64,000 bases of DNA from contig OZ246890.1 in the NCBI GenBank assembly GCA_965231815.1, positions 1,799,469 through 1,863,468 of the forward strand. The letters are read 5' to 3'. Within the stretch, counting starts at the first letter, position 1; each line of letters opens with the position of its first letter. The notes below the pieces were generated by a model, which saw nothing but the letters and a program-made list of their open reading frames with translations, ran no database searches and had not been told where the DNA came from. The stretch comes from Acidimicrobiia bacterium (GTDB lineage Bacteria; Actinomycetota; Acidimicrobiia; Spongiisociales; Spongiisociaceae). Shown piece by piece: positions 1-64,000 of this stretch. The position numbers and the translations under genes were made by a program.

Positions 1-63
1 ATTCTCCGACGGGCGATCACCTCACGGAACTCCATGTCTACCGTCGGCTACCGGAAACGGGGA

Positions 64-1110
64 TCAGGCTTCGGCGACCGCCGCGGCGATGCGGTCCCCG
101 AGTTGCTCGGTAGTGGCGCCCATGTCCGGCCCGCCCATCGCCTTGATCGTGGGTAGGACGTTAGCCACCCCCTGCTCCACAATGGCTGCCGAGTCAGGCT
201 CACCCAGATGGGCCAGGCACATGGCGACCGTCAATACGGCCGCCACCGGGTTGGCCCATCCCCGCCCGGCGATGTCCGGCGCCGAACCGTGGACCGGTTC
301 GAATAGAGACGGGAACCGGCCGTCGGGGTTCAGGTTCCCGCTGGCAGCGAGACCCATACCTCCCTGGATGGCAGCGCCGAGGTCGGTGACGATATCTCCG
401 AAAAGGTTGTCGGTAACCACCACATCGAACCGTTCCGGCGAGGTAACCATGTACAGGCACATGGCATCTACATGCACGTAGTCGGTCGCGACCTGCGGGT
501 ATTGTTCGGCTAAGTCGTTGAGGGTCCGGTACCAGAGGTCCCCGGCGTAGGTGAGGACGTTTGTCTTGTGACAGAGTGTCAGGTGCCCTCGTCGTGCGGC
601 GGCCTGCTCGAATGCGAACCGGGTGACCCTTTCCACTCCGAGGCGGGTGTTGATCGACTCCTGCAGCGCAACCTCGTGGGGAGTACCCTTGCGGATGGTT
701 CCGCCCGAACCGGTGTAGGCCCCTTCGGTGTTCTCGCGGGCGATCAACATGTCACAATGCTCCGGTAGGAGTCCGGCGATGGGAGTGGGGACACCGGGTA
801 TCAGCTTTACCGGCCGCAGGTTCACGTAGAGGTCGAAGTCGAACCTGAGTTTAAGGAGCAGGCCGCGCTCCAAGATTCCCGGCGGAACATCAGGTGTGCC
901 GACGGCGCCCAGCAGGATGGCGTCGTGTTCAGCCAACTCGGCCTGGACAGCGGGTGGGAGCACCTCACCGGTCCGTAGATAACGAGTGCCACCCAGATCG
1001 TAATGGTTGGTCTCGACCGTGAATCCACCCCGGTCGGCGGCCGCCGCCAGGGCTTTCAGACCCTGGTCGGTGACCTCAGGGCCGATTCCGTCACCGCCGA
1101 TCACCGCCAT
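64..1110 (-). CDS. leuB: 3-isopropylmalate dehydrogenase
   Basis: N-terminal [12 protein letters not shown] motif and typical LeuB body; start placed at Met before AVIGG, ORF extends to 1140. Confidence 0.9.
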
Positions 1111-1123
1111 GCGGTAGCGCCGA

Positions 1124-2647
1124 TCAGCCATTGACAGCACTTACGGCGCGGTTGAGGGCTTCGACGAAAGCGTGACCAGAACCTTCGACCACGTCGGTGG
1201 ACACCCCCCGTCCGCTATGGGTGGATCCGCCAACCTGTACTACCACGTTTACCTCCGCCATGGCGTCGGCGCCGGCCGTTACCGGAACCACACGATAGTC
1301 CAGCAGGCTGACGTCAAGGCCGAAAGCCTGCTTGAGAGCGTCAAAAGTGGCGTCAACCATTCCGCCGCCGGTTCCGGTGAACTCCTCGGTCTTGTGGCTA
1401 TCGCCGCTCTCGATAGTGACCGTCGAGGTGGGCGTGGTGTGGCTTCCCCCGCTCACGCTTATGGAAACCATCCGTACCGAGCCATCGGCTTGTGCATACC
1501 CCTGGCTGATGATCGCTCGCAGTTCTCGTTCGTTTATCTCGATCTTCCGGTCGGCCACGTTCTTGAATCGCCGGAAGGCTGCCGCGAACTCCTCGTCCTC
1601 CAACACGATGCCCAGCTTGGAGAGCGCATCTGCGAACCCGGCCCGCCCGGAGTGTTTCCCCAGGACGATCTGGCTGGTTGCTCCGACCGAGATGGGATCG
1701 ATGATTTCGTATGTTTCCCGATCCCGCAGCACCCCGTGCTGATGGATGCCCGACTCGTGGGCGAAGGCGTTCCGACCGACCACCGCCTTATTGAATTGAA
1801 CCGGATAGCCCGTTAGGCGGGATACCAGCCTGCTGGTAGGGACGATCTCTTCCGTGTTGGCGTCGACATCAACCCCGAAGTGGTCCCTCCGGGTTCGGAC
1901 GGCCATGATTATCTCCTCGGTGGAGGTGTTGCCCGCTCGCTCTCCTATACCGTTGATGGCGCCTTCGATCTGGCGGGCGCCCGCGTGGATCGCGGAGAGG
2001 GAGTTGGCGACGGCCAGACCAAGGTCGTTATGGCAATGGGTGGAGACGATAACGTCATCCCTACCCCCTAAAACCTCGTCGTATACCCGGCGTAGCAACT
2101 CCACGTAGTCCTCAGGTGTGGCGAACCCGACAGTGTCTGGGATGTTGATGGTGGTGGCGCCCTCCCGTACCGCGGCATGGCAGCACGCGATCATGAAGTC
2201 AGGGTCGGATCGGGTGGCGTCCTGAGGTGAGAACTCCACGTCGTGGGTGTAGCCGCGAGCTCGACGGACTGACTCGATGATCGAGTTCATAACCTCTCGG
2301 GGGGTCATCCGCAGCATCCGTTCCATGTGGATGGGAGAGGTGCTCTGAAAGACATGGATCCTGTGCCGCTCCGCATGACGCACCGCGTCGTAGGCGCGGT
2401 CGATGTCGTCGGGGTGGCACCGGGCCAGGGAAGCGATTACCGGACCCTTCACCTTTTTCGCGATCTGGGAAACACCGTAGAAGTCACCGTCGGATGCGGC
2501 GGCGAAACCGGCTTCGATGATATCTACTCGGAGCTTGGCCAACTGACGGGCGATGACGAGTTTCTCATCCGGGGTCAGCGCGATTCCCGGCGCTTGTTCG
2601 CCATCGCGAAGGGTGGTGTCGAAGATGATCAGCTTGTCTTGTGGCAT
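1124..2647 (-). CDS. leuA: 2-isopropylmalate synthase / citramalate synthase family (short form)
   Basis: [11 protein letters not shown] and [13 protein letters not shown] motifs; start taken at [15 protein letters not shown] extends to 2710; LeuA versus CimA not resolved. Confidence 0.85.
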
Positions 2648-2770
2648 GGGACTGCTCCGGTCTGCGTGTGGTCTGGAAGTCGGGCGGGATGGGGGAGGGT
2701 ACGCCTCCACAGCCCCTAACGGAGGCCGTGGAGGCCTGTTAGTGCCAGCAACTCGCGCAGAATCGGTCGA

Positions 2771-2886
2771 GGAGGGTGCTGAGAAACCCCGTACAAAGGG
2801 GTTCGCCGGCTAATCAAAGCACCCTGACCAGGTAGTTTCACCATACAGCCAACCCCGCTGGATTCGTTTTTCAGCATTCTCCTAGC
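2771..2886 (+). repeat. Interspersed repeat family A copy A1 (diverged, hybrid core)
   Basis: GGAGGGTGCTGAGAAACCCCGTACAAAGGGGTTC ... GTTTTTCAGCATTCTCCTAG with imperfect terminal inverted repeats; intergenic between ilvC and leuA. Confidence 0.7.
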
Positions 2887-2933
2887 AGAGGCGGAGAACC
2901 TGTGCCCTACCGCAGGCTTGGTGGAAGAAACCA

Positions 2934-3944
2934 TTAGCCGGGCGCCTTCGGAGTGAGGAACGGCATCAAGTCACGGAGCCGGGCGCCGACCTGCTCGATC
3001 TCATGGCTTCGTTCCCGTGCTCTGGTGTCGAGAAGCCGCGGAGCGCCTGCGCGGGCCTCGGTCATCCAGTTGCGAGCGAAAGTTCCGGACCGGATATCCT
3101 CCAGAACGTCCTTCATGACCTTGCGCGTCTCATCGGTAATGATACGGGGACCGGTGGAATAGTCTCCCCATTCGGCGGTGTCGGACACCGAATAGCGCAT
3201 CCACGTCAAGCCGCCCTCGTAGAGGAGGTCAACGATCAACTTCAACTCGTGAAGGGTCTCGAAGTAGGCGGACTCGGGTTGGTACCCGCCCTCGACCAGC
3301 GTCTCGTAAGACGCTTTGATCAACTCGGACAGACCACCGCACAGGATGACCTGCTCCCCGAACAGGTCGGTTTCGGTTTCTTCTTTGAAGGTGGTCTCCA
3401 GCACTCCGGCTCTGGCGCCGCCTATCGCCCATGCGTAGGAGAGGCCGAGTTCATGGCAGGCGCCGGATGAGTCTTGATGCACGGCTAGCAGGCACGGTAC
3501 GCCGGAACCTTCCGTGTAGGTGCGGCGCACTAGGTGTCCCGGACCTTTCGGGGCGACCATCAGAACGTCGAGATCTTTGTCGGGGCTGATCTCACCGAAG
3601 TGGATGTTGAACCCGTGGGCAAACATCAGGGCGTCGCCGTTTTGGAGGTGGGGGGCGATCTCCGCGTGGTATAGGTCGGCGGCGTGCTGGTCAGGTACCA
3701 GGACCATGACTACGTTCGCCCATTCGGAAACCTCCGCTACCGAGGCGACCGCGAGACCTTCGCCCTCGGCTTCCAACCGTCGCCGGGACGTCTCTCTGAG
3801 GCCGACCTTGACCTCCACGCCGGACTCCCGGAGGTTGAGAGCATGCGCATGGCCTTGGCTTCCGTACCCGATTACGGCCACCCGGCGGCTTGATATTACG
3901 GCCGGATCCGCATCGTGGTCGTAGTAGATGGAAGCCATGCTCAC
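2934..3944 (-). CDS. ilvC: Ketol-acid reductoisomerase
   Basis: [17 protein letters not shown] Rossmann motif and IlvC body. Confidence 0.9.
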
Positions 3945-3996
3945 CTTTCCCTGGTAGTCGAGCGAATACGGACTATGGAAACCGACTCGGCGGGCG

Positions 3997-4500
3997 TCAT
4001 CCCACCGCTTTCAGTTTCCGGACTTTGGGTTCACGGCGGATCCCGATACGTCCTGACTTGACCAGTTCCATGATGCCGAACGGGCGTACCAGATCCAGGA
4101 AGTCGTTGAGTTTGGAGGGTTTGCCCGCCATCAGCAGCGTGATCGAGTTGACGGCCACATCGACCGGAGTGGCGTTGAAGATCGAGGCGAGATCTATCAC
4201 TTCCCCGCGGCGGCCGGGAGTGGCGTTGATCTTGACCAGCATGATCTCGCGCTCGATTGAGGTGGCGGGATCGAGTTCGGTTATCTTCACCACGTTGACC
4301 AGTTTGTGGAGTTGTTTCTTGACCTGTTCGAGTTCCGCGGCCATGACTACGATGGTCATCGTCGATAGGCCGGCATCAGCGGTCGGGCCGACTGCCAGGG
4401 AATGGATATTGAAACCCCTCCGTGCCAGCAGCGACGCGACCCGGGCGAGGACGCCGGGTTTATCCTCCACCAGCACGCTCAGCACCCGATGATCCCTCAT
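3997..4500 (-). CDS. ilvN: Acetolactate synthase small (regulatory) subunit
   Basis: ACT-domain N-terminus [16 protein letters not shown]; position between ilvB and ilvC. Confidence 0.85.
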
Positions 4501-6197
4501 AGGTCTTCAGGTCCCGTTAGCACGACGTCGTTGGATCCTCCGGCGGGCACCATCGGGAATACCATCTCATCGCGATCCACCTCGAACTCCACGACCACCG
4601 ATCGGTCTTCGATCTCGAGCATCCGCTTGATCGTGTCGTCGACATCCTCGGGACGGTCGGCCCGCAGCCCCACGCATCCCATAGCTTCAGCAAGCTTGAC
4701 GTAATCAGGGAGGTGTCTGCCTAGGTCGGAGGATGAGAACCGTTCGTTGTAGAACAGGCGTTGCCATTGTCTGACCATGCCATGGGCGCTGTTGTTGAAT
4801 ACGGCTACCTTGATGGGGATCTTCTCTACCGAGGCGGTGATCAGCTCCTGAACGGTCATCTGGAAACACCCGTCACCGTCCACGGCTATCACCTGTTTAT
4901 CAGGTCTACCGGCCTTGGCGCCGATGGCTGCCGGGACTGCGAAGCCCATAGTGCCCAGACCTCCGGAGTTGATCCAGTGCCGAGGTTTGTCGAATCCCCA
5001 GTACTGCGAAGCCCACATCTGATGCTGGCCGACCCCCGAGACTACGATGGAATCCTTGTCGGCCAGTTCCCGCAGGCGGGTAAGCACGAACTGAGGTTTG
5101 ATCGGACCGTCCGGTTCCTGCTCGAACCGGAGAGGATGCGTGTCCTGCCATTCCCGGATGGTTCGCCACCATTTCCGTAGCCTTGGCTTCGGGGTATCAC
5201 CCCAGCGCTCGCAGAATGCTTCCAGTATGCGGCCCGCATCTCCTACGATCGGTACCTCCGGAGTACGCACCTTGCCTATTTCGGCCGGGTCTACGTCCCC
5301 GTGAATCACCTTGGCGAAAGGGGCGAAGGAGTTCGGATCGCCCGTGACCCGATCGTCGAAACGAACCCCGACCGCCACCAGCACGTCCGACTTTTGTATC
5401 GCTGTCGTTGCCGCGTATAGCCCGTGCATGCCGGGCATCCCGAGCGTATTCGGATGGCTGTCGGGAATGGCGCCTCTTCCCATCAGGGTGGTCACGACGG
5501 GCATATTGGTCATTTCGGCGAAGGCCAGGAGAGCAGCCGACGCGTTGGCCTTGATGATCCCACCCCCCACGTACAGGACGGGTTGCTCAGCGCCCTGGAT
5601 CATCCGGACGGCTTCTGCGATCCGGCGCGGATGCGGGTTGACGGTGGGGCGGTAACCGGGCATGGATACCGGACCGGGATCGCTCCACTGCAGGGAGGCG
5701 TTCAGTATGTCCTTCGGTAGGTCGACCAGGACGGGTCCGGGCCGCCCTGTCGAGGCGACATGAAACGCTTCGGCCAAGACCTGTGGAATCTCGTCGGGAT
5801 CGGAGACGAAGTAGTTGTGTTTGGTGGCCGGCATGGTGATACCGGTGGTGTACGCCTCCTGGAAAGCGTCATTTCCCACTGCGTTGGTCGGAACCTGTCC
5901 GGTGATAGCCACCATAGGAACCGAGTCCATCAGCGCATCGGCGAGTGGAGTCACGAGGTTGGTGGCGCCCGGCCCCGACGTGGCGATCGTCACCCCGACT
6001 TTGCCCGTTGCCCAAGCATATCCCTCCGCCATGTGTCCGGCACCCTGTTCGTGACGGGCCAGGATATGGCGAAAACCGGCCTCCAGCATCGGATCGTAGG
6101 CGGGCAGGATGGCGCCGCCGGGAATACCGAACGCTACCTCGACATCCAGGTATTCCAGAGCCTTGATCAGTGCTCCTGCACCGGTGATTGTGCTCAT
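4497..6197 (-). CDS. ilvB: Acetolactate synthase large subunit (TPP-dependent)
   Basis: 566-aa TPP enzyme with typical ALS N-terminus; 4-bp overlap with ilvN start. Confidence 0.9.
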   Translation of the reverse strand: MSTITGAGALIKALEYLDVEVAFGIPGGAILPAYDPMLEAGFRHILARHEQGAGHMAEGYAWATGKVGVTIATSGPGATNLVTPLADALMDSVPMVAITGQVPTNAVGNDAFQEAYTTGITMPATKHNYFVSDPDEIPQVLAEAFHVASTGRPGPVLVDLPKDILNASLQWSDPGPVSMPGYRPTVNPHPRRIAEAVRMIQGAEQPVLYVGGGIIKANASAALLAFAEMTNMPVVTTLMGRGAIPDSHPNTLGMPGMHGLYAATTAIQKSDVLVAVGVRFDDRVTGDPNSFAPFAKVIHGDVDPAEIGKVRTPEVPIVGDAGRILEAFCERWGDTPKPRLRKWWRTIREWQDTHPLRFEQEPDGPIKPQFVLTRLRELADKDSIVVSGVGQHQMWASQYWGFDKPRHWINSGGLGTMGFAVPAAIGAKAGRPDKQVIAVDGDGCFQMTVQELITASVEKIPIKVAVFNNSAHGMVRQWQRLFYNERFSSSDLGRHLPDYVKLAEAMGCVGLRADRPEDVDDTIKRMLEIEDRSVVVEFEVDRDEMVFPMVPAGGSNDVVLTGPEDL

Positions 6198-6248
6198 GGC
6201 AAGTTCCTTACGTGCTGGTTGCTGTGATCGGGACCTGGTTCGTCCTAG

Positions 6249-6341
6249 AAAAAAGCCCTCCGGTATGGAGGGCTTCTAGCGCACATGCCGCGGAGCGACG
6301 GTGCGCTACATAAGTACTAGAACGTGGCGGCCAACAGTCAT
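6249..6341 (-). promoter_or_regulatory. Candidate ilvB leader-peptide attenuator: 11-codon Val/Leu-rich leader ORF (6306-6341) plus GC hairpin and U6 terminator (6249-6273)
   Basis: On the minus strand, ATG ACT GTT GGC CGC CAC GTT CTA GTA CTT ATG TAG (MTVGRHVLVLM) is followed by GCCCTCC-ATACC-GGAGGGC and TTTTTT, ~50 nt upstream of the ilvB ATG. Confidence 0.45.
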
Positions 6342-6529
6342 GATTGGCGCGATTATGGAGGAAATGAGCCGAAATGTCAACCTGCTCGATTCCGTCAATG
6401 ACCAGCCGGGACGGCCATTCGGTCCGCTGCCGCCCTTAGAACGGGATCCCGACCCTGGGTCGGCTACGGGAATCTGCACAGCTTGGGCCGGTGTAGAACC
6501 ATCGAGCAGGATCGCTTTACGATAAGGCA

Positions 6530-7756
6530 ATGCAAACATGCAGGCGCGAAGACCTGACCCGAGTGGTCGACCTCGCGAGAAAGGTTCTGGCCGATCTGGA
6601 TCCCGACCAGGTTCCCGGCCGCCTGGCCGGAATTGTCGCACAAACCAGACCTGCGCTAGTGATACCGATGCAAAATCGATTGATTAACGAGGTTGACGGT
6701 AACGAGTGGCTTCGCAGGCGGATCGCAGAGGAGTTCGACGGGGGGGTAGATGCGGAAGACCCGCTGGAAAGAGCGGCATATCTGTTTCTCCACCGGCCCG
6801 ATGGTTGGTCGGATGACCTACGAGAGATATCCCAACGTTCACAGCTGGCGGAGCAAGCCACCCGCATCGAAGAGATGGCCAATTGCATCAACGACCTGAA
6901 GACGGAGCTGGAAGATTGGCGGAACCAAGCCAAGCGCAACCGGAAGCTGGCTAACGAGGCGGCTGCCGAGGCTGAGGCCAATCGTCGGGTGGCGGCCGCC
7001 CGGGCCGAAGCTCTCCGGCGTCAGGATGAGGGAAGTATCACGGCGCTGCGACGGGATAATAGGGTTCTCCGGGGAGACCTGGAAGCGTCGAGAACCGAGC
7101 AACTCGCGCTACGAGGTCGTCTGGATGAGGTCCGGGCTGAGCTTCAGCGAGAACGGCGAGCACCGCGATTGATCGATCGTCCGGCGGCGCCCAGTGCATG
7201 GGCGAGTTTGGATCTCGTCGACTCTGCGCGCTTCCTCGACGATATGGTGGAATCGTTTTCACCGGAGTCGTCCTTTAGCGAAACGACCGGGTCTGTTGAA
7301 GAACCGCTCGATCTCCCATCGGGGGTCTCCCCCGATGACCGCTCTGCGATCGAATGGCTGCTGACCATCGAACGTGATTTCGTGCTGCTGGTGGACGGCT
7401 ACAACGTAGGCTATCACCTGGATAACTCACGGTTCAGCTCACCTGATATCCGCCGACGGCTGGAGAACGACATAGCCAGGTTCAAGAACCTCGCGCGGGG
7501 AAGGCCCCGGGTGGTTCTCGTTTATGACTCCGATCAGACCGGTGTGACGACGCGCGATCCCGGGCCGTCAGGTATCGAGATTCGGTTTACACATACCGGC
7601 CATAGCGCCGACGACGAGATCCTGGCGGAGGCTGCGGACCTGGGTACGGCTGCGGTGGTGGTCTCGACCGATCGTCGGGTGCGGGAGGGTGCGGAGGAGT
7701 TCGGTTCTCTCGGGTTATGGAGTGAGTCCATGGCCGAGTGGATCCGCAACTCCTGA
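6530..7756 (+). CDS. NYN/YacP-like PIN-fold nuclease-domain protein with central coiled coil
   Basis: C-terminal LLVDGYNVG ... VVLVYD ... ADDEILAEA ... VVVSTDRRVRE matches the YacP/NYN pattern; Arg/Glu-rich coiled-coil middle. Confidence 0.6.
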   Translation: MQTCRREDLTRVVDLARKVLADLDPDQVPGRLAGIVAQTRPALVIPMQNRLINEVDGNEWLRRRIAEEFDGGVDAEDPLERAAYLFLHRPDGWSDDLREISQRSQLAEQATRIEEMANCINDLKTELEDWRNQAKRNRKLANEAAAEAEANRRVAAARAEALRRQDEGSITALRRDNRVLRGDLEASRTEQLALRGRLDEVRAELQRERRAPRLIDRPAAPSAWASLDLVDSARFLDDMVESFSPESSFSETTGSVEEPLDLPSGVSPDDRSAIEWLLTIERDFVLLVDGYNVGYHLDNSRFSSPDIRRRLENDIARFKNLARGRPRVVLVYDSDQTGVTTRDPGPSGIEIRFTHTGHSADDEILAEAADLGTAAVVVSTDRRVREGAEEFGSLGLWSESMAEWIRNS

Positions 7757-7820
7757 ACGTCAGGACCCATTCCGGGTCACCAGGGCATATTCGGGTAGAC
7801 GGGTAACGTCAGAGTGACTC

Positions 7821-8042
7821 TTACCCCCTAAAATACCGGTCTAGAAGGTTGACGAGCAACGTGATGACAACGCTCACAATCACCATTGATGTGATGGGAA
7901 CGAATACCGCCGACCGCTCTCCGACCCGGCGGATATCACCCGGAAGGTTGCCGAACCACGACAGCAAACCGAATCGGGTCGCCAAACCGACCAGAATAGC
8001 CACCGCGCCCGCCAGGATAAGTAGGTTGCTCAGTTGCCTCAA
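7821..8042 (-). CDS. Small membrane protein, DUF2905-like
   Basis: 73 aa, two TM helices flanking an LPGDIRR motif. Confidence 0.5.
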   Translation of the reverse strand: MRQLSNLLILAGAVAILVGLATRFGLLSWFGNLPGDIRRVGERSAVFVPITSMVIVSVVITLLVNLLDRYFRG

Positions 8043-8058
8043 TGGATCCCCCTGATGT

Positions 8059-9741
8059 TCAGCCGTCTGTCACGCATCCCAAGCTGGCTGATGACACGGT
8101 TCGGACGTACTTGGCGAGGGTTCCTCTCGTAGCCTTCGACGGGGGCGCCGTCCAGGCTGATCGCCTTCCGGCGAGTTCGGCGTCCGGTACGTGGAGGGTG
8201 ATGGTGCGGGCTGTGGCGTCGATCGAGATCCGGTCGCCCTGCTCTACCAGTGCCAGCGGGCCACCTTCCTGAGCTTCGGGGCTCACATGTCCCATGATGA
8301 ATCCATGGGACCCGCCGGAGAACCGGCCATCCGTGATCAGGGCGACGTCTTGGCCCAGTCCGGCGCCCATGATGGCCGAGGTGGGGGTGAGCATCTCCGG
8401 CATTCCCGGACCACCTTTGGGGCCCTCGTAGCGGATCAGGATCACTGAGCCGGGGGTGATCTCGCCCCGCTCGAGTGCTTCCAGCATGTCCTCCTCGCTG
8501 TCGTAGGGCAGGGCGACGCCGCTGAAGGACAGACCTTCCTTGCCGGTGATCTTGGCTACGGCGCCCTCGGGGGCGAGGTTCCCGCGGAGTATCTGGATGT
8601 GCCCTGAATCCTTGATCGGGCTATCCCAATCGGCGACCACCTGCTGACCCTCGGAGAGTGCAGGTAGGTCGGAAAGATTCTCGCGCAAGGTCCGTCCGGT
8701 GACGGTCATGCAGTCACCGTCAATGGCGCCCCGCTCCAGGAGCATGCGGAGCACCGCAGGCGTACCTCCCACCGTGTGAAGATCGGCCATTACATACTTC
8801 CCGGAGGGCTTGAGGTCGGCCAGGTAGGGAGTGCGGTCGCTGACAGCTTGGAAGTCCTCGATGTGTAGCTCCACACCGGCGGAGTGCGCCATGGCAATCA
8901 GGTGCAGGACCGCATTGGTGGAGCCGCCTAGGACCATGGTGACCGTCATGGCGTTCTCGAAAGCGGCTCGGGTCATGATGTCGCTCGGCTTGATGTCCTC
9001 CTCCATTAGCCGCCGCACCGCCGCTCCGGCCGCCAGACATTCGGCTGCCTTGCCGTCATCGAGCGCAGGCGTGGAGGAACTGTAGGGAAGGGACATGCCC
9101 AGTGTCTCGATCGCTACCGCCATCGTGTTGGCGGTGTACATCCCTCCGCAAGCGCCGGCCCCCGGGCACGCATTGCGGACGATATCGAGGCGGTCCGCCT
9201 CGTCTAGTCGTCCGGCGATGTATTCACCGTACGACTGGAAGGCCGAAACTATGTCGATCGGATTACCGTGACGGTCGGTTCCGGGCTGAATGGTTCCACC
9301 GTAGATCATCACCGACGGCCGGTTCAATCGGGACATCGCCATCACCGCTCCGGGCATGTTCTTGTCACAGCCCGGAATGGAGATGTTGGCGTCATACCAC
9401 TGGGCGCTCATTACCGTCTCGATCGAATCCGCGATCAGATCCCGTGACTGGAGCGAGTAGGACATGCCTTCGGTCCCCATCGACATGCCATCGGAGACCC
9501 CGATGGTATTGAAGCGCATGCCTACCAGCCCGGCCCGGGTAACCCCTTCCTTGACCAGGGAAGCCAGATGGTCGAGGTGCATGTTGCAGCTGTTCCCCTC
9601 GTACCACATGGAAGCGATTCCCACCTGGGCTTTGGACATGTCCTCCGTGGTGAGGCCGGATGCGTAAAGCATCGCTTGGGATCCGCCCTGCGATCTTTCC
9701 TGAGTTATACGTCTGCTGATGAGGTTGATGGGTTGTGGCAT
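8059..9741 (-). CDS. ilvD: Dihydroxy-acid dehydratase
   Basis: IlvD/EDD family N-terminus and full-length body. Confidence 0.9.
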
Positions 9742-9754
9742 GCTCCGATCTTAG

Positions 9755-9962
9755 CCCCGATTATTCATGGATGGAGGTTTGGGGGATGAGTGGAGTAGAA
9801 CCATATTCGCACCCTGACCAGGCAATACAGCTATCGGAGTTCCCCATTCGGGTCCGGTGTAGAGATTCACCTGTCGGGTGAACGGCGGGTTTCTCCTGAT
9901 ACTCGGGTTGAACAGGCGCTACATGCCTCGGTGTGTGGGAAACCTGAATAATCAGGGCTAGA
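9755..9962 (+). repeat. Interspersed repeat family B copy B1
   Basis: CCCCGATTATTCATGGATGGAGG ... GGTGTGTGGGAAACCTGAATAATCAGGGCTAG; near-identical copies at 43626 and 44975 and a reverse copy at 54099. Confidence 0.7.
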
Positions 9963-10250
9963 GCGTGCGGGGAATGGTCGGGACTGTCGCCCCGACCGTG
10001 TCGAGTAACGGCTCGGGAGAGTCTTCGGGCGGGCCGGAGTTCCCGACGGGTTACTCTGCTGGGGATGTGTACCGCACACCTGGATCGTTTTCGCTACTCC
10101 TGCCGGGGTTGTGGATGCGTGCCTATATGGTGACGTCGGTGAGAGCCGGATTCCTCCTTCAGCCCGACGTTCCTCATCCCTCATCGATCCGTCTGAAGTC
10201 TGTAGTGCCCGGGGCTAGCCTTTCCTCTGACCTTTGAGCTTTGTGAGATT

Positions 10251-13200
10251 GTGAAGGGAATGCGTGTGGTCGATATTCCCAAGTGCCCAAGATGTGACCA
10301 CGAGATGGTCTTGCGTACGGCGCGGAAAGGCGCGAGGGCCGGGAGCCGGTTTTGGGGGTGTAGCACTTTCCCGCGGTGCAGAGGAACGCGGAAGTATATC
10401 GGCAATGGTCGCGCGCATCCCCGGCGTGGTGTGAAGGTTGGGGTCGCTGGTCCGACCTCAACCTCAGATCAATCTCGCGAGACGTTCGTCCGGCGTTGCG
10501 GTTCGGGGTGTCCTGTACATGTGGCTTCCGAGGGGTTGGCTAATTCGCTGCGGAAGGCTCGTGTGGATTGGTCAGACGGCACCACATCGACCTATCGGAA
10601 GCTGGGGTGGAGCGCTGAGTACGCGACGGCGGGGGCTTCTCTACGATCGATAGGCCTCAACGGTGTGGCTGCCTTGTCCAACTGCTGGTTGGCGAGCGAC
10701 CGCGCCGGTAGTCTTCCGGATGAGGACTCTCTGCGCGTGCTGGGCGTGATGGGGAAACTCTTGCGCCGTGGCGTTGCGCCACCTCTACATCCTGAATCCG
10801 AACGGACATTGCTTAGTTCTGTCGGGCTAGACGATCTTCTCATATCCGGCCCCCTGCCGGGCGACGTGTCTCCCACACTCCGATCCGCGCACCGTGTGGA
10901 TCGAGCGGCATTCGACGCCATTCAAGGAGACCAGGTTGAGGTAGAGCGCGGCTTGGTCGAGTCTGCGGATGAGGAACGTCTGGTCAGTTGGATGATTGAG
11001 CATCACGCGTGGGCGGCACGCTGGCTGGTGCCGCAGGCCTCGTTCGACCGTTTACTACAGGCGGGAGGACATAGGAAAACGGGAAACCGTAGGTGCGACT
11101 TCCTCTGGGCGCCGCCCGGTGTTTCTCCAGTAGTGATCGAGGTAGACGGCGCTCAGCACGAACAGCAAGTGTTGGCTGATACAGAGAGGGACCGGCTCCT
11201 GCGGTCGATTGGTATTCGTACGATTCGTGTTCCTACTAGCGAGCTTCAGGATGGACACGGCCATGCCCTTGATCGGGTGTCGACCGTGGTTTCCCGTATC
11301 GGAGGACCAGCCACTAGACGGTATATGCCCGCCTCGGACACCGATGTGCGTCTGGTTTGGGGCGCGATCCAGGTCCATCGTTTCGTTCTGGGTTTGTGCG
11401 AGTCGCTACGACGGGGATTCCTACGCGGAGATACTTGGGTCGTCGAGGTCGAGGATCCCACGGGTACGGCTGTGGATCTGGTCGCCCCTTACTTGGAGAC
11501 TCTTTACGCGCTTGATCGCCTCTGGGCTACCAGTTCGGTAGCGCCTGAGCGGGTCCTGCTCACTACGCCCACCGGACCGATCCTCTTGCAGCGCACATCC
11601 GAGGGTCGATATGAACGTACAACGGTCGGGACGGAGGATCGGGCGAGAAGGCCGCAGGTGCGGATGCTTCTCCAATGCGACCTCACCTCTTGCCAGCCGA
11701 TTCCTGACGCAGATGTCACACCGACGGTTGTGCTCAGATCCACCGGTGTGCCCTTTCTGATGTCCGACCCGGGGACAGTCGCTACTAGGCGAGATCGTGT
11801 CAGCCTGGAGGGCGAAGGGGTGCGGGACGCCATGACGGCTCTCCTCCGGGCAGTGTTCGCCAAGCGCGACTTCCGTGAAGGACAGTACGAAGCGATCTGC
11901 GAGGTGATGGCGGGAAGGGACTGCGCCGTGCTTCTTCCGACCGGTGCCGGCAAGAGCCTCGTCTACCAGTTCGCCGGGCTGTTTCTTCCCGGCCGGTGTC
12001 TGGTGGTCGATCCCCTGGTAGCGCTCATCGAGGACCAAGTCGAAGGGCTACACCGCTACGGAATCGACCGTGTCGAGGGCATCACACACGACATAGTCAG
12101 CAGAGGTGACGCAAGTACAATAATGAAAGCGATCGCAGAAGCTGACGTGTACTTCATGCTGGTCGCGCCTGAACGTCTGCAGATACCGGACTTTCGCGAG
12201 ACGTTGCGGGAACTAGCGGCTGGGACACCGGTCAACCTAGCCGTTGTAGATGAAGCCCATTGCGTGTCCGAGTGGGGACATGACTATCGCCACTCGTATC
12301 TCAGCCTGGGCCGGGTCTTGCGTGTTTTGTGTGAGGACTCAGCCAAAGAGCCCCCACCGTTGCTTGCGCTCACGGGGACCGCCTCGCGGGCTGTGCTAAG
12401 AGATGTGCTGTTTCAGCTCGAGATTCGGCAGGTGTCGGACAACTCCATAGTACGACCTGAGACGTTCGACCGTCCTGAACTCAACTATCACGTAGTGTCC
12501 ATCGACGTCAACTACCGTATGCCTCGGCTTCGTAGTGAATTACGGAGGCTACCGGCTCTCTTCGGGGAGCCTAGGTCCGCGTTCTTCGAGCCGGCGGGCA
12601 AGAACACCTTCCCCGGTCTGGTCTTTGTACCGACCGTCAACGGCTTCCCTTCACTCGAGAAGATCACCAAACTGACGGAAGAGGTCATTCCCTCGGTCAG
12701 GATGTTCTCGGGTAAGGTGCCGCGGGGTTTCAATCAGACGCGGTATAAGTCCGAGAAGCGGAGGAATGCCCGTCTATTCATGAACAACTCATCTGTAGCA
12801 CTCGTGTCCACGAAAGCCTTCGGTATGGGCATCGACAAACCGGACATTCGCTGGGTGGTGCACCACATGCTTCCCGGTTCTATCGAGTCCTACTACCAGG
12901 AGGTCGGACGAGCCGGCCGTAATGGAGACCCGGCGCATTGTGTGTTGATGATTAGCGAGTACGACCCGAGTCGTAACCGACAACTGCTGGCCGAGGACCG
13001 CTCTTTGGAGTCTGCACGTGAACGGCACGGCCGCATTCGGCGGTCTGAGCGTGACGATGTGACCACTGCCCTGTTTTTCCATCTATCCAATTTCGCAGGG
13101 ATAGACACCGAAGTGTCCGTTCTCGTGGAGGTAGCGGCTGCGCTAGCGCCCGGGGCGGAACGCCGAAATATCGAGCTACCTTTCAAAGGGGATCGATCAA

Positions 13201-14102
13201 AGCGGGAACGAGCCCTTCACCGTCTCTCGATTCTGGGTGTGGTGAGCGACTATCTCGTCAGATTCAGAGCAGAGACCTTTGTAGTAACCGTTGCCGGAGT
13301 TAGGCCCGACACGGTCGGCGAAGCGTTGGAAGAGTTCGTCAGGCGTAGCCAGCCTGGACTGTTGACTGAGATCAAAGACCGCGTCGGACGGCACGACGAC
13401 CTCATGACTGCAATCGAGGGCTGTGGGCGTGAACTGATCAAGTTCGTATACCGCACCGTCGAGCAAACACGCCGCCGCTCCCTCAGAGAGATGTGGCTAG
13501 CCGCACACGCCGCCGCGCGGAGCAACAATCCCAACCGAGAGCTCCGCCGTCGAATACTCGACTACATGACCGAAGGTGATGTCACCCCTGTCATGCTCCG
13601 CCTGGCGGAAGAGTCCCATTTCAGGTTTTCCGACTGGGTATCGGCGTGGGAATCAATGGAGGGCGACTCAGACGCCCGGGAGTGGCGAGCCGCGGCAGCC
13701 CGTCTGCTCGGCTCCTACCCAACTCATCCCGGCCTGCTGGTGTCGCGGGCCCTACCCGAAGTTCTGTTGGACGACGGTGACCCGAATGAGTTCGAGTCGA
13801 ACCTGCGAGAAGCGTTTCAGTCGGCCAAGAGTGAGTATCAGGCAGACGAAGCAGACACTGTCGGCGCCGTCCGCCTGATTCTCGAACGCGTAATGGAGGA
13901 GCGCCCACTCTGGGGATCTGCCGTGGCCGGCGCGGCTTACTACGCCGGAGTGTCCGACGCAGACGATACCGACTCGTCGGCAACGACCCACACCTCGCGT
14001 GAGAGTTGGCCGATCGCGGCCTTCACTCTCGCCGAAGGCGTTGAGGTTGCTATCTCACTTACACGGGCAGTCCTGGACATCTATAGAGAGGACCGACAGT
14101 GA
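10251..14102 (+). CDS. Multidomain protein: topoisomerase-type C4 zinc finger + DUF559 (Vsr-like PD-(D/E)xK endonuclease) + RecQ-family SF2 helicase + unassigned C-terminal region
   Basis: N-terminal CPRCDHEM ... CSTFPRC; central PVVIEVDGAQHE ... DRLLRSIGIRTIRV (DUF559); helicase motifs LLPTGAGKSL, VVDEAHCVSEWGHDYR, VSTKAFGMGIDKPDIRWVVHHMLPGSIESYYQEVGRAGRNG; GTG start. Confidence 0.8.
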   Translation: MKGMRVVDIPKCPRCDHEMVLRTARKGARAGSRFWGCSTFPRCRGTRKYIGNGRAHPRRGVKVGVAGPTSTSDQSRETFVRRCGSGCPVHVASEGLANSLRKARVDWSDGTTSTYRKLGWSAEYATAGASLRSIGLNGVAALSNCWLASDRAGSLPDEDSLRVLGVMGKLLRRGVAPPLHPESERTLLSSVGLDDLLISGPLPGDVSPTLRSAHRVDRAAFDAIQGDQVEVERGLVESADEERLVSWMIEHHAWAARWLVPQASFDRLLQAGGHRKTGNRRCDFLWAPPGVSPVVIEVDGAQHEQQVLADTERDRLLRSIGIRTIRVPTSELQDGHGHALDRVSTVVSRIGGPATRRYMPASDTDVRLVWGAIQVHRFVLGLCESLRRGFLRGDTWVVEVEDPTGTAVDLVAPYLETLYALDRLWATSSVAPERVLLTTPTGPILLQRTSEGRYERTTVGTEDRARRPQVRMLLQCDLTSCQPIPDADVTPTVVLRSTGVPFLMSDPGTVATRRDRVSLEGEGVRDAMTALLRAVFAKRDFREGQYEAICEVMAGRDCAVLLPTGAGKSLVYQFAGLFLPGRCLVVDPLVALIEDQVEGLHRYGIDRVEGITHDIVSRGDASTIMKAIAEADVYFMLVAPERLQIPDFRETLRELAAGTPVNLAVVDEAHCVSEWGHDYRHSYLSLGRVLRVLCEDSAKEPPPLLALTGTASRAVLRDVLFQLEIRQVSDNSIVRPETFDRPELNYHVVSIDVNYRMPRLRSELRRLPALFGEPRSAFFEPAGKNTFPGLVFVPTVNGFPSLEKITKLTEEVIPSVRMFSGKVPRGFNQTRYKSEKRRNARLFMNNSSVALVSTKAFGMGIDKPDIRWVVHHMLPGSIESYYQEVGRAGRNGDPAHCVLMISEYDPSRNRQLLAEDRSLESARERHGRIRRSERDDVTTALFFHLSNFAGIDTEVSVLVEVAAALAPGAERRNIELPFKGDRSKRERALHRLSILGVVSDYLVRFRAETFVVTVAGVRPDTVGEALEEFVRRSQPGLLTEIKDRVGRHDDLMTAIEGCGRELIKFVYRTVEQTRRRSLREMWLAAHAAARSNNPNRELRRRILDYMTEGDVTPVMLRLAEESHFRFSDWVSAWESMEGDSDAREWRAAAARLLGSYPTHPGLLVSRALPEVLLDDGDPNEFESNLREAFQSAKSEYQADEADTVGAVRLILERVMEERPLWGSAVAGAAYYAGVSDADDTDSSATTHTSRESWPIAAFTLAEGVEVAISLTRAVLDIYREDRQ

Positions 14103-14674
14103 CCGATGGCAACATTGTCGAATTCGAAACCGTACACCGCCGCTTCGGGGAGGCCGTCGAAGCTCTCAAGCAGCTGTCCGAGCTGATGGGTGGGCTACGC
14201 CAGGCCGAAAAGGTGAAAGCGCGAACCGCGGCGACTATGTCCGACGCCTCCGATCGCCTTCGAGAAACGTCCGCAACCCTAGCGTCGTATTGCGAACTCT
14301 TGCGCTCGGCGTTGGCTTCAACGATTCAAGCCCTGCAGTCCGCCGAGAATCTAGCGACCGGGGCTGAGCTATCAGCGATCCGAACCGAGGTGGCCTCCAA
14401 TAAGGCAGCCCTTGCGCACCTAGTCGAGGCCGAAGATTCTCGCAACGTCAAGCTTGCCGACTTGGCTAACCGACAGAACACGATCGCCGACACAGTCGAG
14501 ACAATCCAGAATAGGATCGACGGAGCTCTCTCTCAGGCGCAACAATCTCGAGACAATGCCCTCTCCGAACTCACGGAAACCAAGAACCGACTCGAGATAC
14601 TCGAAATCCGCCTCAGCGGACTACCGCCCAAAATCCGCCGCAAGTACGACCTAGACAACCTTTCACCCTCCTAA
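14099..14674 (+). CDS. Coiled-coil protein, translationally coupled to the upstream helicase gene
   Basis: GTG start overlaps the upstream TGA (GTGA); 191 aa, heptad-like Ala/Leu/Glu/Arg-rich sequence, no catalytic motif recognised. Confidence 0.6.
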   Translation: MTDGNIVEFETVHRRFGEAVEALKQLSELMGGLRQAEKVKARTAATMSDASDRLRETSATLASYCELLRSALASTIQALQSAENLATGAELSAIRTEVASNKAALAHLVEAEDSRNVKLADLANRQNTIADTVETIQNRIDGALSQAQQSRDNALSELTETKNRLEILEIRLSGLPPKIRRKYDLDNLSPS

Positions 14675-14678
14675 CCCG

Positions 14679-15437
14679 ATGCTGATCGTCAGCGACGTTC
14701 ATGCCGCCTTCGCCGAGTTGGCCGCGGTGGCAGGCCTGGGAGAGCCGCTGCTGGTTTTGGGTGATCTGCTCAACTTCGTCGACTACCGCACCGGCGCCGG
14801 CATTGTTGGCGACGTATACGGGCGCGATCATGTGACGGAGTTCATCCGGAATCGCAAGAAAGGTGATTGGGATGCAAACCGACGCTTGTGGCGGAGGACG
14901 ACCGCCGGAAGGTCCGCGGAACTAGCGGCTCGAACCCGTGAGAGGGTGCTCGAGCAGTACGCAGCCGCTCGGCGTGCGCTGGACGGCGCCGACGCCTACG
15001 TAACGTTCGGGAACGTGGACTGGCCTGACGAGATGAGGGCGTGCTTGTCGAACGTCGCCCGGATAGTCGACGGTGAGGTGGTCGAGATCGAGGGTTACTC
15101 GGTGGGTTTTGCGGGCGGCGGGGTACCGACACCCGCCAACGCGCGGGGAGAGGTGTCACACGAGGCAATGGCCGAAAAGTTGGAGGGACTGGGTGCGGTC
15201 GACATACTCTGTACCCACGTAGCCCCTTCGATTGCTCCCTTGCAGCGAGACGTCATCACCGGTGTTCTGGAGCGATCGTCAACGGCGGTACTGGAGTACC
15301 TGCTCGCCTACCAACCGTCTTTCCACTACTTCGGAGACGTACACCAACCACAGGCGAACATGTGGAGGGTGGGCAGGACGCTATGCCGCAACGTGGGGTA
15401 TTTCCGCGCCACCGCCCGTCCGGTACGCCACGGCTAG
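14679..15437 (+). CDS. Calcineurin-like metallophosphoesterase
   Basis: DVH, GDLLN, GNVD, CTHVAP and GDVH metal-binding motifs; starts 5 nt after the previous stop. Confidence 0.75.
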   Translation: MLIVSDVHAAFAELAAVAGLGEPLLVLGDLLNFVDYRTGAGIVGDVYGRDHVTEFIRNRKKGDWDANRRLWRRTTAGRSAELAARTRERVLEQYAAARRALDGADAYVTFGNVDWPDEMRACLSNVARIVDGEVVEIEGYSVGFAGGGVPTPANARGEVSHEAMAEKLEGLGAVDILCTHVAPSIAPLQRDVITGVLERSSTAVLEYLLAYQPSFHYFGDVHQPQANMWRVGRTLCRNVGYFRATARPVRHG

Positions 15438-15763
15438 CCGCAGCCGCAGCCACCCCCGCCGCCGGCCGGGTTCTGGTTTATCACGCTGAATCCTTCACCC
15501 TGAGCGGTCTGGACGAAGTCGATTTCCACGCCGCGGACCGTTTCCCGAGCGGTGTTGGCCACGGCTACCTTGACGCCGTGGGCCTCTTCCACCTCGTAGG
15601 CGTCGTCGACCTCGGGCAGGAAGGCCAGACCGTAGACGGTTCGGCAGCATCCCTGGCCGGCCGGATAGACGTGCAGGTAAGAGCGGTCGACTTCCCCATC
15701 GGCAATCTCCAATACTTTCTCGGCTGCGGTAGAAGACAACGCCACCAGCGCTCCGTTACCCAT
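15434..15763 (-). CDS. erpA: Fe-S cluster insertion protein (HesB/IscA/ErpA family)
   Basis: LSSTAAEKVLEI ... GQGCCRTVYGLAF ... C-terminal GCGCG; start taken at MGNGAL. Confidence 0.8.
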   Translation of the reverse strand: MGNGALVALSSTAAEKVLEIADGEVDRSYLHVYPAGQGCCRTVYGLAFLPEVDDAYEVEEAHGVKVAVANTARETVRGVEIDFVQTAQGEGFSVINQNPAGGGGGCGCG

Positions 15764-15826
15764 TTCTAATCCCTTCCTTGGCGGTCTCGACGATCCTAGG
15801 ATATCTAAGCCGCCCATATTGACCCC

Positions 15827-16258
15827 GTGGCCTTACAGCCCATGTACTTCGAGCCCCGACAGATACTGAACTCCCAAGGCTATGCCGACCCTCCCGGTCC
15901 CGATAAGGGGGTTCTTCGCACCAGGTACATCGCCTTGGTGGAGGCCCGTCTTTACGATCGCAATGCTTCTGCCTTACAGCGCCAAGGGAGGCTGGCAACC
16001 TACGCACCATACGAGGGCCAGGAAGCGATCCAGATCGGAGCGGTAGCGCAGCTCCAGCCCGCGTGGCACCCCGATCATTCCTACGGTACGTCCGCCATCC
16101 TGTCGGTGGGGCGTTCCCATCCGAGACCGGTCGTAAGGGACGGTGCGGTTGCGATCGCTCACCAGTTTCCTCTGAGCCTTTCCTACGACCACCGCATAAT
16201 CGACGGAGCCGAGGGGCGCCGGTTCATGGCAGCGGTCACCGATGCATTGGAGAGCTAG
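15827..16258 (+). pseudogene. Deletion scar of a 2-oxoacid (branched-chain keto-acid/pyruvate) dehydrogenase operon: E1-alpha N-terminal fragment fused in frame to the E2 C-terminal ~50 aa
   Basis: ARLYDRNASALQRQGRLATYAPYEGQEAIQIGA (E1-alpha TPP region) followed by AILSVGRSHPRPVVRDGAVAIAHQFPLSLSYDHRIIDGAEGRRFM (E2 catalytic C-terminus) in a 143-aa ORF. Confidence 0.6.
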
Positions 16259-16260
16259 GA

Positions 16261-16372
16261 GGGTCCTGAAAAACGAATCTTACGGGGTTCGGCGGTTGGC
16301 AAACTGCCTGGTCATGGAGTTGTGGGTTAGCGGCCGAACCCCTTTGTGCGGGGTTTCTCAGCACCCTCCTAG
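16261..16372 (-). repeat. Interspersed repeat family A copy A2 (reverse orientation)
   Basis: Reverse complement matches A3/A4 almost exactly. Confidence 0.75.
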
Positions 16373-16439
16373 TTCCTCCGGTTGAGCGGTACCTCTTCGG
16401 AGGGCTCGAGGACGTTCCCGGATATCTATCCTTGCCGAC

Positions 16440-17477
16440 GTGAAGGTAGGGGTACGCAGATCAAGCAATGCCGGACGTAGGCCGAAGGATCCGTGGGCTC
16501 GGTTCAAAGCAGGGGTCGGTCTGCTGGCGCTGGTGCTGGCAGTGGGCACGGGCGGGTACATGGCGCTCGGACTCGGACTGCTCGATGCCCTCTACCAGAC
16601 GGTAATCACCATCTCGACGGTAGGTTATAGGGAGATAGGGGAGGTCGCGGAGCGGTACAAGGTGTTCACCGTCCTCCTGATCCTATTCGGTACCGGTACC
16701 AGTTTGTATACGTTAGGGGTGCTGATCGAGACCATGTTCGAAGGACGATTGGATAACCAGTTTCGGACACGCCGAATGCAGCGCAAGATCGATCGGCTGA
16801 GCGGCCATGTGGTCCTGTGTGGTTACGGTCAGGTGGGCAGGGCCATCGAGGGCGAGTTGCTCGACGCCGGGGAGGCCGTGGTGGCGGTGGATTCTCGTGA
16901 GCCCGAGTATCAGCAGTTTCCCGAAGACCACCGGATGGTCTTGGGAGACGCCACCGAGGACTCGATCCTCCTCCAAGCCGGCCTTGATCGCGCCAAGGTC
17001 TTGGTGGTGGCCCTGAACTCCGATGTCGATAACCTATTCATAACTCTTACCGCGCGGGCCATCAACCCGGAACTCTTCATAGTTGCCCGGGCCAATGAAT
17101 CGCTCACGCACCCGAAGCTGAGGAGAGCAGGCGCCGATCGAGTGGTTAATCCGCACCAGATCGGGGGTACGCGTATGGCGGCCCTCGTTTCCCATCCCGA
17201 GGTGGCGGAGTTTCTCGATGTGGTCATGCAGGATGGTGAATTCAAGGTACGGCTTGCTGAAGTTCCGATCACCGACGATTCACCGTTGGCTAATCGTTCG
17301 CTCGCGGAATGCAGGATCCGCACCAAGACCGGCGCTTCGGTGTTGTCGGTGCAGAGAGAGCAGAGTTATTTGACCAATCCAGACGGATCATTCGTTTTCG
17401 CGCCGGGGGACCTGCTTATTTCGTTGGGAACGGATGCGCAGTTGATCGCTCTTCGCGCTCAGGCGCGTGCAACTTGA
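16440..17477 (+). CDS. Potassium-channel family protein with RCK/TrkA-N and TrkA-C domains (MthK-like), non-canonical filter
   Basis: Pore helix and filter TISTVGYRE (canonical TVGYGD); Rossmann VVLCGYGQVGR. Confidence 0.8.
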   Translation: MKVGVRRSSNAGRRPKDPWARFKAGVGLLALVLAVGTGGYMALGLGLLDALYQTVITISTVGYREIGEVAERYKVFTVLLILFGTGTSLYTLGVLIETMFEGRLDNQFRTRRMQRKIDRLSGHVVLCGYGQVGRAIEGELLDAGEAVVAVDSREPEYQQFPEDHRMVLGDATEDSILLQAGLDRAKVLVVALNSDVDNLFITLTARAINPELFIVARANESLTHPKLRRAGADRVVNPHQIGGTRMAALVSHPEVAEFLDVVMQDGEFKVRLAEVPITDDSPLANRSLAECRIRTKTGASVLSVQREQSYLTNPDGSFVFAPGDLLISLGTDAQLIALRAQARAT

Positions 17478-17497
17478 GTCGTCCTGCTGAGCGGCGC

Positions 17498-18145
17498 TTG
17501 ACGGAGCGGGATCCCGGCCGAGTGCTATGGGCTCTTTGTCGGCCCCCGGTGCGATTACTTGCAGCCTGGCTCCCGTACTCCTCGGTCAGGAGGTGCCCAC
17601 CACCGGCAGGGGCGTATGTCGCAGTTATCAACCACCTTTCGCATCTGGATCCGCCGGTTGTCGCGCTGGCGCTTCGGCGTCCGATCAGATTCCTGGCGCT
17701 CGACGAACTCTGGGGTAATTCGGCAATGCTGGATTGGGTCTTGAATACCTTCGGGGCGGTTCCTTTCCCACGAGAAGGTAGGTATCCGGTCGGGGCACTC
17801 AGGCAAGCCGTCAAACACCTCCGATCCGGGCAAATCGTCGGAGTGTTCCCGGAAGGTCGAAGGGTGCGCGACTGGGGAGATGCGCCGATCACCAAGGGAG
17901 CGGCCTGGCTGGCGTTGCAGGCGAACGTCCCTCTGGTACCGGTCGCAATCCGGGGTACCCAGCATGCCATGCCGCTGGATAAGGTACGGATACGCCGAGC
18001 ACCGGTACGGGTAGTGGTCGGATGTCCCCTAGAGCCGATCCGGTTTGCGGATCTCCCGGATCCGGTAGCGGCCCTTACCCGGGCCGCGGCCTCAGCCCTC
18101 GATCAGGAGCTGCGCCTAATACGGGGAGGTGTTGTCGGCGACTAG
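17498..18145 (+). CDS. plsC: 1-acyl-sn-glycerol-3-phosphate acyltransferase
   Basis: NHLSHLDP and FPEGRR acyltransferase motifs; start uncertain (TTG 17498 or GTG 17522). Confidence 0.75.
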   Translation: MTERDPGRVLWALCRPPVRLLAAWLPYSSVRRCPPPAGAYVAVINHLSHLDPPVVALALRRPIRFLALDELWGNSAMLDWVLNTFGAVPFPREGRYPVGALRQAVKHLRSGQIVGVFPEGRRVRDWGDAPITKGAAWLALQANVPLVPVAIRGTQHAMPLDKVRIRRAPVRVVVGCPLEPIRFADLPDPVAALTRAAASALDQELRLIRGGVVGD

Positions 18146-18220
18146 TCCGTCCCGTTGGTTTCAGGTGGAGGGGATGCCCGAACGTCGGTGGGAGTGGTCA
18201 TTGCTATTATCAAGAATCGC

Positions 18221-18293
18221 GCCGGGGTAGCTCAGTCGGCAGAGCGGCTCATTCGTAATGAGCAGGTCAGGGGTTCGATTCCCCTCTCCGGCT
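18221..18293 (+). tRNA. tRNA-Thr (anticodon CGT)
   Basis: Cloverleaf folded by hand: acceptor GCCGGGG/CTCCGGC, anticodon stem GCTCA/TGAGC, loop TTCGTAA, T-arm AGGGG-TTCGATT-CCCCT. Confidence 0.9.
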
Positions 18294-18389
18294 CCGTACT
18301 ACTTCGGATTCGTCGTGATCTCGCGCCGTTTATCGTATGAATCGGCGGGGTATCAGAAGGGTGGGTGCAGTCGACCATGGCGCAGGACG

Positions 18390-18974
18390 ATGGCTGATAG
18401 GCAGAACTTTGAAAGGGATGCCTTGGTGCACGCCCATAGGCTCTATTCGGCGGCGCTGAGGATGACCCGGAACCGGGCCGATGCCGAGGATCTGGTACAG
18501 GAGACCTTCCTGAAGGCTTACCGTGGCTACGACGGGTTCACGGAAGGGACGAACCTCCGAGCCTGGCTCTACCGGATACTCACCAATACCTTCATCAACC
18601 GCTACCGGAAAGGTCAGCGCAGGCCTAAGGAGGTCGAACTCGACGAGGTGGAGGATCTCTATCTCTACCGAAGGTTGGCGCCCACGGTGTCCAACCGGGT
18701 GGCCCGTTCAGCGGAGGATCAGGTCTTCGAGTCGCTGGAGGGGGCGGATGTCAGGGACGCTATCGATAAGCTTCCGGGTCCGTACCGGATGCCGTTGCTG
18801 CTAGTAGGTTTGGAGGGATTCTCATACAAGGAGACCGCCGCCATGCTGGATATTCCCATCGGTACGGTCATGTCCCGGTTGCATCGCGGAAGAAAGATGC
18901 TGCAGAGGCTATTGTGGGAGCAGGCGAAGGAATACGGGATCGCCACTCCGACCGAGGACGCCGATGAAGGATAA
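18390..18974 (+). CDS. ECF (sigma-70 group 4) RNA polymerase sigma factor, SigR/SigH/SigE-like
   Basis: Region 2 [12 protein letters not shown] and region 4 [23 protein letters not shown]; followed by a ZAS anti-sigma gene. Confidence 0.85.
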
Positions 18975-19206
18975 GGACAGATGTATCCGGGCGCTCACAC
19001 GCGTCTATTCCTACCTGGACGGAGAGATCCGGACCATGCGCAGGGTGCGAATACGGCTGCACCTGCGGAATTGCATCAACTGCGAGCGGGTTTACGAGTT
19101 CGAGCGACGCTTTATGGGTTTCGTTCGTGAGCGTATCCGGGTTGAGGCGCCGCCGGAGGTCGTTGAGCGTATCCGGGTATCCATCCGCGACTTGAGACGT
19201 CGCTGA
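18964..19206 (+). CDS. Zinc-binding anti-sigma factor (ZAS family, RsrA/RshA-like)
   Basis: 80 aa with C7 ... HLRNCINC (H-x3-C-x2-C); overlaps the sigma gene end. Confidence 0.75.
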
Positions 19207-19215
19207 TCCGATAGC

Positions 19216-20157
19216 TTGATGAACCGGGTGGTTACCGCCCTTCGCGCCGGGATACGATCATCAACCACCGGGCTGTTCAGCCATGTCCCCTATCCGTTGC
19301 AAAATACCTTGGAGTACCAGGGAGATCACGGGGTGTGCGGTCCAGATTCGGCGTCGTGGCCGATCATCGGTGATGTTGCTGCGTTCATCGGCGGGATCCG
19401 TGCCTTGCTCGTGCAAAGCGCCCATCCTGAAGTGGTAGCCGGAGTCGCGGATCATTCCAACTATCGAGTGGATCCGTTAGGTCGTCTGTCCCGGACGGCG
19501 GCGTACGTCACCGCCACCACCTTCGGCGCCCTGCCTGAAGTGTGTGAGGCTATCGATCGGGTCAAGGTCGCGCACGCCGGCGTGGCGGGCAGGTCACATC
19601 GTGGGCGACCGTACGCGGCGTCCGTTCCCGCCCTCTCCGCCTGGGTTCACAACGTGCTTACGGATTCGTTCCTGGCGGCGTACCAGGCCTACGGCCCTCA
19701 ACCCCTCGCGACGGGCCAGGCAGACCGCTTCGTTCGTGAACAGGCCGTGATCGGTAGAATGCTCGATTCCCTTCCCGTTCCGGAGGATGCTCCCTCATTG
19801 AGTGCATGGGTGGAGGACCATCCCGACCTAGGCTCATCGCCGGGGATGGCGGCAACCGTGGAGTTCTTGAGGAATCCTCCGCTCGATCCGGTCCAGAAGG
19901 TGGGATACCGACTTCTCTATACGGGAGCGGTCGCGATACTCCCGGACCGGATCCGGCGAATCCTCGGACGGAAAGATCTTCCCGGATCCGCAACCGCCGC
20001 CCTGGTCACGGTCAGGTTCCTGAGATGGGCGATGGGTTCATCTCCGTCATGGAGGCTGGCGCTCATCAGAACGGGAAGAGAGGTTCCACCGGGCCTGTTC
20101 CGCAGGTCGGTTCCTCCGGCGATCGGTCGGGATGCCCGATTTCAGGGAGTTCCATGA
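19216..20157 (+). CDS. MpaB/DUF2236-family oxygenase-like protein
   Basis: Pattern resembles DUF2236 (IGDVAAFIGGIRALLVQSAHPEV). Confidence 0.6.
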   Translation: MMNRVVTALRAGIRSSTTGLFSHVPYPLQNTLEYQGDHGVCGPDSASWPIIGDVAAFIGGIRALLVQSAHPEVVAGVADHSNYRVDPLGRLSRTAAYVTATTFGALPEVCEAIDRVKVAHAGVAGRSHRGRPYAASVPALSAWVHNVLTDSFLAAYQAYGPQPLATGQADRFVREQAVIGRMLDSLPVPEDAPSLSAWVEDHPDLGSSPGMAATVEFLRNPPLDPVQKVGYRLLYTGAVAILPDRIRRILGRKDLPGSATAALVTVRFLRWAMGSSPSWRLALIRTGREVPPGLFRRSVPPAIGRDARFQGVP

Positions 20158-20249
20158 CGCGACCTCGACTTCGGGGGATTCACCCATCGCAGGGGCCGGT
20201 GATCTCAACCTACTTTCGGGCTCGATCCCGGCGATGGTACAGTTGAGTC

Positions 20250-20570
20250 ATGTCACGCGCGATCCGATCCCGGGAACACAACGCCGTGCTCATGCGGTGG
20301 CTGTTTGCCGTCCTCCTATTGATGTGGTTGGGCGCCTTGTCGGTTGCCCCTGCTTTCGGCCAGGAGGAGGAACCGGTCCCGCAACCGGTTGCCGAGGTTC
20401 CTGAGCCGGCAGTACCGGCGCCGGCGGAGCCCCCTGCCCAGCCTGATCCGGAATGGTCCTATAGATTCCTTGTCCCGGCCACGATGGTTCTCGGCGCGGG
20501 GGCTGTTGTGGGCGCCATAATCATGTACTTCGTGAGGGTCACCAAGAACCGTTACCGCGTTATCAGGTGA
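20250..20570 (+). CDS. Small secreted/membrane-anchored Pro-rich protein
   Basis: Signal-peptide-like LFAVLLLMWLGALSVAPAFG, Pro/Glu/Val-rich spacer, C-terminal TM. Confidence 0.35.
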   Translation: MSRAIRSREHNAVLMRWLFAVLLLMWLGALSVAPAFGQEEEPVPQPVAEVPEPAVPAPAEPPAQPDPEWSYRFLVPATMVLGAGAVVGAIIMYFVRVTKNRYRVIR

Positions 20571-20622
20571 GCCCGGACGGCGTACTCCGCTGCGCCTTGA
20601 TCAGACCGAACGGGTCCGAGCC

Positions 20623-21660
20623 ATGATCGAGGGCCGGTACCTGGAGCAGGCGATACGCACCGCCGGATGGCTGGTCGGTTCATACCCGCTCGCCGATGGC
20701 TACCACCGTCGGGTCATCGAGCAGGACGCTCCGACCATGCTGAGACGAGCTATCGGCATGGTGGAGGAGGAGACGGGCCTCACGGGGGTGGTCGAACCGA
20801 GAGTGGCGGTTATCGACCGGCTTCGATGGGTGGAGCGAAACCTGGCTTCCTTTGCCGTGCTCCTAGCGCCGACCGAGGCCGGGGTGGAAAAGAAACTGAT
20901 CGAGTCGGGGATGGGTGACCGGATATCCAAACGTATCGTGGCCTTGGAGTTCGGTGTGTTGCTAGGACTACTTTCTCACCGGGTACTCGGGCAGTACGAG
21001 CTGATGATCGTCTCCCCGGAAGCCGGCGATGAGGTCTGCTTACCGGCGCCCAACATTCTGGAGTTTGAACGCAGATTCCAGCTTCGGCCCAGCGAGTTCC
21101 GGTTCTGGGTCATCCTGCACGAGGCCACCCATCTGCTCCAGTTCGTGGGCGTACCCTGGCTGAGGTCCTACTTCCTCGAGCTCGCTTCTTCCCTGGTGTC
21201 CTCGGCCGAACCCGACGAATCGCGCATGTCGGTATTGCTCGGGCGCTTGCAGGAGTCCGGTCTCGGAGGAGTGCTCTCGCTTGACGAGAGCGGGCTTCCG
21301 GGTCTCATGGCAACTCCGGCCGAGTTGGATCGCTTGGACAGGGTACAGGCTCTCATGTCCTTGCTCGAGGGTCACGGGCACGTTGTGATGGACCGGATAG
21401 CATCCCGTCATCTTGTGTCTTGGCGCAGGATGTCCGCGTTGGTGATGCAGCGCAGGAATAGTCCGAGGGTGGCCGCTCTGCTGCGGCTAACCGGTCTTGA
21501 GATGAAGGTACGGCAATACGAAGAGGGACGGAGCTTCATTCTCGAGGTCGAGAAACGAGCCGGCTGGTCGGCGGTGAATCTGGCGTGGCAATCACCGGAG
21601 ACCCTTCCCACCAGGTCCGAGATACGAGCCCCCGAGTCTTGGTTGGCTCGCGTAGGCTGA
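20623..21660 (+). CDS. Zincin-like metallopeptidase-family protein (HEATH motif), conserved actinobacterial neighbour of tilS
   Basis: WVILHEATHLLQF zinc-binding motif. Confidence 0.6.
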   Translation: MIEGRYLEQAIRTAGWLVGSYPLADGYHRRVIEQDAPTMLRRAIGMVEEETGLTGVVEPRVAVIDRLRWVERNLASFAVLLAPTEAGVEKKLIESGMGDRISKRIVALEFGVLLGLLSHRVLGQYELMIVSPEAGDEVCLPAPNILEFERRFQLRPSEFRFWVILHEATHLLQFVGVPWLRSYFLELASSLVSSAEPDESRMSVLLGRLQESGLGGVLSLDESGLPGLMATPAELDRLDRVQALMSLLEGHGHVVMDRIASRHLVSWRRMSALVMQRRNSPRVAALLRLTGLEMKVRQYEEGRSFILEVEKRAGWSAVNLAWQSPETLPTRSEIRAPESWLARVG

Positions 21661-21689
21661 CCCATCTCGGGTCTTCGGTCGCCGAACGG

Positions 21690-22988
21690 GTAGATACCTG
21701 CCTGGGTGACCCGCACCTTCCGGTAATGGTGGCATTGAGCGGGGGCGCCGACAGTGCGGTGCTTGCATGGGCGATCCGGCAAACCGGTCGGCTAACCCGT
21801 GCCCTCCATGTGCATCACGGTTGGTCGGGGTCGGATCAGATGGAATCCGCCGCTCTCGGAGTGGCTTCCGAGCTCGGCCTCGAGGTCCAAACCGTGCGGG
21901 TTGACGCGACCGGTTCCGGTTCACCCGAGGACGAAGCCAGGCGAGTGCGCTACGAAGCCTTGCAAAGGGCGGTCGATGAGGGTGAGTTGATCGCCACGGG
22001 CCACACCCTCACCGACCAGGCCGAAACGGTGCTCGGCAACCTGATCTGGGGTACCGGTCTGGATGGGTTGAGAGGGATCCACCGGCGACGTAACAACCTG
22101 GTGCGTCCTCTCATCGGCGTTAGCAGAGCGGAAACCAGAGAGTTGGGATGCCTGCTGGGCCTTCCGTTCAGCGATGATCCGGCCAACCTCGATCATGCTT
22201 TCCGGCGGGTTCGGATACGGCAGGCGCTCGCGTCCTGGGAGAGGCGACTAACTCCCGGTATCACTGCGAGGCTTGCCGGCATGGCGAGCCTCGTCGAAGG
22301 GGACATCGAGTTGCTGGATCAACTGGCCGGCGAAGTCCGGATCGAACAACAGGCCGGCGCGGTACGCATTCCGGCCTCACTGCTCCGGACCCTCCCGCCT
22401 GCGCTGGCGGCGCGGGTGGTACGGCGGGCGCTCCGGATCCTGACCGCTGGATATCCGGGCTCCGGAAGTGACGTGGGGGCGGTGATGAGGACGGCTCGGG
22501 AGGGAATACCCGGCTGGGTCAGCGGCGCCAATCGGGTCACCCGGTCCGGCTCCTACGTGCAGATCGGCGGATCCCCGGCAGAGGATGACCGAGAGAGGGC
22601 TTGGGACATGACCGGCCCGGTTCGATGGGGAGAATGGACATGGGAGGCCAGGGAGATACCGCACCGTCCCGATGTTTTCCCGCTCTCGTCTTGGCGCCAG
22701 GTCTTCGACGGGAATCTGTTCATCGACGCCCAACCGGTGATCCGAAGAATCCTGCCCGATGACCGCTTGGCCATGAGCAGAGGTCACAAACGAGCCCTGA
22801 AGGCCCTAGCGGAGGTCGGCATACCTGTGGAGGACCGGTCGATCTGGCCCGTCCTGGAGGTGGATGGGCGCGTATTGTGGATTCCCGGAGTGCGAAGAGC
22901 CTACACAGGGTGGGTCACTTCCGATACCATGCGCTATGTTCTCATCTCAGCCATGCGGGAGACAAGGTGGAGGCCGGTCGGGTACTGA
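21690..22988 (+). CDS. tilS: tRNA(Ile)-lysidine synthetase
   Basis: PP-loop VALSGGADSAVLAW; upstream of hpt and ftsH; start approximate. Confidence 0.8.
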   Translation, partial: VDTCLGDPHLPVMVALSGGADSAVLAWAIRQTGRLTRALHVHHGWSGSDQMESAALGVASELGLEVQTVRVDATGSGSPEDEARRVRYEALQRAVDEGELIATGHTLTDQAETVLGNLIWGTGLDGLRGIHRRRNNLVRPLIGVSRAETRELGCLLGLPFSDDPANLDHAFRRVRIRQALASWERRLTPGITARLAGMASLVEGDIELLDQLAGEVRIEQQAGAVRIPASLLRTLPPALAARVVRRALRILTAGYPGSGSDVGAVMRTAREGIPGWVSGANRVTRSGSYVQIGGSPAEDDRERAWDMTGPVRWGEWTWEAREIPHRPDVFPLSSWRQVFDGNLFIDAQPVIRRILPDDRLAMSRGHKRALKALAEVGIPVEDRSIWPVLEVDGRVLWIPGVRRAYTGWVTSDTMRYVLISAMRETRWRPVGY

Positions 22989-23494
22989 TCAGCGAGGAAG
23001 ATATCGCGCAGCGGTTGCGTGGGATGGGTGAACAGATCAGCCGGGACTACGACGGTGAGTCCCTACTCGTGGTCGGTATTCTGAGGGGGGCCTTTATGGT
23101 GATGGCCGACCTTGCTCGACACATACGGGTACCGGCGGAGTTCGACTTCATGGCTGTCTCTTCGTACGGGTCGGCCACCAAGACATCGGGTGTCGTGCGG
23201 ATTCTCAAGGATCTTGATGAGGAGATAGCCGGTCGTCACGTTCTTCTGGTTGAGGACATCGTCGATTCCGGACTTACCCTCCACTACCTTCTCGAGACCC
23301 TTAAACTTCGTAGACCTGCTTCCATCGAGGTGGCGACCCTACTCCTCAAGCGAGACATGCAGCGTGTGTCATTGGATGTTCGATACATCGCCTTCACGAT
23401 CGGCCCCGAATTCGTGGTGGGCTACGGACTTGACTTCGATCAGAAGTATCGCAACCTTCCGTACGTAGGGGTTTTGGACCAGCACTCCGTGTAG
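22967..23494 (+). CDS. hpt: Hypoxanthine-guanine phosphoribosyltransferase
   Basis: PRPP-binding HVLLVEDIVDSGLTL; start approximate (GTG). Confidence 0.85.
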   Translation: MEAGRVLISEEDIAQRLRGMGEQISRDYDGESLLVVGILRGAFMVMADLARHIRVPAEFDFMAVSSYGSATKTSGVVRILKDLDEEIAGRHVLLVEDIVDSGLTLHYLLETLKLRRPASIEVATLLLKRDMQRVSLDVRYIAFTIGPEFVVGYGLDFDQKYRNLPYVGVLDQHSV

Positions 23495-23729
23495 CTAGTC
23501 CTGATGGTTCACGTTTCCGACCAACCGACTTATAGAAAGAGGTCCTTAACTAGCGTTACAATGACGTTCGGCACACTAATCGATACTATTAGTGGGACAA
23601 GTAAGGGTAGGCGACTATTAACCCGGCCAACTCACCGGGTCGTCATGATAGGCTCGACGGGCTCGTAAGATTGTGACTGAAGGACGCCGGTCTTTCTTCT
23701 CGGAGTTTCGCGCGTAACAGGACGAGAGC

Positions 23730-25676
23730 ATGAGGAATAGAACATTGAACAAGACCACCCGTACCATCATCGTCTACGGGCTCGTGGTTATGGCGTTGGT
23801 CCTGATGGGGCAACGTTTCCTGGGCCAGGCCAACGAGGCGGAGGAGATCGATCTGACGGTCTTCGATGAGGTGGTCAGGTCCGGAGCGGTAGCTGAGGTA
23901 TTGATCCTGGACCGATCCAACGTTATCGAGGGCAAGCTGGAACCGGGCGCCTCGTCACCCGGAATACCGGCCGAGTTCCGCGTGCGGTATACCGAGGAAT
24001 ACGAGGGGATCCTCACGGAGTTGTTGCTATCCAGCGAGGTAAAGGTTCTGATCGATCCCGAACCGCCGGGGTTCTGGGACCTGATTCTGGGCCTTCTTCC
24101 CTGGTTGCTGATCTTCGGGTTCATGATCTTCGTCATCCTGCAGATGCAGAGCGGGGGAAGTCGGATCATGCAGTTCGGCAAGGCGAAGGCCAAACAGGTT
24201 TCAAAGGACCAGCCTAAAGTCACTTTCGAGGATGTGGCCGGTCTCGAGGAGGCCATCGAGGAACTGGGGGAAATCAAAGACTTCTTGCAATCGCCCCAGA
24301 AGTTCCGGGCGATGGGGGCCAAAATCCCGAAAGGGGTCTTGCTGTACGGCTCTCCCGGAACCGGCAAGACCCTACTTTCTCGGGCAGTGGCAGGTGAAGC
24401 GGGGGTTCCGTTCTTCTCGATTTCGGGGTCCGACTTCGTAGAGATGTTCGTAGGAGTTGGCGCAAGTCGGGTACGTGATCTGTTCGAGCAGGCCAAGACG
24501 GCGGCGCCGGCCATCATCTTTATCGATGAGATCGACGCGGTGGGTCGGCACCGGGGGGCCGGATTGGGTGGAGGCCACGATGAAAGGGAGCAAACTCTCA
24601 ATCAGCTACTGGTCGAACTGGACGGTTTCGACGTCTCAAGCGGTGTGATCGTCGTTGCCGGCACCAACCGTCCTGACATCCTGGATCCTGCCCTGCTCCG
24701 CCCGGGACGCTTCGACCGCCAGATCGTAGTGGATAGGCCTGATCTCAGGGGTCGCCGAGCGATCCTCGATGTGCACGCCAAGGGAAAACCCATTTCCGAC
24801 GACGTTGACATGGAGGTGATAGCGCGGCAGACCCCCGGATTTACCGGGGCTGATCTCGCCAACCTGATCAACGAAGCAGCCCTCCTCGCCGCCCGACGAG
24901 ACAAGGAGCAAGTGGGGCCGCCGGAACTCGAGGAGGCGATCGAGAGGGTGATCGCCGGGCCCGAACGTAAGAGCCGGGTAATGACGGACAAGGAGAGGAA
25001 GGTCACCGCCTACCACGAGGGAGGACACGCGTTGGTGGGATTCGCTCTGCCGAACGCCGATCCCATCCACAAGGTCACGATTATTCCCCGCGGCCGGGCA
25101 GGCGGTTACACGCTCGCCCTCCCGACGGAGGACCGTAACTACCTGCGAAGGTCCGAACTCACCGACCAACTTGCCATGCTCATGGGTGGCCGAGCCGCCG
25201 AGGAGCTGATCTTTGCGGATCCGACCACCGGTGCTTCCAACGATATCGAAAAGGCCACCGAGCAGGCTCGCCGCATGGTGATGGAGTACGGCATGAGTGA
25301 CCATCTAGGCCCGATGAAGTACGGGAAGAGCCACGGTGAGGTATTCCTCGGGAGGGACTATTCGAGCCAGCAGGACTATTCCGACGAGGTAGCGGCCGCT
25401 ATCGACGATGAAGTGCGCGCCCTTCTCAACCAGGCTCATGAAGAGGCCAAGCGGATCTTGACCACCCACATCGATTCCCTGCATCGGATGGCTGGCCGCC
25501 TGCTTGACGTGGAGACCCTTAAGGCAGAGGAAATCACGGCTGTCCTACACGACGTACCGAAATGGGAGACCGTGGAGGGGGCCGGTCCACGCATCAAGGC
25601 CCCCCAACTAAGCCCTCTAGCCGTTGCCGAGGGAGTTGCCGCGGCGCGAGCTTCCGACTCTTCGCATTCCGGCTAG
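23730..25676 (+). CDS. ftsH: ATP-dependent zinc metalloprotease FtsH
   Basis: Walker [14 protein letters not shown] body, HEGGHAL zinc motif. Confidence 0.95.
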
Positions 25677-25678
25677 CA

Positions 25679-26262
25679 CCTTGCGCGGCTGGGAGATCGA
25701 CCAGCAAGCGATCGCGGATGCCATGCGCCGGATCCTGGAGGCGATCGGTGAAGATCCGGGTAGGGAGGGTCTTGCGGAGACACCGGAACGGGTGGCGCGT
25801 ATGTACGCGGAGATCTTCGCCGGAATGCATCGTGATCCTCAGGAGCACTTGTATCGGGTCTTCGTGGCCGACGAACATCAGGAGATGGTGCTGGTTCGTG
25901 ACGTGGTGTTCTATTCGATGTGTGAACACCACTTCCTACCCTTCCACGGCAGGACTCATGTCGCCTACGTTCCCGATGGTCGAGTTACCGGTCTTTCCAA
26001 GCTGGCCCGTCTGGTAGAGGGCTTTGCCCGTCGACCTCAGATGCAGGAAAGGTTGACCACACAGGTGGCTGATGCCCTGGTGGAGGTGCTGTCACCGCGC
26101 GGGGTCCTGGTAGTTGTGGAAGCGCGCCACCTGTGCATGGAGATGCGCGGGGTCAAGAAACCCGGCGCCATCACCCAGACCTCAGCGGTCCGAGGTCAGT
26201 TCCGCAAGAGTCATGCAACCCGGGCGGAAGCCTTGGCCTTGATAAACCGGGGGTGGGCTTGA
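25679..26262 (+). CDS. folE: GTP cyclohydrolase I
   Basis: [14 protein letters not shown] and [10 protein letters not shown] motifs; TTG start assumed. Confidence 0.9.
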
Positions 26263-26321
26263 GGCGGCCACGCTGGCATATCCGTGGAGCTGTCCTGGAT
26301 CCAAACCGGGAAACAATCATC

Positions 26322-27143
26322 ATGGGGATCGTCAACGCTACCCCTGACTCCTTCTCGGACGGGGGCCGATTCATGGAGGAGGAGGCTGCTGTCGCCCATG
26401 GCATACGGCTCTTCGAGGAGGGCGCTCATATCGTGGACGTTGGAGGGGAATCCACTCGACCAGGTTCCGCGCCGGTTCCCGAGGAGATCGAGTTGCGCCG
26501 GGTGATCGGGGTGGTGGCCCGTCTAGCCCGATCCGGAGTGCCGGTGTCGATCAACACGTCGAAGCCGAAGGTGGCGGCCGAGGCTGTCGAGGTGGGCGCC
26601 GCGGTGGTGAACGATGTCGAGGCGCTCGAACGGGAGGGTATGGTCGAGATATGTGCCTCTACCGGGGTGGGGGTCGTGTTGATGCACATGCAAGGCGCCC
26701 CTCGGACTATGCAGAGCAATCCTCACTACGACGACGTGGTAGCGGAGGTAGGGGATTACCTCGTAAGACGGATTAGAGTTGCGGAGGCTTCCGGCATCGA
26801 CCGCAAATCGTTGGCCATCGATCCCGGCATCGGATTCGGGAAGACGCTCACCCACAACTTGGCCCTCCTCAACGGTCTAAAGACGCTGGCGGCGGGAGGA
26901 GTGCCGGTTCTGGTAGGCGCTTCCCGCAAAGCGTTTCTCGGCGCCTTGACCGGGCGACCGGTGGAAGAGCGAGACGCCGTAACAGCGGTAGCCTCAGGGA
27001 TTTGTGTGATAAACGGAGCGTCGATCGTTAGGGTTCACGATGCTCGACTTACCCGCGACGCGGTTGCGCTCGCGGACGCGATGGAGCGAGCAAGGGAAGG
27101 AGACAATGAAGACCGGAATGAAGACCGGCTTGCAACCGCGTGA
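26322..27143 (+). CDS. folP: Dihydropteroate synthase
   Basis: MGIVNATPDSFSDGG ... DVGGESTRPG. Confidence 0.9.
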   Translation: MGIVNATPDSFSDGGRFMEEEAAVAHGIRLFEEGAHIVDVGGESTRPGSAPVPEEIELRRVIGVVARLARSGVPVSINTSKPKVAAEAVEVGAAVVNDVEALEREGMVEICASTGVGVVLMHMQGAPRTMQSNPHYDDVVAEVGDYLVRRIRVAEASGIDRKSLAIDPGIGFGKTLTHNLALLNGLKTLAAGGVPVLVGASRKAFLGALTGRPVEERDAVTAVASGICVINGASIVRVHDARLTRDAVALADAMERAREGDNEDRNEDRLATA

Positions 27144-27594
27144 CTTCGCCTGGGTGATCAAGGACAGGCTGGCCACCTCGGCGCGTCCGGGTGGGCAGGG
27201 CTTTCGGCACCGACGGGTACGTCGCCAGGAGGAAATCTCCTGGCTCCTCCAGAACGGGTTCACGTCGGTGGTGTCGCTGCTACCCGGCTCCCAGAATGTA
27301 AAGAACTACGAGGATGCCGGGCTTGGTGTATTCCGAGCGCCGGTCGATGCGGACTCCGAGCCGGAAGAGGTCGAACAGTCCTTCCACACGATCAACAATA
27401 TCCTATCCGTACCCAATTCTCGAGTGCTGGTGCATCGAGACTACGTCGACGACACGGTATCCGGTGTTCTGGCTGGTTATCTGGTCTATTCGGGACTCGT
27501 GAAGGATCAGAGGTTGGCGGCAATCGTTGTTCAAGAGATCGTCGGGCGACCTCTCGGACCCAACGCGCGGTCGCTCATACCGGAGCCCGACTAA
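27106..27594 (+). CDS. Dual-specificity-phosphatase-fold protein lacking the CX5R catalytic loop, inside the folate operon
   Basis: Fold-like pattern VLVHRDYVDDTVSGVLAGYL where DSPs have VHCxAGxxRSG; sits between folP and folB. Confidence 0.5.
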   Translation: MKTGMKTGLQPRDFAWVIKDRLATSARPGGQGFRHRRVRRQEEISWLLQNGFTSVVSLLPGSQNVKNYEDAGLGVFRAPVDADSEPEEVEQSFHTINNILSVPNSRVLVHRDYVDDTVSGVLAGYLVYSGLVKDQRLAAIVVQEIVGRPLGPNARSLIPEPD

Positions 27595-27609
27595 ACAGAG
27601 CGCCTTTCC

Positions 27610-27981
27610 ATGGTTGAAGACTCCATCACGCTTCTGGGGCTACGCATCCCGGCTCACCACGGGTTGCTGCCGGAAGAGCGGGTCGAGGGCCAGACCTTTC
27701 TGGTGGATGTGACGGCTTGGCTGGATCTCGCGGAGGCGGGTAAGACCGATGATCTCTCCCACACGCTCGACTACGGATCCTTGGCCGAAGCTATTCACCG
27801 GCGGGTGTCGGGCGAGCGATGGAATCTCATCGAGCGGGTAGCGACGCGGGTGTCTGATCTGGTGCTCGAGGATTGCCGGGTCAGTCGGGTGGAGGTCACG
27901 GTTCACAAACCGGAGGCGCCCATCGCGGTAGGGTTCGAGGACGTGGCGGTGACCATCGTCCGGAGCGCGCCACGAGCCTGA
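27610..27981 (+). CDS. folB: Dihydroneopterin aldolase
   Basis: ITLLGLRIPAHHGLLPEER ... TFLVDV. Confidence 0.85.
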   Translation: MVEDSITLLGLRIPAHHGLLPEERVEGQTFLVDVTAWLDLAEAGKTDDLSHTLDYGSLAEAIHRRVSGERWNLIERVATRVSDLVLEDCRVSRVEVTVHKPEAPIAVGFEDVAVTIVRSAPRA

Positions 27982-27988
27982 GGTCTGC

Positions 27989-28504
27989 GTGGTCCGGGCC
28001 GCTGTGTCGCTGGGTTCCAACATGGGAGACCGCCGCGCCGTCCTGGCTCGGGCGCTCAGCAGCCTTGAAGAGTTGGGCAGGCTGATCTCCGTCTCCGATC
28101 TGTACGAAACCGATCCGGTCGGGCCGATCGATCAGGCGTCCTTTTTAAACGCGGTGGCGGTAATGGAGACCGCTCTAGACGCCGAGACGCTGGTCGAGCG
28201 CCTCTTAGACATCGAGGTGCGGCTGGGCCGAGTCAGGGGTCGCCGCTGGGGGCCGAGGATTATCGATCTGGATCTGATCCTGCATGGCGACACCGTCATC
28301 ACGACGGAGACCGTATCGGTGCCCCATCCCCGCTACCGGGAACGGCGTTTTGTTCTGGAACCGTTGGTAGCGACCTGGCCGGACGCACGCGACCCCGACG
28401 GCACGCCGCTCGCCGATCTGCTGGCCTCGGTAGCCGACCAGAGGGTGGTAGTTCACAAAGGCGACGGTTACCAACTATCCGACTCCACCAAACCTAAGAT
28501 GTAG
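27989..28504 (+). CDS. folK: 2-amino-4-hydroxy-6-hydroxymethyldihydropteridine pyrophosphokinase
   Basis: VSLGSNMGDR ... IIDLDLILHGD ... PHPRYRERRFVLEPL. Confidence 0.85.
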   Translation: MVRAAVSLGSNMGDRRAVLARALSSLEELGRLISVSDLYETDPVGPIDQASFLNAVAVMETALDAETLVERLLDIEVRLGRVRGRRWGPRIIDLDLILHGDTVITTETVSVPHPRYRERRFVLEPLVATWPDARDPDGTPLADLLASVADQRVVVHKGDGYQLSDSTKPKM

Positions 28505-28513
28505 TGTTCAGGG

Positions 28514-30262
28514 ATGAACTTGACCAGCAGCAACATCGAGCGCCGACTGCACCTCGGCGAAGACAGCCGTTGGGAGTTCAAAGCGATTGTCTTCACCGGG
28601 ACAGCGGTCAAAGGCCCACGCCAGCAGGATCTTGCGGATGAATTGTCGGCGTTCGCCAACGGACGAGGAGGGTTCCTTCTGTGCGGCGTAACGGATGACG
28701 GCCGAGTGCAGGGGATGACGCGAGCGCAGATGGACGCTCTGGAGCGGGTGCTGGTCGAAGCGTGCATCTCGTCGGTAAAGCCCTCTATCGACGTGGAGAT
28801 ATCTCGAATGGAGGCTGGTGGCGGGTCGCTCTTGGTGGTTGAAGTTCCGCCGGGGTACGCCCAGCACGACAGCCCGGGCGGCTGCTACCGCCGGGTGGGC
28901 AGTTCCAAACGCAGGATGACCAGCGACCAGTGTCTCCGGCTCGCTCAACAGAGAGGACAGGCCCGGTTTGTATGGTTTGATCGGCAGCCGGTGCCCGGCA
29001 CGGGGATCGAAACCCTGACCCATAGGCTGTGGAAACCATTGATCAGCGCGACAGGCGCCGCGGACACCCTGACGGCTCTCCAAAACCTGCGCCTGCTGGT
29101 CGGAGACGACGGTGACGTGTTGCGGGCGACGGTAGCAGGGATACTGCTGTGTACCGATGATCCGCAACGTTGGTTCCCTAATGCGTCCATAATGGCCACT
29201 CTCTACTCGGGCCGTGATCGAGCCTCCGGGCAGCACGACGCGCAGGAGATCACCGGTCCGCTCCATGAGCAGATCGCCGGGGCGGTACGGTTCGTGTTGC
29301 GCAACATGCGAGTGGCTGCTCGCAAGACACCCGGACGGGTTGACATACCTCAATACAGTATCGAGGCGGTATTCGAGGCCGTGGTGAACGCGGTGGCGCA
29401 CCGCGACTATTCCGTTCAGGGACAACGGATCAGGCTGTCGATGTTCGCGGATCGGCTGGAGATCGACTCACCGGGCGCTCTTCCCAACGGCATGACCATT
29501 GAGAACATGGAGGTCAGCCAATCCACACGAAACGACGTCATTGCGTCGGTCTTCGGGCGGGTTGCCGTAGCCGGCATCCCCGGTTCGCAGAACCGTCAAT
29601 TCCTCATGGAACGCCGAGGTGACGGGGTGGCCGTCATTCTTAGGCGAACCCGGGAGACATCCGGTCGGGATCCGGTTTACCGGCTGATCGACGAGTCCAA
29701 CCTCGGGCTGACTATCCCGGCCGCCTCCCTCGAGTTTGTCCCGGCCCATGCCACCGTCTCGGTTCGATCCTCGGCCGGTCCTCTCCCCGGCGCTGATGTC
29801 CTGATCCTATTCCCGAACAACACCTGGAAACGGGCCGTGACCGGCGAGAACGGGGAGACCACCGTCGCGCTGTACACGACGCATCTGCCCATGAGGGTGT
29901 TCGTAGCAGCCACCGGCTACTCGGCGCATGTGGGTAAGGAATGGATTCCCGGCCGGGGTGGGATGGTTGTTGAGCTTGATGATCTCCCCGCCGGCGGGGC
30001 GGTAATCTTTCCGGAGGGAACCGGATATGTTCCGGGATTGGCAGGGCGATTGAACCCAATCCGCGATGGCCATGACAGAACCTACCTGTACGCGTCCAAC
30101 GTCGCAATCGAGCGGGGACGCCCGCAGCCGGCCCATTTCGTACTCGGGGAAGAACTAAGCCTCACCGACGCCGAAGGCCGGGAGGTGTTGGTTCGTATGG
30201 TTGACATAGCCGGTAGCTCGGCGCTGCTTGAGTACCGGTTTCCGGTTGCTAGCCCTGATTAA
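28514..30262 (+). CDS. Schlafen-like AlbA_2 (divergent AAA) + HATPase_c_4 domain protein with ~190-aa extra C-terminal region
   Basis: N-terminal EFK ... ELSAFANGRGGFLLCGVTDDG; central NAVAHRDYSVQGQRIRLSMFADRLEIDSPGALPNGMT. Confidence 0.7.
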   Translation: MNLTSSNIERRLHLGEDSRWEFKAIVFTGTAVKGPRQQDLADELSAFANGRGGFLLCGVTDDGRVQGMTRAQMDALERVLVEACISSVKPSIDVEISRMEAGGGSLLVVEVPPGYAQHDSPGGCYRRVGSSKRRMTSDQCLRLAQQRGQARFVWFDRQPVPGTGIETLTHRLWKPLISATGAADTLTALQNLRLLVGDDGDVLRATVAGILLCTDDPQRWFPNASIMATLYSGRDRASGQHDAQEITGPLHEQIAGAVRFVLRNMRVAARKTPGRVDIPQYSIEAVFEAVVNAVAHRDYSVQGQRIRLSMFADRLEIDSPGALPNGMTIENMEVSQSTRNDVIASVFGRVAVAGIPGSQNRQFLMERRGDGVAVILRRTRETSGRDPVYRLIDESNLGLTIPAASLEFVPAHATVSVRSSAGPLPGADVLILFPNNTWKRAVTGENGETTVALYTTHLPMRVFVAATGYSAHVGKEWIPGRGGMVVELDDLPAGGAVIFPEGTGYVPGLAGRLNPIRDGHDRTYLYASNVAIERGRPQPAHFVLGEELSLTDAEGREVLVRMVDIAGSSALLEYRFPVASPD

Positions 30263-30287
30263 ACAGGGCTAGCAAGCAGGGGTACGA

Positions 30288-31100
30288 GTGCGAATAGTTG
30301 TCGTAGGGCCCGGGCGGGCCGGAGGCTCGGTGGCGGTGGCGGCCCGGATGGCCGGTCACGATGTGGTCGGGGTATACGCCCGGAGAAAAGACGCCACCGA
30401 TGTCGCCGATCACCTCGGATTGACCACCACGCTGGTGGGAGAGACCATGCCGGAGGCCGATCTCATCGTGGTGGCGGTGTCCGATGACGCCATCCGGCCG
30501 GTGGCGAAGGAAATCTCGCCGGGTGCGGCGGCGGTCCCGAGGGCGGTGCATCTGTCGGGTCTCGCTTCCCTGGAAGTTCTGGATCCCTTGCGGCGGATAG
30601 GCTTGCAAGTCGGCGCCTTCCATCCTCTCCAAACCCTTCCCGATTGGCGCACCGGCGGCGCCTCCCTGAGCGGATCCTTCGTAGGAATAACGGCGGAAGA
30701 TGATCTTGCGGAGTTTCTCGATCGGTTGGCGGTCTCGCTCGGATGTAGCCCCGTGCGGATCTCCGAGGAGATGAAGCCCCTGTATCACGCGGCGTCGGCG
30801 GCGGCTTCCTACTACGTCGCTACGGCTCTGGCTATCTCCGAGGCGCTCTACTCGAAAGCAGGCGTGAACTTGGAAGTGGCCCGGCCCCTGACCGGGCACG
30901 CAGTGGGGAACGCGTTCGACTTGGGCGCTACGCATTCTTTGACCGGCCCGATTGTCAGGGGAGACATCGGCACGGTACGCGATCAATTGGAAGCTGTAGA
31001 CCAGCATGCGCCTCATCTGTCGGAGGCCTTCCGGGCCTTCGCTCGCGCCACGGCGGGGTTGGTAAGCACCGACGAGTTATTGAAGGATGTACTGGCATGA
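30288..31100 (+). CDS. Rossmann-fold DUF2520-like protein, conserved neighbour of panC
   Basis: MRIVVVGPGRAGGSVAVAA NAD(P)-binding N-terminus. Confidence 0.6.
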   Translation: MRIVVVGPGRAGGSVAVAARMAGHDVVGVYARRKDATDVADHLGLTTTLVGETMPEADLIVVAVSDDAIRPVAKEISPGAAAVPRAVHLSGLASLEVLDPLRRIGLQVGAFHPLQTLPDWRTGGASLSGSFVGITAEDDLAEFLDRLAVSLGCSPVRISEEMKPLYHAASAAASYYVATALAISEALYSKAGVNLEVARPLTGHAVGNAFDLGATHSLTGPIVRGDIGTVRDQLEAVDQHAPHLSEAFRAFARATAGLVSTDELLKDVLA

Positions 31101-31127
31101 AGGTGGTCAGGACCATGGCGGAGGCTA

Positions 31128-31243
31128 GGAGGGTGCTGAGAAACCCCGTACAAAGGGGTTCACCCGCTAACCCACAACTCCATGACCAGGCGGTTTGCCG
31201 ACCACCGAACCCCGTAAGATTCGTTTTTCAGGACTCTCCTAGG
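31128..31243 (+). repeat. Interspersed repeat family A copy A3
   Basis: CTAGGAGGGTGCTGAGAAACCCCGTACAAAGGGGTTCACCCGCTAACCCACAACTCCATGACCAGGCGGTTTGCC ... TTTTTCAGGACTCTCCTAG; between DUF2520 gene and panC. Confidence 0.75.
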
Positions 31244-31258
31244 GCTGAGAGGAGGGGA

Positions 31259-32092
31259 GTGGTCGGTCTGGTTCCGACCATGGGCTTCTTTCATGAAGGC
31301 CATCTCTCGCTCATGGAGAGGTCGGTGAGTCAATGCGACCTGACCCTGGTCACCATATATGTCAATCCGTTGCAGTTCGACGATCCGGGAGACCTGGCGC
31401 GATACCCCGTCGACCATGATCGGGATCTGGCTCTGGCCGATCAGGTAGGCGTAGATGTGGTGGTGGTTCCCGATGCGGACGAGATGTTTGCCGCCGCTCC
31501 GCTTACACAGGTGTCGGTGGCCGGTATCGGGAGTCGCTTGGAGAGTCGCTTCCGGCCCGGTCACATGACCGGGGTAGCGACGGTGGTCACCAGATTGTTT
31601 GCCGGGTTGCAGCCCGATGTCGCCTACTTCGGTCGAAAGGATGCGCAGCAACTGGCTATGGTGACCCGGCTGGGTTCTGACTTGGGCTTCCCCATACGGG
31701 TGGTCGGCTGCCCACTCATCCGGGAGCCTGACGGTCTGGCCCTATCGTCACGAAACATCCTGCTGGGAGATCGTCGAGAGGAGGCACTCGGTCTGTCGCG
31801 TGCTCTTATGAAGGCGGCCGCGATGTTCGAGGCCGGGGAACGAAGAGCCGAGTTCATCGAAGAGGCGGTACGAAGCTATCTCGATCCCACCGCGCTCGAC
31901 TACGTGGAGGCCTGTGACGCAAATACCATGGAGCGGGTAGCAAACGCCGAAGGGGAGGTCGTTCTAGCGATGGCTGCCCGGGTCGGTTCCATCCGCCTGA
32001 TCGACAATGTACGACTTCGCGCCGAGGGGAACTCGCTCGAAGCAGATCGCGGAGTGTGGTTGGACAGCCCTAGCGTGCTCTACAGTGCGTGA
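31259..32092 (+). CDS. panC: Pantoate--beta-alanine ligase
   Basis: VGLVPTMGFFHEGHLSLM; the listed ORF start at 31097 reads through repeat A3, so a GTG start after the repeat is assumed. Confidence 0.85.
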   Translation: MVGLVPTMGFFHEGHLSLMERSVSQCDLTLVTIYVNPLQFDDPGDLARYPVDHDRDLALADQVGVDVVVVPDADEMFAAAPLTQVSVAGIGSRLESRFRPGHMTGVATVVTRLFAGLQPDVAYFGRKDAQQLAMVTRLGSDLGFPIRVVGCPLIREPDGLALSSRNILLGDRREEALGLSRALMKAAAMFEAGERRAEFIEEAVRSYLDPTALDYVEACDANTMERVANAEGEVVLAMAARVGSIRLIDNVRLRAEGNSLEADRGVWLDSPSVLYSA

Positions 32093-32140
32093 GCAGGCTC
32101 CGGTGTCACCGGATAGCCGAGGTGTCCATATGGAGAATCG

Positions 32141-32920
32141 ATGTTTCTAGCGGTTGACGTCGGTAACACCCAAACCGTTATAGGGGTATTCGAGGGCACG
32201 CGGGTAGTGAGACAATGGCGGCTGTCCAGCGGTCGGGAACGCACCAGGGATGAGTTCTCGATCCTGTTGGGGGGGCTGCTGGCCACAGGCGGTTACCGGG
32301 CGGAGGATTTTGACGGAGCGGCGATGTCCTCAGTCGTGCCCCCGGTGGCTGCTGCGCTGCGGTTATCTCTCGAGGGCTTGGTAGGGACGAGGGTCCTGGC
32401 GGTGGGGCCGGGTATCAGGACCGGGATGGCGATACAGATCGACAATCCTAGAGAGGTCGGCGCTGATCGAGTGGTTAACTCGGTGGCGGTCAAGGAGCGT
32501 TACGGGACGCCGGCCGCGGTGGTCGACTTCGGTACCGCTACCACCTTTGATGTGGTCGACCGGGATGGCTGTTATATCGGGGGAGCTATCGCTCCGGGCC
32601 TCGAAGTGTCACTGGAGGCTCTGGTAAGCGCCACCGCAACTCTCCGAAGAGTCGATCTGGTCGAACCGAGGTCGGTGGTGGGGCGGAACACCGTCGAGGC
32701 CATCCAGAGTGGTCTCCTTTTCGGGTATGCGGGTCTGGTAGATGGCATTCTGGGTCGGATAATCGAGGAAATCGGCGGAGGTTCACCGGAAGAGAGCCCT
32801 TCCGTCGTTGCCACCGGTGGTATCGCGCCTGTGATCGTTCCGTACTGCAAGCTTGTCTCCACCCTGGATGAGACCCTTACTCTTGACGGTCTGCGTCTTA
32901 TCTGGGAGCGGAACCGGTGA
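32141..32920 (+). CDS. coaX: Type III pantothenate kinase
   Basis: MFLAVDVGNTQTVIGVF. Confidence 0.85.
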   Translation: MFLAVDVGNTQTVIGVFEGTRVVRQWRLSSGRERTRDEFSILLGGLLATGGYRAEDFDGAAMSSVVPPVAAALRLSLEGLVGTRVLAVGPGIRTGMAIQIDNPREVGADRVVNSVAVKERYGTPAAVVDFGTATTFDVVDRDGCYIGGAIAPGLEVSLEALVSATATLRRVDLVEPRSVVGRNTVEAIQSGLLFGYAGLVDGILGRIIEEIGGGSPEESPSVVATGGIAPVIVPYCKLVSTLDETLTLDGLRLIWERNR

Positions 32921-32951
32921 TCCGGCTCGACTGCGGTACCCTGCGACGGTC

Positions 32952-34481
32952 ATGAGCGATTCCTCGGGTATGCCGAATCAAGAACCAACAACGGGCTCGG
33001 AGCTAGCCGATCATCCCTTAACGTCCCAGCGCCTCGAAAAAGTGGCGCGACTGCGGGCTGAAGGGATTGATCCCTATCCGCTCGGGTATCAACGGGACGC
33101 CACCGCTACCGCGCTTCACGAACGATTCGCCGAGCTTGAACCCGATTCCCGCACAGGACATGTCGTGCAGGTAGCGGGCAGGCTGATGAACATCCGGAGG
33201 CTAGGGAGATTGCTGTTCGGCGTCATCCAAGACTATTCGGGCCGGATCCAGCTGTTCGTAGATCGGAGAGGATTGCGGGAGGCGGGATTCTCCGCATTCG
33301 GCGACCTTGACCAGGGTGATTGGATCTGGGCCAAGGGTGAGGTTATGACCACCCGCCGTGGTGAACTCAGCATCCACCTCGAAGGCTTTGCGCTTCTGGC
33401 GAAGGGCCTACGGCCTCTACCCGACAAGTGGCACGGGCTCCGAGACAAGGAACGCCGCTTCCGGAGACGGGAGCTCGACCTGCTGGTCAACCCGGAAGCC
33501 AGGCGCATAGCCGAGGCCCGTTCCGCCGTCGTGTCCGAGTTGCGACACCAGTTCGAAAGGCGAGGGTTTACCGAGGTGGAGACACCCGTATTGCAGGTAC
33601 TGGCCGGCGGCGCCCTGGCTCGACCCTTCCAGACCTATCACAATGCGCTAGGCATCGACATGTACCTGCGGATAGCTACCGAACTGCATTTGAAGCGGCT
33701 GGTGGTCGGGGGCATGGAGAGGGTGTTCGAATTGGGCAGGGTGTTTCGCAACGAGGGAATCGATTCCCGGCACAATCCGGAGTTCACCACCCTAGAGGCC
33801 TACCAGGCGCTGGCGGACTACCACGACATCATGCGGCTTATGGAGGAGATTATCCCGGCGGTGTCCGAGCGGGTGTTGGGTGACGCCCTTTTGGTATACC
33901 AGGGCCGTCAACTCGATCTCCGTCCGCCCTACCCTCGTCTTCCCTTGCTGGAGTTGGTCGGCCGAGCCTTAGGCATCGAGGTTGTGCCCACCATGGCGAC
34001 ACAGGACCTCCAGGATGCCGCTGCCCGCGCCGGGATAGAAGTCGACGGCCATCCGGGGTTCGGCAAGTTGGTGGAGCAGGTGTTCGATACCCTGGTTGCT
34101 CCCGGACTGTGGAACCCGACGTTCGTGATCGATCATCCGGTCGACATATCCCCTCTGGCACGCCGCCATCGTTCGGAAGACGGCCTCGTCGAGCGGTTCG
34201 AGCTCTACATCGCGGGAAGCGAATACGTGGACGCGTTCACCGAACTCAACGATCCTGTGGACCAGCGAGACCGGTTCGAGGCGCAGGCTGCGGCGCGGAG
34301 TGCGGGTGATCACTCGGCCCATCCCGTCGACCAGGATTTCCTACGCGCGTTGGAGGTGGGAATGCCCCCCACGGGAGGTCTCGGTATCGGTGTCGATAGG
34401 CTTGTAATGCTGCTCACCGACCAGACCACCTTACGAGAGGTGGTTCTCTTCCCGCATCTGAGGCCTGAGGCTTTGAGTTGA
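32952..34481 (+). CDS. lysS: Lysine--tRNA ligase (class II)
   Basis: OB-fold region VQVAGRLMNIRRLGRLLFGVIQD and class II core; start at MSDSS. Confidence 0.9.
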   Translation: MSDSSGMPNQEPTTGSELADHPLTSQRLEKVARLRAEGIDPYPLGYQRDATATALHERFAELEPDSRTGHVVQVAGRLMNIRRLGRLLFGVIQDYSGRIQLFVDRRGLREAGFSAFGDLDQGDWIWAKGEVMTTRRGELSIHLEGFALLAKGLRPLPDKWHGLRDKERRFRRRELDLLVNPEARRIAEARSAVVSELRHQFERRGFTEVETPVLQVLAGGALARPFQTYHNALGIDMYLRIATELHLKRLVVGGMERVFELGRVFRNEGIDSRHNPEFTTLEAYQALADYHDIMRLMEEIIPAVSERVLGDALLVYQGRQLDLRPPYPRLPLLELVGRALGIEVVPTMATQDLQDAAARAGIEVDGHPGFGKLVEQVFDTLVAPGLWNPTFVIDHPVDISPLARRHRSEDGLVERFELYIAGSEYVDAFTELNDPVDQRDRFEAQAAARSAGDHSAHPVDQDFLRALEVGMPPTGGLGIGVDRLVMLLTDQTTLREVVLFPHLRPEALS

Positions 34482-34598
34482 GCGCATGGCGCAGGAAAGG
34501 AGTCATGAGACCCCCGATCTTCACCGAAACCAAGAGCGCCGCATGACCCTCCGGGCGTTAGATGGAACCCGCGGAGGCGTTACGTTCCGTGTCGAGAG

Positions 34599-35510
34599 AT
34601 GGCCGTCTCCGTGTTGACGGTCGATTGCCACCTCCATCTGACCGAATCCGCCGAGCAGGCGCCCATCTGGTGGATGGAGGAACTGTACCGCCCGTACGGC
34701 GGCGACTACGTCTGGACGGACGGGGCGGCGATCGTTCGCATTCTGGACCGGGCGGGGGCCGACATCGGAATGGTCCAGGGTTCCGACATCCGCCGCACCA
34801 CCTTCCATCCCGACTTTCCGGATCAGCGTAATGTGTACGTGCCGAATGATTACACGGCCCGGCAGGTGGCCCGGTTTCCCGACCGGCTGATCGGTGTCGC
34901 CAACATCGACCCTTTGAGGGACGTACGAGCCGGAGTCATCGAGCAGCGTCGTTGCGTGGAAGAGTTGGGCTTCAAGTCCTCGAAGTTTTTGCCTACCTAC
35001 CAGAACTACTACATCGACGATCCGGCTGTGGCCCCCATGTTCGAAAGTTGCCTGGAACTCGACATAGTCGCCCATGTGAACACCGGTTACTCGCCGACGA
35101 TCACCGCGGCCCTCCGGTACGGACACCCGGAACGCCTCGACCGGATCGGGATTCGCTACCGCGACCTGCGGGTTCTCGTCTACGTCAATTTCCCGTATGT
35201 AGATGAGGGGATCGCGGTAGTGGCTCGCCATCCCAACTTCTACGCCGACATCGCCTACTTCGTCGGCGCCGGACCGGAGTCCCTCTTCGACGCCCTCGAC
35301 AAACTTCGGGGCTTGGATGCGCTCGATCGGGTGGTCTACGGCTCGGACAACAACGACAAGGACCGGACCGGAGGTGGGCAGAGGATCGGAACCCACCTGT
35401 TGGACGAGCTAAACGGAGTGGCCGAGCGCAGGGACCGAGAGCCTTTCGTGGCGGCGCAGATCGAGGGCATCGTGGGCGGTAACGCGCGGCGTCTTTACAA
35501 ACTGGACTGA
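34599..35510 (+). CDS. Amidohydrolase-2 family (TIM-barrel metal-dependent hydrolase/decarboxylase-like) protein, paralogue 1
   Basis: HxH motif VDCHLHL; close paralogue immediately downstream. Confidence 0.7.
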   Translation: MAVSVLTVDCHLHLTESAEQAPIWWMEELYRPYGGDYVWTDGAAIVRILDRAGADIGMVQGSDIRRTTFHPDFPDQRNVYVPNDYTARQVARFPDRLIGVANIDPLRDVRAGVIEQRRCVEELGFKSSKFLPTYQNYYIDDPAVAPMFESCLELDIVAHVNTGYSPTITAALRYGHPERLDRIGIRYRDLRVLVYVNFPYVDEGIAVVARHPNFYADIAYFVGAGPESLFDALDKLRGLDALDRVVYGSDNNDKDRTGGGQRIGTHLLDELNGVAERRDREPFVAAQIEGIVGGNARRLYKLD

Positions 35511-35514
35511 GCCG

Positions 35515-36435
35515 ATGCCCACCGTCGACGTTCTGCTGTACCTGACCGAAGCCCCTCGCCATGCGCCCGTATGGTGGATGGAGGAGCTCTACCGTCCGTA
35601 TGGAGGGGAATACCGCTGGACCGACGGCGCGACTCTGGTGGATCTTCTCGATCAGGCCGGAATCGAAGTAGGTCTGGCGCATGGTTCGGACATACGTCGC
35701 ACCACTTTCCATCCGAGCTTTCCGGACGAACACGATGTGCACGTGCCCAACGACTACACCGCAGCCCAGTGCGCCGCCTATCCGGGGCGGCTCTACGGAG
35801 TGGTGTGTGTGGATCCGTTGCGCGACGTTCGCCGGGCCACGGAGGAGATCGATCGTTGCGTTCGAGAATACGGGTTCCGCATGATGAAGCTCCTACCCAC
35901 CTATCACCATCACGATCCCGATGACCGGAGGCTGGCGCCCGTCTACGAGAAGTGTTTGGAACTCGACATTCCGATCCATACCCATTCGGGGTTCACACCG
36001 ATCATCAACGCTCCTATGCACCATGCCCGCCCGGTTCTGCTCGACGAACTCGGGATCCGCTACCGGGAGCTCAAAGTGATTGTCTATCTGGCATTTCCCT
36101 ACGTGGACGAAGGTATCGCGGTGGTGGCTCGCCATCCCAACTTCTATGCCGATCTGTCCTACTACGCCGGAGGGGATCCCCGCGATCTCTATGGGGTACT
36201 GAACAAACTAAGGAGCCTAGGAGCCCTGGATCGGGCGGTCTACGGGTCCGATAACAACGACAAACAGAAATCCGGCCCCGGCGGAGTGGCGTCCGGCATT
36301 TTCCGCAACGTGAACCGGGTAGCCCGTCAGGTGGGGGGTTCCGAACTCAGCGCCGCCGAACTCAAGGCCATCATGGGCGGCACGGCCTCCCGTCTCCTGA
36401 GAATCCCGGACCGCGTTTCCGCTACGGTTGAATGA
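35515..36435 (+). CDS. Amidohydrolase-2 family protein, paralogue 2
   Basis: Long collinear similarity to 34599-35510 (WWMEELYRPYGG ... FPYVDEGIAVVARHPNFYAD ... VYGSDNNDK). Confidence 0.7.
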   Translation: MPTVDVLLYLTEAPRHAPVWWMEELYRPYGGEYRWTDGATLVDLLDQAGIEVGLAHGSDIRRTTFHPSFPDEHDVHVPNDYTAAQCAAYPGRLYGVVCVDPLRDVRRATEEIDRCVREYGFRMMKLLPTYHHHDPDDRRLAPVYEKCLELDIPIHTHSGFTPIINAPMHHARPVLLDELGIRYRELKVIVYLAFPYVDEGIAVVARHPNFYADLSYYAGGDPRDLYGVLNKLRSLGALDRAVYGSDNNDKQKSGPGGVASGIFRNVNRVARQVGGSELSAAELKAIMGGTASRLLRIPDRVSATVE

Positions 36436-36455
36436 GTGTCTTATTACCCACGGGT

Positions 36456-37775
36456 CTATCTCGACGGGGTCGGCAAGACATCGAAAACCGTCGGTTCTGA
36501 CACGTTCGCTTCCAGAGCGGTGAGAGCGGTTTCCACCACCCGCCGTCGATGCTCGAGTTCGTCGGCCTCGTCGAGGCTCGGATCGCCGAAGGGGTGGGTA
36601 ACGGCGTTGCCCTGGACGATCCGCAGCACTCCGACCGATTCGGCGAGCGGAACCAGCGCGGTGACCAAGGCGGCCGGGATACCCTGATTCTCGATTGACT
36701 TTGCCAGCGTAGACCCGCTACGCGTGCCCGTTCCTCAGGTAGAGCCCACGATCACCGCCTGCACCCCGTCGTCAATCAGAGAGCGTCCCATCTCGGCGCC
36801 TATCCGGGTCATGTCCCGAAGGGATCCCATATTGCCGGTGGTGCTCAGCAGGTCGCCATGCAGGGTAAAGCGGCCCTGTTCTTCCAGCGAGCGGGCTGCA
36901 TCGAGCGGAACCTGACGGTCGGGGTCGAGGTTGGCGAAACTGGTGTCGATGCCGCCGTGTACCGACTCGAACTCACCTTCCCTGAACCCATCCTTATCGT
37001 GGATCGGGTAGGCATACCACTTGGTAGCCCATCCCGAAGGCAGCCGGTCGGGGTTGCCGGTCGGAACGATCCCCGCTTCGGTCACCAGCGCCAGCCGGAA
37101 GGGCGCGCCCGCCACGATGGGGTCGGACGGCTCGGCCGGCCCGTACCGGGGAAGGGGCCATTCTGTCTCGTACGGCGCCCCGCGCATCTTGGCGAGCAGC
37201 ATCTCGATCGCCCTCGTTGACCCTCTAACGGATTCGAACGTGTTGCGCCGGAAGCCTTTGGTGAGGGTTCCCTCCTCCTGTGCGGCGCCGAGGCGCCGGC
37301 CGCGGCCCAGTTTGGCCACCAGCCGCGCGAGCCCCTGCAGTGCGGCCCCCATACCGGCGGCGGTCTCGGCGGTGGAAAGAACGGGAACCGAGGCCCGGTA
37401 CTCGACGGCGCCCGGGCTATCGGCATGGAGCCCGGTCACGGACGGTATTCCGAGCCGGTCGGTCACGGCTTTGCAGACTGCGCCGCAGGCAAGACCGTAC
37501 CTACCGGATCCGAATCCCGGACCCGCCACCACGATATGGGGCTCGAATCCGGCTATCAGGTCTACCACCTCGTCTACCGCGGCCTCCCCGCGCTCGGCCA
37601 TGTAGTTGTCGCCGCAGATAACCGTGCCCACGATCCGCTCGTCATCTTCCAGCAGGCGGTCCAGGCCCCTACCCGTACCTACCGGTCCCGGTTGAGAGAC
37701 CGGTCCGCTCCCGGCACGGTCCTCCCCGCCGACCCCACCGAAGAACTGGTTTAGATAGTGGACGATCCTGATCAT
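36456..37775 (-). CDS. grdB: Glycine/sarcosine/betaine reductase selenoprotein B family, with in-frame UGA (Sec) at 36735-36737
   Basis: Motifs flanking the UGA AVIVGST-U-GTGTRSG and downstream GIPAALVTALVP ... RIVQGNAVTHPFGDPSL are conserved; two listed ORFs (36735-37775, 36456-36668) are collinear through TGA. Confidence 0.8.
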
Positions 37776-37782
37776 GGTCCTA

Positions 37783-39117
37783 TCAGTACTCCTCGCCGCG
37801 AATGCATGTGTGTCCGAACTGGTGCGTGCTTGCCAGCACGACCGCTAGCGGGGCTTCGAAGGCCCCCGCAGGATCGTTCTCGATCTGGATCAGGCGTTCT
37901 CCGCCGATAACTCGCTCCACGGACTCGAAAAGGACAGTCTCCTCGTAGTTCCCGGTGCTAACTATGGCATCCGCTTCCGGTACGAAGTGGACGAAGCCCG
38001 ACTCTCCCGGATTGGCGGCCATCTCCATCGACAGCATCGTTGTCGCTACTCCGCGTCGTTCTAGATTCCGGCAAACCATCATGGCATCGACCGCCGGATG
38101 TCCTCCCCCGGCGTAGTTGATCAGCGCCCCTTCCGCTCCCATCATTATCGCCAGGTTGGAGGCATGGTTGGCAAGTCGTTCCTTGGCGGCCCGCGTGTCG
38201 CCGTTGGTGAACAGCACCACTCCCCGGAATTCGATGTCCTTACCGTGACGAGCGTACAGATCCTCGATGATGGCGTGGTTCTGCACCGTATAGGTCAGTT
38301 CCCTCATGCAGGCGATAGCGTTCCAGCCGCACACCAGCGCCCCGTCGAGCAACTCGTTCGGATGGATCGGTGTGGGGAGATGTGCGCTGCCACCGATTGC
38401 GCCGGCGCCGGGGGCGATCTCGCCATGCAGAAAGGGGATGGCAAGTTGGTAAAGGTAGACGACTGCAGGCAGGTCTCGCACCCCTGAAGGAGCCAGATCG
38501 AAGGTGTCTACCCGGTCGGGTGTCTGACCGAGGGTGGCGGACGCCAAGTGCCTGGCGGCCTTTAGGCCGGCCAACCTGACCGCCCGATTGTATTCCACCG
38601 CCTCCGGAGTTCCCTCGAAGATGTTGTCAGGCCGGTCGCCGCTCTCGAGAAGGGAGCGGGTCGGTTCGCACGACACCACCACGTTGATGAGTTCGGAGAA
38701 GGGAGAGTACCTGGCGGTGGGGCCCGCCATGTCGAAGATCGCCTCTCGCCAGTAGCGGGGCTCTCCCGGCACCGGACGCGCCGTCTCGACGACCGATACC
38801 CCCTTGAGAGCATAGGTGGCGCCGGACCCGACCGGTCGGGGGCCGGTAAGGAGGCCCGAGAAGTCGGCGCCTTCCGGATCCACCTTGATCCGCGGCTCGA
38901 CCGCGTCGATGGCGTTTATGACCCTTACCGGGTCTCCCGGTCTGACGATACTTACCGATACAGAAGCAAAGTTGGGGTCGTCGGCCAGTATTTCCTCAAG
39001 TGCGTCTATGTCGATGGTGAGCACCCCGCCGGCCAACTCCGTGTGGGAGCCTTCCCTGACCTCGGTGACCTGGAAGGAGCCGATATCCAGTACCTGGCGG
39101 AGCGGGCCCGAGTTCAC
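37783..39117 (-). CDS. grdE: Glycine reductase proprotein GrdE-like (PrdA/GrdE family)
   Basis: DGALVCGWNAIACMRELTYTVQNHAIIEDLYARHGKDIE follows the proprotein family pattern. Confidence 0.75.
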   Translation of the reverse strand: MNSGPLRQVLDIGSFQVTEVREGSHTELAGGVLTIDIDALEEILADDPNFASVSVSIVRPGDPVRVINAIDAVEPRIKVDPEGADFSGLLTGPRPVGSGATYALKGVSVVETARPVPGEPRYWREAIFDMAGPTARYSPFSELINVVVSCEPTRSLLESGDRPDNIFEGTPEAVEYNRAVRLAGLKAARHLASATLGQTPDRVDTFDLAPSGVRDLPAVVYLYQLAIPFLHGEIAPGAGAIGGSAHLPTPIHPNELLDGALVCGWNAIACMRELTYTVQNHAIIEDLYARHGKDIEFRGVVLFTNGDTRAAKERLANHASNLAIMMGAEGALINYAGGGHPAVDAMMVCRNLERRGVATTMLSMEMAANPGESGFVHFVPEADAIVSTGNYEETVLFESVERVIGGERLIQIENDPAGAFEAPLAVVLASTHQFGHTCIRGEEY

Positions 39118-39175
39118 CGTGACGATCCCTTCACGACCAGGCGGTGGTCGGGACGTTCCGTGTAGACGACGCGCC

Positions 39176-40165
39176 TCATATAACCTGTGGCAGTCCGAGC
39201 ATCCGGCGTGCCTGAGCGGGGGTGGCGATCTCGCGGTTCATCTCTTCGGCGACGCGACGTATCCGGCTCACCAACTGCCCGTTGCCGCTGGCCTTTTCTC
39301 CCCGCCGGAAGTAGATGTTGTCTTCCAGTCCTACCCGCACATGGCCGCCGAGGAGGATTCCCAGGACGTTCATCGGGATCTGAAAGGGTCCGGTCCCGAT
39401 GACCGAGAAAAGGGCGCCGGACGGCAACTCGTTGATGAGCGACATGAGGTTGGCAGGGGTCGGGAAGGACGCCGTCTGCGCGCCGAGGACGAACTGGACC
39501 ATGTATGGAGGGGTGACATTCTCGTTGTATATGAGGTCTCGAAGTACCCAGTACTGGCCCGGGTCGTAGATCTCGAGTTCAGGCTTCATACCCCGTTCCA
39601 CGATTATGGACGCGTAGTGGTTGATCTCGCCGTAGGTTGTCCCGCTGCACATGTCGTATTCGATCGGCCCGCGGGGGTGCGGTAGGTGGGCGGGACGCTC
39701 CGGCATGGTGAAACTTGACACGAATGGACCGAGGTTGAGAGTCGCCACGTCGGGCGCCGGGTCGGAGAACAACGGGGAGTAGCGTTCTTCGGTGGTCAGA
39801 GTCGGACCACCACCGGTGCTGTTGTTGATTATCACGTCGGGGCACTGCTCGCGGATCATCCGGTTCACGCGCCCGTAGTCCTCCGGGTTCCCGCTGCACT
39901 GGCTCCAGTCCTGCGGGTCCCTGACGTGCACATGGATCTGTGAAGCTCCTGCTTCGTATGCCTGGCGCGCTTCCTCGGCTTGCTCCTCGGGTGTCTCCGG
40001 TAGGGCGGGATTCGACTCCTTGCCGTGGCCGCCTCCGCTTATGGCAGCGGTGATGATCAAGGGCGGAAACGCGCTACGGGCTGTTTTCCGCATCCAGAGA
40101 TACGGGTCACGAAAGTCCCAGGTTGCTTCGATTTCACCCATGTTGTCCCTTTTCGCGCCAATCAA
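39176..40165 (-). CDS. 3-keto-5-aminohexanoate cleavage enzyme family (BKACE/DUF849)
   Basis: PLIITAAISGG ... IHVHVRDP ... GLEDN TIM-barrel signature; start may be the internal Met at 40141. Confidence 0.7.
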   Translation of the reverse strand: MIGAKRDNMGEIEATWDFRDPYLWMRKTARSAFPPLIITAAISGGGHGKESNPALPETPEEQAEEARQAYEAGASQIHVHVRDPQDWSQCSGNPEDYGRVNRMIREQCPDVIINNSTGGGPTLTTEERYSPLFSDPAPDVATLNLGPFVSSFTMPERPAHLPHPRGPIEYDMCSGTTYGEINHYASIIVERGMKPELEIYDPGQYWVLRDLIYNENVTPPYMVQFVLGAQTASFPTPANLMSLINELPSGALFSVIGTGPFQIPMNVLGILLGGHVRVGLEDNIYFRRGEKASGNGQLVSRIRRVAEEMNREIATPAQARRMLGLPQVI

Positions 40166-40261
40166 CCGTCCGACCGGCTCCGTACGGTTTCGAGGAGTCG
40201 CCGACCGATCCGGTACATAACCTACCCTATTTCTTAGACCTTACCTGTCACGACGGGCTGG

Positions 40262-40621
40262 CTAGGAGGCGAGTGGTTCCAGCTTGGACAGCAGGTCCGA
40301 GACGTGCGCCAGGTAGTCCTCGACGGTTTCGCCGGGCAGCCAGCCTTCATAGAGGTTGGTGTGTAGGGCGCCTGCCAGGCCGAACGCGGTCCGAATGTCC
40401 CGGTCTCCGGTCTCGTCCGCTAGGCGGTTGACCACGCGCCATAGCTGGTGATGTCCACCGTGGGGCCATCCTCGGGCCTCGGCGATGCTCTTGACCATCT
40501 GAGCAGCGGCGCCCTAGCCCTTCTCGGAGGCTTGCAGCAGGTCGCCCTCGGCTAGGTAGGTCCGGGCTCTGGCCAGAAACTCCCGTCCGGTAGTGTTGTA
40601 GTATCTTGTCTTAGTAGTCAT
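40262..40621 (-). pseudogene. HEPN-like small protein disrupted by an in-frame TAG (probable TGG to TAG nonsense mutation)
   Basis: Minus-strand reading MTTKTRYYNTTGREFLARARTYLAEGDLLQASEKG-TAG-GAAAQMVKSIAEARGWPHGGHH; both halves in one frame separated only by the stop at 40514-40516. Confidence 0.45.
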
Positions 40622-41063
40622 GGGGATATCATATCGTAATTGTGGGTAAATGAAGCAGCCGGGCGACGGTGTTTCTCAACAGGTCGGCCGTCTCGTCTTC
40701 AGCCACGACCAGCGCGCCATAGCGCTCCATGTCGAGCCGGTTGGGCGCGTGGTGAGGGAACCGGGAACCGCATGTCGGTGTTGATGATGGGGGTCATTCC
40801 GGTGAAGAAGTGAACCGGGATGTCGAGTTTCCAAGGCCTTCTCGTAGATAGGATCGAGTCTACGGTCACTCTTGTGGTGCTCGCCGCGGCAGTCATCGAC
40901 CCGGAGCGCACCCGCCGCTGATCACGGGAACCAGTCGCATGGCGACCGTCCGGCGATTCGAGACCGGGCCGCACCTCGGTTGCGACTACCCTCCATACTT
41001 CGAGAAAATATGCGGACCCCCGTTGTGCTGCGGGTCCGGTCAGCCTGGAGACTGCAAGAGTTT

Positions 41064-42488
41064 ATGCGGGAACCCGCCATCCTCAATAGCGCCTACGCGC
41101 TGGCCCACGCTCCCGAACTGGTGCGTTATGGATCGAAACCCGTTCGCGAGATCCGTCGTGATCCGTCTCTCCTGCCGTCGATGACCGAGGGGCTGCGGCC
41201 CTGGAATGAGGTGATCGGGTATCCACCCAACCAGGTTTTCATCGGCAATCTGCAACCTCGCGACCTTGTTTCGATCCCTCGACCCTGGTACAGGAACCGG
41301 GTCGAGCATGCCGTCCCTTCCGGGCCTTTCGGGCGGATGATCACCCAAGCCGCGCTCTACGGGCTCATGAAGTTGTGTGATGACTTCGATCTGTTGACTA
41401 TCGACGAGAAGCTTGCCGAACAGGCCAGGCTGGAACTCATCGAGTTCGATCACCGTAGGGACCGGATCGTCGGCGCCGATCCGGCCGAGTTGAAGGAACT
41501 CCTCGACGGGGGTAGCGGTCTTCCGCTCTACCACGGCACTCGCGTCGCGGGTTTCATTCGTACGGCCCATGAACAGGACGCCTCGCTGGCGGCATCGGTC
41601 TTGCTCGAGAACCTGGCGTGCAAGGCGACCGCGGTCCTAGCGGTTTCCGATCTTCTGAGGTACGGCAGCCTTGCGCCCTCTCGGGTCGATTACCTGTTCA
41701 ACAGCGGTGAGGAGGCGGTCGGAGACCGCTACCAGCGGGGGGGCGGGAGCCTCTCGAAGGCGATCGGCGAAGTGGTGGGATGCGTGAACGCCACCGGGTC
41801 CGACCTCAAGGCGTTCTGTGCCGCTCCCGTCCACGCCCTTATCGCGAGCGGGGCGATGGTTGCCGCGGGACTCTACGATCACGTCGTGGTCCTCGGCGGC
41901 GGCTCGCTGGCCAAACTAGGTATGAAGTTCGCAGCCCACCTTCGCAACGGGGTACCGGTCATGGAGGACTGTCTGGCTTCCATGGCTTTCCTGGTAGGAC
42001 TCGCCGACGGAGACGCAATGCGGTTGCGGCTCGACCTGACGGGCAAGCATCCGATCGGCGCCGGGTCGTCCCCCCGCGCGGTATACGAGGCGTTGGTGAT
42101 CGAACCGTTGGCCAGGGTCGGTCTTGGCATCACCGACGTCGACAGGTACGCGGTGGAGATGCATAACCCGGAGATCACCGAACCGGGAGGGAGCGGCGAC
42201 GTTCCCAGAACCAACTACCGTACTCTCGGAGCGATGGCGGTGCTGCAGGGAGAGATCGGGAGAAGCGACATCAATCGTTTCGTGGCTGAACACGGAATGC
42301 CGGGCTTCGCTCCCACACAAGGCCACATTCCCGCCGGAGTACCCTATCTGGGCCATGCTCAGCAGGCTATGGATCGGCAGGAACTGGACAGGGCGATGAT
42401 CGTCGCCAAGGGAAGCCTGTTCCTGGGACGGATGACGCAGTTGGTGGACGGGGTCTCTTTCGTGGTTGAAAAGGAACGCCGTCCGTGA
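41064..42488 (+). CDS. GrdC-like protein (glycine reductase protein C component, PlsX/FA_synthesis fold), tentative
   Basis: ~475 aa, HVVVLGGGSLAKLGMKF pattern; sits directly upstream of grdA; start uncertain (ORF begins at 40872). Confidence 0.45.
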   Translation: MREPAILNSAYALAHAPELVRYGSKPVREIRRDPSLLPSMTEGLRPWNEVIGYPPNQVFIGNLQPRDLVSIPRPWYRNRVEHAVPSGPFGRMITQAALYGLMKLCDDFDLLTIDEKLAEQARLELIEFDHRRDRIVGADPAELKELLDGGSGLPLYHGTRVAGFIRTAHEQDASLAASVLLENLACKATAVLAVSDLLRYGSLAPSRVDYLFNSGEEAVGDRYQRGGGSLSKAIGEVVGCVNATGSDLKAFCAAPVHALIASGAMVAAGLYDHVVVLGGGSLAKLGMKFAAHLRNGVPVMEDCLASMAFLVGLADGDAMRLRLDLTGKHPIGAGSSPRAVYEALVIEPLARVGLGITDVDRYAVEMHNPEITEPGGSGDVPRTNYRTLGAMAVLQGEIGRSDINRFVAEHGMPGFAPTQGHIPAGVPYLGHAQQAMDRQELDRAMIVAKGSLFLGRMTQLVDGVSFVVEKERRP

Positions 42489-42526
42489 AGGCCGTAACGA
42501 CCGATGAGATGAAAGGAGTCCGACAC

Positions 42527-42979
42527 ATGGACTTGAAGGGCAAGAGCGTGGTGGCGATCGGTGAGCGGGAGGGGGTCAACGGACCCAGCCTCAAGCTGCT
42601 GGCCGAATCCGCCGGCGCCGATGTGGTGTTCAGCGTTACCCAGTGCTTCGTCTGAACGGCGGGGGGCGCCATGGACCTGGAGGATCAGGCGAACGTCAAC
42701 CGCCTGGCCGAGACCTCCGTCGGTGACGAGATGGTCGTGTTGCTCGGGCAACCGGACGCCAACAGCGCCGGTCTCTTCGCAGAGACGGTAACGAGTGGCG
42801 ATCCGACCTGGGCTGGTCCTTTGGCCGGAGTCCCGTTGGGACTTCCTGTTTATCACATACTGGAGCCGGAGATCAAAGAACAGATCGATGAAGAACTCTA
42901 TGACGAGCACGTTGGCCTGATGGAGTTGTCGGCCGATGTGGATGAGATAATCCACTGGGTGGCGATCTGCAGAGATTGA
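42527..42979 (+). CDS. grdA: Glycine reductase complex selenoprotein A, in-frame UGA (Sec) at 42653-42655
   Basis: SD AAAGGAG 8 nt upstream of the ATG; MDLKGKSVVAIGEREGVNGPS ... VVFSVTQCFV-U-TAGGAMDLEDQ ... GDPTWAGPLAGVPLGLPVYHILEPE. Confidence 0.85.
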
Positions 42980-43130
42980 GACCGTACTTCCTTCGATGCT
43001 CCGGCCCGCCTGCCCCGGCGTAGGCAGGGCAGCAGGCTAAGTGCCTTACCCGGCCCCGGGTTCCGGTGCCCGAACGTGTGCGGGACCCGCGGAGGATGAT
43101 CGAAGCTGTATTACCTGGTCAGGACGTGAC

Positions 43131-43246
43131 TAGGAGGTGCTGAGAAACCCCGTACAAAGGGGTTCAGCCGCTAACCCACAACTCCATGACCAGGCGGTTT
43201 GCCGACCACCGAACCCCGTGAGATTCGTTTTTGAGCACCCTCCCAG
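43131..43246 (+). repeat. Interspersed repeat family A copy A4
   Basis: Near-identical to A3; preceded at ~43105-43125 by an inverted fragment of the family B core. Confidence 0.75.
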
Positions 43247-43625
43247 TGTCCCGAGTCGGAAGTTCCGTGCACATCGCGAGTAACCACCCGGCCTGCTTCC
43301 GGCACAGACCCGGGTTAAGATCGCGAAAACCGAACTACCCGGATGGGACCCCTCTCAGTGGGACCCACCCCCGGCCGCCGCCTCCTCAGCGTCGAAACGC
43401 GTCCCGCTAACCCCTCGCCTTGCCAAACAGAGGCAAGGCAGAAGAAAACAAGCAAGATGATCCCAACCCCGGTCCGGTCGGTACCTGACCCAACCGTCGG
43501 TGCTTTACGGTTACCCACCAGTATGCAGACCGGGTATGACAGATTTCCCCGGCCGTCGGGTTACGCCCGTCGGAAAGATTTCGCGGTCTCCCGAACACAA
43601 GCGAAACAACGATTCACGACACTAG

Positions 43626-43832
43626 GCCCGATTATTCATGGATGGAGGTTTGGAGGATGAGTGGAGTAGACCATATTCGCGCCCTGACCAGGCAATACAG
43701 CTATCGGCGTTTCCCATCCCGGTCCTATTTAGAGATTCACCTATCGGGTGAACGGTGGGTAGCCCCCCAAAACTCGGGTGGAACTGGCGTAACATGCCTC
43801 GGTGTGTGGGAAACCTGAATAATCAGGGCTAG
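43626..43832 (+). repeat. Interspersed repeat family B copy B2
   Basis: Full-length B copy just downstream of the polyprenyl synthase gene. Confidence 0.7.
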
Positions 43833-43887
43833 GCCGCTTTGCCATTCATCGGCATAACCCCTGCCCCATGAAGGATCGGGGCCTGCC

Positions 43888-44883
43888 TCATCCGCTCGCC
43901 TGGTGGACCCGGTCGACCAGATAGGCGCCCATAGTCCGCAGCACGGAACGGGCGGTGACGTCAGGTAGGGAATCGATTGCTTCCGAGGCGGTATCGAGGC
44001 GCCGAACACACTGCTCCAGCACCCTGTCGATGTAACCACCCTCCCGGACCAGACCGATTACTTCTTCGACTGCACGATCCGAGTACGGCACGCCTTCCTC
44101 TAGGAGCTCGCGGACTCGGGCCCCGGTCGGACCTTCCAAGGCATAGAGAACCGGAAGGGTGTAGACCCCTTGACGAATGTCGCTTCCGGCGGGTTTGCCG
44201 ATTTGTTCATCGGTGGCTACCAGGTCGAGCGCATCGTCGGTTATCTGGAAGACCATTCCCAATTCCCAGGTGGCGGTTGATAGGGCCTCCACGAACTCCC
44301 GTGGAGCGTCGGCGGCGATCGCTCCCATCCGCGCGGCGGTCCTGATCAGGCTCGCGGTCTTGCCCTCCATGATCCGGTAGTGCTCGGCAGGGCCGTGTGC
44401 CAGGTCTCCGGTCAGGTGCAGCTCGAGTGCTTGTCCCTCCACTAGTTCCGTGTAGGTCCGCGCCAATAGCGCGACCGTCTCCAGGCCCAGGGTATCCGCT
44501 GCGAGCTCGGAGGCCTTGGCGATGAGGAAGTCTCCGGCCAGGATGGCCTGGGAGTTCTTCCATCTAACGTTCACCGAGAGGGTTCCCCGCCGGGTCTCAG
44601 CCTCGTCTATCACGTCATCGTGGTACAGCGATCCGACATGGATGAGTTCAACCGCCGCTCCGGCATCGACCAAGCGGTGGTCGTGGGAGGGTCCGAATTC
44701 CCCTGCGAGTTGGGTAAGGATAGGTCGAAAGCGTTTCCCGCCCGCCACCAGCAAGTGTTGGGTGATCTCGGTCAGGTAGGGATCGCCGGCGGCCGACACC
44801 TCTAGGAGGCGTTCCTCGACCAGTCCGATTCGATCCCACACCTCGGGTAGGTCGATAAGGTCCGGGAGAGTCAGGGTGGCCAT
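43888..44883 (-). CDS. Polyprenyl (geranylgeranyl/farnesyl) diphosphate synthase
   Basis: First Asp-rich motif LYHDDVID and second QITDDALD; start at MATLTLPDL; the listed ORF extension to 45189 runs into repeat B3. Confidence 0.8.
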   Translation of the reverse strand: MATLTLPDLIDLPEVWDRIGLVEERLLEVSAAGDPYLTEITQHLLVAGGKRFRPILTQLAGEFGPSHDHRLVDAGAAVELIHVGSLYHDDVIDEAETRRGTLSVNVRWKNSQAILAGDFLIAKASELAADTLGLETVALLARTYTELVEGQALELHLTGDLAHGPAEHYRIMEGKTASLIRTAARMGAIAADAPREFVEALSTATWELGMVFQITDDALDLVATDEQIGKPAGSDIRQGVYTLPVLYALEGPTGARVRELLEEGVPYSDRAVEEVIGLVREGGYIDRVLEQCVRRLDTASEAIDSLPDVTARSVLRTMGAYLVDRVHQASG

Positions 44884-44974
44884 TTCGTTTGCTCCGCCTC
44901 GGGAAAAGGTCTTCCCTATGCTAAAGACATGTGCATTGATCGCCACCATCGTCGGGTCGATCCACTTTGGCGTA

Positions 44975-45184
44975 ACCCCTATTTTTGATGGATGGGGGTT
45001 TGGGTATGGGTGGAGGAAGCCACAATAGCGTCCTGACCAGGCAATACACCTATCGGCGTTTCCCGTCCCGGTCCGGTGTGGAGATGCACCCGCCGGGTGA
45101 AACCGGTCGGTTCCTACTAAATAATCAGGTTGAACCGGCGATACATGCCGCGGTGTGTGGGAAACCCGAACGATCAGGGTTAAA
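44975..45184 (+). repeat. Interspersed repeat family B copy B3
   Basis: Full-length B copy between the polyprenyl synthase start and clpC. Confidence 0.7.
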
Positions 45185-45262
45185 GTCACTAATAGGAATC
45201 AGGAGGGCTTAAGCTTGTATCCTCGGAGGGGTAGAGTCATGGGTCCGGGGAGGTGTTAGGTA

Positions 45263-47752
45263 ATGTTTGAGCGTTTCACCGACCGGGCGCGCCGAGTGGT
45301 TGTCCTAGCCCAGGAAGAAGCCCGGTTGCTCAACCACAACTACATCGGCACCGAGCACATTCTCCTCGGGCTGATACATGAAGGTGAGGGCGTGGCGGCA
45401 CGGAGCCTTCAGAGTTTGGGCATCCGGCTGGACTCGGTACGTAGCCAGGTTGTGGAGACCATCGGACAGGGCCACCAATCTCCATCCGGACATATACCGT
45501 TCACACCTAGGGCCAAGAAAGTTCTCGAACTGAGCCTGCGTGAGGCTCTGCAGCTGGGACATAACTACATCGGCACCGAACACATCCTGCTGGGTTTGAT
45601 CCGGGAAGGTGACGGGGTAGCGGCACAGGTATTGGAGAAGCTGGGCGCCGATCTCCCCAAGGTTCGCCAGACGGTCATCCAGTTGCTATCGGGAGGGTCA
45701 TCCGACGAACCCACCCCGGCCGGCACGGCGCCCTCCACGAGAGGCTCCGCGGTATCCGGATCCACGGTTCTCGATCAGTTCGGTAGGAACCTCACCCAGT
45801 TGGCCGGGGAGCATGAACTCGACCCGGTGATCGGCCGGCACACGGAAATCCGACGTGTCATGCAGATACTCTCCCGGCGATCCAAGAACAACCCGGTCCT
45901 GATCGGCGAACCAGGTGTCGGCAAGACCGCCATCGTTGAGGGATTGGCCCAGCAGATCGTAGGGGGAGAGGTTCCGGACACCCTCACCTCAAAGCAGATA
46001 TACACCCTTGACCTAGGGGCTCTGGTCGCAGGCTCCCGCTATCGGGGTGACTTCGAGGAACGGCTCAAGAAAGTTCTCAAAGAGATAAACAGCCGAGGGG
46101 ATGTCATCCTGTTCATAGATGAGATCCATACCCTGGTGGGGGCCGGCGCCGCCGAAGGGGCTATCGACGCCGCCAGCATCCTCAAACCCATGCTGGCGCG
46201 AGGAGAACTACAAACGGTGGGCGCCACCACCCTCGAGGAGTACCGCAAGTACCTGGAGAAGGACTCGGCTCTCGAACGCCGCTTCCAACCCATTCACGTA
46301 GAGGAACCCACCGTGGCCGAAACAGTCCTGATACTGCATGGCCTGAAGGATCGTTACGAGGTCCATCATTCGGTCCGCTTCACAGATGACGCCATCAAGA
46401 TGGCCGCCAGCCTCGCCGATCGATATATATCCGACCGGTTCCTCCCCGACAAGGCGATCGACCTGATAGACGAAGCGGGTAGCAGGAATCGTATCTTCCG
46501 GCGGAGTTCAAGCCCGCAGCTCAAGCAGATCGACGACCAGCTGAGCGCAGTTCGTAACGACAAACTCAAAGCGGTCTCCGCCCAGCAGTTCGAGCAGGCG
46601 GCCAAGCTGCGAGATCAGGAGCGGGCGTTGCTCTCCGACCGGGTCCGTCGGAGCTCCGAGCTGGGAATCAGCACCAAGACCGACGACTGGGTGATCGACG
46701 AGGACGAGATCGCCGATGTTCTCGCCCAATGGACCGGGATACCGGTTCAACGCCTGACCGAGGAGGAGACTGCCCGTCTGGTCCATATGGAAGAGGAAAT
46801 GCACAAGCGGATCATCGGTCAACATGACGGGATTTCGGCGGTTAGCAGGGCGATCCGACGGACCCGGGCGGGCCTCAAGGATCCCAAGCGGCCCAGCGGT
46901 TCCTTCATTTTCCTCGGTCCCTCCGGGGTAGGTAAGACGGAGACGGCCAAGGCCTTGGCCGAGTTCCTATTCGGTGACGAGGACTCTCTAGTGCAGCTCG
47001 ACATGTCCGAATACATGGAGAAGCACACGGTGAGCCGACTGGTGGGGTCCCCCCCCGGCTACGTGGGGTATGACGAGGGCGGCCAACTAACCGAAGCTGT
47101 ACGCCGCAAGCCCTTCTCGGTCGTGCTCTTCGACGAGATCGAGAAGGCACACCCCGACGTTTTCAATACTCTGTTGCAGATTCTCGAGGACGGACGCCTC
47201 ACCGACGCGCAGGGAAGGACCGTGGATTTCAAGAACACGGTGATCATCATGACCTCGAACCTGGGTTCTCAGTCGCTTCGCAAGCGCGCGGTCGGTTTCC
47301 AGCATGAGAACGACGAGGTCGGTTACGAAAAGATGAAACAGAAGCTGACCGACGACTTGAAGCGCCATTTCCGCCCTGAGTTTCTCAACCGGATTGATGA
47401 AGTGATCGTTTTCCACCGGCTGACCGAGGATGAGGTCAAGCAGATCGTCGATCTGCTCCTGGTTCGGGACAGGGAGCAGTTAGCTACCCAAGCTCTCGAC
47501 TTGGTACTGAGCGACGCCGCCAAGAAGTTCCTGGTACGGAAGGGATACGATCGGGAACTGGGCGCCCGGCCCCTGAGACGCGCTATCCAGCGCTACCTGG
47601 AGGATCCTCTGGCCGAACAGGTGTTGTTGGGCGATTACCCGTCCGGCACCACCATCGTGGTTGATGCTAATCCGGAAGGCGAGAGCCTTATCTTCGAGAT
47701 GGTGGACACCCCGGACACGCCGCCGGTCGATCTGGTCGAATCCGAGTCATAG
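45263..47752 (+). CDS. clpC: ATP-dependent Clp protease ATP-binding subunit ClpC
   Basis: Duplicated Clp-N repeats, two AAA modules ([30 protein letters not shown]), UVR-like linker. Confidence 0.95.
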
Positions 47753-47865
47753 ACGTTCCGCATTGCGATTTACCGGCCCGCTCGCTTCTGCCCTGGTTCA
47801 GAACGCGGTAGACTGACCGGCACCTAGTATCCCTGTGGCGGGGTTCGATGAGGAGGAAGGGCACC

Positions 47866-48966
47866 ATGTTGTACACGAGAAACAGGCTGTTGATCTTGTT
47901 GATGGCTCTCGGGCTGCTGGTTACGGCATGCGGTGGCGATGATGATCCGAGTGTCCTCACCGCAACCCAAGTGACCTCCGACTCGCCCGACGCTCCTCCC
48001 CCTCCTGCTGCTGGTGAGGCGATCAGGGTTGGTTTGGTGTATGACATCGGTGGTAGGGGTGATCAGTCGTTCAATGATGCGGCAGCGATTGGTTTGGATC
48101 GTGCGGCGTCTGAGTTGGGTATTGAGTTCTCGGAGGCTTCGGCTAACGAGGATGGGACGAATCGTGAGGAGTTGTTGGCGCTGCAAGCTTCCGAAGGCGC
48201 TGACCTGGTGATCGGGGTGGGTTTCTTGTTCGGTGAGCCGATGGCCAATGTGGCGTCCGAGTTTCCCGATACGCACTTTGCGATTGTGGATTCGACGGTT
48301 GATTCTCCCAATGTGGCGGGGTTGATCTTTGCTGAGGAGCAGGGTTCGTTTCTGGTGGGTGTGGCTGCGGCTCTCAAGACCCGGAATGAGACTGTCGGTT
48401 TCATCGGTGGTGTGAACATTCCGTTGATCCATGCGTTCGAGGCGGGGTTCCTGGCTGGTGTCCAAGCTGTCAATCCGGATATCACGATCCTTTCGCAGTA
48501 CGTGACGGAGCCGCCGGATTTTGATGGTTTTAACGATCCTGCGGCGGGCCGGGTGGTTGCCCAGTCGATGTTCGAGCAGGGCGCCGATGTGATTTATCAC
48601 GCGGCGGGTGGTACCGGTGGTGGTTTGTTCCAGGCTGCGAAGGACTTTTCGGAGGCCAACGACACTCATGTGTGGGCTATAGGGGTTGACTCGGACCAGT
48701 ACTTGACCGCCGGTGACTTCCAGTCGTACATCCTGACTTCGATGCTCAAGCGGGTGGATGTGGCGGTGTTCAACACCATCCAGGCTGTCCAGAACGGTAC
48801 GTTCAATGCGGGCCCACAGGTTTTCGATCTCTCGGTCGACGGGGTCGGCTATTCCACGTCGGGCGGGTTCGTTGACGATATTGCTGCCGAACTTGAGGAC
48901 TATAAGCAGCAGATCGTGTCCGGGACGATTAACGTGAGTCCAGACCCGGCTGATTACCAGGGCTGA
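47866..48966 (+). CDS. BMP-family (PnrA-like) ABC transporter substrate-binding lipoprotein, probably nucleoside-binding
   Basis: Lipobox LLVTAC; SD GGAGG 9 nt upstream of the ATG; mature domain has G/T-rich codon usage. Confidence 0.85.
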   Translation: MLYTRNRLLILLMALGLLVTACGGDDDPSVLTATQVTSDSPDAPPPPAAGEAIRVGLVYDIGGRGDQSFNDAAAIGLDRAASELGIEFSEASANEDGTNREELLALQASEGADLVIGVGFLFGEPMANVASEFPDTHFAIVDSTVDSPNVAGLIFAEEQGSFLVGVAAALKTRNETVGFIGGVNIPLIHAFEAGFLAGVQAVNPDITILSQYVTEPPDFDGFNDPAAGRVVAQSMFEQGADVIYHAAGGTGGGLFQAAKDFSEANDTHVWAIGVDSDQYLTAGDFQSYILTSMLKRVDVAVFNTIQAVQNGTFNAGPQVFDLSVDGVGYSTSGGFVDDIAAELEDYKQQIVSGTINVSPDPADYQG

Positions 48967-49005
48967 TGATCAGGAGGATCCGGTGGATGTTCGACCGGTG
49001 AACGT

Positions 49006-50517
49006 ATGACCCTTGCTGTACACCTTGAAGGGATAACCAAGCGCTTTCCCGGGGTAGTGGCGAACGACAGAGTCAACTTGACGGTCGAATCCGGCGAGAT
49101 CCACGCCATATGCGGGGAGAACGGCGCGGGCAAGTCAACCCTGATGAAGATCATCTACGGGATGCAACCCCCTGACGAGGGCCGGATTGAGATTTTCGGG
49201 GAGGAGCGGCACTTCGGCTCCCCGAAGGAAGCCATCGACGCGGGTATCGGCATGGTCCATCAGCATTTCATGCTGGCGGACAACCTTACCGTCCTCGAGA
49301 ACGTCATCCTCGGAGCGGAGCCGTCCAAGGGGTCGCTGATAGATTTCTTGACCGCCCGAACCCGGCTCCGCGAGCTGGGAGATGCCTACGGGCTGGAGCT
49401 GGATCTCGACGATACGGTCGAGACTTTGGAAGTCGGCGAACGTCAACGCATCGAGATCATCAAGATCCTCTACCGCGGCGCCCGGATTCTGATCCTCGAC
49501 GAGCCCACCGCGGTGCTCGTACCTCAGGAAGTCGAAGAGCTGTTCCGCAACATGCGGGAACTCAAGGCGGAAGGCCACACGATCATCTTCATCGACCACA
49601 AGCTGGACGAGGTGTTGGAGATCGCCGATTCGATCACGGTTCTCCGTCATGGTCGCTCGGTGGCTACCGCTGATCCCGCCGACGTGACCGCACAGGATCT
49701 GGCCGAGTTGATGGTCGGTTCGGAACTCCCGACGCCGGGCGTACGCGTCTCGACGGTCACCGATCAGAGCGTGATCGAGGTGCGGGGCATCTCGGCGACT
49801 GACGAGGTCGGGGCGCCAAGACTGCGCCATGTGGACTTTTCCTTGCATAGCGGCGAGATCGTCGGCATCGCGGGTGTGGAGGGAAACGGTCAGGCCGAGT
49901 TGGTCGAGGCGATCCTAGGGATCTCGCCACTCACCTCCGGGTCGATCCGTATGCATGGTGAGGATGTGACGGAGTGGTCGGTACGCCAGAGGCGGGAGGC
50001 CGGTCTGGGTTACATTCCCGAGGACCGGCACCGGAGGGGTCTATTGTTACCGGCGCCGGTTTGGGAGAACAGTATTCTGGGCCATCAGACCAGGGAACGT
50101 TTCCTGAGTTCAGGATTGTGGATCGACGAGGATGCCTCCAAGGGACACGCGGCCGAGGTGGTCGAGCGCTTCGATGTGCGCACACCGGGCGTCACGACAC
50201 CCATTCACGCTCTGTCAGGGGGCAACCAGCAGAAGTTGATCGTCGGTCGGGAGATGTCGACCAAGTGCAATCCCCTGATCGCCGCTCACCCCACCCGAGG
50301 TATTGATGTGGGGTCGCAGGCGGCAATCTGGGAGGAACTTCGCCGAGCGCGAGGGGAGGGCCTGGGTGTGCTCCTGATCTCGGCCGACCTTGAGGAGTTG
50401 ATAGGGTTGAGTGACACGTTACTGGTCATGTTGCGCGGCGAGATCGTGGCCCGGCTCGATCCTGCGGAGGTCAGCCCGCGTGAGCTCGGGGCCTATATGA
50501 CCGGAGCCGCCGTATGA
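49006..50517 (+). CDS. ABC transporter ATP-binding protein with duplicated ATPase domains
   Basis: Two Walker A/ABC signature sets (GENGAGKST, LSGGNQQK). Confidence 0.85.
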   Translation: MTLAVHLEGITKRFPGVVANDRVNLTVESGEIHAICGENGAGKSTLMKIIYGMQPPDEGRIEIFGEERHFGSPKEAIDAGIGMVHQHFMLADNLTVLENVILGAEPSKGSLIDFLTARTRLRELGDAYGLELDLDDTVETLEVGERQRIEIIKILYRGARILILDEPTAVLVPQEVEELFRNMRELKAEGHTIIFIDHKLDEVLEIADSITVLRHGRSVATADPADVTAQDLAELMVGSELPTPGVRVSTVTDQSVIEVRGISATDEVGAPRLRHVDFSLHSGEIVGIAGVEGNGQAELVEAILGISPLTSGSIRMHGEDVTEWSVRQRREAGLGYIPEDRHRRGLLLPAPVWENSILGHQTRERFLSSGLWIDEDASKGHAAEVVERFDVRTPGVTTPIHALSGGNQQKLIVGREMSTKCNPLIAAHPTRGIDVGSQAAIWEELRRARGEGLGVLLISADLEELIGLSDTLLVMLRGEIVARLDPAEVSPRELGAYMTGAAV

Positions 50518-51644
50518 GCCGGATGCGGGCGATCCGAAGGGTCATGGGTCCGCCGGTGGGCGCCGTGCTGCTCGCACTCATTGTCGCCTCGGTGATCCTG
50601 TTCGTCTCCGGTGCGAACCCCTTTGTCGCGTTCGGCAACGTGATCGAGTACGGCACACGGTTGGAAACCCTCGTCGAGTCTTTCAACCGGGCTACGCCGC
50701 TTTACCTGTCCGGTATCGCGTTCGCCATCGCTATGAGGATGAACCTCTTCCAGATCGGTGTAGAGGGACAATACATCCTGGCTGCTTTCGTTGCCGCCTA
50801 CGTGGGGGCCGGCGTGGGTTCGTTGTTCCCTCCGCTGCATGTCCTGATAATCCTTGTCGTGGCGATGCTGGTGGGAGCGGCGTGGGCCGGTCTGGCCGGA
50901 TGGATGAAAGTGACCCGCAACGTCCACGAAGTGATATCGACTATCATGCTCAACGCCATAGCGGTGGGCGGCGTAGTGTCCTTCCTCTTGGGCCGGTGGA
51001 GTATCGAGAGTGCCTCCCTGGATACCCGTCTGGGAGACATTGCCACCACCGGCTGGTTCCCGAGCCTCAACCCCATCCTTGAGTTGGTCACCAGGGAAAT
51101 AAGACGCGTGGAGTTGACCGGCTTCATCCTTGTGGCGGCTGCGGTCGGTATCGGCTACCACCTCCTCGTCAACCGGACCCGGCTCGGGTTCGATCTCCGG
51201 GCTACCGGGACCAATCCATGGGCTGCCGAAGCCAGCGGGGTGCCACCCAAACGGACGATCGTTCTGGCGATGCTTCTCAGCGGTGCGGCGGCGGGCTTGG
51301 TGGGGATGGCCGACCTGCTCGGAGATCAGCATTTCTACAGTCTCCGGTTCCCTCAAGGTCTCGGTTTCGCCGGCATAGCGGTGGCTCTTCTAGGTCGCAA
51401 CCACGCGGTAGGGGCAGCCATCGCGGCGGTTGCCTTCGGCTGGCTCGAACGAGCCTCAGGGATACTGGAGGTCAGGGGTGATGCCCCGAGGGAGATAGTC
51501 ACCATAATGGTGGGTGTAATCATCCTGTTCGCGGTTATCGCCTACGCATTGGCGCAGCGCCGGGGACGGATCGAGGCAGCCGCGGCAGCCGCTGCACAGG
51601 TGACGGAAGCGTCAGGGCCGGATGCTGAGGAGGCCGACACATGA
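50514..51644 (+). CDS. ABC transporter permease
   Basis: Multi-TM protein; overlaps the ATPase stop. Confidence 0.8.
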   Translation: MSRMRAIRRVMGPPVGAVLLALIVASVILFVSGANPFVAFGNVIEYGTRLETLVESFNRATPLYLSGIAFAIAMRMNLFQIGVEGQYILAAFVAAYVGAGVGSLFPPLHVLIILVVAMLVGAAWAGLAGWMKVTRNVHEVISTIMLNAIAVGGVVSFLLGRWSIESASLDTRLGDIATTGWFPSLNPILELVTREIRRVELTGFILVAAAVGIGYHLLVNRTRLGFDLRATGTNPWAAEASGVPPKRTIVLAMLLSGAAAGLVGMADLLGDQHFYSLRFPQGLGFAGIAVALLGRNHAVGAAIAAVAFGWLERASGILEVRGDAPREIVTIMVGVIILFAVIAYALAQRRGRIEAAAAAAAQVTEASGPDAEEADT

Positions 51645-52924
51645 GTACAGTGCGCGAGCCGCCGCTGATCACCCTGCGGGACAACGTCATGCAGGGGAGG
51701 CGGCGATGGCTCGTATTCGGTCTTGGCGCCGTGCTGCTCTTGGCGGCCACTCAGATGTTTGCCAAGCAGGCTACCGACGATCTGACCTCGAGCGGGACTT
51801 GGGCCATAGCTCTTGCCTGGTCGGTTCCGATCCTCATGGCCGGACTGGGGGGCGTGTTCTCCGAGCGGGCCGGGGTGGTCAACATCGGCCTTGAGGGCAT
51901 GCTGATCCTGGGGACCTGGTTCGGGGCATTCGGCACGATGATCGGTGGGCCATGGTTCGGGATGCTCTTGGCGGCGGTCGCCGGTGGTGTGGGCGGTTTG
52001 ATAATGGCGACGGCCGCGGTCGGCTTCAACGTGGACCACATCGTTGCCGGGGTGGCCGTAAACCTCATGGCGCCCGGGCTGACCCGCTTTTTGTCCGACC
52101 TGCATTTCTCCGACCGGGGCGGATCGATCACGCAGTCGCCCAACATCAGTGGTGTCAGCAGCTTCAGCTTGCCGATCCTGGCGGGTGGAACCGTATTCGG
52201 GTGGAAGAGCCCTGATGTCCTGGGATCGATCGAGAATGCCGAGGTGTTCTGGTTATCGGATCTAGCCGGAATAGCGAGGGGTTTCGTATTCCAGATGTCC
52301 TGGTTGACGTTGATCGCGTTTCTCATACTGCCACTGTCGATTGTCCTGCTCTGGCGGACCCGCTTCGGTCTGCGGTTGCGGAGTTGCGGGGAGCACCCTC
52401 ACGCAGCCGACTCTTTAGGTGTGAACGTTTACAAGTACAAGTACTACGGGGTCGTGATCAGCGGAGCCTTAGCCGGGTTCGGTGGCGGGTTCCTCGCCAT
52501 ACAGCTATCCGGCCTGTACAAGGAAGGCCAAACCCAGGGCAAAGGGTATATCGGACTGGCCACCATGATCTTTGGGAATTGGAATCCGATCGGAACCGCC
52601 CGCGGCGCCATCCTCTTCGGCTTCACAGAGACGCTGCGACTGCGAGACGAGAGCGCCGCCCACGCGCTGCTCCTGCTGGTCGCTATCGCCGTCGGTCTGC
52701 TCCTTATCTGGCGCATTCTTCGCCGGAGTGGACGGCTGGGTACCGTGCAGTTGGCAATCGTCGCGGTAGCTGTCGGCTACTGGTATGCAAACTCGACCGG
52801 CGTACCTAACCAACTCCCCGCTATCACTCCCCACATAGCGGTGTTGGTGGTGCTCTTGTTCGCCACTTCACGTCTCCGGCCTCCTGCTGCTGACGGTCTT
52901 CCATTCCGTAAGAGCGACCATTAA
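51641..52924 (+). CDS. ABC transporter permease (second)
   Basis: Multi-TM protein; overlaps the previous stop. Confidence 0.8.
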   Translation: MSTVREPPLITLRDNVMQGRRRWLVFGLGAVLLLAATQMFAKQATDDLTSSGTWAIALAWSVPILMAGLGGVFSERAGVVNIGLEGMLILGTWFGAFGTMIGGPWFGMLLAAVAGGVGGLIMATAAVGFNVDHIVAGVAVNLMAPGLTRFLSDLHFSDRGGSITQSPNISGVSSFSLPILAGGTVFGWKSPDVLGSIENAEVFWLSDLAGIARGFVFQMSWLTLIAFLILPLSIVLLWRTRFGLRLRSCGEHPHAADSLGVNVYKYKYYGVVISGALAGFGGGFLAIQLSGLYKEGQTQGKGYIGLATMIFGNWNPIGTARGAILFGFTETLRLRDESAAHALLLLVAIAVGLLLIWRILRRSGRLGTVQLAIVAVAVGYWYANSTGVPNQLPAITPHIAVLVVLLFATSRLRPPAADGLPFRKSDH

Positions 52925-53053
52925 GGCCATCAGTTTCCAGTTTCTGGTTACAGGTTGCCAAGATATATTGCACGGCGTTGGACGGCGATAGTAAGTGCGG
53001 TGCCGTCGGCTTCCGGTCATGTTCCTCGGAAGCCGGCACCCGGCAACTGACAA

Positions 53054-53989
53054 CTATCCGGTAGTGGCGGTCTCGAACACCATCTGCTTGAAGCGGTGGT
53101 TGTCGATGGACCGAATCACCTCAACGTTGGGCGGTTCGCCGGTCACGTCCAGCGAGTCAACCACCGACATGCCCCGCGTAAGGGGGCTATCGGCCTCCAC
53201 CTCCACGTAGTGGCGGCTGGCTTCGGTTACCACGCCGTCCCTGTCCAGCGCGACGGCCATCGCTGCCGGATCGGGGAGTTCCATCCGGTCGGTGCCCGAC
53301 TGCCGCCGGGCGGCTGCCATGGCGGAGGTGTTGCAGTCCACGAAGAAGTGGGCGAGCGGGGTATCAAGGCGCTTCAGGTCCTTCCTTTCACGATGGTCGA
53401 ATCCGGCTTCACCCCGGCACAACTCCCAGGGCGCCAGCTCGATTGGAAGCCCCGAGGCGAAGACCCCGCGAGCGGCGTGTGGATCGAACCACAGGTTGAA
53501 CTCCGCGGCCGGGGTTACGTTGCCTACCGCGTTGACTGTTCCCCCCATCACCACGCACCTTCCGACAAGTTCCACGAGATCAGGTGCTTGCCGCAGCGCC
53601 ATCAGCAGGTTGGTCAGCGGACCCAAGGTCACCAATGTGCATCCCGGGTTATCTCTGATGGTGGTAACCAGAGCGGCTACTGCATCCACGGTTTCGGGTT
53701 TCCGAACGGGAGGGGGGTACCCCTGGTCGCCAAGTCCGTCCCGACCGTGGAACCAGGTGGCGAACCGGGCCTCGACAAGCAAGGGTTCCGCCGCACCCTG
53801 GAACACGGGTACGTTGGATCCGCACAACTCGGCGGTGAACAGGGCGTTGCGGGTGGCTTGTTCAACGGGACAGTTGCCGGCCACCGTGGTTAGGGCTAGC
53901 ACCTCGACATCGGGGTGTCGCAAGGCCATGGCCAGCGCCACCGCATCGTCTGATGCAGTGTCGGTATCGATGATCATTCGCACTTTCAC
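53054..53989 (-). CDS. Nucleoside hydrolase (inosine/uridine-preferring family)
   Basis: N-terminal IIDTDTASDDAVAL aspartate cluster. Confidence 0.85.
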   Translation of the reverse strand: MKVRMIIDTDTASDDAVALAMALRHPDVEVLALTTVAGNCPVEQATRNALFTAELCGSNVPVFQGAAEPLLVEARFATWFHGRDGLGDQGYPPPVRKPETVDAVAALVTTIRDNPGCTLVTLGPLTNLLMALRQAPDLVELVGRCVVMGGTVNAVGNVTPAAEFNLWFDPHAARGVFASGLPIELAPWELCRGEAGFDHRERKDLKRLDTPLAHFFVDCNTSAMAAARRQSGTDRMELPDPAAMAVALDRDGVVTEASRHYVEVEADSPLTRGMSVVDSLDVTGEPPNVEVIRSIDNHRFKQMVFETATTG

Positions 53990-54098
53990 CGGATTCTCCC
54001 TTCCCTGTTGACAGGATTCCGGCGGGTCAGCTCGACAATCCGGTGCTTCACCGCTCTTGTCAACCCGAACGTCACGAAACGGTTCGAGCCGACCACTC

Positions 54099-54304
54099 CT
54101 AGCCCTGATTATTCAGGTTTCCCGCACACCGAGGCATGTAACACCAGTTCCAACCCGAGTATACGGCGAAACCCACCATTCACCCGGAGGTGAATCTCTG
54201 CACCGGCCCGGGATGGGAGACACCGATAGTTGTATTGCCTGGTCAGGGGCGTGATTACGGCGTAATCGACTCATCTGTCAAACCCCCATCCATGAATAAT
54301 CGGG
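54099..54304 (-). repeat. Interspersed repeat family B copy B4 (reverse orientation)
   Basis: CTAGCCCTGATTATTCAGGTTTCCCGCACACCGAGGCATG ... CCATCCATGAATAATCGGGG. Confidence 0.7.
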
Positions 54305-54332
54305 GCTGAAGTAGGACTGATGGTTATCGTTC

Positions 54333-55550
54333 TCACCCGGATGGTGAGAGATCAACCCGCTCGTAGCCCCGGATCACAAATCCGTCCTCCCGCTCGGGTT
54401 CGGTAAGAAGAGCGAGGCGAGGCATGGCGATGGCGAGCCGTCCCAACGCGACCTCCAGTTCGAGCCGAGCCAGCGGCGCCCCCAAGCAGTAGTGAACCCC
54501 GCCGCCGAAGGATATGTGGTCGGAGTTTCCGCGGTCGATCCTGAACCGGTCAGGTATGTCAAATCGGCGGGGGTCGCGGTTAGCCGACCCGAATAGCAGC
54601 GCGATCTTGTCACCGGGTGGGATCTTCGTTCCGGCGATTTCGATTCCGTCGGCGATAGCGTAACGCTCGAACATCTGTAAGGGGGGATCGAAACGCAGCA
54701 TCTCCTCGATTGCCACGGCCGATGTCACGGCGCCGCCGGTGAGACGCAGCCACTCTCCTCCGTTCATCGCCGCGACTATCCCATTTCCCAGAGTGTTGAC
54801 TGTGGCTTCGTGTCCTGCATTGAGAAGAAGGACGATGGTCGAGATAATCTCGGGATCGGACAGCTTACCTTGCGCGGTCTCCGCGAAGCAGAGCGCGGTA
54901 ATCAGATCATCCCGGGGCTCTGCTCGCCGGGTGGCGATCAGCTCGGAAGCCCACTCCGAAAACTCTCGCGATGCGTTGACGGCCTCCCGGGCCTGGGAAT
55001 GCGTGGTATGTAGTTCGTACATCTTGACTATGGCGTGCGACCATTCCAGAAGCAGGTCGGCGTCGTCGAGGGGGGCGCCCAGCAGGGTGGCTATCACCCG
55101 AACCGAGTAGGGCTGCGCGTAGTCGGCCAACAGGTCGAAACGATCCCGGTCACGAAGTTCTACCAACAGGGAGTCCGCAATCTCGGTTATCGGGCCTCTT
55201 AGCGCTCTAACCCGCCGGGGGGTGAAGGCTCGGTTTACCAGGGATCGAATCCGGGTGTGCTCGGGCGGTTCGAGCATCAACAATGAGTGTCGCTCAACTT
55301 GGTAGTAGGGTTCCCAACCTTGCAGGTCCAGTTCCCTTATAGGCCGCAGATCGGAAGGGAGCGCGTGTCCCTGCCGGACCCGGCCGAGCCGACGATCCAG
55401 TTGAGCGGCGCGCACGTCCCGATGACGAGTAACCAACCATAGGTTCCATGCGTGGTCATAGTGGATCGGTCCTCTCTCGCGCAGGTCGTTGAGGATCGGG
55501 TAGGGGTCTCGGATGAAATCCGGATCGGCTGGATTGAAGAAGTCAGCCAT
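54333..55550 (-). CDS. Cytochrome P450
   Basis: Heme-binding FGGGVHYCLGAPLARLE, EXXR helix; start at MADFFNP. Confidence 0.85.
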   Translation of the reverse strand: MADFFNPADPDFIRDPYPILNDLRERGPIHYDHAWNLWLVTRHRDVRAAQLDRRLGRVRQGHALPSDLRPIRELDLQGWEPYYQVERHSLLMLEPPEHTRIRSLVNRAFTPRRVRALRGPITEIADSLLVELRDRDRFDLLADYAQPYSVRVIATLLGAPLDDADLLLEWSHAIVKMYELHTTHSQAREAVNASREFSEWASELIATRRAEPRDDLITALCFAETAQGKLSDPEIISTIVLLLNAGHEATVNTLGNGIVAAMNGGEWLRLTGGAVTSAVAIEEMLRFDPPLQMFERYAIADGIEIAGTKIPPGDKIALLFGSANRDPRRFDIPDRFRIDRGNSDHISFGGGVHYCLGAPLARLELEVALGRLAIAMPRLALLTEPEREDGFVIRGYERVDLSPSG

Positions 55551-56452
55551 TAACCGTTCGTGCCGACGGTCTCCAGCGTCGCCGCTTCTTGTACCCGTCC
55601 CCAAAAATACAGTTCTTCGATGGCCAACTCATCAAATGCCTGTTCCCCTCCGAGCGATTCCGACGCATAGGTAGCTGTCACGCGGATGGTGAGCTCCAGT
55701 GTGTGGTTAGTAGACGTCGTGATAGGCAGGGGTCGCTCATTGGTGTTGTCGATCTCGGCGACAAACGGAACCCCTGGTAGGTCATCGGTCTCGATCTCCA
55801 CTGCCCTCACCCGGTAGTTCCTGAGGAACTTCTCCTCGTTGCGGACGTTCTGGATCTGGACCGATTCGAGAGCCACCGGGCTCACAAAGGTGATGTCGAT
55901 CCAGGCATCTTCTCCTTTTAGGCCTGCGTCGTTCCAGTAGGTGTCCCTGTTGTCGATGAGGTTCTCGCATGCAAGGTTGGCGTTGTATTCGCTGGAACAG
56001 GTGATCGAGATCGGTGTGATCCGCTCCAGCGGTCCGATTGCTCGGGTAGTCGGAGTGGTGCTGGATCCGGTCGTTGCCGCATCTTCGGCGACGCTTTCAG
56101 GTGGTTCTTCATCGCCGCGAATCGCCTGGATAACCAAGGCTGCGACCACAACTAGGGCGATGACTACTACGATGATGCCCAGTGCTCGGCCACCGGCGGT
56201 AACCGATCGGAGGGGAGGGGCCGCTACGGCGATCTGTTGCTGTCCTAGCCTGGCGCCGCACTGTTCGCAATGGCGGTTCGAACTCCTCTGGTCCTCTCCA
56301 CAGGACGGGCAGGTCAGATAAGATTCCGCGGAAGACTGCACCGCCGCGTCGTCGGCGCCTTCCCAATCGTCGGGTTCCGTTAGTTCGAACTCCTCGAAGT
56401 CGATGCCCTCCAGCGGGTCGTCCCAGGAACCGTCCCCTCGGCCGTTGCTCAT
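55550..56452 (-). CDS. Membrane protein with N-terminal zinc ribbon, one TM segment and extracytoplasmic beta-sandwich-like domain
   Basis: CPSCG ... CEQCGARL then IIVVVIALVVVAALVI TM segment. Confidence 0.5.
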   Translation of the reverse strand: MSNGRGDGSWDDPLEGIDFEEFELTEPDDWEGADDAAVQSSAESYLTCPSCGEDQRSSNRHCEQCGARLGQQQIAVAAPPLRSVTAGGRALGIIVVVIALVVVAALVIQAIRGDEEPPESVAEDAATTGSSTTPTTRAIGPLERITPISITCSSEYNANLACENLIDNRDTYWNDAGLKGEDAWIDITFVSPVALESVQIQNVRNEEKFLRNYRVRAVEIETDDLPGVPFVAEIDNTNERPLPITTSTNHTLELTIRVTATYASESLGGEQAFDELAIEELYFWGRVQEAATLETVGTNG

Positions 56453-56756
56453 CGAATACCCATCTTTGCCGCTAATCTCCTCGCTGATGATAGTTGCAGG
56501 AGGGCGAGGATGATAGTTGCGACCATCAGTTCCGCGGCGTCATTCTCCGAGGGCATCAGGGTTGCAGAGCCATGGACGATCAGGTCCGAGTTGGGCGCCG
56601 TCGCGCTTCTCGTTCTTCTGGCTATCGGCCTGTGGCGACTGTTCCGGTCGGAGAAACGGTGACATCCCCGGTCCGTCAACGAAGATGTGTGGATAACTCT
56701 TGGATCTACCAGGATTTGGTTCGTCCGAGCCTCCGGCCATCTAGAATCATGCACCG

Positions 56757-57815
56757 ATGACCGAACGCGTTTCCCTGCTACGAATCCTTTCTCGGCTGGC
56801 TCCGGGCACCGCTCTGCGGACCGCGGTCGAGCGCATAATCCAGCAGGGCAACGGAGCTCTGGTGATACTGGGCTCGACCGCCGATATCGAAGCTGTTGCG
56901 TACGGAGGGTTCGTGCTTCGGGATTCCGAGTTCAGCCCTGCCCGGCTGGCGGAACTAGCCAAAATGGATGGAGCGACCATCCTTGATGACAGCGGGAGTT
57001 GGATATTGCGGGCTAACGCCCACCTACTCCCCGATCCGTCCATCAGAACCGATGAGACAGGCGCCCGCTTCCGTACCGCCGAGCGGATGGCCAAGATGTC
57101 CGAACGGCCGGTACTGGCCATCAGTGAGGAACGGGGTCAGTGCTTCGTATTCTACGGGGATCGTAAGCAGCGCCTCAGCAGTCCCTCCGAGTTGCTGGCC
57201 CGTATCAACCAGGAGTTCCAGACTCTGGAACACTTCAGGCGCCGGATGGTCCAGGCAAAAGAGAGGCTTACGCGATTGGAAGTCAATGACGAGGTGACCC
57301 TCGGAGATGCGATCGTGGTGCTACAGAGAACCGAGTTGGTTCGGCGCCTTGGTGAACGGGTAGAGCGTCTGGCTGTGGACCTGGGTGAGGAGGGTCACAT
57401 GGTCGACCTGCAACAGGCCGATCTGGTGACCGGTGTAGAGGAGTTGCGCGAGTTGGTGGCGAGGGACTATTTCCAGGAGAACGGAGATCGCGGGATGAGG
57501 GTCCTCAAGGTATTGGAGGATCGTCCATTGCAGGACATCTACGATACCGAGCGGGTCTGCAGGTTGTTAGAGGTGGAGGGCATCGGCACGCGAACACGAC
57601 CTGCGGGCTACCGGTTTGTGAATGGCATCCCCGGTATCCCACCGTCCGTCCACCAGGGTCTGGTGGACAACTTTCACGAACCGGGTAAGCTCATGCTGGC
57701 CTCTGAGACAGAGTTGAGCTCGGTGTCCGGAGTAGGGGAGACGATGGCGGCGACCATACGTCGCCATCTAGATCAGGTAGCGCGCCAGTACCGGCATACC
57801 GGAACCAACCATTAG
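56757..57815 (+). CDS. disA: DNA integrity scanning protein DisA (diadenylate cyclase family) with variant RHR motif
   Basis: DAC domain with DGATILDD; expected GTRHRTAER is TGARFRTAER; C-terminal HhH region. Confidence 0.8.
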   Translation: MTERVSLLRILSRLAPGTALRTAVERIIQQGNGALVILGSTADIEAVAYGGFVLRDSEFSPARLAELAKMDGATILDDSGSWILRANAHLLPDPSIRTDETGARFRTAERMAKMSERPVLAISEERGQCFVFYGDRKQRLSSPSELLARINQEFQTLEHFRRRMVQAKERLTRLEVNDEVTLGDAIVVLQRTELVRRLGERVERLAVDLGEEGHMVDLQQADLVTGVEELRELVARDYFQENGDRGMRVLKVLEDRPLQDIYDTERVCRLLEVEGIGTRTRPAGYRFVNGIPGIPPSVHQGLVDNFHEPGKLMLASETELSSVSGVGETMAATIRRHLDQVARQYRHTGTNH

Positions 57816-57889
57816 CCCTGATTGAGGTCGGCTCAACTTGTCGCCACGGGCGGCAATATAGATTCCTCTCGGGAGTTAGGATCAGATAG

Positions 57890-58774
57890 ATGATTGAAAC
57901 GCGGGTTGTTCGTAGTTCCGATGCCGCTGGTGGGTCGGATGGATCGGAGGGTGGTTTGGAAGAGACCGGAGAGGTGTCGGTTGCTCCGGCCCGTCAGGTT
58001 CCCAAGAAGGCAGCCGCTAAGAAAGCTGCCGCTAAGAAAGCTGCCGCTAAGAAGGCACCTGCCAAGAAGGCTGCCGCTAAGAAGGCACCTGCCAAGAAGG
58101 CTGCCGCTAAGAAGGCTGCCGCTAAGAGGGCTCCCGCCAAGAAGGCTGCCCCTAAGAAAGCTGCCGCCAAGAGGGCTCCCGCCAAGAAAGCGCCCGTGAG
58201 GAGGGCCCCACCCAAGCGCCGGAATCCGCGGTCACGCAAAGCTTCCCGGAAGTCGTCTTCAACCAATAGGCGGAAGATTTCATTCAAAGTAGGCGACAAG
58301 GTAGTCCATCCTCATCACGGAGCTGCGTTGATCACCAGACAAGTTGAACAGGAGGTCGTGGGCGAGAGTCGTTCCTACTTCGAACTCCAAGTTGCAACCG
58401 AACAACTCACCGTGTTCGTGCCGGTAACGTCGATGGATCAGATTATCCGGCCGGTGATCTCCAAGACCGCCGCTACCAAAGTGATGCGCATCTTCAAGGA
58501 AGACCCTCAGTCATCGGGAAACAACTGGAGTCGATGGTACAAGGTGCTCAACGAGAAGATGACCTCCGGCGACATCTACCAAGTGGCGGAGGTGGTCAGG
58601 GATCTGACCTATTCCCAGCACACCAAAGGTATTTCCCCGGCCCTCAAACGCATGCTGTCACGGGCACGGGTAACGCTGACCAGTGAACTCGCCTATGCCC
58701 TCAGTATCAGCACGGAAGAGGCGGTCGAGCGTCTTGATCGGGCTCTCCCCGATGCGGAGTCCGTAGGCGTTTAG
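57890..58774 (+). CDS. carD: CarD/CdnL-family RNA polymerase-binding regulator with ~130-aa N-terminal Lys/Ala-repeat extension
   Basis: [21 protein letters not shown]-interacting domain and [28 protein letters not shown]; N-terminal [10 protein letters not shown] repeats; followed by ispD-ispF-cysS as in mycobacteria. Confidence 0.8.
58005..58195 (+). repeat. Tandem 15-bp coding repeat (GCCGCTAAGAAAGCT-like, AAKKA pentapeptide) inside carD
   Basis: About 12 consecutive near-identical 15-nt units. Confidence 0.7.
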
Positions 58775-59056
58775 GGCTTGATCGTTCATGTTTCCGGCTC
58801 CCTTGTGTCCTGAGTCGGAGATTCATTGACGATCGCGATAACCATCCGGGTGCACCGGCAGGTTCGGGGGTCCGAGAACGCGAAAAACGCCGGAACGGTG
58901 ACCTCCAAACAGGGCCCGCCCCCGCCTCCACCTCCGAGGTCTCCTGAACGCGATCCGCTGAACCCCGTCGTCGGGGGAGACGGTCGAATTGTCCGCATTT
59001 TGATGATCCCTGCCCCGGTTCGTTCGGTACCGAACAACCCGAACCGGCGGTGTTTA

Positions 59057-59263
59057 ACCCCGATTTTTCATGCGAGGCGTTTGCCCCGGCGATTTGGCAG
59101 CCTGAATGGGCTCCTGACCTGGGATTACGGTGGACTTGACAGGCTCGTCGGGTTGACCGCGACCGTCACCCATGAGCTGTATACGAATGGAGCACGTAAA
59201 ACGGGCTTGACCTGGCGGTTTATGGGTGGGTGTGTCTGGAAACATGAAGAATCAGGGTTAAGG
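59057..59263 (+). repeat. Degenerate family B copy B5
   Basis: Ends CCCCGATTTTTCATG ... GGAAACATGAAGAATCAGGGTTAAGG match B termini at B-like length; interior strongly diverged. Confidence 0.5.
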
Positions 59264-59408
59264 CTATCCACCATTATGCAAACAGGGGGGGACACTTCCG
59301 GAATCCGACACCCGGAATCCGCGACCCAATCCGGAACACACCGGCTGGTCGGATCGATCCTTCCCCCGAGACGAGGCTTCCCGCAACACAAGCGAATAGG
59401 TACGTGCA

Positions 59409-60146
59409 GTGTCTGACCGGCGGATCGAGCGCGTTTGGGGTGTTGTGGTGGCTGCGGGAAGAGGTCGACGCTTCGGAGCGCCCAAACACACCATCCGCTT
59501 CAAGGGCAAGGCTTTGTGGGAATGGGCTCGCGATGCTCTCCTGCAAAGCGGGGCCGATCAGGTGGTCGTGGTGGGACCGGTGCCCGGCGGGGTAGAGGGT
59601 GGTCCGGAACGTCACATTTCGGTTGCCCGCGGCGTAGATGAAGTCGATCTGGCGGCAACCATCGTGGCCGTGCACGATGCAGCCCGACCATTCGCTCCGG
59701 CTCGTATGATCGCCCGCATGTATACCGTGATGAGGGAAGCACGAGCCGATGGTGTTATACCCGTTGTGACCATTCCCGATGCCTTAAAGCATGTCGACGG
59801 GGAGAGCGGTCGGGTAGTGAAGACCCTGAGCAGAGGCAGGGTCTTCGCGGCCCAGACACCCCAGGTGTTCCGTCCTGATGTTCTCCGGCGAGCGCACGCC
59901 CATTACGCCGGGTTGGACTATCCCGACCCGGCGCCCGATGACGCGGCCATGGTCGAGAGGATCGGAGGCCGGGTGGTTACCGTACCCGGTGACCGGTTAG
60001 CCATGAAGATCACCTATCCGGAGGACCTGCTGCTAGCCCGAACCCTGCTCGCCCGGAGTTCCCGACCCGCCGTTGGAGGAGGACAAGATGGGGAAGCTGA
60101 AGTGGATTGTCTTGGCGGAATCCATGTCCGAACCCCAGCTCCGTGA
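59409..60146 (+). CDS. ispD: 2-C-methyl-D-erythritol 4-phosphate cytidylyltransferase
   Basis: VVAAGRGRRFG N-terminal motif. Confidence 0.85.
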   Translation: MSDRRIERVWGVVVAAGRGRRFGAPKHTIRFKGKALWEWARDALLQSGADQVVVVGPVPGGVEGGPERHISVARGVDEVDLAATIVAVHDAARPFAPARMIARMYTVMREARADGVIPVVTIPDALKHVDGESGRVVKTLSRGRVFAAQTPQVFRPDVLRRAHAHYAGLDYPDPAPDDAAMVERIGGRVVTVPGDRLAMKITYPEDLLLARTLLARSSRPAVGGGQDGEAEVDCLGGIHVRTPAP

Positions 60147-60203
60147 GGGAATCCGGATAGAGAGGATGCTCGTGCCATCTAGATCCGCGGTCGATCGGAG
60201 GCC

Positions 60204-60710
60204 GTGATGGGAGCAGCCGTTCGGATCGGTTCGGGGTTTGACTCCCACCGGATCGGAGGAGCCCCACCCTTGAAGTTGGCCGGAGTCGTTGTGGACCGGA
60301 ACCAGGGGCTGGTCGCGACATCCGATGGAGATGTGGTTGCCCACGCCGTTGCCGACGCTCTACTAGGAGGGGCTGCTCTCGGTGATGTGGGAATGCTCTT
60401 CCCGTCCGGGGACGAGCGATGGCGCGGCGCCGACAGCATGGAGCTACTGGCCCGAGTGGTCGATAGTCTCGCCGCCGAGGGAATGGCGATCGGCAACCTC
60501 GATGTCACGGTGATTGCCGAACTGGTCCGGGTAGCTCCCCACCGAGAGTTGATGCGAAGTCGTCTCGCTTCCGTATTGAGAACGGATGTAGACCGGATAT
60601 CGGTCAAAGCCACCACTACCGACGGAATGGGCTCCATAGGTCGTGGGGAAGGCATCGCGGCCTCTGCGGTGGCGCTCCTCGTATCGGTCCCGACGGACGG
60701 CTCGTCTTAG
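60204..60710 (+). CDS. ispF: 2-C-methyl-D-erythritol 2,4-cyclodiphosphate synthase
   Basis: RIGSGFDSHRIG ... DGDVVAHAVADALLGA. Confidence 0.9.
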   Translation: MMGAAVRIGSGFDSHRIGGAPPLKLAGVVVDRNQGLVATSDGDVVAHAVADALLGGAALGDVGMLFPSGDERWRGADSMELLARVVDSLAAEGMAIGNLDVTVIAELVRVAPHRELMRSRLASVLRTDVDRISVKATTTDGMGSIGRGEGIAASAVALLVSVPTDGSS

Positions 60711-60840
60711 CAATACCCGCACCGGCGGGTAACCTTCTCCCAGTGATCCGATATGCCTGTTCCGAAACGCCCGTCCCACCTGCCGTACCCATGTTTGCAG
60801 GCGCCGTTACCATCACGGACAACGGAAGCGTGGGGGCCCG

Positions 60841-62244
60841 GTGACGACTTTCTATAACACCCTCGGTCGGCGACACCAGAGTTTCGAGCCCTTGGAGAAA
60901 GGTCGGGTCACTCTCTACGTGTGCGGGCCAACCGTTCAGTCTGCCCCCCATCTGGGGCACGGACGGAGCGCGGTCGCCTTCGACGTAGTCCGGCGTTACC
61001 TGGTCTGGAGAGGCTGGAAGGTTCAATACGTTCGCAACATCACGGACGTGGACGACAAGATCATCGCCAATGCCTCCCGTCTCGGAGTATCCACCGAGTC
61101 ATTGGCCCGGGACATGGCTGCCCGTTTCCGGGACGCCTACCGGCGGCTTAACGTTCTCGATCCGGACGTGGAGCCGGCGGCGACCGACCACATTCCTGAG
61201 ATGATCGAGATGATTTCCCGGCTGATAAGTCGAGGTTTCGCTTACAAGGGCGGTAAAGATGTCTACTTCCGGGTCCGGGCTCTCGACGGCTACGGGAAGC
61301 TATCGGGTCGGAACGTAGACGAGTTGAGGGCGGGTACGCGGATCGAACCGGGAGTGGACAAGGAAGATCCTCTTGACTTTGCTCTTTGGAAAGCCGCCAA
61401 GCCGGGTGAACCGTTCTGGCCTTCTCCGTGGGGTCCGGGGAGGCCGGGATGGCACATCGAGTGCTCGGCGATGTCCGCCAAGTATCTAGGCACACCGTTC
61501 GATATTCACGCCGGTGGCGCCGACCTGATCTTCCCTCATCATGAGAACGAGATAGCACAGACGGAGGGGGCATCCGGGCGAGGCTTGGCCCGCTACTGGT
61601 TACACAACGGAATGGTCAATCTGGGGGGAGCGAAGCTTTCCAAATCAACCGGACATGTGATCGACTTGGCCGAAGCCATAGCAACGTACGGAGGTCCGGT
61701 AGTTCGCCTGTTCTACCTACGGGCTTCCTACCGTTCTCCCCTGGAGTTCTCGACCGGGTTTCTCGAGGAGGCGGCGATCGGCCTGGAGCGGATCCGGTCC
61801 CTTCTACGGAGAGCGTCGCCGGTCACGGAACCCGGCGATGAGGCGACCCTGGAGCGCTTCGTGGCGGCTATGGATGATGACTTCAATACGGCTGAGGCGT
61901 TGGGAGTGCTCTTCGACGCGGTGCGGGAAGGGAACGCGGTGCTTGACCGCGGGCGGAAGGCCGATCCGTGGGCGTCCGCGGTGCGGGAAATGTGTGACGT
62001 ACTGGGAATTGATCTAGCCGAGGAAGGTCTGGAGGACTTGGAGGTACCTCTTGTCGAGCTCGCCTCCTCCTACGGATTTGCCACTGTGGACTCTTCGATC
62101 GCCCTCGATAACCTGCTCGGCTTGAGGGATAGGGCCAGAAGGGATCGGGACTGGGCACAGGCCGACGCCGTGCGCGATGGCTTGGCGGCGATCGGGATCC
62201 TGTTAGAGGATTCAGCCGATGGCACCCGCTGGTATCGGCGCTAG
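60841..62244 (+). CDS. cysS: Cysteine--tRNA ligase
   Basis: YVCGPTVQSAPHLGHGRS (HIGH) and KLSKSTGH (KMSKS). Confidence 0.9.
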   Translation: MTTFYNTLGRRHQSFEPLEKGRVTLYVCGPTVQSAPHLGHGRSAVAFDVVRRYLVWRGWKVQYVRNITDVDDKIIANASRLGVSTESLARDMAARFRDAYRRLNVLDPDVEPAATDHIPEMIEMISRLISRGFAYKGGKDVYFRVRALDGYGKLSGRNVDELRAGTRIEPGVDKEDPLDFALWKAAKPGEPFWPSPWGPGRPGWHIECSAMSAKYLGTPFDIHAGGADLIFPHHENEIAQTEGASGRGLARYWLHNGMVNLGGAKLSKSTGHVIDLAEAIATYGGPVVRLFYLRASYRSPLEFSTGFLEEAAIGLERIRSLLRRASPVTEPGDEATLERFVAAMDDDFNTAEALGVLFDAVREGNAVLDRGRKADPWASAVREMCDVLGIDLAEEGLEDLEVPLVELASSYGFATVDSSIALDNLLGLRDRARRDRDWAQADAVRDGLAAIGILLEDSADGTRWYRR

Positions 62245-62962
62245 GGTCGAAGGCGTTCACGCGGTCAGGGCGGCGCTGTCCGCCGAGCGGGTGACGCTGC
62301 TCTATGTGGAGCGCGGACGCCGCGATGCGGAGGTCTACGTCGAGGAGGCAAGGCGAACGGGTGCTCAGGCCAAGTTGGTGGACTCGGTCAAGAACCTGGC
62401 GGAAACGGACTCTCCTCAAGGCCTGGTAGCGAAAGCGCGGCCGATCCGGTTCCGGTCCCTTGATCGGATGCTGGCTGTGCAAGCGGGCCGGGTTTTGCCC
62501 GCTCTGCTCGTGCTCGACCATCTCCAGGACCCGAGGAATGTGGGAGCGATAGCGCGTTCCGCGTTCGGCGCCGGTATGACGGGAATGGTAGTCCCGCGCC
62601 GCCGCGCCGCTCCGGTCTCGGCGCTGGCTTTCAAGGCGGCGGCCGGCTCGTTCGAACGGCTCCCGGTGGCCTCCGTGTCCTCGGTGGCGGGAGTCGCCGA
62701 TCGGGCGTCCGGCGCAGGGGTGTGGACGGTAGGTCTAGCCCCGTCGGCTGACGTTCCCCTGTTCGGTCTGAGCCTCCTGGCCGAACCGGTGGCCATTTTC
62801 GTGGGATCCGAGGGCCGAGGTCTTGGCCGCCTGGTCGGCAAACGTCTCGATACCCTGGTCTCTATTCCGATGGCGGCCAGCGCCGCAAGCCTTAACGCAT
62901 CGGTGGCCGCCGCCCTCGCCTGTTTCGAGTTGGCTCGGATTCGAGAACGGTTCGGCGACTAA
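62219..62962 (+). CDS. rlmB: SpoU/TrmH-family 23S rRNA 2'-O-methyltransferase
   Basis: VLDHLQDPRNVGAIARSA and IFVGSEGRGL SPOUT motifs. Confidence 0.8.
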   Translation: MAPAGIGARVEGVHAVRAALSAERVTLLYVERGRRDAEVYVEEARRTGAQAKLVDSVKNLAETDSPQGLVAKARPIRFRSLDRMLAVQAGRVLPALLVLDHLQDPRNVGAIARSAFGAGMTGMVVPRRRAAPVSALAFKAAAGSFERLPVASVSSVAGVADRASGAGVWTVGLAPSADVPLFGLSLLAEPVAIFVGSEGRGLGRLVGKRLDTLVSIPMAASAASLNASVAAALACFELARIRERFGD

Positions 62963-63120
62963 CCGGCGACTGGCGACTGGCCGAGAAGACATCCGGTTTC
63001 AAATGTGTCCGAAGGACAGCAGAACGGCCAATCACGGCTAATCTAGATAGTGCATTGGTGAACCGACTGCAATCTGAACCGGTTCCGGTCCGGATGATCG
63101 GTTATCGGGAGGGAGAGAAG

Positions 63121-64000
63121 ATGCGAAAGCTAGCAATGTTGATCATGTGCCTTGCCTTGGTAGTGGTCTCCTGCGGAGATGGAGAGCAAGAATCGCAACA
63201 GACAACCACGCAGCCGGCTGAGGCCGTGACGACTACCGCGGCGTCCGGCGAGGGCGCATCTTTCGAAGCCGGCCCGTTGGGTGTGGTGGAGGTTGGTGTT
63301 GGTGAGGAGATTCAGGTTCGGTCGTTGAATGCTATTTCGGGGGATGTGGCGTTTTTGGGTCTTCCGAATCAGCGTGGGGTGGAGTTGGCTATTGCTGATT
63401 ATGGGCTGATTGCGGGTCGTTCGGTGTCGTTGGGTACGGGTTTGGATGATTTGTGTTCGCCTGAGGGTGGTCAGGCGTCTGCGCAGTCGGTGGTGGCGGA
63501 TCCGTCTGTGGTGGGTGTGATCGGTACTTCGTGTTCGGGTGCGGCGGTGGCGGCGGCGCCGTTGATTTCGGATGCGGGGATGGTGATGATTTCTCCGTCT
63601 AATACGTCGCCGGCGTTGACGTCGGATTTGGCTGGGACGCCGGGTTCGGCTTATCAGCCGGGGTATTTCCGGACGGCTCATAATGATTTGTTTCAGGGTC
63701 GGGCGGTTGCGTTGTTCGTTCGTAATGAGTTGGGTTTGAACAGGGCGGCGGCTATTCATGATGGTGATCCGTATACGCAGGGTTTGGCGCAGGCGTTTGC
63801 GGATGCGTTTGTGGAGTTGGGTGGTGAGGTTACGACGTTTACGGCGGTTAATAAGGGTGATACGGATATGACCGCGGTGTTGACTGAGGTGTCGTCGGGT
63901 GGTCCTCAGGCGGTGTTTTTCCCGATTTTCATGCCGGAGGGTGGTTTCATCGTTCAGCAGGTGGGTGGTGTGTCTGGTCTTGATGGGGTGGCGTTGATCG
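63121..64000 (+). CDS. Branched-chain amino-acid (LivK/LivJ-family) ABC transporter substrate-binding lipoprotein, 3'-truncated by window end
   Basis: SD GGGAGGGAG upstream of the ATG; lipobox VVVSCG; not in the ORF track because no stop falls within the window. Confidence 0.75.
   Translation, partial: MRKLAMLIMCLALVVVSCGDGEQESQQTTTQPAEAVTTTAASGEGASFEAGPLGVVEVGVGEEIQVRSLNAISGDVAFLGLPNQRGVELAIADYGLIAGRSVSLGTGLDDLCSPEGGQASAQSVVADPSVVGVIGTSCSGAAVAAAPLISDAGMVMISPSNTSPALTSDLAGTPGSAYQPGYFRTAHNDLFQGRAVALFVRNELGLNRAAAIHDGDPYTQGLAQAFADAFVELGGEVTTFTAVNKGDTDMTAVLTEVSSGGPQAVFFPIFMPEGGFIVQQVGGVSGLDGVALI

Follow-up and report, generated by a model that had tools for sequence, protein, structure and literature searches.

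A divergent Grd-like selenoprotein cluster adjoining a BKACE gene in Acidimicrobiia: a tentative carnitine-type route without GrdD

The gene cluster between lysS and clpC in the genome of this sponge-symbiont Acidimicrobiia bacterium may represent an undescribed branch of the Grd selenoenzymes wired to a BKACE enzyme, and a carnitine-type route through betainyl-CoA that works without GrdD is tentatively proposed for it from the sequences. The analysis covered a window of 64 kb, that is the whole stretch of DNA studied. The features of the cluster are as follows.

34599-35510, plus strand: Amidohydro_2 paralogue a, 303 aa (Pfam PF04909, E=1e-21)
35515-36435, plus strand: Amidohydro_2 paralogue b, 306 aa (Pfam PF04909, E=7e-32)
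36459-37775, minus strand: grdB', GrdB-like selenoprotein B', 439 aa (Pfam GRDB, PF07355, E=2e-114)
36707-36723, minus strand: SECIS-like hairpin of grdB', 6 bp, starting 15 nt past the UGA
37783-39117, minus strand: grdE', Gly_reductase/GrdE-like substrate-binding subunit, 444 aa (Pfam PF09338, E=9e-96)
39176-40165, minus strand: BKACE (Pfam PF05853, E=4e-82)
40262-40621, minus strand: PaREP1-family (HEPN-like) pseudogene, premature TAG at 40516..40514
41064-42488, plus strand: GrdC, component C beta subunit, 474 aa (NF040746, 591 bits against a cut-off of 450)
42527-42979, plus strand: GrdA, selenoprotein A, 150 aa (NF040748, 197 bits against a cut-off of 130)

The genes named in the original prediction were all found in place with strong Pfam and NCBIfam scores. 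Upstream lie panC, coaX and lysS, downstream a polyprenyl synthase gene and clpC, which bears out the placement between lysS and clpC. The minus-strand operon is ordered BKACE-grdE'-grdB' with BKACE as first gene. The seven core ORFs are all intact, and two selenoproteins (GrdA and B') are encoded, each with an in-frame UGA. The HEPN-like pseudogene that had been noticed is real; it is of the PaREP1 family, shows a TAG where L003, a 93%-identical relative, has Trp (the intact L003 copy scored 81 bits with PF05942), and is outside the pathway. The repeats described 3' of grdA are equally real and recur elsewhere in the 64-kb window.

A horizontally acquired island that is decaying into a non-functional remnant could be suspected from this pseudogene, from a probable Amidohydro_2 fragment that lies with it between BKACE and grdC, from the repeat elements flanking grdA and from the accessory genes of relatives (3HCDH, GCV_T, transporter and TRZ/ATZ amidohydrolase), none of which was found in the 64-kb window. 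This explanation is hardly credible, as the core ORFs are intact and the UGA codons and their downstream frames are conserved. The same arrangement is preserved in L003 at 91-98% protein identity, and the substitutions between the two are strongly biased by codon phase (66, 13 and 29 mismatches in grdE'), so that grdE' is under purifying selection. The SECIS hairpin is also upheld by compensatory changes.

The Asn-Cys self-cleavage site of the GrdE homologue, on which the original prediction had left a question, was analysed in an alignment that took the C. difficile pyruvoyl peptide C242-VSAC... (PMC9908766) as its anchor, and the cleavage Cys was absent. In the GWN-AIAC stretch of E', W265-N266 aligned to the canonical N-C of GrdE/GrdG, C270, the second Cys, being the sole one retained. 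The pyruvoyl-forming Cys was missing from 114 of 115 homologues. E' further differs from GrdE/G/I by two insertions and a C-terminal deletion. Its top NCBIfam model was GrdG (229 bits against a cut-off of 780) and the second best was FarE (138 bits against 675), and E' with its relatives formed a clade apart from GrdE/GrdG and from GrdI. The alignment shows an E'/B' component that is predicted to be unable to form the pyruvoyl group, and a primary or secondary amine would therefore not be activated as a Schiff base. The pyruvoyl Cys is required for such activation of glycine and sarcosine, which are improbable substrates because the group would not form. The earlier proposal of a substrate other than glycine, sarcosine or betaine stands for the first two, but the candidates now in the lead are betaine-type substrates, which carry a good leaving group such as a quaternary amine. 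GrdI and FarE, which act on substrates with good leaving groups, are also reported to have lost the pyruvoyl Cys (PMC10838667). An E-type subunit of this Cys-less kind suits a substrate that can lose its leaving group without a Schiff base.

The selenocysteine of B' is residue 347 (in-frame TGA at 36737..36735) and is followed by a conserved continuation of 92 aa. Alignment with GrdB, GrdF and GrdH revealed the motif ST-U-GTGTRSG against the canonical ST-U-GTCTRCG; the selenocysteine is retained while both Cys of U-xx-C-xx-C are gone. FarB is likewise reported to be without CxxC (PMC10838667). B' scored 425 bits with the subfamily model TIGR01918 and fell below the cut-offs of GrdB (405 against 602), GrdF (427 against 800) and GrdH (370 against 775). 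In a fold alignment of 12 sequences, 3 of the 6 pairs of the grdB' hairpin were preserved through two-sided changes between the E'/B' family and canonical grdB/F/H, which points to a SECIS-like element conserved through compensatory changes.

The glycine and sarcosine reductases GrdE/GrdB and GrdG/GrdF of Acetoanaerobium noterae (L030) and Peptoclostridium acidaminophilum (L029) share the folds and families (PF09338, PF07355) and the position of the SECIS hairpin with this cluster, and GrdG and GrdF score best among the NCBIfam models; with these reductases E' shares 31-33% and B' 39-41% identity. Unlike in these systems, no Asn-Cys site, UxxCxxC, GrdD or grdX-trxB-trxA is present here. The betaine reductase of Enterococcus gilvus pCR1A (L031; GrdH/GrdI with GrdA, GrdC and GrdD, of the P. 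acidaminophilum type) has in common with the cluster a selenoprotein B with ST-U-G, a selenoprotein A with CxxU, GrdC and an E-type subunit without the pyruvoyl-forming Cys. It differs in that E' lies outside the GrdI clade, B' is far from GrdH in score and without the UxxCxxC Cys, grdD, trxB/trxA and a BCCT transporter are missing from this cluster, and GrdC is tail-less. The host belongs to Acidimicrobiia, with oxygenase genes (P450, Rieske) in related loci, and is not a fermenting Firmicute. Comparison with the substrate classes thus placed E' in a separate clade and both E' and B' far under the equivalog cut-offs; with Trp-Asn in E' and the CxxC loss in B' as well, the cluster matches no characterised reductase operon for glycine, sarcosine or betaine.

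GrdA and GrdC are orthodox, both exceeding their equivalog cut-offs. The Sec of GrdA is residue 43 (TGA 42653-42655) in the motif C-F-V-U, and the TGA is kept in relatives. The start of GrdC is at 41064, the listed ORF start at 40872 being an N-terminal over-extension. Its tail after KGSLFLGRM has 17 aa; 22 GrdD-less loci had tails of 13-27 aa, whereas those of 3 GrdD-containing reference clusters measured 47-50 aa. Alignment shows that the GrdC of this cluster lacks the C-terminal tail, about 25-30 aa long, of GrdCs having a GrdD partner. The local lack of grdD, trxA and trxB, already suspected, was confirmed by tblastn over the 64-kb window with 3 GrdD, 2 TrxB and 2 Trx references. By the same method GrdD was found in 0 of 28 related GrdC-holding loci and in every GrdC-holding locus with canonical GrdE or GrdI. 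The E. gilvus reference GrdD is PlsX-like (PF02504), the subunit assigned to acetyl-phosphate formation.

These data bear on the reading that the cluster is a plain reductase for glycine, sarcosine or betaine, with grdD, trxA and trxB encoded elsewhere in the genome and with BKACE and the amidohydrolases as unrelated neighbours. The orthodox GrdA and GrdC fit it, a housekeeping thioredoxin could serve GrdA, and scattering does occur, since many sponge-symbiont relatives have grdC and grdA more than 10 kb away from grdE'/grdB'. Parts encoded elsewhere, a distant grdD among them, may accordingly exist in this genome; the window and the 28 loci yielded no grdD. The missing pyruvoyl Cys, the low scores of B' and E' and the separate clade of E', the loss of the GrdC tail in GrdD-less loci and the conserved synteny described below largely refute this reading, which is improbable.

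The BKACE-GrdE'-GrdB' set with Amidohydro_2 genes was conserved in about 40 loci of sponge and open-ocean Acidimicrobiia. BKACE lies immediately upstream of grdE' in all the loci of this type, the two genes overlapping or being a few bases apart in L002 and L007, and the synteny of BKACE and Amidohydro_2 with grdE'/grdB' persisted down to 56% identity. Pelagic Acidimicrobiia carry a single co-directional operon, ABC-GCV_T-AH2-AH2-BKACE-E'-B'-GrdC-GrdA. The association of BKACE and amidohydrolases with the reductase is no accident of one genome. BKACE itself was below all NCBIfam equivalog cut-offs. Kce of lysine fermentation (PDB 2Y7D) was its best PDB and NCBIfam match (241 bits against 382), with the HxH and E-D metal/catalytic motifs lined up; a ~37-aa insertion and an N-terminal extension are absent from Kce, and no lysine-fermentation genes lie near BKACE.

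A 3HCDH-family gene was conserved together with the cluster across both sponge and pelagic lineages (53-73% identity). With 105-116 bits, where the cut-offs are 414-592, it was ruled out as a carnitine dehydrogenase orthologue; its identity to the enzyme of the metagenome contig L117 is 31%. All in one direction, this contig carries genes for a BKACE, a symporter, an ADP-forming acyl-CoA ligase, GrdH, a GrdI sharing 78% identity with its E. gilvus counterpart and an L-carnitine dehydrogenase (NF005471, 431 bits against 414). By joining canonical GrdHI to BKACE and carnitine dehydrogenase, the contig provides a natural precedent for the logic of the carnitine-type route. Against this route, the BKACE of the window is only 34% identical to that of L117 and scores about equally on Kce-type models. 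The aerobic carnitine catabolism of Pseudomonas/Sinorhizobium, as outlined in PMC9321204, uses L-carnitine dehydrogenase, BKACE (dehydrocarnitine cleavage enzyme) and betainyl-CoA thioesterase. The present loci resemble it in an intact-motif BKACE paired in relatives with a 3-hydroxyacyl-dehydrogenase-family gene. They differ in that the dehydrogenase is no CDH orthologue, no thioesterase was seen and a selenoprotein would reduce the betaine-level product where the aerobic route demethylates it.

In the carnitine-type route, the co-conserved 3-hydroxyacyl-dehydrogenase-family enzyme would convert a carnitine-type beta-hydroxy acid to 4-X-3-oxobutanoate, which BKACE with acetyl-CoA would split into acetoacetate and X-acetyl-CoA, most likely betainyl-CoA (X = trimethylammonium). 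The Sec of B' would attack the alpha-carbon and expel X as trimethylamine. The carboxymethyl/acetyl unit would pass to the GrdA selenocysteine and be released reductively through GrdC as acetyl thioester, with electrons for GrdA from a housekeeping thioredoxin. The acetyl thioester would return to BKACE as acetyl-CoA with no phosphorolysis to acetyl phosphate, which would explain a dispensable GrdD. Kohlstock et al. 2001 reportedly located an acetyl thioester on Cys359 of GrdD, which, if so, counts against GrdC alone completing the reaction. Also against the route, E' is by phylogeny no GrdI, and none of the accessory genes, the 3HCDH gene included, lies in the 64-kb window.

The route further leaves no necessary role for the Amidohydro_2 pair, its most tightly linked partner. 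Paralogues a and b are 55% identical and separated by a 4-nt gap. Paralogue a retains the N-terminal HxH metal motif (DCHLHL); its top PDB matches, LigW and LigJ, were weak (25-30 bits), and its orthologues (69-97% identity) adjoin reductase genes in related loci. Paralogue b has LxY (DVLLYL) in place of HxH, a loss shared by the L001 and L002 orthologues, and is therefore probably a non-catalytic or altered partner subunit. Hydrolysis of an ester/thioester precursor or of betainyl-CoA are candidate roles. Amidohydro_2 genes were in or beside almost every E'/B'-type locus long enough to show it, and a TRZ/ATZ-type Amidohydro_1, likewise without necessary role in the route, recurred in the majority of sponge loci and in a single pelagic one. 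These enzymes could instead serve in the breakdown of an N-heterocycle or amidino/guanidino compound (purine-/creatine-like, cyclic amidine), where they would open or deaminate the ring, the reductase would cleave an N-amidino-/N-formimino-glycine-type intermediate incapable of Schiff base formation and BKACE would just consume the acetyl-CoA produced. Classical purine fermentation ends in a selenium-dependent glycine reductase, an adenosine-deaminase equivalog lies near a pelagic operon (TIGR01430, 267 bits against 217), and xanthine-dehydrogenase-family genes adjoin a sister reductase (L028) and occur in the Amidohydro_2-rich locus L036. However, this gives no reason for BKACE directly upstream of grdE', no formiminotransferase or hydantoinase was seen at the loci, and the deaminases, adenosine deaminase excepted, are weakly assigned, far under equivalog cut-offs. 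To our knowledge amidine/guanidine leaving groups are without precedent in Grd chemistry, and such a substrate is quite unlikely.

The same GrdD-less, pyruvoyl-independent cleavage of X-CH2-CO- could also act on X as halide, sulfonate, dimethylsulfonium or similar, in a FarBE-like reductive dehalogenase/desulfonase using X-acetate or BKACE-made X-acetyl-CoA. The fluoroacetate reductase FarB/FarE of Cloacibacillus porcorum MFA1 is the reported precedent uniting loss of the CxxC beside Sec and of the E processing cysteines (PMC10838667). FarE is the second-best match of E', an NMT1/TauA-type binding protein belongs to the associated ABC transporter, and sulfatase genes are nearby in related loci. 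This alternative is unlikely, as its FarE score marks E' as no orthologue, and we know of no pathway to 4-halo- or 4-sulfo-3-oxobutanoate. The Far system is without BKACE or amidohydrolase partners, and its reported gene maps, unlike this cluster, include grdC and grdD (PMC10838667). The neighbours of related loci also favour methylated amines over halo-/sulfo-acids and form a quaternary-amine context: GCV_T finds its closest counterpart in the TMAO demethylase THF domain, weak similarity to GbcA/GbcB is seen in a Rieske oxygenase and reductase, a choline-sulfatase-like gene is near the cluster in L002, and sister-clade reductases adjoin MttB-family, MR_MLE and DUF1989 genes.

Sponge Acidimicrobiia were earlier assigned to a 'carnitine-metabolising' symbiont guild (PMC5649159). 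The net reaction of the carnitine-type route, carnitine = trimethylamine + acetoacetate, would be atom- and redox-balanced and independent of oxygen, and by its gene content the cluster may thus let these bacteria convert carnitine-like compounds to trimethylamine and acetoacetate without oxygen.

The gene content of the cluster at 34599-42979 was analysed by Pfam and NCBIfam searches. Seven intact genes and one pseudogene were found, with Pfam E-values of 1e-21 to 1e-114, and they are arranged as follows.

34599-35510, forward strand: Amidohydro_2 paralogue a (PF04909)
35515-36435, forward strand: Amidohydro_2 paralogue b (PF04909), 4 nt after paralogue a
37775..36459, reverse strand: GrdB-like selenoprotein gene (grdB'), last gene of the BKACE-grdE'-grdB' operon, which is convergent with the Amidohydro_2 pair
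39117..37783, reverse strand: GrdE-like gene (grdE'), middle gene of the same operon
40165..39176, reverse strand: BKACE, an enzyme that cleaves beta-keto acids; first gene of the operon
40621..40262, reverse strand: PaREP1-family (HEPN-like) pseudogene, between BKACE and grdC
41064-42488, forward strand: GrdC, diverging from BKACE
42527-42979, forward strand: GrdA, diverging from BKACE

The cluster is flanked upstream by panC, coaX and lysS and downstream by a polyprenyl synthase gene and clpC. The original prediction had described this content correctly, as the family matches, the pseudogene and the flanks were all found. A single change, TGG to TAG, has inactivated the PaREP1 gene, and in the close relative L003 (OY760694.1) the gene is intact, with Trp at the same site. 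The whole lysS-to-clpC arrangement is kept in this relative with 91-98% protein identity, and sponge-associated Acidimicrobiia ('Candidatus Spongiisociaceae') are the nearest genomes that have a name. The possibilities that the ORFs arose by chance or that the cluster consists of pseudogenes were rejected on the codon-phase bias against L003 and on a maintained SECIS hairpin. Neither a riboswitch nor any other Rfam family was matched in the cluster, and the sole match in the window was a tRNA-Thr.

GrdA is read through an in-frame TGA (42653-42655), which gives the canonical C-F-V-U and hence a C-x-x-U redox motif, and it passed the equivalog NF040748 with 197 bits against a cut-off of 130. 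In GrdB' the TGA at 36737..36735 is read through, which places Sec in an ST-U-G context, and the 92 residues past it gave a good alignment to their counterparts in canonical GrdB, GrdF and GrdH; the score for TIGR01918 was 425 bits against 65. The alignment also indicated loss of the U-x-x-C-x-x-C motif, GrdB' having ST-U-GTGTRSG against ST-U-GTCTRCG in canonical GrdB, GrdF and GrdH, and this altered motif is found in every locus of the window type. A 6-bp hairpin, common to canonical grdB, grdF and grdH, starts 15 nt past the grdB' UGA. Comparative alignment showed three hairpin pairs preserved through changes on both sides; in one compensatory pair a T-to-A change turns the codon of the second motif Cys (TGC) into Ser (AGC), and the partner base changes from A to T. 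The evidence for the SECIS element rests on this comparison because the single-sequence folds after both UGA codons were no better than shuffles (z = -0.3 and 0.0).

The pyruvoyl peptide of C. difficile GrdE was mapped experimentally and begins C242-V-S-A-C246-DKNPSYVHINNGVVEDLYAR (PMC9908766 supplement). The alignment placed G-W-N266-A-I-A-C270 of the window subunit GrdE' against G-N-C-V-S/A-A/P-C of canonical GrdE/GrdG. W265-N266 stands opposite N-C242 of C. difficile, A. noterae and P. acidaminophilum, and therefore the pyruvoyl-forming Cys is Asn and the preceding Asn is Trp in GrdE'. Retention of the Asn-Cys cleavage site had been left unclear in the original prediction; it proved to be absent, and the second Cys, C270, is kept. 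The same pyruvoyl-forming Cys is missing in 114 of the 115 best database homologues of GrdE', and the alignment showed GrdI of E. gilvus to be likewise without it. FarE has also been reported to lack this Cys (PMC10838667), and GrdI and FarE are the subunits with substrates whose leaving group can depart without a Schiff base. On the alignment, GrdE' is predicted to hold no pyruvoyl cofactor. In the NJ tree, GrdE' and all environmental pyruvoyl-less homologues form one clade, which is sister to GrdE/GrdG, with GrdI outside. No PDB match below E 0.01 was obtained for any GrdE-family sequence.

The window system was compared with reference clusters taken from annotated records of A. noterae (grdX-trxB-trxA-grdE-grdA-grdB-grdC-grdD), P. 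acidaminophilum (grdG-grdF), E. gilvus (trxB-trx-grdA-grdC-grdD-grdI-grdH-BCCT) and a Photobacterium. It stays below the NCBIfam cut-offs of glycine and sarcosine reductase (GrdB 405 against 602, GrdF 427 against 800, GrdG 229 against 780), and the Asn-Cys site of GrdE/GrdG is missing in GrdE'. The lack of the pyruvoyl Cys is shared with GrdI of betaine reductase; however, GrdB' is no GrdH orthologue (370 against a cut-off of 775) and GrdE' falls outside GrdI in the tree. Fluoroacetate reductase has been reported to lack CxxC in FarB and the processing cysteines in FarE (PMC10838667), and the window cluster has both losses in common with it. Unlike the reported FarE, GrdE' keeps its second Cys, and it scores 138 bits against 675 for NF053623. 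Since both motif losses are common to a dehalogenating reductase, the leaving group, denoted X below, could be other than a nitrogen compound. D-proline reductase was rejected, as the PrdA/PrdB models match short stretches only and GrdA and GrdC are present. Judged by these likenesses, the window system would work like a betaine- or fluoroacetate-type Grd reductase; it belongs to no characterised subfamily. In the literature searched, no paper connected BKACE to glycine reductase or Acidimicrobiia to Grd, and for betaine reductase in sponge symbionts unrelated papers only were returned.

The canonical component C consists of GrdC and the PlsX-like GrdD (PF02504), the latter forming acetyl phosphate. 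The window, in contrast, has GrdC (591 bits against the NCBIfam equivalog cut-off of 450) without GrdD, and the GrdC tail is missing. GrdD was not detected by tblastn in the 64-kb window, nor in 28 loci where GrdC accompanies a non-canonical GrdE, although the majority of GrdD-less loci extend >2 kb past grdC; the same search detected it in every GrdC-holding locus with canonical GrdE or GrdI. The GrdC tail after KGSLFLGRM is 17 aa in the window and 13-27 aa in 22 GrdD-less loci, against 47-50 aa in three GrdD-containing reference clusters. This co-variation suggests that GrdD is truly no partner here and is not merely encoded elsewhere. In most sponge relatives grdC and grdA lie >10 kb from grdE'/grdB', and therefore scattered genes are possible. 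Canonical clusters also have a dedicated thioredoxin and thioredoxin reductase, whereas tblastn gave no TrxA or TrxB in the 64-kb window. In the first set of related loci examined, L002 and L034 have a Trx gene next to grdA.

The BKACE matched PF05853 with 276 bits, and the HxH and E-D motifs of Kce (2Y7D) have IHVHVRD and GLEDNIY as their counterparts in the alignment. These motifs hold the Zn ligands and catalytic residues of the Kce structure, and because they are kept the protein should be an active beta-keto-acid:acetyl-CoA enzyme. It scores below every NCBIfam equivalog cut-off, with no dehydrocarnitine-cleavage model among its NCBIfam matches, and was assigned to none of the characterised substrate classes (Kce, 3-oxoadipate, 3,5-dioxohexanoate, dehydrocarnitine). 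The accessible text of the ASMC and NetSyn papers gave no residue-level rules for the BKACE substrate class. By gene content, GrdB' and GrdA make up a complete core for Sec-dependent reductive cleavage, with GrdC for handling the carboxymethyl unit. This core shares one operon with a predicted acetyl-CoA-consuming enzyme that would yield acyl-CoA and acetoacetate, and no acetyl-phosphate-forming subunit was detected.

The two Amidohydro_2 paralogues are 55% identical. The N-terminal HxH (DCHLHL) is kept in paralogue a, and LxY stands instead in paralogue b and in its orthologues of the related loci L001 and L002, which suggests that the pair forms a heteromer in which a single subunit is catalytic. 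Another pair type, having HxH in both members, was found upstream of BKACE in pelagic operons and in some sponge genomes. A window-specific stretch of ~225 bp upstream of BKACE (40700-40925) is weakly similar to Amidohydro_2 genes, and '...LLGNTAARLFRLP', with which an ORF of L003 (8199-8492) terminates, is the C-terminus of an Amidohydro_2 protein; the stretch and the ORF are probably left over from this other pair type. The search for PDB relatives gave nothing closer than 25-30-bit matches to LigW and LigJ and was uninformative on function. Five paralogues of the same narrow subfamily occur at 4216-12685 of L036, a contig from the same metagenome sample as L002, with no BKACE or Grd and with neighbours that include a MoCo dehydrogenase, short-chain dehydrogenases, an enoyl-CoA hydratase, an ADP-forming acyl-CoA ligase, MR_MLE, GCV_T and PhyH. 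The subfamily is expanded in that sample and is not restricted to Grd contexts, and L036 does not fix its function.

The pairing of GrdE/GrdB-type components with BKACE and amidohydrolases, noticed in the original prediction, recurs in the gene neighbourhoods of the relatives. The BKACE-GrdE'-GrdB' trio is conserved in ~40 loci, and Amidohydro_2 accompanies it in almost all loci that are long enough. On contigs of open-ocean Acidimicrobiia, from Tara and other marine sources, a single co-directional operon reads ABC ATPase-GCV_T-Amidohydro_2-Amidohydro_2-BKACE-GrdE'-GrdB'-GrdC-GrdA. BKACE is always directly upstream of grdE', the ORFs overlapping by 4 nt in L002 and lying 2 nt apart in L007, another related locus. 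The accessory genes recurring across lineages are one 3-hydroxyacyl-dehydrogenase-family gene (3HCDH, 53-73% identity), a GCV_T that matches TMAO demethylase best, in its THF-binding domain, a TRZ/ATZ-type Amidohydro_1 and an NMT1-type ABC transporter; none of these was found in the 64-kb window. Oxygenase genes (P450, Rieske) are also carried by the related loci.

In soils and sediments (L042-L116), GrdE/GrdB-like pairs that lack the pyruvoyl site G-N-C fall into many distinct classes, for example the E motif 'ALMFSYSAFTWFAQNH' with the B motif ST-U-GSSTRCGA, and the E motif 'GNYKIGTRTPT' with the B motif AT-U-GSGTRSGA. These pairs have no GrdD where GrdC and GrdA are in the locus. The pyruvoyl-less pairs in metagenomes form a large uncharacterised radiation. 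Two sister-clade reductases were seen in other contexts. At L028 7641-14709 the reductase occurs with a MoCo enzyme of the xanthine-dehydrogenase family, an MFS transporter, MR_MLE epimerase-like genes and DUF1989, the family to which the N-domain of TMAO demethylase belongs; at L035 5264-15434 it occurs with MR_MLE and an NMT1 ABC transporter, and an MttB-family methyltransferase follows grdA. These contexts suggest that other betaine-type substrates, e.g. proline betaine, may be used.

Several further elements were observed in the window. A ~210-bp repeat family has four copies of 77-89% identity (43623-43832, 9752-9961, 54098-54307 and 44977-45182). The polyprenyl-synthase ORF (43888-45189) is overlapped by one copy at its 5' end, and its family match starts only at residue ~115-137; the N-terminal ~100 codons of that ORF are therefore probably not coding. 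A ~118-bp intergenic repeat family, with 78-94% identity and copies in both orientations (43129-43246, 31125-31242, 16255-16373 and 2770-2885), could be a MITE/REP-like element. A Schlafen AlbA_2/HATPase_c_4 protein just upstream of the pan genes (28514-30262, forward strand) and a 1283-aa protein with a Top1 zinc ribbon, DUF559 and a DEAD-box helicase (10251-14102, forward strand) could be related to defence or mobile elements. Downstream of clpC, at 47848-53989, lie a Bmp/PnrA-type nucleoside ABC transporter (binding protein, ATPase and two permeases) and an inosine-uridine nucleoside hydrolase. In pelagic relatives an NMT1-like binding-protein gene, weakly similar to Bmp/B6 transporters, and an adenosine deaminase lie near the reductase operon. 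A link to the use of nucleosides or heterocycles may thus exist.

A reaction scheme can be proposed for the conserved genes. The BKACE would convert 4-X-3-oxobutanoate and acetyl-CoA to acetoacetate and X-acetyl-CoA. GrdE'/GrdB' would then remove X, either from the free acid or, as the more economical variant, from the thioester, and GrdA and GrdC would release an acetyl thioester that returns to BKACE as acetyl-CoA. With trimethylammonium as X, the substrate would be dehydrocarnitine; with the dehydrogenase step included, the redox-neutral sum would be carnitine = trimethylamine + acetoacetate (C7H15NO3 = C3H9N + C4H6O3). In its full form, BKACE, GrdE', GrdB', GrdA and the tail-less GrdC would be an acetyl-recycling unit, the reductase acting on betainyl-CoA or another X-acetyl-CoA and not on the free acid, and acetyl-CoA being regenerated for BKACE, so that a carnitine-type compound is turned into trimethylamine and acetoacetate without O2, net CoA/ATP or acetyl phosphate. 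This full form is put forward tentatively and is judged rather unlikely. Kohlstock et al. (2001) reportedly found that the acetyl thioester of protein C forms on GrdD; if so, this would weigh against completion of the reaction by GrdC alone.

That X is a quaternary amine is favoured by several observations. The pyruvoyl site of GrdE' is lost as in GrdI and FarE, a choline-sulfatase-like neighbour is present in L002, and the relatives contain a Tdm/DmdA-like GCV_T as well as GbcB-like reductase and Rieske proteins. The MttB-family, betaine-epimerase-like MR_MLE and DUF1989 genes adjoin the sister-clade reductases. Sponge Acidimicrobiia were also placed earlier in a carnitine-using guild (PMC5649159). 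The most direct support comes from the metagenome contig Ga0134095_1000171 (L117, 267-8977), in which BKACE, L-carnitine dehydrogenase, a Na+/solute symporter, an ADP-forming acyl-CoA ligase, GrdI and GrdH are co-directional. Its dehydrogenase passes NF005471 (431 bits against 414), and its GrdI is 78% identical to that of E. gilvus. This operon, for which no description was found in the literature searched, looks like a carnitine to betaine to trimethylamine route via canonical betaine reductase; by its gene set, BKACE-based carnitine cleavage would therefore be coupled to betaine reduction in nature.

Other results weigh against the proposed scheme. The window contains no L-carnitine dehydrogenase orthologue, and the co-conserved 3HCDH was rejected as a carnitine dehydrogenase, scoring 105-116 bits against cut-offs of 414-592. 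The window BKACE is 34% identical to the carnitine-linked BKACE of L117, and GrdE' is no GrdI. The Amidohydro_2 pair and the TRZ/ATZ hydrolase are not needed in the scheme, yet Amidohydro_2 is among the most constant neighbours.

Grd-type selenoenzymes are Stickland enzymes of strict anaerobes, in which energy is conserved as acetyl phosphate. The present system differs from this textbook picture in its hosts, Acidimicrobiia of sponges and the open ocean with oxygenase genes in related loci, and in having no detectable acetyl-phosphate subunit, a predicted lack of the pyruvoyl cofactor, an altered Sec motif and an operon shared with BKACE. The survey also opens a large set of pyruvoyl-less Grd-like clusters, none with grdD where grdC is in the locus. 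If the proposed scheme is true, it would provide an O2-independent route from carnitine-like osmolytes to trimethylamine, a climate-relevant metabolite of the nitrogen cycle, would account in part for the 'carnitine guild' signal of sponge symbionts, and would show a Grd complex able to deliver acetyl-CoA instead of ATP or acetyl phosphate. Acetyl recycling would then be a new catalytic mode for Grd selenoenzymes and, for oxic seawater and sponge holobionts, a trimethylamine source not recognised so far, and the other pyruvoyl-less, GrdD-less clusters of soils and sediments would be reductases for diverse betaines.

Follow-up and report, generated by a model that had tools for sequence, protein, structure and literature searches.

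In the glycine reductases of Clostridium sticklandii, Peptoclostridium acidaminophilum and C. difficile, protein B is composed of the selenoprotein GrdB and of GrdE, a proprotein that requires Cys242 to provide the glycine-binding pyruvoyl group (PMC10838667). The selenocysteine (Sec) of selenoprotein B is followed by a redox motif, UxxC or UxxCxxC (table in PMC9312934; PMC6778437), and the UxxCxxC form is also reported for GrdH of betaine reductase (PMC6778437), whose partner GrdI is not processed to a pyruvoyl enzyme (PMC10838667). A selenoprotein without CxxC combined with an E subunit without processing cysteines, which are missing from GrdI as well, has been described in one Grd-type system only, the fluoroacetate reductase FarB/FarE of Cloacibacillus porcorum (PMC10838667). 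The signal for Sec insertion in bacteria, the SECIS element, is a stem-loop lying directly 3' of the Sec UGA (PMC9312934). Dehydrocarnitine is known to be converted into betainyl-CoA by the BKACE family (Kce; dehydrocarnitine cleavage enzyme; PMC9321204). Our literature searches returned no paper in which "BKACE" and "selenoprotein B" occur together, and nothing describing the BKACE-linked clade reported here came from searches on glycine reductase in Acidimicrobiia or on Dehalococcoidia.

Here we describe a locus in a 64-kb stretch of DNA (the window, numbered from its first letter) from a high-GC actinobacterium of the class Acidimicrobiia. The best explanation of the locus, as read from its sequence and from that of its relatives, is that a UGA at 36737-36735 is very probably decoded as selenocysteine (Sec347) in the gene of a GrdB-like protein belonging to a reductase-type complex.

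The GrdB-like gene and its neighbourhood

The gene for the GrdB-like selenoprotein B (36456-37775, minus strand) starts with an ATG at 37775 and reaches an in-frame TGA at 36737-36735, beyond which 92 further codons follow in the unchanged frame, down to a TAG at 36458-36456; the read-through product is a protein of 439 amino acids (439 codons, with that of Sec347 included). The first-pass annotation had proposed a GrdB-family protein read through this UGA, with a SECIS-like hairpin behind it, and its positions for the ATG, the TGA, the continuing frame and the hairpin are all correct. Membership of the GrdB family was borne out by the selenoprotein B model TIGR01918, which covers the read-through protein over positions 1-431 of 431 (425 bits, curated cut-off 65.45), and by PF07355 (381.7 bits). 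Since the TIGR01918 match is end to end, the alignment runs straight across the TGA, which occupies the conserved catalytic ST-U-G position of the family (ST-U-GTGTRSG here). A PDB sequence search with this protein found no solved relative.

The gene of a partner subunit of the GrdE/GrdG/GrdI family (37783-39117, minus strand; PF09338, 321 bits) lies 7 nt upstream, preceded in turn by a BKACE gene (39176-40141, minus strand; PF05853, 276 bits), whose likely start, ATG 40141, gives 321 amino acids as in relatives. The BKACE protein is matched by PF05853 across its full length and has the PDB relatives 2y7d (Kce, similarity of about 1e-45) and 3lot, but it scores below all NCBIfam equivalog cut-offs. 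The genes from 40141 to 36456 are best explained as an operon for BKACE, the GrdE-like subunit and the GrdB-like selenoprotein. Divergently upstream of this operon stand GrdC, the beta subunit of reductase complex component C (41064-42488, plus strand; 474 amino acids, as in relative L081; NF040746, 590.8 bits against a cut-off of 450), and GrdA, selenoprotein A (42527-42979, plus strand), which has an in-frame UGA at 42653-42655 (QCFV-U-TAGGAMD) and, when read through, matches PF04723 over positions 1-144 of 147, with a CxxU site. The GrdE-family gene directly upstream and the GrdA and GrdC of the cluster are shared with glycine reductase. GrdD follows GrdC in most classic loci, whereas here GrdC is present only: GrdD had no match in the window or in any locus of the UGTGTRSG type described below, and could be encoded elsewhere in the genome. 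No thioredoxin (TrxA) or thioredoxin reductase (TrxB) was found in the window, and it is BKACE that leads the operon, in both respects unlike glycine reductase. A replacement of GrdD by BKACE was considered and set aside, since UGTGTRSG-type loci without BKACE (Dehalococcoidia, Thermodesulfobacteriota) are also without GrdD.

The triad of BKACE, GrdE-like and GrdB-like genes is kept unchanged by 17 relatives, the most distant of them a Planctomycetaceae MAG at 46% identity, and synteny is intact over the whole identity range of the clade, from 92% to 46%. All close relatives, which are Acidimicrobiia and in part of sponge-metagenome origin, have BKACE ahead of the other two genes. The relatives L090 and L091 stem from the metagenome of Aplysina aerophoba, a sponge in which Acidimicrobiia bins belong to a guild enriched in carnitine-related genes (PMC5649159). 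Among the neighbours in various relatives are a CaiB-family CoA-transferase, choline sulfatase and MttB or MtmB with corrinoid proteins, and GCV_T genes lie near some of them; no carnitine dehydrogenase was found nearby. Two tandem Amidohydro_2 genes (34599-36435, plus strand; PF04909) converge on the GrdB-like gene, and most close relatives have them beside the cluster as well (L001, L081, L083, L086, L091 and L109 at 82-98% identity; both in L112, at 69-73%). The window also encodes a P450, which suggests an O2-using organism, whereas the characterised Grd systems come from anaerobes. The fold of a dispersed repeat at about 43.6-45.2 kb is unexceptional (z = 0.15).

Relation to the described reductases

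The residues after Sec347 form neither UxxC nor UxxCxxC but UxxGxxS (U-GT-G-TR-S-G), and this UGTGTRSG-type variant was seen in 34 of the collected loci. The Cys to Gly/Ser substitutions already remarked on in the first pass mark a separate clade: the BKACE-linked GrdB-like proteins form one clade, which stands apart from all other sampled groups in a neighbour-joining tree. At the pyruvoyl site the partner subunit reads CGW-N-AIAC, against SGN-C242-VSAC in C. difficile, so that Asn replaces the pyruvoyl-forming Cys242 and the cleavage cysteine is absent, as in GrdI. This cysteine is found in 55 of 56 UxxCxxC loci and in none of the 24 UxxGxxS loci. A partner without the pyruvoyl-forming Cys, together with UxxGxxS in place of UxxCxxC, indicates that the leaving group of the substrate probably requires no Schiff-base activation.

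The alternative that fares best, and is nonetheless unlikely, is that these proteins are orthologues of betaine reductase GrdH/GrdI or of FarB/FarE. The partner resembles GrdI and FarE in being unprocessed, the CxxC is lost as in FarB, and a non-pyruvoyl partner would fit, as in betaine reductase, a substrate with a pre-formed leaving group, in line with the quaternary-amine metabolism suggested by the neighbours in relatives. However, of the three substrate-specific models that of GrdH, NF040795, scores lowest (369.8 against a cut-off of 775), and GrdH is reported to keep the UxxCxxC that is missing here. The partner scores below the GrdG and FarE cut-offs (FarE equivalog NF053623, 138 against 675) and, in contrast to FarE, keeps the second cysteine (AIAC); phylum and gene context also differ from those of C. 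porcorum, and the separate position of the clade argues against orthology with either system.

It is more improbable still that the locus encodes a canonical glycine reductase (GrdB/GrdE) of Stickland-type or reductive-glycine metabolism. Such a reading can appeal to GrdA and GrdC in the cluster, to the GCV_T genes near some relatives and to a high overall homology, which includes the full-length Pfam and TIGR matches, Sec at the ST-U-G position and a SECIS helix at the same nucleotides. Identity to glycine reductase GrdB is nevertheless about 41-46%; the GrdB equivalog TIGR01917 gives 404.7 against a cut-off of 602.2, and four of the six blocks of the published GrdB motif (GPGFGSGRYG, VHGGIDT, RQVPLD and TTGNMGSL; PMC9751293) fail, whereas GrdB of C. 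difficile passes. The lack of UxxCxxC, of Cys242 in the partner and of a nearby GrdD weighs in the same direction. Sarcosine reductase is matched no better, with 427 against 800 for the GrdF model NF040794 and with IHGGYDR and TTGTGT of the published GrdF motif absent. Comparison with GrdB, GrdF and GrdH upholds the full-length family match and places the protein below the cut-off of each of the three: it is an ordinary case of Sec and SECIS, but in a GrdB variant and not in GrdB proper.

A covarying hairpin downstream of the UGA

The sequence spanning 12-28 nt 3' of the UGA can form the hairpin GCGUAG-CGGGU-CUACGC (36707-36723, minus strand), whose stem of 5-6 bp (36723-36718 with 36712-36707) closes the loop CGGGU (36717-36713); its family-wide conserved core is at nt 16-20/26-30, numbered from the U of the UGA. 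The hairpin is as originally described, but its stability is not exceptional: the single-sequence folding energy is unremarkable (z = -1.29), a ranking of 42-nt windows within the GrdB-like gene itself puts the hairpin at the 59th percentile, and the enrichment in folding energy across the family is modest (median percentile 0.23). This hairpin cannot be judged by stability, and folding energy was dropped as evidence for a SECIS in favour of tests on synonymous sites and on covariation; the real evidence is the covariation.

Among 15 relatives, codon identity at codons 351-356 is 0.86, against 0.51 gene-wide, and the constraint on synonymous codons is confined to this segment. In 97 distinct sequences, 97.9% of the cells in helix columns 16-20/26-30 are paired and compensatory changes occur at three of the five pairs: 16:30 is found as CG or AU, 18:28 as UA, CG or AU, and 19:27 as UA (70), AU (24) or GC (1). 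Double changes amount to 33 cells, against 7.2 in shuffles, and none of 500 shuffles reached the observed covariation score. RNAalifold independently predicts the same helix, and the loop bases G22 and G23 are invariant in the 97 sequences. The locus has, in sum, a stem-loop conserved as structure immediately 3' of the UGA, with conserved guanines in the apical loop at about 20-25 nt, as expected of a bacterial SECIS. The hairpin suspected in the first pass is thus upheld by synonymous constraint, covariation and RNAalifold, and these comparisons strongly support that this short mRNA structure would direct Sec decoding as a bacterial SECIS does.

Like the SECIS of Escherichia coli fdhF, the hairpin lies within the coding sequence just 3' of the UGA, and the geometry is close, with the GGUC loop of fdhF at nt 22-25 (verified in its sequence) and the G-rich apical loop here at nt 21-25. 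Its stem is shorter, its sequence is unrelated, and the covarying register has no obvious bulged U, all points of difference from fdhF. In the relatives L088 and L112 two pairs of the hairpin are broken and a shifted alternative has to be invoked. Such a shifted, fdhF-like hairpin (AGCG-GGUCUA-CGCU, with bulged U18) fits L001, L088 and L112 and was rejected as the main model because the family-wide covariation favours the register given above. Rfam returned nothing at gathering thresholds and, with the limit relaxed to E<=10, no match to a SECIS model near either UGA; it may hold no model for this SECIS class. For the GrdA UGA, 59 sequences analysed with RNAalifold yielded no convincing consensus helix.

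The codon change from Cys to Ser that distinguishes the variant motif, UGC to AGC at nt 19, falls within the SECIS stem, and a change at the paired nt 27, from GCA to GCU or UCU, compensates for it. Where Ala is retained this second change is silent, and in the BKACE-linked clade it gives a Ser codon.

Decoding of the UGA

Each of the 80 genome loci has TGA at codon 347, and so does each of the 97 distinct aligned sequences, which come from many phyla. Over the 75 codons 3' of the TGA, 31 synonymous and 7 non-synonymous changes separate the gene from that of relative L082, and the relatives in general differ mainly by synonymous changes in this part, a pattern indicating that the frame beyond the TGA is under purifying selection. 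Read-through, as first proposed, is borne out by both the invariant TGA and the profile that spans it. It is supported also by the database homologues, almost all of which break off at exactly 345-353 amino acids. The decoding of 36737-36735 as selenocysteine is strongly supported by these alignments.

A UGA read through without Sec, by near-cognate insertion of Trp or Cys or in a reassigned code, is very improbable. The window does lack Sec machinery (selA, selB, selD, tRNA-Sec and other such genes were not found within its 64 kb), and in one database homologue, P0116, the Sec347 site is given as W, which is most simply taken as an artefact of the genetic code used by the gene caller. A reassigned code is at odds with the use of TGA as the commonest true stop elsewhere in the window, where it ends 26 of 41 Pfam-supported ORFs. 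The site is, moreover, the catalytic Sec of the family, occupied by Cys in Cys-form homologues such as P0064; a covarying hairpin sits at the SECIS position, and GrdA of the same cluster has a classic CxxU site.

A pseudogene, a sequencing error or ordinary termination, in which the TGA would end a protein of 346 amino acids and the downstream ORF (TTG 36668) would be separate or meaningless, might be read from public annotations, including NCBI entries named "selenoprotein B", which end at 346 amino acids, and from one paper in which a GrdB homologue lacking UxxCxxC was regarded as a likely pseudogene (PMC6778437), but this reading is effectively refuted by conservation: of the TGA across phyla, of the 22 codons between TGA and TTG and the rest of the tail, which change mainly synonymously, of the profile alignment through to its last position, and of a syntenic clade down to its most distant members.

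Proposed function and significance

By homology, the GrdB-like and GrdE-like proteins would together be the substrate-specific protein B in a complex of the glycine-reductase type, in which Sec347 would attack the alpha-carbon of a substrate of the X-CH2-COO- type and displace X. The carboxymethyl group would then move to the Sec of GrdA (42527-42979), be reduced by thioredoxin-derived electrons and be released as an acetyl unit via GrdC; as neither GrdD nor thioredoxin or thioredoxin reductase is encoded in the window, both this electron source and the further course of the acetyl unit stay proposals. The complex is most likely a thioredoxin- and GrdA-dependent reductase for a substrate needing no Schiff base. 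As for the substrate itself, our tentative guess, drawn from the gene neighbourhood, is a betaine-type quaternary amine, for example glycine betaine, or else betainyl-CoA that the co-transcribed BKACE would produce from a carnitine-like beta-keto acid. Several observations count against a betaine: no carnitine dehydrogenase was found nearby, BKACE enzymes act on many beta-keto acids, and the GrdH profile scores below those of GrdB and GrdF.

As first stated, Sec read-through with a SECIS in the GrdB family, the locus is a textbook case. Its interest lies elsewhere. Orthologues in public databases, even those named as selenoprotein B, are cut at the Sec codon. In the UGTGTRSG variant, protein and RNA changed together, the Cys-to-Ser codon in the SECIS stem being matched on the opposite strand of the helix. 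The uncharacterised clade, with its Cys-less Sec motif and non-pyruvoyl partner, contradicts the assumed need for UxxCxxC, and its obligatory link to BKACE points to a substrate that is possibly a quaternary amine in sponge symbionts.

At its most speculative, in a reading that is rather unlikely, the triad with GrdA and GrdC and without GrdD could be a previously unrecognised selenium-dependent pathway of O2-exposed, sponge-associated Acidimicrobiia and a few other phyla, in which BKACE would turn a carnitine-derived beta-keto acid into betainyl-CoA or betaine, a pyruvoyl-independent selenoenzyme without CxxC would split this reductively into trimethylamine and an acetyl unit, from which the acetyl-CoA used by BKACE would be regenerated. 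One survey based on grdH reported none in Aplysina aerophoba (PMC9999580), the sponge from whose metagenome L090 and L091 derive (PMC5649159); if such a pathway exists, it would be a source of trimethylamine missed by grdH-based surveys.

Reading Frame and Decoding of the UGA

The GrdB-like gene starts on the minus strand with an ATG at 37775 and reaches an in-frame TGA at 36737-36735, followed by 92 in-frame codons up to a TAG at 36458-36456, the continuation that the first-pass annotation had read as that of a read-through selenoprotein of the GrdB family. The read-through product has 439 residues, with the motif ...VIVGST-U-GTGTRSGSTLAK... In profile searches, in which Cys was substituted at the TGA position, it matches Pfam GRDB (PF07355, 381.7 bits) and the NCBIfam model TIGR01918, named ‘glycine/betaine/sarcosine/D-proline family reductase selenoprotein B’ (425 bits, cut-off 65). 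The latter match spans model positions 1-431 of 431, therefore the alignment crosses the TGA and the downstream segment aligns to the GrdB C-terminus, which bears out the proposed family membership.

The codon at the Sec site is TGA in all of the 80 genome and 19 metagenome loci recovered using the GrdB-like protein, as well as in the close-relative loci fetched; together, these provide 97 distinct 48-nt sequences aligned from the UGA, whose columns 1-3 are invariant. In the 75 codons after the TGA synonymous changes predominate (for example, 31 versus 7 non-synonymous against the relative L082 and 29 versus 6 against L083), and the constraint on them is at least that on the 100 codons preceding the TGA. 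A reassigned code is not the explanation, since 26 of the 41 Pfam-supported genes in the window end normally at TGA. A pseudogene, a sequencing error breaking the frame or simple termination at the TGA are effectively excluded by the presence of this codon in all 97 sequences and by the constrained downstream frame. The alignments thus uphold the read-through selenoprotein and show a predicted Sec-encoding UGA (Sec347), accompanied by a conserved and covarying SECIS.

Of the 1863 homologues found by a database search, the best 120 are nearly all 345-353 aa long and cover 79% of the query, and have therefore been cut by gene callers at the same codon; two cover the full length, and P0064, one of these two, carries Cys in place of Sec. 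Close relatives have NCBI entries under the name ‘selenoprotein B [Acidimicrobiia bacterium]’, yet these too are 346 aa long. Another homologue, the JGI ‘betaine reductase’ P0116, has the same GTGTRSG motif with Trp written at the Sec position; its contig was probably gene-called under a code in which TGA is Trp.

The SECIS Hairpin and Its Coupling to the Protein Motif

The hairpin proposed from the sequence, GCGUAG-CGGGU-CUACGC, is present at 36723-36707 (minus strand), starting 12 nt past the UGA, but its folding energy is unexceptional. The 61-nt fold has z = -1.29, the 42 nt after the UGA fall at the 59th percentile of folding windows within their own GC-rich gene, and energy alone fails to single the hairpin out. 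An Rfam search gave no model matching it.

The support is comparative. Across 15 relatives (46-92% protein identity), codon identity scored at identical residues is 0.51 gene-wide versus 0.86 at codons 351-356 (ACG CGT AGC GGG TCT ACG), although the degeneracy of these codons is four- to six-fold and two of them, CGT and TCT, would be expected to be uncommon at a genomic GC of 61%; variation is free at codons 348-350 and from 357 onward. Counting from the U of the UGA, the helix of nt 16-20 and 26-30 is paired in 97.9% of the cells of the 97-sequence alignment, versus 88.0 ± 0.8% in shuffles and 17-81% in slid registers. Three pairs show compensatory changes, namely 16:30 (CG/AU), 18:28 (UA in 88, CG in 5 and AU in 2 sequences) and 19:27 (UA in 70, AU in 24 and GC in 1), and none of 500 shuffles reached the observed covariation score. 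RNAalifold independently recovered pairs 17-20/26-29, and the loop positions C21, G22 and G23 show no variation. The comparative evidence for this putative SECIS is strong; the exceptions are the loci L088 and L112, in which pairs 18:28 and 19:27 are broken and which would need a shifted alternative hairpin. The E. coli fdhF SECIS, its sequence verified by 100% identity in 5413 genomes, is alike in geometry, given its GGUC loop at nt 22-25. The fdhF loop and the bulged U17 are the SelB determinants.

The stem also overlaps the protein motif. Nucleotide 19 comes from the second Cys codon (UGC) of the classic motif, which is AGC (Ser) in the UxxGxxS clade, where the partner nt 27 changes from A (GCA) to U (GCU or UCU) and the pair is kept. 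In the 48 nt after the UGA of the 97 homologues the two changes always co-occur (window 36716-36720 and 36710-36712, minus strand), therefore the conserved ‘TR[CS]G[AS]T’ peptide is partly an RNA constraint. GrdB-family genes in which an in-frame UGA is accompanied by a SECIS are in themselves well known.

A Divergent GrdB-like Protein and Its Partner

Judged from its sequence, the protein is none of the characterised family members. It remains far below the cut-offs of the NCBIfam models for GrdB (404.7 versus 602), GrdF (427 versus 800) and GrdH (369.8 versus 775, the lowest of the three scores), and it fails four of the six blocks of the published GrdB and GrdF motifs (PMC9751293), reading GPGFGSGRYG, VHGGIDT, RQVPLD and TTGNMGSL, whereas C. 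difficile GrdB, the positive control, passes. The UxxCxxC motif, regarded in the literature as a conserved feature of GrdB, GrdF and GrdH that protects Sec against oxidation (PMC6778437; PMC10838667), is UxxGxxS in the window protein, in agreement with the Cys to Gly/Ser substitutions noticed at first pass.

The upstream gene (37783-39117, minus strand; PF09338) encodes a GrdE/G/I-type partner with Asn (CGW-N-AIAC) where C. difficile GrdE has the pyruvoyl-forming Cys242 (SGN-C-VSAC). UxxCxxC and the partner Cys go together across loci: of 56 UxxCxxC loci 55 have the Cys, against none of 24 UxxGxxS loci and none of six UxxGxxC loci. Among described Grd-type systems, only the fluoroacetate reductase FarBE pairs a selenoprotein lacking CxxC with a partner that is not a proprotein; the betaine reductase subunit GrdI is likewise unprocessed (PMC10838667). 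The window pair resembles FarBE in both traits, but its partner scores 138 on the FarE model versus a cut-off of 675.

Genomic Context

The cluster is flanked by lysS and clpC, within a set of housekeeping genes typical of actinobacteria (tilS-hpt-ftsH-folP-folK-panC-coaX-lysS ... clpC-disA-ispD-cysS). [quoted passage not shown] Transcribed in the opposite direction are GrdC (41064-42488, plus strand; NF040746, 590.8 bits, cut-off 450) and a second selenoprotein gene, grdA (42527-42979, plus strand), 5 kb from the GrdB-like gene, with its TGA at 42653-42655 within the classic CxxU site (QCFV-U-TAGGAMD); its read-through product aligns to positions 1-144 of the 147 of PF04723. About 20 nt past the grdA UGA the sequence CCUG-GAGGAU-CAGG could form a hairpin, but RNAalifold on 59 grdA homologues gave no clear consensus.

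The BKACE/GrdE-like/GrdB-like triad occurs together in every close relative examined (17 loci, 46-92% GrdB-like identity), in varied genomic settings including one Planctomycetaceae MAG, and its GrdB-like sequences form one clade in an NJ tree. Frequent neighbours are two Amidohydro_2 genes (34599-36435 in the window), Amidohydro_1/3, family-III (CaiB-type) CoA-transferase, choline sulfatase, NMT1-type binding protein and GCV_T. In L088 (6352-11703) and L089 (1-5428), at ~59% identity, the operon adjoins MttB- or MtmB-family methyltransferases and corrinoid proteins, with a pterin-binding methyltransferase and RACo activase nearby, which suggests a methylamine or quaternary amine as possible substrate or product; in L111, Rieske, SDR and amine-oxidase genes lie directly upstream. 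Among the sources, L001 is the MAG RHO1_bin_3, and L090 and L091 come from an Aplysina aerophoba sponge metagenome (GenBank MKWU); in the study of that metagenome, the Acidimicrobiia bins belonged to a guild enriched in ‘carnitine metabolism’ COGs (PMC5649159).

No GrdD homologue was found within the flanks of any locus of the UxxGxxS (UGTGTRSG) type, whereas in most classic Firmicutes-type loci GrdD directly follows GrdC. GrdC without GrdD is seen in the window (40872-43000) and in L002, L058, L071, L088, L111 and L112; either grdD has another location in the genome or the pathway departs from the usual one at its last step, the formation of acetyl-phosphate. Within the 64-kb window there are no Sec machinery or thioredoxin genes.

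Between BKACE and GrdC lies a PaREP1-family gene (PF05942; 40262-40621, minus strand), interrupted by a TAG at 40514-40516 where the 92%-identical relative L081 reads TGG (Trp); the probable cause is a nonsense mutation, which would make the gene a pseudogene, or else a base error. Other PaREP1 genes sit near the cluster in L109 and L110. Separately, a dispersed intergenic repeat of ~185 nt has direct copies at 43647-43831 and 44996-45182 (76-79% identical), which flank the polyprenyl synthase gene proper (called 374 aa in L081), the second overlapping the 5′ end of the 433-aa ORF 43888-45189. Its 21-nt core, CCCTGACCAGGCAATACAGCT, occurs five times in the window versus zero expected, further cores being at 9812-9832 (plus), 43104-43124 (minus) and 54228-54248 (minus). 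The repeat has no Rfam match and its fold is unexceptional (z = 0.15).

Possible Substrate and Significance

From family knowledge, Sec347 would attack the alpha-carbon of a substituted acetate, and the carboxymethyl group would pass to the Sec of GrdA, be reduced and be released via GrdC. Absence of both the pyruvoyl Cys and CxxC suggests a substrate needing no Schiff-base activation. BKACE cleaves dehydrocarnitine with acetyl-CoA to betainyl-CoA and acetoacetate (PMC9321204), and this acetyl-CoA could be regenerated from the acetyl unit that the reductase yields. A betaine-type compound delivered by BKACE is a tentative guess at the substrate, and a rather doubtful one: no carnitine dehydrogenase was seen near the cluster, BKACE enzymes act on diverse substrates and the lowest of the profile scores is that for GrdH. 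A sponge study looking for grdH found none (PMC9999580); a divergent clade with truncated gene calls, like the BKACE-linked one, would escape such a search.

The literature searched holds no description of a GrdB-like branch that is linked to BKACE and lacks both UxxCxxC and a pyruvoyl partner and, as far as it shows, this branch is the novel part. A cytochrome P450 (54333-55604, minus strand) and an MpaB/Lcp-type oxygenase domain (19216-20157, plus strand) are encoded beside the Grd-type selenoenzyme and point to an O2-using host. The Acidimicrobiia that carry the branch thus look like O2 users, an unusual setting for a kind of system known from strict anaerobes.

What the first reader, a model, noticed from the sequence alone, without database searches (positions are those of the whole stretch)
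47866..48966. Compositional mosaic in a substrate-binding lipoprotein gene: native signal/lipobox region followed by a G/T-rich, C-poor mature domain
From about 47990 onward the coding strand switches to GGT/GTT/GAT/TTG-rich codons (for example GGTTTGGTGTATGACATCGGTGGTAGGGGTGATCAGTCGTTCAATGATGCG). The 5' signal-peptide part and the downstream ABC ATPase and permease genes keep the genome-typical C-ending codon usage. The same pattern is seen in the LivK-like substrate-binding gene at 63121-64000. This suggests domain-level replacement of mature substrate-binding modules from a differently composed donor onto resident signal peptides, or a strand- or transcription-associated mutational process acting on these genes.
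Basis: seen in the sequence. Interest (0 to 1): 0.55.

Follow-up and report, generated by a model that had tools for sequence, protein, structure and literature searches.

The report
Binding-protein genes recoded to G/T wobble
Two nutrient-binding-protein genes of a marine (sponge-associated family) actinobacterium have had almost every free third codon base pushed to G or T inside the gene body, an extreme, gene-specific and gradually evolved skew that is not foreign DNA and whose cause (strand-specific DNA damage in heavily transcribed genes, or selection for a C/A-poor mRNA) is still open.

Summary
In the Bmp/PnrA-like lipoprotein gene (47866-48966), 70% of codons end in G or T. The 28 other + strand genes average 51% (z = 9.3). 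In the LivK-like gene (63121 to the window end), 232 of 242 codons after codon 52 end in G/T, 82 of them in a row, with no A. Signal peptides, linkers, untranslated flanks and the downstream ATPase and permease genes are normal.

Replacement by a foreign donor is not supported. Both genes sit in conserved synteny, and the LivK tree follows the species tree. The skew is graded among 41 LivK orthologues (35-97% G/T). It recurs in several marine Acidimicrobiia and is always stronger in the 5' half. The other state is the classical C-rich one.

The bias affects every codon family, including T over C in two-fold codons and TTG over CTG. It also shifts amino-acid composition, so it acts on nucleotides, not through tRNA choice.

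My best reading (0.42) is transcription-linked C-to-T and A-to-G pressure on the exposed sense strand of very highly expressed genes. The main rival (0.33) is selection for a C/A-poor mRNA, for example against the C-specific actinobacterial RNase E or against Rho. I could not separate the two with the data available.

The parts
47866..48966 (+). Bmp/PnrA-like ABC substrate-binding lipoprotein gene (366 aa), first gene of a nucleoside-type ABC operon. Whole-gene GT3 is .70.
   Evidence: Pfam PF02608, E = 2e-62. Identical protein P0002 is on a 4.08-Mb contig. Composition.
47850..47856 (+). Strong Shine-Dalgarno sequence (GAGGAGG) 10 nt before the ATG at 47866
   Evidence: Read directly from the sequence.
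47866..47931 (+). Signal peptide with lipobox V-T-A-C (Cys22). Composition is not skewed.
   Evidence: Translation, codon view, z = 0.8 for 47866-47997.
47932..48000 (+). Pro/Asp/Ser/Thr-rich linker. Its end (APPPPAAGE) resembles the inter-domain linker of the two-domain Bmp in relatives, so it is a likely deletion junction.
48001..48654 (+). G/T-wobble block of the Bmp gene (codons 46-263). GT3 is .79.
   Evidence: Change-point analysis; z = 9.8 for 47998-48627.
48655..48963 (+). 3' third of the Bmp gene. The skew has decayed (GT3 about .60, C3 .37-.43), but A3 is still about .03.
49006..52924 (+). ABC ATPase (49006-50517) and two permeases (50514-51644, 51641-52924) of the same operon. Their composition is genome-typical.
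   Evidence: Pfam; z = 0.8, -0.3, 0.2.
63121..64000 (+). LivK-type (Peripla_BP_6) substrate-binding lipoprotein gene, cut by the window end. The full protein, P0121, is 440 aa.
   Evidence: Pfam PF13458 and PF01094; P0121 is 100% identical.
63121..63273 (+). Signal peptide (lipobox V-V-S-C, Cys18) plus a Thr/Gln/Glu/Ala-rich linker. It is not skewed (GT3 about .5) and is rich in A-ending codons.
63274..63999 (+). Near-absolute G/T-wobble block. 232 of 242 codons end in G/T, 82 of them consecutive, and none ends in A. C content of the mRNA is 43% lower and all-A/C triplets number 4, against about 70 expected.
47824..48669 (-). Codon-aligned antisense ORF. It is a by-product of the lack of A-ending sense codons, not a gene.
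   Evidence: Frame arithmetic; no Pfam match.
63130..63759 (-). Codon-aligned antisense ORF. It is a by-product, not a gene.
   Evidence: No Pfam match.

Best explanation
Both genes are resident, vertically inherited substrate-binding-protein (SBP) genes of a 'Candidatus Spongiisociaceae' (Acidimicrobiia) genome. Their ORF interiors have been driven in place from the ancestral C-ending, A-poor codon usage typical of highly expressed actinobacterial genes to an almost pure G/T ('keto') state at every synonymous site.

Shown:
- The change is graded among lineages and strongest in the window and its sister genome.
- It recurs in several marine Acidimicrobiia and is stronger in the 5' half of the gene.
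- It is uniform over all codon classes: NNC to NNT, NNA to NNG, CTG to TTG.
- It comes with a parallel shift at non-synonymous positions: fewer Ile, Glu, Thr and Asp; more Val, Gly and Ser.

Inferred mechanism. These are the most heavily transcribed genes of a slow-growing organism. Their non-template (sense) strand is repeatedly exposed as single-stranded DNA, in the transcription bubble, in R-loops, or in negatively supercoiled 5' regions. There the two amino bases deaminate (C to U, read as T; A to hypoxanthine, read as G). The template strand is shielded and preferentially repaired. Purifying selection on a very conserved protein leaves only synonymous and conservative changes. The genome-wide GC preference and codon-level selection then choose among the G/T options (NCG, GTG and TTG, but GGT rather than GGG).

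The result is the gene-scale equivalent of the deamination-driven strand asymmetry known from leading strands and from vertebrate mitochondrial DNA.
For: 1. In-place, vertical origin: conserved synteny, a species-congruent LivK tree, and continuous GT3 from .35 to .97 in 41 orthologues.
2. The direction is exactly amino to keto on the sense strand, and equal in all codon classes. T/(T+C) is about .83 in two-fold and about .87 in four-fold codons. G/(G+A) is .93 and .98 respectively. TTG outnumbers CTG 45 to 2. This is opposite to the near-universal C preference in NNY codons, so it is not tRNA adaptation.
3. Positions 1 and 2 follow the same trend. GT content there correlates with GT3 (Spearman rho = .68, p = 9e-7). 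Amino-acid composition moves from A-containing to G/T-rich codons.
4. There is a 5'-to-3' decay in every skewed orthologue. For example, first half versus second half is .78/.57.75/.55 and .69/.41. The last 25-45 codons are left in the ancestral C-rich state.
5. There are signs of very high expression. Both genes have strong Shine-Dalgarno sequences. The LivK core is 82-92% conserved where CysS is 65-84%. LivK SBPs are the second most detected bacterial function in a sponge metaproteome (PMC6081418).
6. Neighbouring genes on the same strand are normal, so replication skew alone is excluded.
Against: - The 5' UTRs, the signal-peptide and linker codons, and the spacers between tandem skewed SBP genes are not skewed (GT .47-.58). 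A simple transcription-unit-wide mutational bias should affect them.
- In the window and its sister genome the linker has stayed unskewed despite long divergence.
- The 5' boundary tracks the start of the folded domain (codon 52, 47 or about 24 in different lineages), not a fixed distance from the start codon.
- At four-fold sites G:T is about 2:1 whatever the ancestral base, and Gly prefers GGT. So deamination alone is insufficient.
- The excess of A/C-to-G/T changes at amino-acid-changing sites (about 2:1) is not significantly above the controls at 1.2-1.4:1.
- ClpC, FtsH and CarD, which are usually well expressed, are not skewed.
- No bacterial precedent of this magnitude turned up in the literature searches.
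Confidence: 0.42

Rival explanations
1. Selection on the mRNA itself. The ORF body is kept C-poor and A-poor, hence G/U-rich, because this raises the yield of an extremely abundant protein.

The most concrete version concerns RNase E. Actinobacterial RNase E cleaves immediately 5' of cytidines and limits the decay rate of most mRNAs. Purging C lengthens the half-life.

A second version concerns Rho, which loads on C-rich, G-poor RNA. Purging C and adding G prevents premature termination inside the ORF. C-rich sequence in the last 100-150 nt is harmless, or even useful for lowering expression of the downstream permease genes.
For: - The skew is confined to the ORF interior; UTRs and spacers are normal.
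- C content of the LivK core is 121, against 213 expected. YC dinucleotides number 63, against 116 expected. All-A/C triplets number 4, against 70 expected.
- G is preferred over T wherever both are allowed.
- The exempt 3' tail and the 5'-to-3' gradient are what selection against Rho termination predicts.
- Mycobacterial RNase E: more than 90% of mapped cleavages are 5' of C, and the enzyme is rate-limiting for most mRNAs (PMC10641625).
- Low A3 is already present in unskewed orthologues, so the new feature is mainly loss of C.
Against: - The 5' linker of the window and sister LivK genes is the most C-rich part of the transcript (C .36-.41, C/G ratio above 1). It is the worst place for an RNase E or Rho target, yet it persists.
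- Ser and Arg do not move to the C-free codons AGT and AGG.
- The decline of A at non-synonymous positions is not predicted by a C-specific model.
- A cleavage in the unconverted tail would still destroy the message, which counts against the RNase E version.
- Predicted mRNA folding changes only 13-15%, and not beyond what composition alone gives.
- RNase E specificity and Rho behaviour are unknown for Acidimicrobiia.
Confidence: 0.33
2. Lineage-specific translational selection. G- and T-ending codons are the optimal codons of this clade because of its tRNA pool or wobble modifications. The SBP genes are simply its most biased genes. The signal peptide and linker use rare A-ending codons to slow early translation for export.
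For: - The skew is gene-specific and confined to the ORF.
- The signal peptide and linker are enriched in the rarest codons, the A-ending ones.
- There are codon-specific choices: GGT rather than GGG, and NCG rather than NCT.
- The window carries a tRNA-Thr(CGT) gene that reads ACG.
Against: - T is preferred over C in all two-fold NNY families, each read by a single G34 tRNA. This is opposite to the pattern seen across bacteria (own knowledge: Sharp et al. 2005) and cannot come from tRNA abundance.
- The bias has the same strength in every codon class and extends to non-synonymous positions and amino-acid composition.
- The strength decays 5' to 3', and the last approximately 40 codons are exempt.
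- ClpC, FtsH and CarD show no trace of it.
Confidence: 0.1
3. The mature domains were replaced by recombination with a differently composed donor, leaving the native signal peptides in place.
For: - There are sharp internal boundaries, with native-like 5' and 3' ends.
- SBP genes in this family recombine readily: tandem copies, fused two-domain forms and concerted evolution are all seen.
- The Bmp breakpoint coincides with a probable deletion junction.
Against: - Synteny and phylogeny are congruent with the flanking genes.
- Orthologues show intermediate skews.
- No organism is known whose genome-wide codon usage is G/T-ending at 61% GC, so there is no plausible donor.
- In about 1.9 Mb of fetched actinobacterial DNA, long G/T-wobble blocks occur only in these SBP genes.
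- No mobility genes flank either gene.
Confidence: 0.05
4. Assembly or sequencing artefact, or a hidden antisense gene that imposes the pattern.
For: Long stop-free antisense ORFs overlap both genes.
Against: - The same pattern appears in independent assemblies from different sources and technologies: an NCBI MAG, a Logan short-read assembly and ENA long-read contigs. The proteins are intact and conserved in all of them.
- The antisense ORFs are an arithmetic consequence of having no A-ending codons, and they have no Pfam match.
- Their codons could only start with A or C.
Confidence: 0.01

Closest known systems
Replication- and transcription-associated strand asymmetry in bacteria (G>C and T>A on the leading or sense strand, attributed to deamination of exposed single-stranded DNA; e.g. 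PMC2031905, and own knowledge of Lobry 1996 and Francino & Ochman 1997)
   Same: The direction is the same: C to T and A to G on the sense strand. It is linked to expression. The window also shows the ordinary genome-wide form: GT3 is .49-.58 in + strand genes and .39-.47 in - strand genes.
   Different: Known transcription-linked skews are a few percent. Here two genes reach 79-96% G/T at wobble positions while same-strand neighbours are normal. The skew is also confined to the ORF interior, with sharp edges.
Strand asymmetry gradient of vertebrate mitochondrial DNA (own knowledge: Reyes 1998; Faith & Pollock 2003)
   Same: Two of the four bases are almost lost at four-fold sites, and there is a positional gradient attributed to time spent single-stranded.
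   Different: That asymmetry is replication-driven and genome-wide. Here it is gene-specific and presumably transcription-driven.
5'-localised transcription-induced mutation asymmetry and AID-type hypermutation footprints in vertebrate genes (PMC2927911; own knowledge: Polak & Arndt 2008)
   Same: The effect starts some distance after the gene start, spares the leader, decays towards the 3' end, and is a deamination signature on the non-template strand.
   Different: Those are eukaryotic and, for AID, enzyme-driven. Nothing comparable is described for bacterial chromosomal genes.
Classical codon bias of highly expressed genes
   Same: It is gene-specific, has very low A3, and affects abundant proteins. 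Orthologues in other Actinobacteria show exactly this C-rich form (C3 .5-.6).
   Different: Here T replaces C even in NNY two-fold codons, and the bias spills over into amino-acid composition.
C-specific RNase E of mycobacteria (PMC10641625) and C-rich/G-poor Rho utilisation sites (PMC6407284, PMC6144790)
   Same: Both give a functional reason why an actinobacterial mRNA might be purged of C.
   Different: No case of ORF-wide C-purging as an evolved defence against either has been described. It is untested in Acidimicrobiia.

Membership tests
Bmp/PnrA-like ABC substrate-binding lipoprotein (PF02608) | Full-length match to the family profile | tested here: met
   E = 2.3e-62, profile positions 5-297 of 301.
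Bmp/PnrA-like ABC substrate-binding lipoprotein (PF02608) | Lipoprotein signal peptide with a lipobox Cys, and an operon with an ABC ATPase and two BPD_transp_2 permeases | tested here: met
   Lipobox VTAC with Cys22. Operon genes at 49006-52924. A nucleoside hydrolase lies next to the operon.
LivK-type SBP (Peripla_BP_6, PF13458) | Profile match, lipobox, and LivHMGF genes downstream | tested here: met
   Profile match; lipobox VVSC with Cys18. LivH/M/G/F genes follow the orthologue in L084, L086, L087 and L088. The window ends before them.
Horizontally acquired or mosaic gene segment | Atypical composition relative to the host genome | tested here: met
   z = 9.3 and 13.7.
Horizontally acquired or mosaic gene segment | Phylogeny incongruent with flanking genes, or absence from the syntenic site in relatives | tested here: not met
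   Synteny is conserved. LivK identities follow the species order.
Horizontally acquired or mosaic gene segment | An identifiable donor composition, or mobility genes at the borders | tested here: not met
   No mobility genes are nearby. G/T-wobble blocks are found only in these SBP genes in 1267 ORFs from about 150 loci.
Translationally selected codon bias | Preference for C over U in two-fold NNY codons, and for codons matching the major tRNAs | tested here: not met
   GAT 14/14, AAT 6/7, TAT 4/4, CAT 2/2, ATT 8/11.
Translationally selected codon bias | The same bias in ribosomal-protein, EF-Tu and chaperone genes of the genome | not testable with these tools
   None of these genes is in the window. 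The source genome could not be fetched.
Transcription-associated strand asymmetry | Sense-strand excess of G over C and T over A, uniform over codon classes | tested here: met
Transcription-associated strand asymmetry | Extends over non-coding transcribed flanks | tested here: not met
   Upstream regions and spacers have GT .47-.58. Transcript ends are unmapped, so the weight of this test is limited.
Transcription-associated strand asymmetry | Scales with transcription level across genes | not testable with these tools
   There are no expression data for this organism. The only evidence is indirect: a slowly evolving protein and a sponge metaproteome.

The most novel reading that the evidence does not exclude
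Marine and sponge-associated Acidimicrobiia repeatedly evolve a 'keto-wobble' recoding of their most abundant transporter-binding-protein genes, with the ORF interior purged of C and A at every free site. Two causes remain possible. One is an undescribed adaptive mRNA design that makes the message a poor substrate for C-directed RNase E or Rho, or for ribosome-dependent RNases, and so sets the SBP:permease stoichiometry. The other is a self-reinforcing, R-loop- or supercoiling-driven local deamination regime, a bacterial counterpart of a hypermutation footprint, in genes for exported proteins.
Probability: 0.3. Interest if true: 0.8.

Novelty: new variant of a known kind. Interest (0 to 1): 0.62.

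Why it matters
Synonymous-site composition is normally treated as a weak, genome-wide signal. Here two genes next to normal neighbours reach an almost binary third-position code: 96% G/T, 82 codons in a row.

If this is mutational, transcription can dominate the mutation spectrum of individual bacterial genes in slow-growing symbionts. It can also shift their protein composition. That affects how atypical composition is read as evidence of gene transfer, how dS is used as a clock, and how codon-based expression predictors work.

If it is selected, it reveals a natural recipe for high-yield, long-lived or termination-proof mRNAs in Actinobacteria. That recipe could be tested directly by recoding.

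In either case the graded series of orthologues is a ready-made natural experiment.

Tried and rejected
- Fetching the source genome failed. Exact look-ups of the window proteins found nothing. So ribosomal and EF-Tu genes and a genome-wide scan were out of reach.
It worked only on the window and the loci already fetched.
- Parsimony-polarised substitution counts on the window branch were too few and were confounded by the GC difference of the outgroups.
- The asymmetry test at amino-acid-changing sites gave about 2:1, against 1.2-1.4:1 in controls. This is not significant.
- Near-identical contig pairs gave too few SNPs for a frequency-spectrum test. The metagenome scan returned no relative more than 79% identical.
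- Promoter/terminator scans and Rfam found nothing informative.
- mRNA-structure minimisation is rejected as the main cause. The predicted MFE is only 13-15% weaker, with no effect beyond composition.
- An antisense-gene explanation is rejected.
- Other apparent G/T blocks in Streptomyces and other loci are off-frame or antisense artefacts of repeats.
- Literature searches found no prior description.
Full report
**Context.** The window has 61% GC. It carries the actinobacterial gene order ClpC ... DisA-CarD-IspD-IspF-CysS-RlmB. The closest species representatives belong to 'Candidatus Spongiisociaceae' (Acidimicrobiia), at 77-85% amino-acid identity for the Bmp protein. The flagged gene is a Bmp/PnrA-like substrate-binding lipoprotein (PF02608, E = 2e-62). 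It is followed by an ABC ATPase and two permeases, with an inosine-uridine nucleoside hydrolase nearby. The true start is 47866: it has a GGAGG Shine-Dalgarno sequence, and the identical database protein P0002 is 366 aa. The second gene (63121 to the window end) is a LivK-type lipoprotein (PF13458). Its full-length form, P0121, is 440 aa.

I use GT3 for the fraction of codons ending in G or T.
- The Bmp gene has third-position composition A .03, C .27, G .41, T .30, so GT3 is .70. The partial LivK gene has A .04, C .09, G .52, T .35, so GT3 is .87.
- The 28 other + strand genes have mean GT3 .51 (sd .04, max .58).
- I re-encoded the same proteins with the codon usage of the other + strand genes. 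This gives z = 9.3 for Bmp and z = 13.7 for LivK. The ATPase and permeases give z = 0.8, -0.3 and 0.2, and ClpC gives -2.4.
- Within Bmp, the signal peptide and linker (47866-47997) are normal (z = 0.8). The stretch 47998-48627 is strongly skewed (GT3 .79, z = 9.8). The last third is weakly skewed (.60, z = 3.0).
- The formal two-breakpoint test for Bmp is only marginal: logLR 9.6 against a permutation maximum of 12.7.
- LivK is dramatic. Codons 1-51 are about 50% G/T-ending. Then 232 of 242 codons end in G/T, 82 of them consecutive, with no A at all. The change point has logLR 36.8 against a permutation maximum of 8.5.

**Nature of the bias.** It is not restricted to particular amino acids. 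In LivK the counts are:

| Codon | Count |
|---|---|
| GAT | 14/14 |
| AAT | 6/7 |
| TAT | 4/4 |
| CAT | 2/2 |
| ATT | 8/11 |
| GAG | 12/13 |
| CAG | 13/14 |
| TTG | 18/21 |
| GGT | 27/37 |
| GCG | 26/37 |

- T/(T+C) and G/(G+A) are equally extreme in two-fold and four-fold families.
- At four-fold sites the outcome is G:T of about 2:1, whatever base an unskewed orthologue has there. These sites are therefore saturated.
- T over C in NNY codons is the reverse of classical translational selection (own knowledge).
- Recoding removes 43% of the C and 29% of the A from the LivK core. All-A/C triplets fall to 4, from an expected 70 or so.
- Predicted local mRNA folding weakens by only 13-15%, with nothing beyond the effect of composition.
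- The long antisense ORFs are an arithmetic by-product of having no A-ending codons. They have no Pfam match.

**Not a foreign module.**
- Related genomes keep both genes in the same places.
- The sister genome (contig CAZEZF010000004.1; ClpC 96.6% identical) has a LivK orthologue that is 89% identical overall and 92% in the core, with the same block. There the block covers codons 47-393 at GT3 .96, logLR 53.8. Because that gene is complete, it also shows that the last approximately 45 codons are not converted.
- LivK core identities follow the species order given by CysS.
- Among 41 LivK orthologues aligned over 242 core columns, GT3 runs continuously from .35 to .97. Family members score .75-.81.
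- Several more distant marine Acidimicrobiia score .62-.79 (for example L102, L135, L121, L123). Many others show the classical form: C3 .5-.6 and A3 .01-.03.
- Bmp behaves the same way at lower amplitude: window .70, sister .64, other relatives .52-.62. In non-Acidimicrobiia Actinobacteria the Bmp gene is richer in C3 than its neighbours.
- The unconverted 3' tail has the ancestral C-rich composition in skewed and unskewed orthologues alike.
- Not all lipoproteins are affected. An SBP_bac_5 lipoprotein next to the skewed LivK in L089 has GT3 .48, and an SLH-domain protein in L001 has .50.
- In 1267 ORFs from about 150 fetched loci, long G/T-wobble blocks occur essentially only in these SBP genes. 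Other hits were off-frame artefacts.

**A real junction near 47990.** Relatives (L001, L004-L006) encode a fused two-domain Bmp whose domains are homogenised by conversion. Third-position differences between the two domains are .08 and .29, against about .40 between species. The window gene has one domain. Its linker end, APPPPAAGE, matches their inter-domain linker. So the leader was probably joined to the second domain by an intragenic deletion. This explains why a composition step sits there without invoking a donor.

**A nucleotide-level force.**
- GT content at codon positions 1 and 2 rises with GT3 (Spearman rho = .68, p = 9e-7; not phylogenetically corrected).
- The most skewed genes have more Val, Gly, Ser and Phe, and less Ile, Glu, Thr, Asp, Tyr and His.
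- A direct asymmetry count at amino-acid-changing sites gave 2:1, against 1.2-1.4:1 in controls. This is suggestive but not significant.

**Position dependence.** In every skewed orthologue the first half is more skewed than the second. In the most extreme lineage the block has spread over all but the last approximately 45 codons. Upstream regions, signal peptides, the linkers of the window and sister genes, and the spacers between tandem skewed SBP genes are not skewed (GT .47-.58). The 5' edge coincides with the start of the folded domain, at codon 52, 47 or about 24 in different lineages.

**Mechanism.** The evidence for expression is indirect.
- Both genes have strong Shine-Dalgarno sequences.
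- The LivK core is far more conserved than CysS.
- LivK SBPs are the second most detected bacterial function in the Aplysina aerophoba metaproteome (PMC6081418).

Two classes of explanation fit.

(i) Transcription-linked, sense-strand deamination (C to T, A to G), with protection or repair of the template strand.
- This uniquely predicts that exactly the two amino bases disappear, at all codon positions.
- It has precedents in leading-strand and mitochondrial asymmetries, and in 5'-localised transcription-associated asymmetry in vertebrates (PMC2031905, PMC2927911, own knowledge).
- It struggles with the unskewed UTRs, linkers and spacers. It also needs additional selection to explain G over T and GGT.

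(ii) Selection for a C/A-poor message.
- Mycobacterial RNase E cleaves 5' of cytidines and limits the decay of most mRNAs (PMC10641625). Rho loads on C-rich, G-poor RNA (PMC6407284, PMC6144790; listed).
- The ORF-interior restriction, the gradient and the exempt tail fit avoidance of Rho.
- However, the most C-rich segment of the transcript is the 5' linker. Ser and Arg do not switch to C-free codons. The loss of A at non-synonymous sites is not predicted.

I rank (i) at 0.42 and (ii) at 0.33. tRNA-based selection gets 0.10, the donor mosaic 0.05 and an artefact 0.01. Data that could separate (i) from (ii) were not obtainable here: population frequency spectra, whole-genome profiles and expression data.

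**Novelty.** Strand asymmetry and expression-linked codon bias are well known. I found no description of gene-specific, near-absolute G/T wobble coding with internal boundaries. I file it as a new, extreme variant of a known kind.

Noticed in passing
L001 9197-11125; L004 10001-12064; also L005 and L006; window 47932-48000: Relatives encode a fused two-domain Bmp binding protein whose two domains evolve in concert. The window gene has a single domain, and its linker looks like the relatives' inter-domain linker, which suggests a deletion.
   Followed up: partly
L086 7421-9919; L117 3719-6775; L120 3494-6451: L086 has an in-frame exact tandem duplication of the LivK gene (832 aa). L117 and L120 have ORFs that fuse a LivK-type domain with an SBP_bac_5 domain. 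These could be real fusions or assembly or frameshift effects.
   Followed up: no
window 36735-42488: A cluster of a GrdB-like gene (full-length PF07355 match with no in-frame stop, so apparently not a selenoprotein), a glycine/sarcosine/betaine reductase B-like gene, a BKACE gene and a DUF5940 gene. This is unusual metabolism for an Acidimicrobiia.
   Followed up: no
window 57890-58774: CarD carries an N-terminal Lys/Ala/Pro-rich, histone-H1-like extension of about 130 residues. Relatives L086 and L089 lack it (161 aa); L087 has it.
   Followed up: no
window 18221-18295: A tRNA-Thr(CGT) gene overlaps the start of the sigma-70 ORF as I called it (18258-18974). The real sigma-factor start is probably further downstream.
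   Followed up: no
whole window: The window shows ordinary replication-strand skew. Genes on the + strand have GT3 .49-.58 and genes on the - strand .39-.47. Overall G exceeds C and T exceeds A on the + strand, so + is probably the leading strand.
   Followed up: partly
L015 4268-5257: An M19 membrane dipeptidase gene in another Acidimicrobiia has a local block at its 5' end where 54 of 60 codons end in G/T. It is the only non-SBP example seen.
   Followed up: no
window 10251-14102 and 28514-30262: A 1283-aa DEAD-box helicase with an N-terminal topoisomerase-type zinc ribbon, and a Schlafen/AlbA_2 protein with a RecG-C-like ATPase domain. These are possible defence or repair genes.
   Followed up: no
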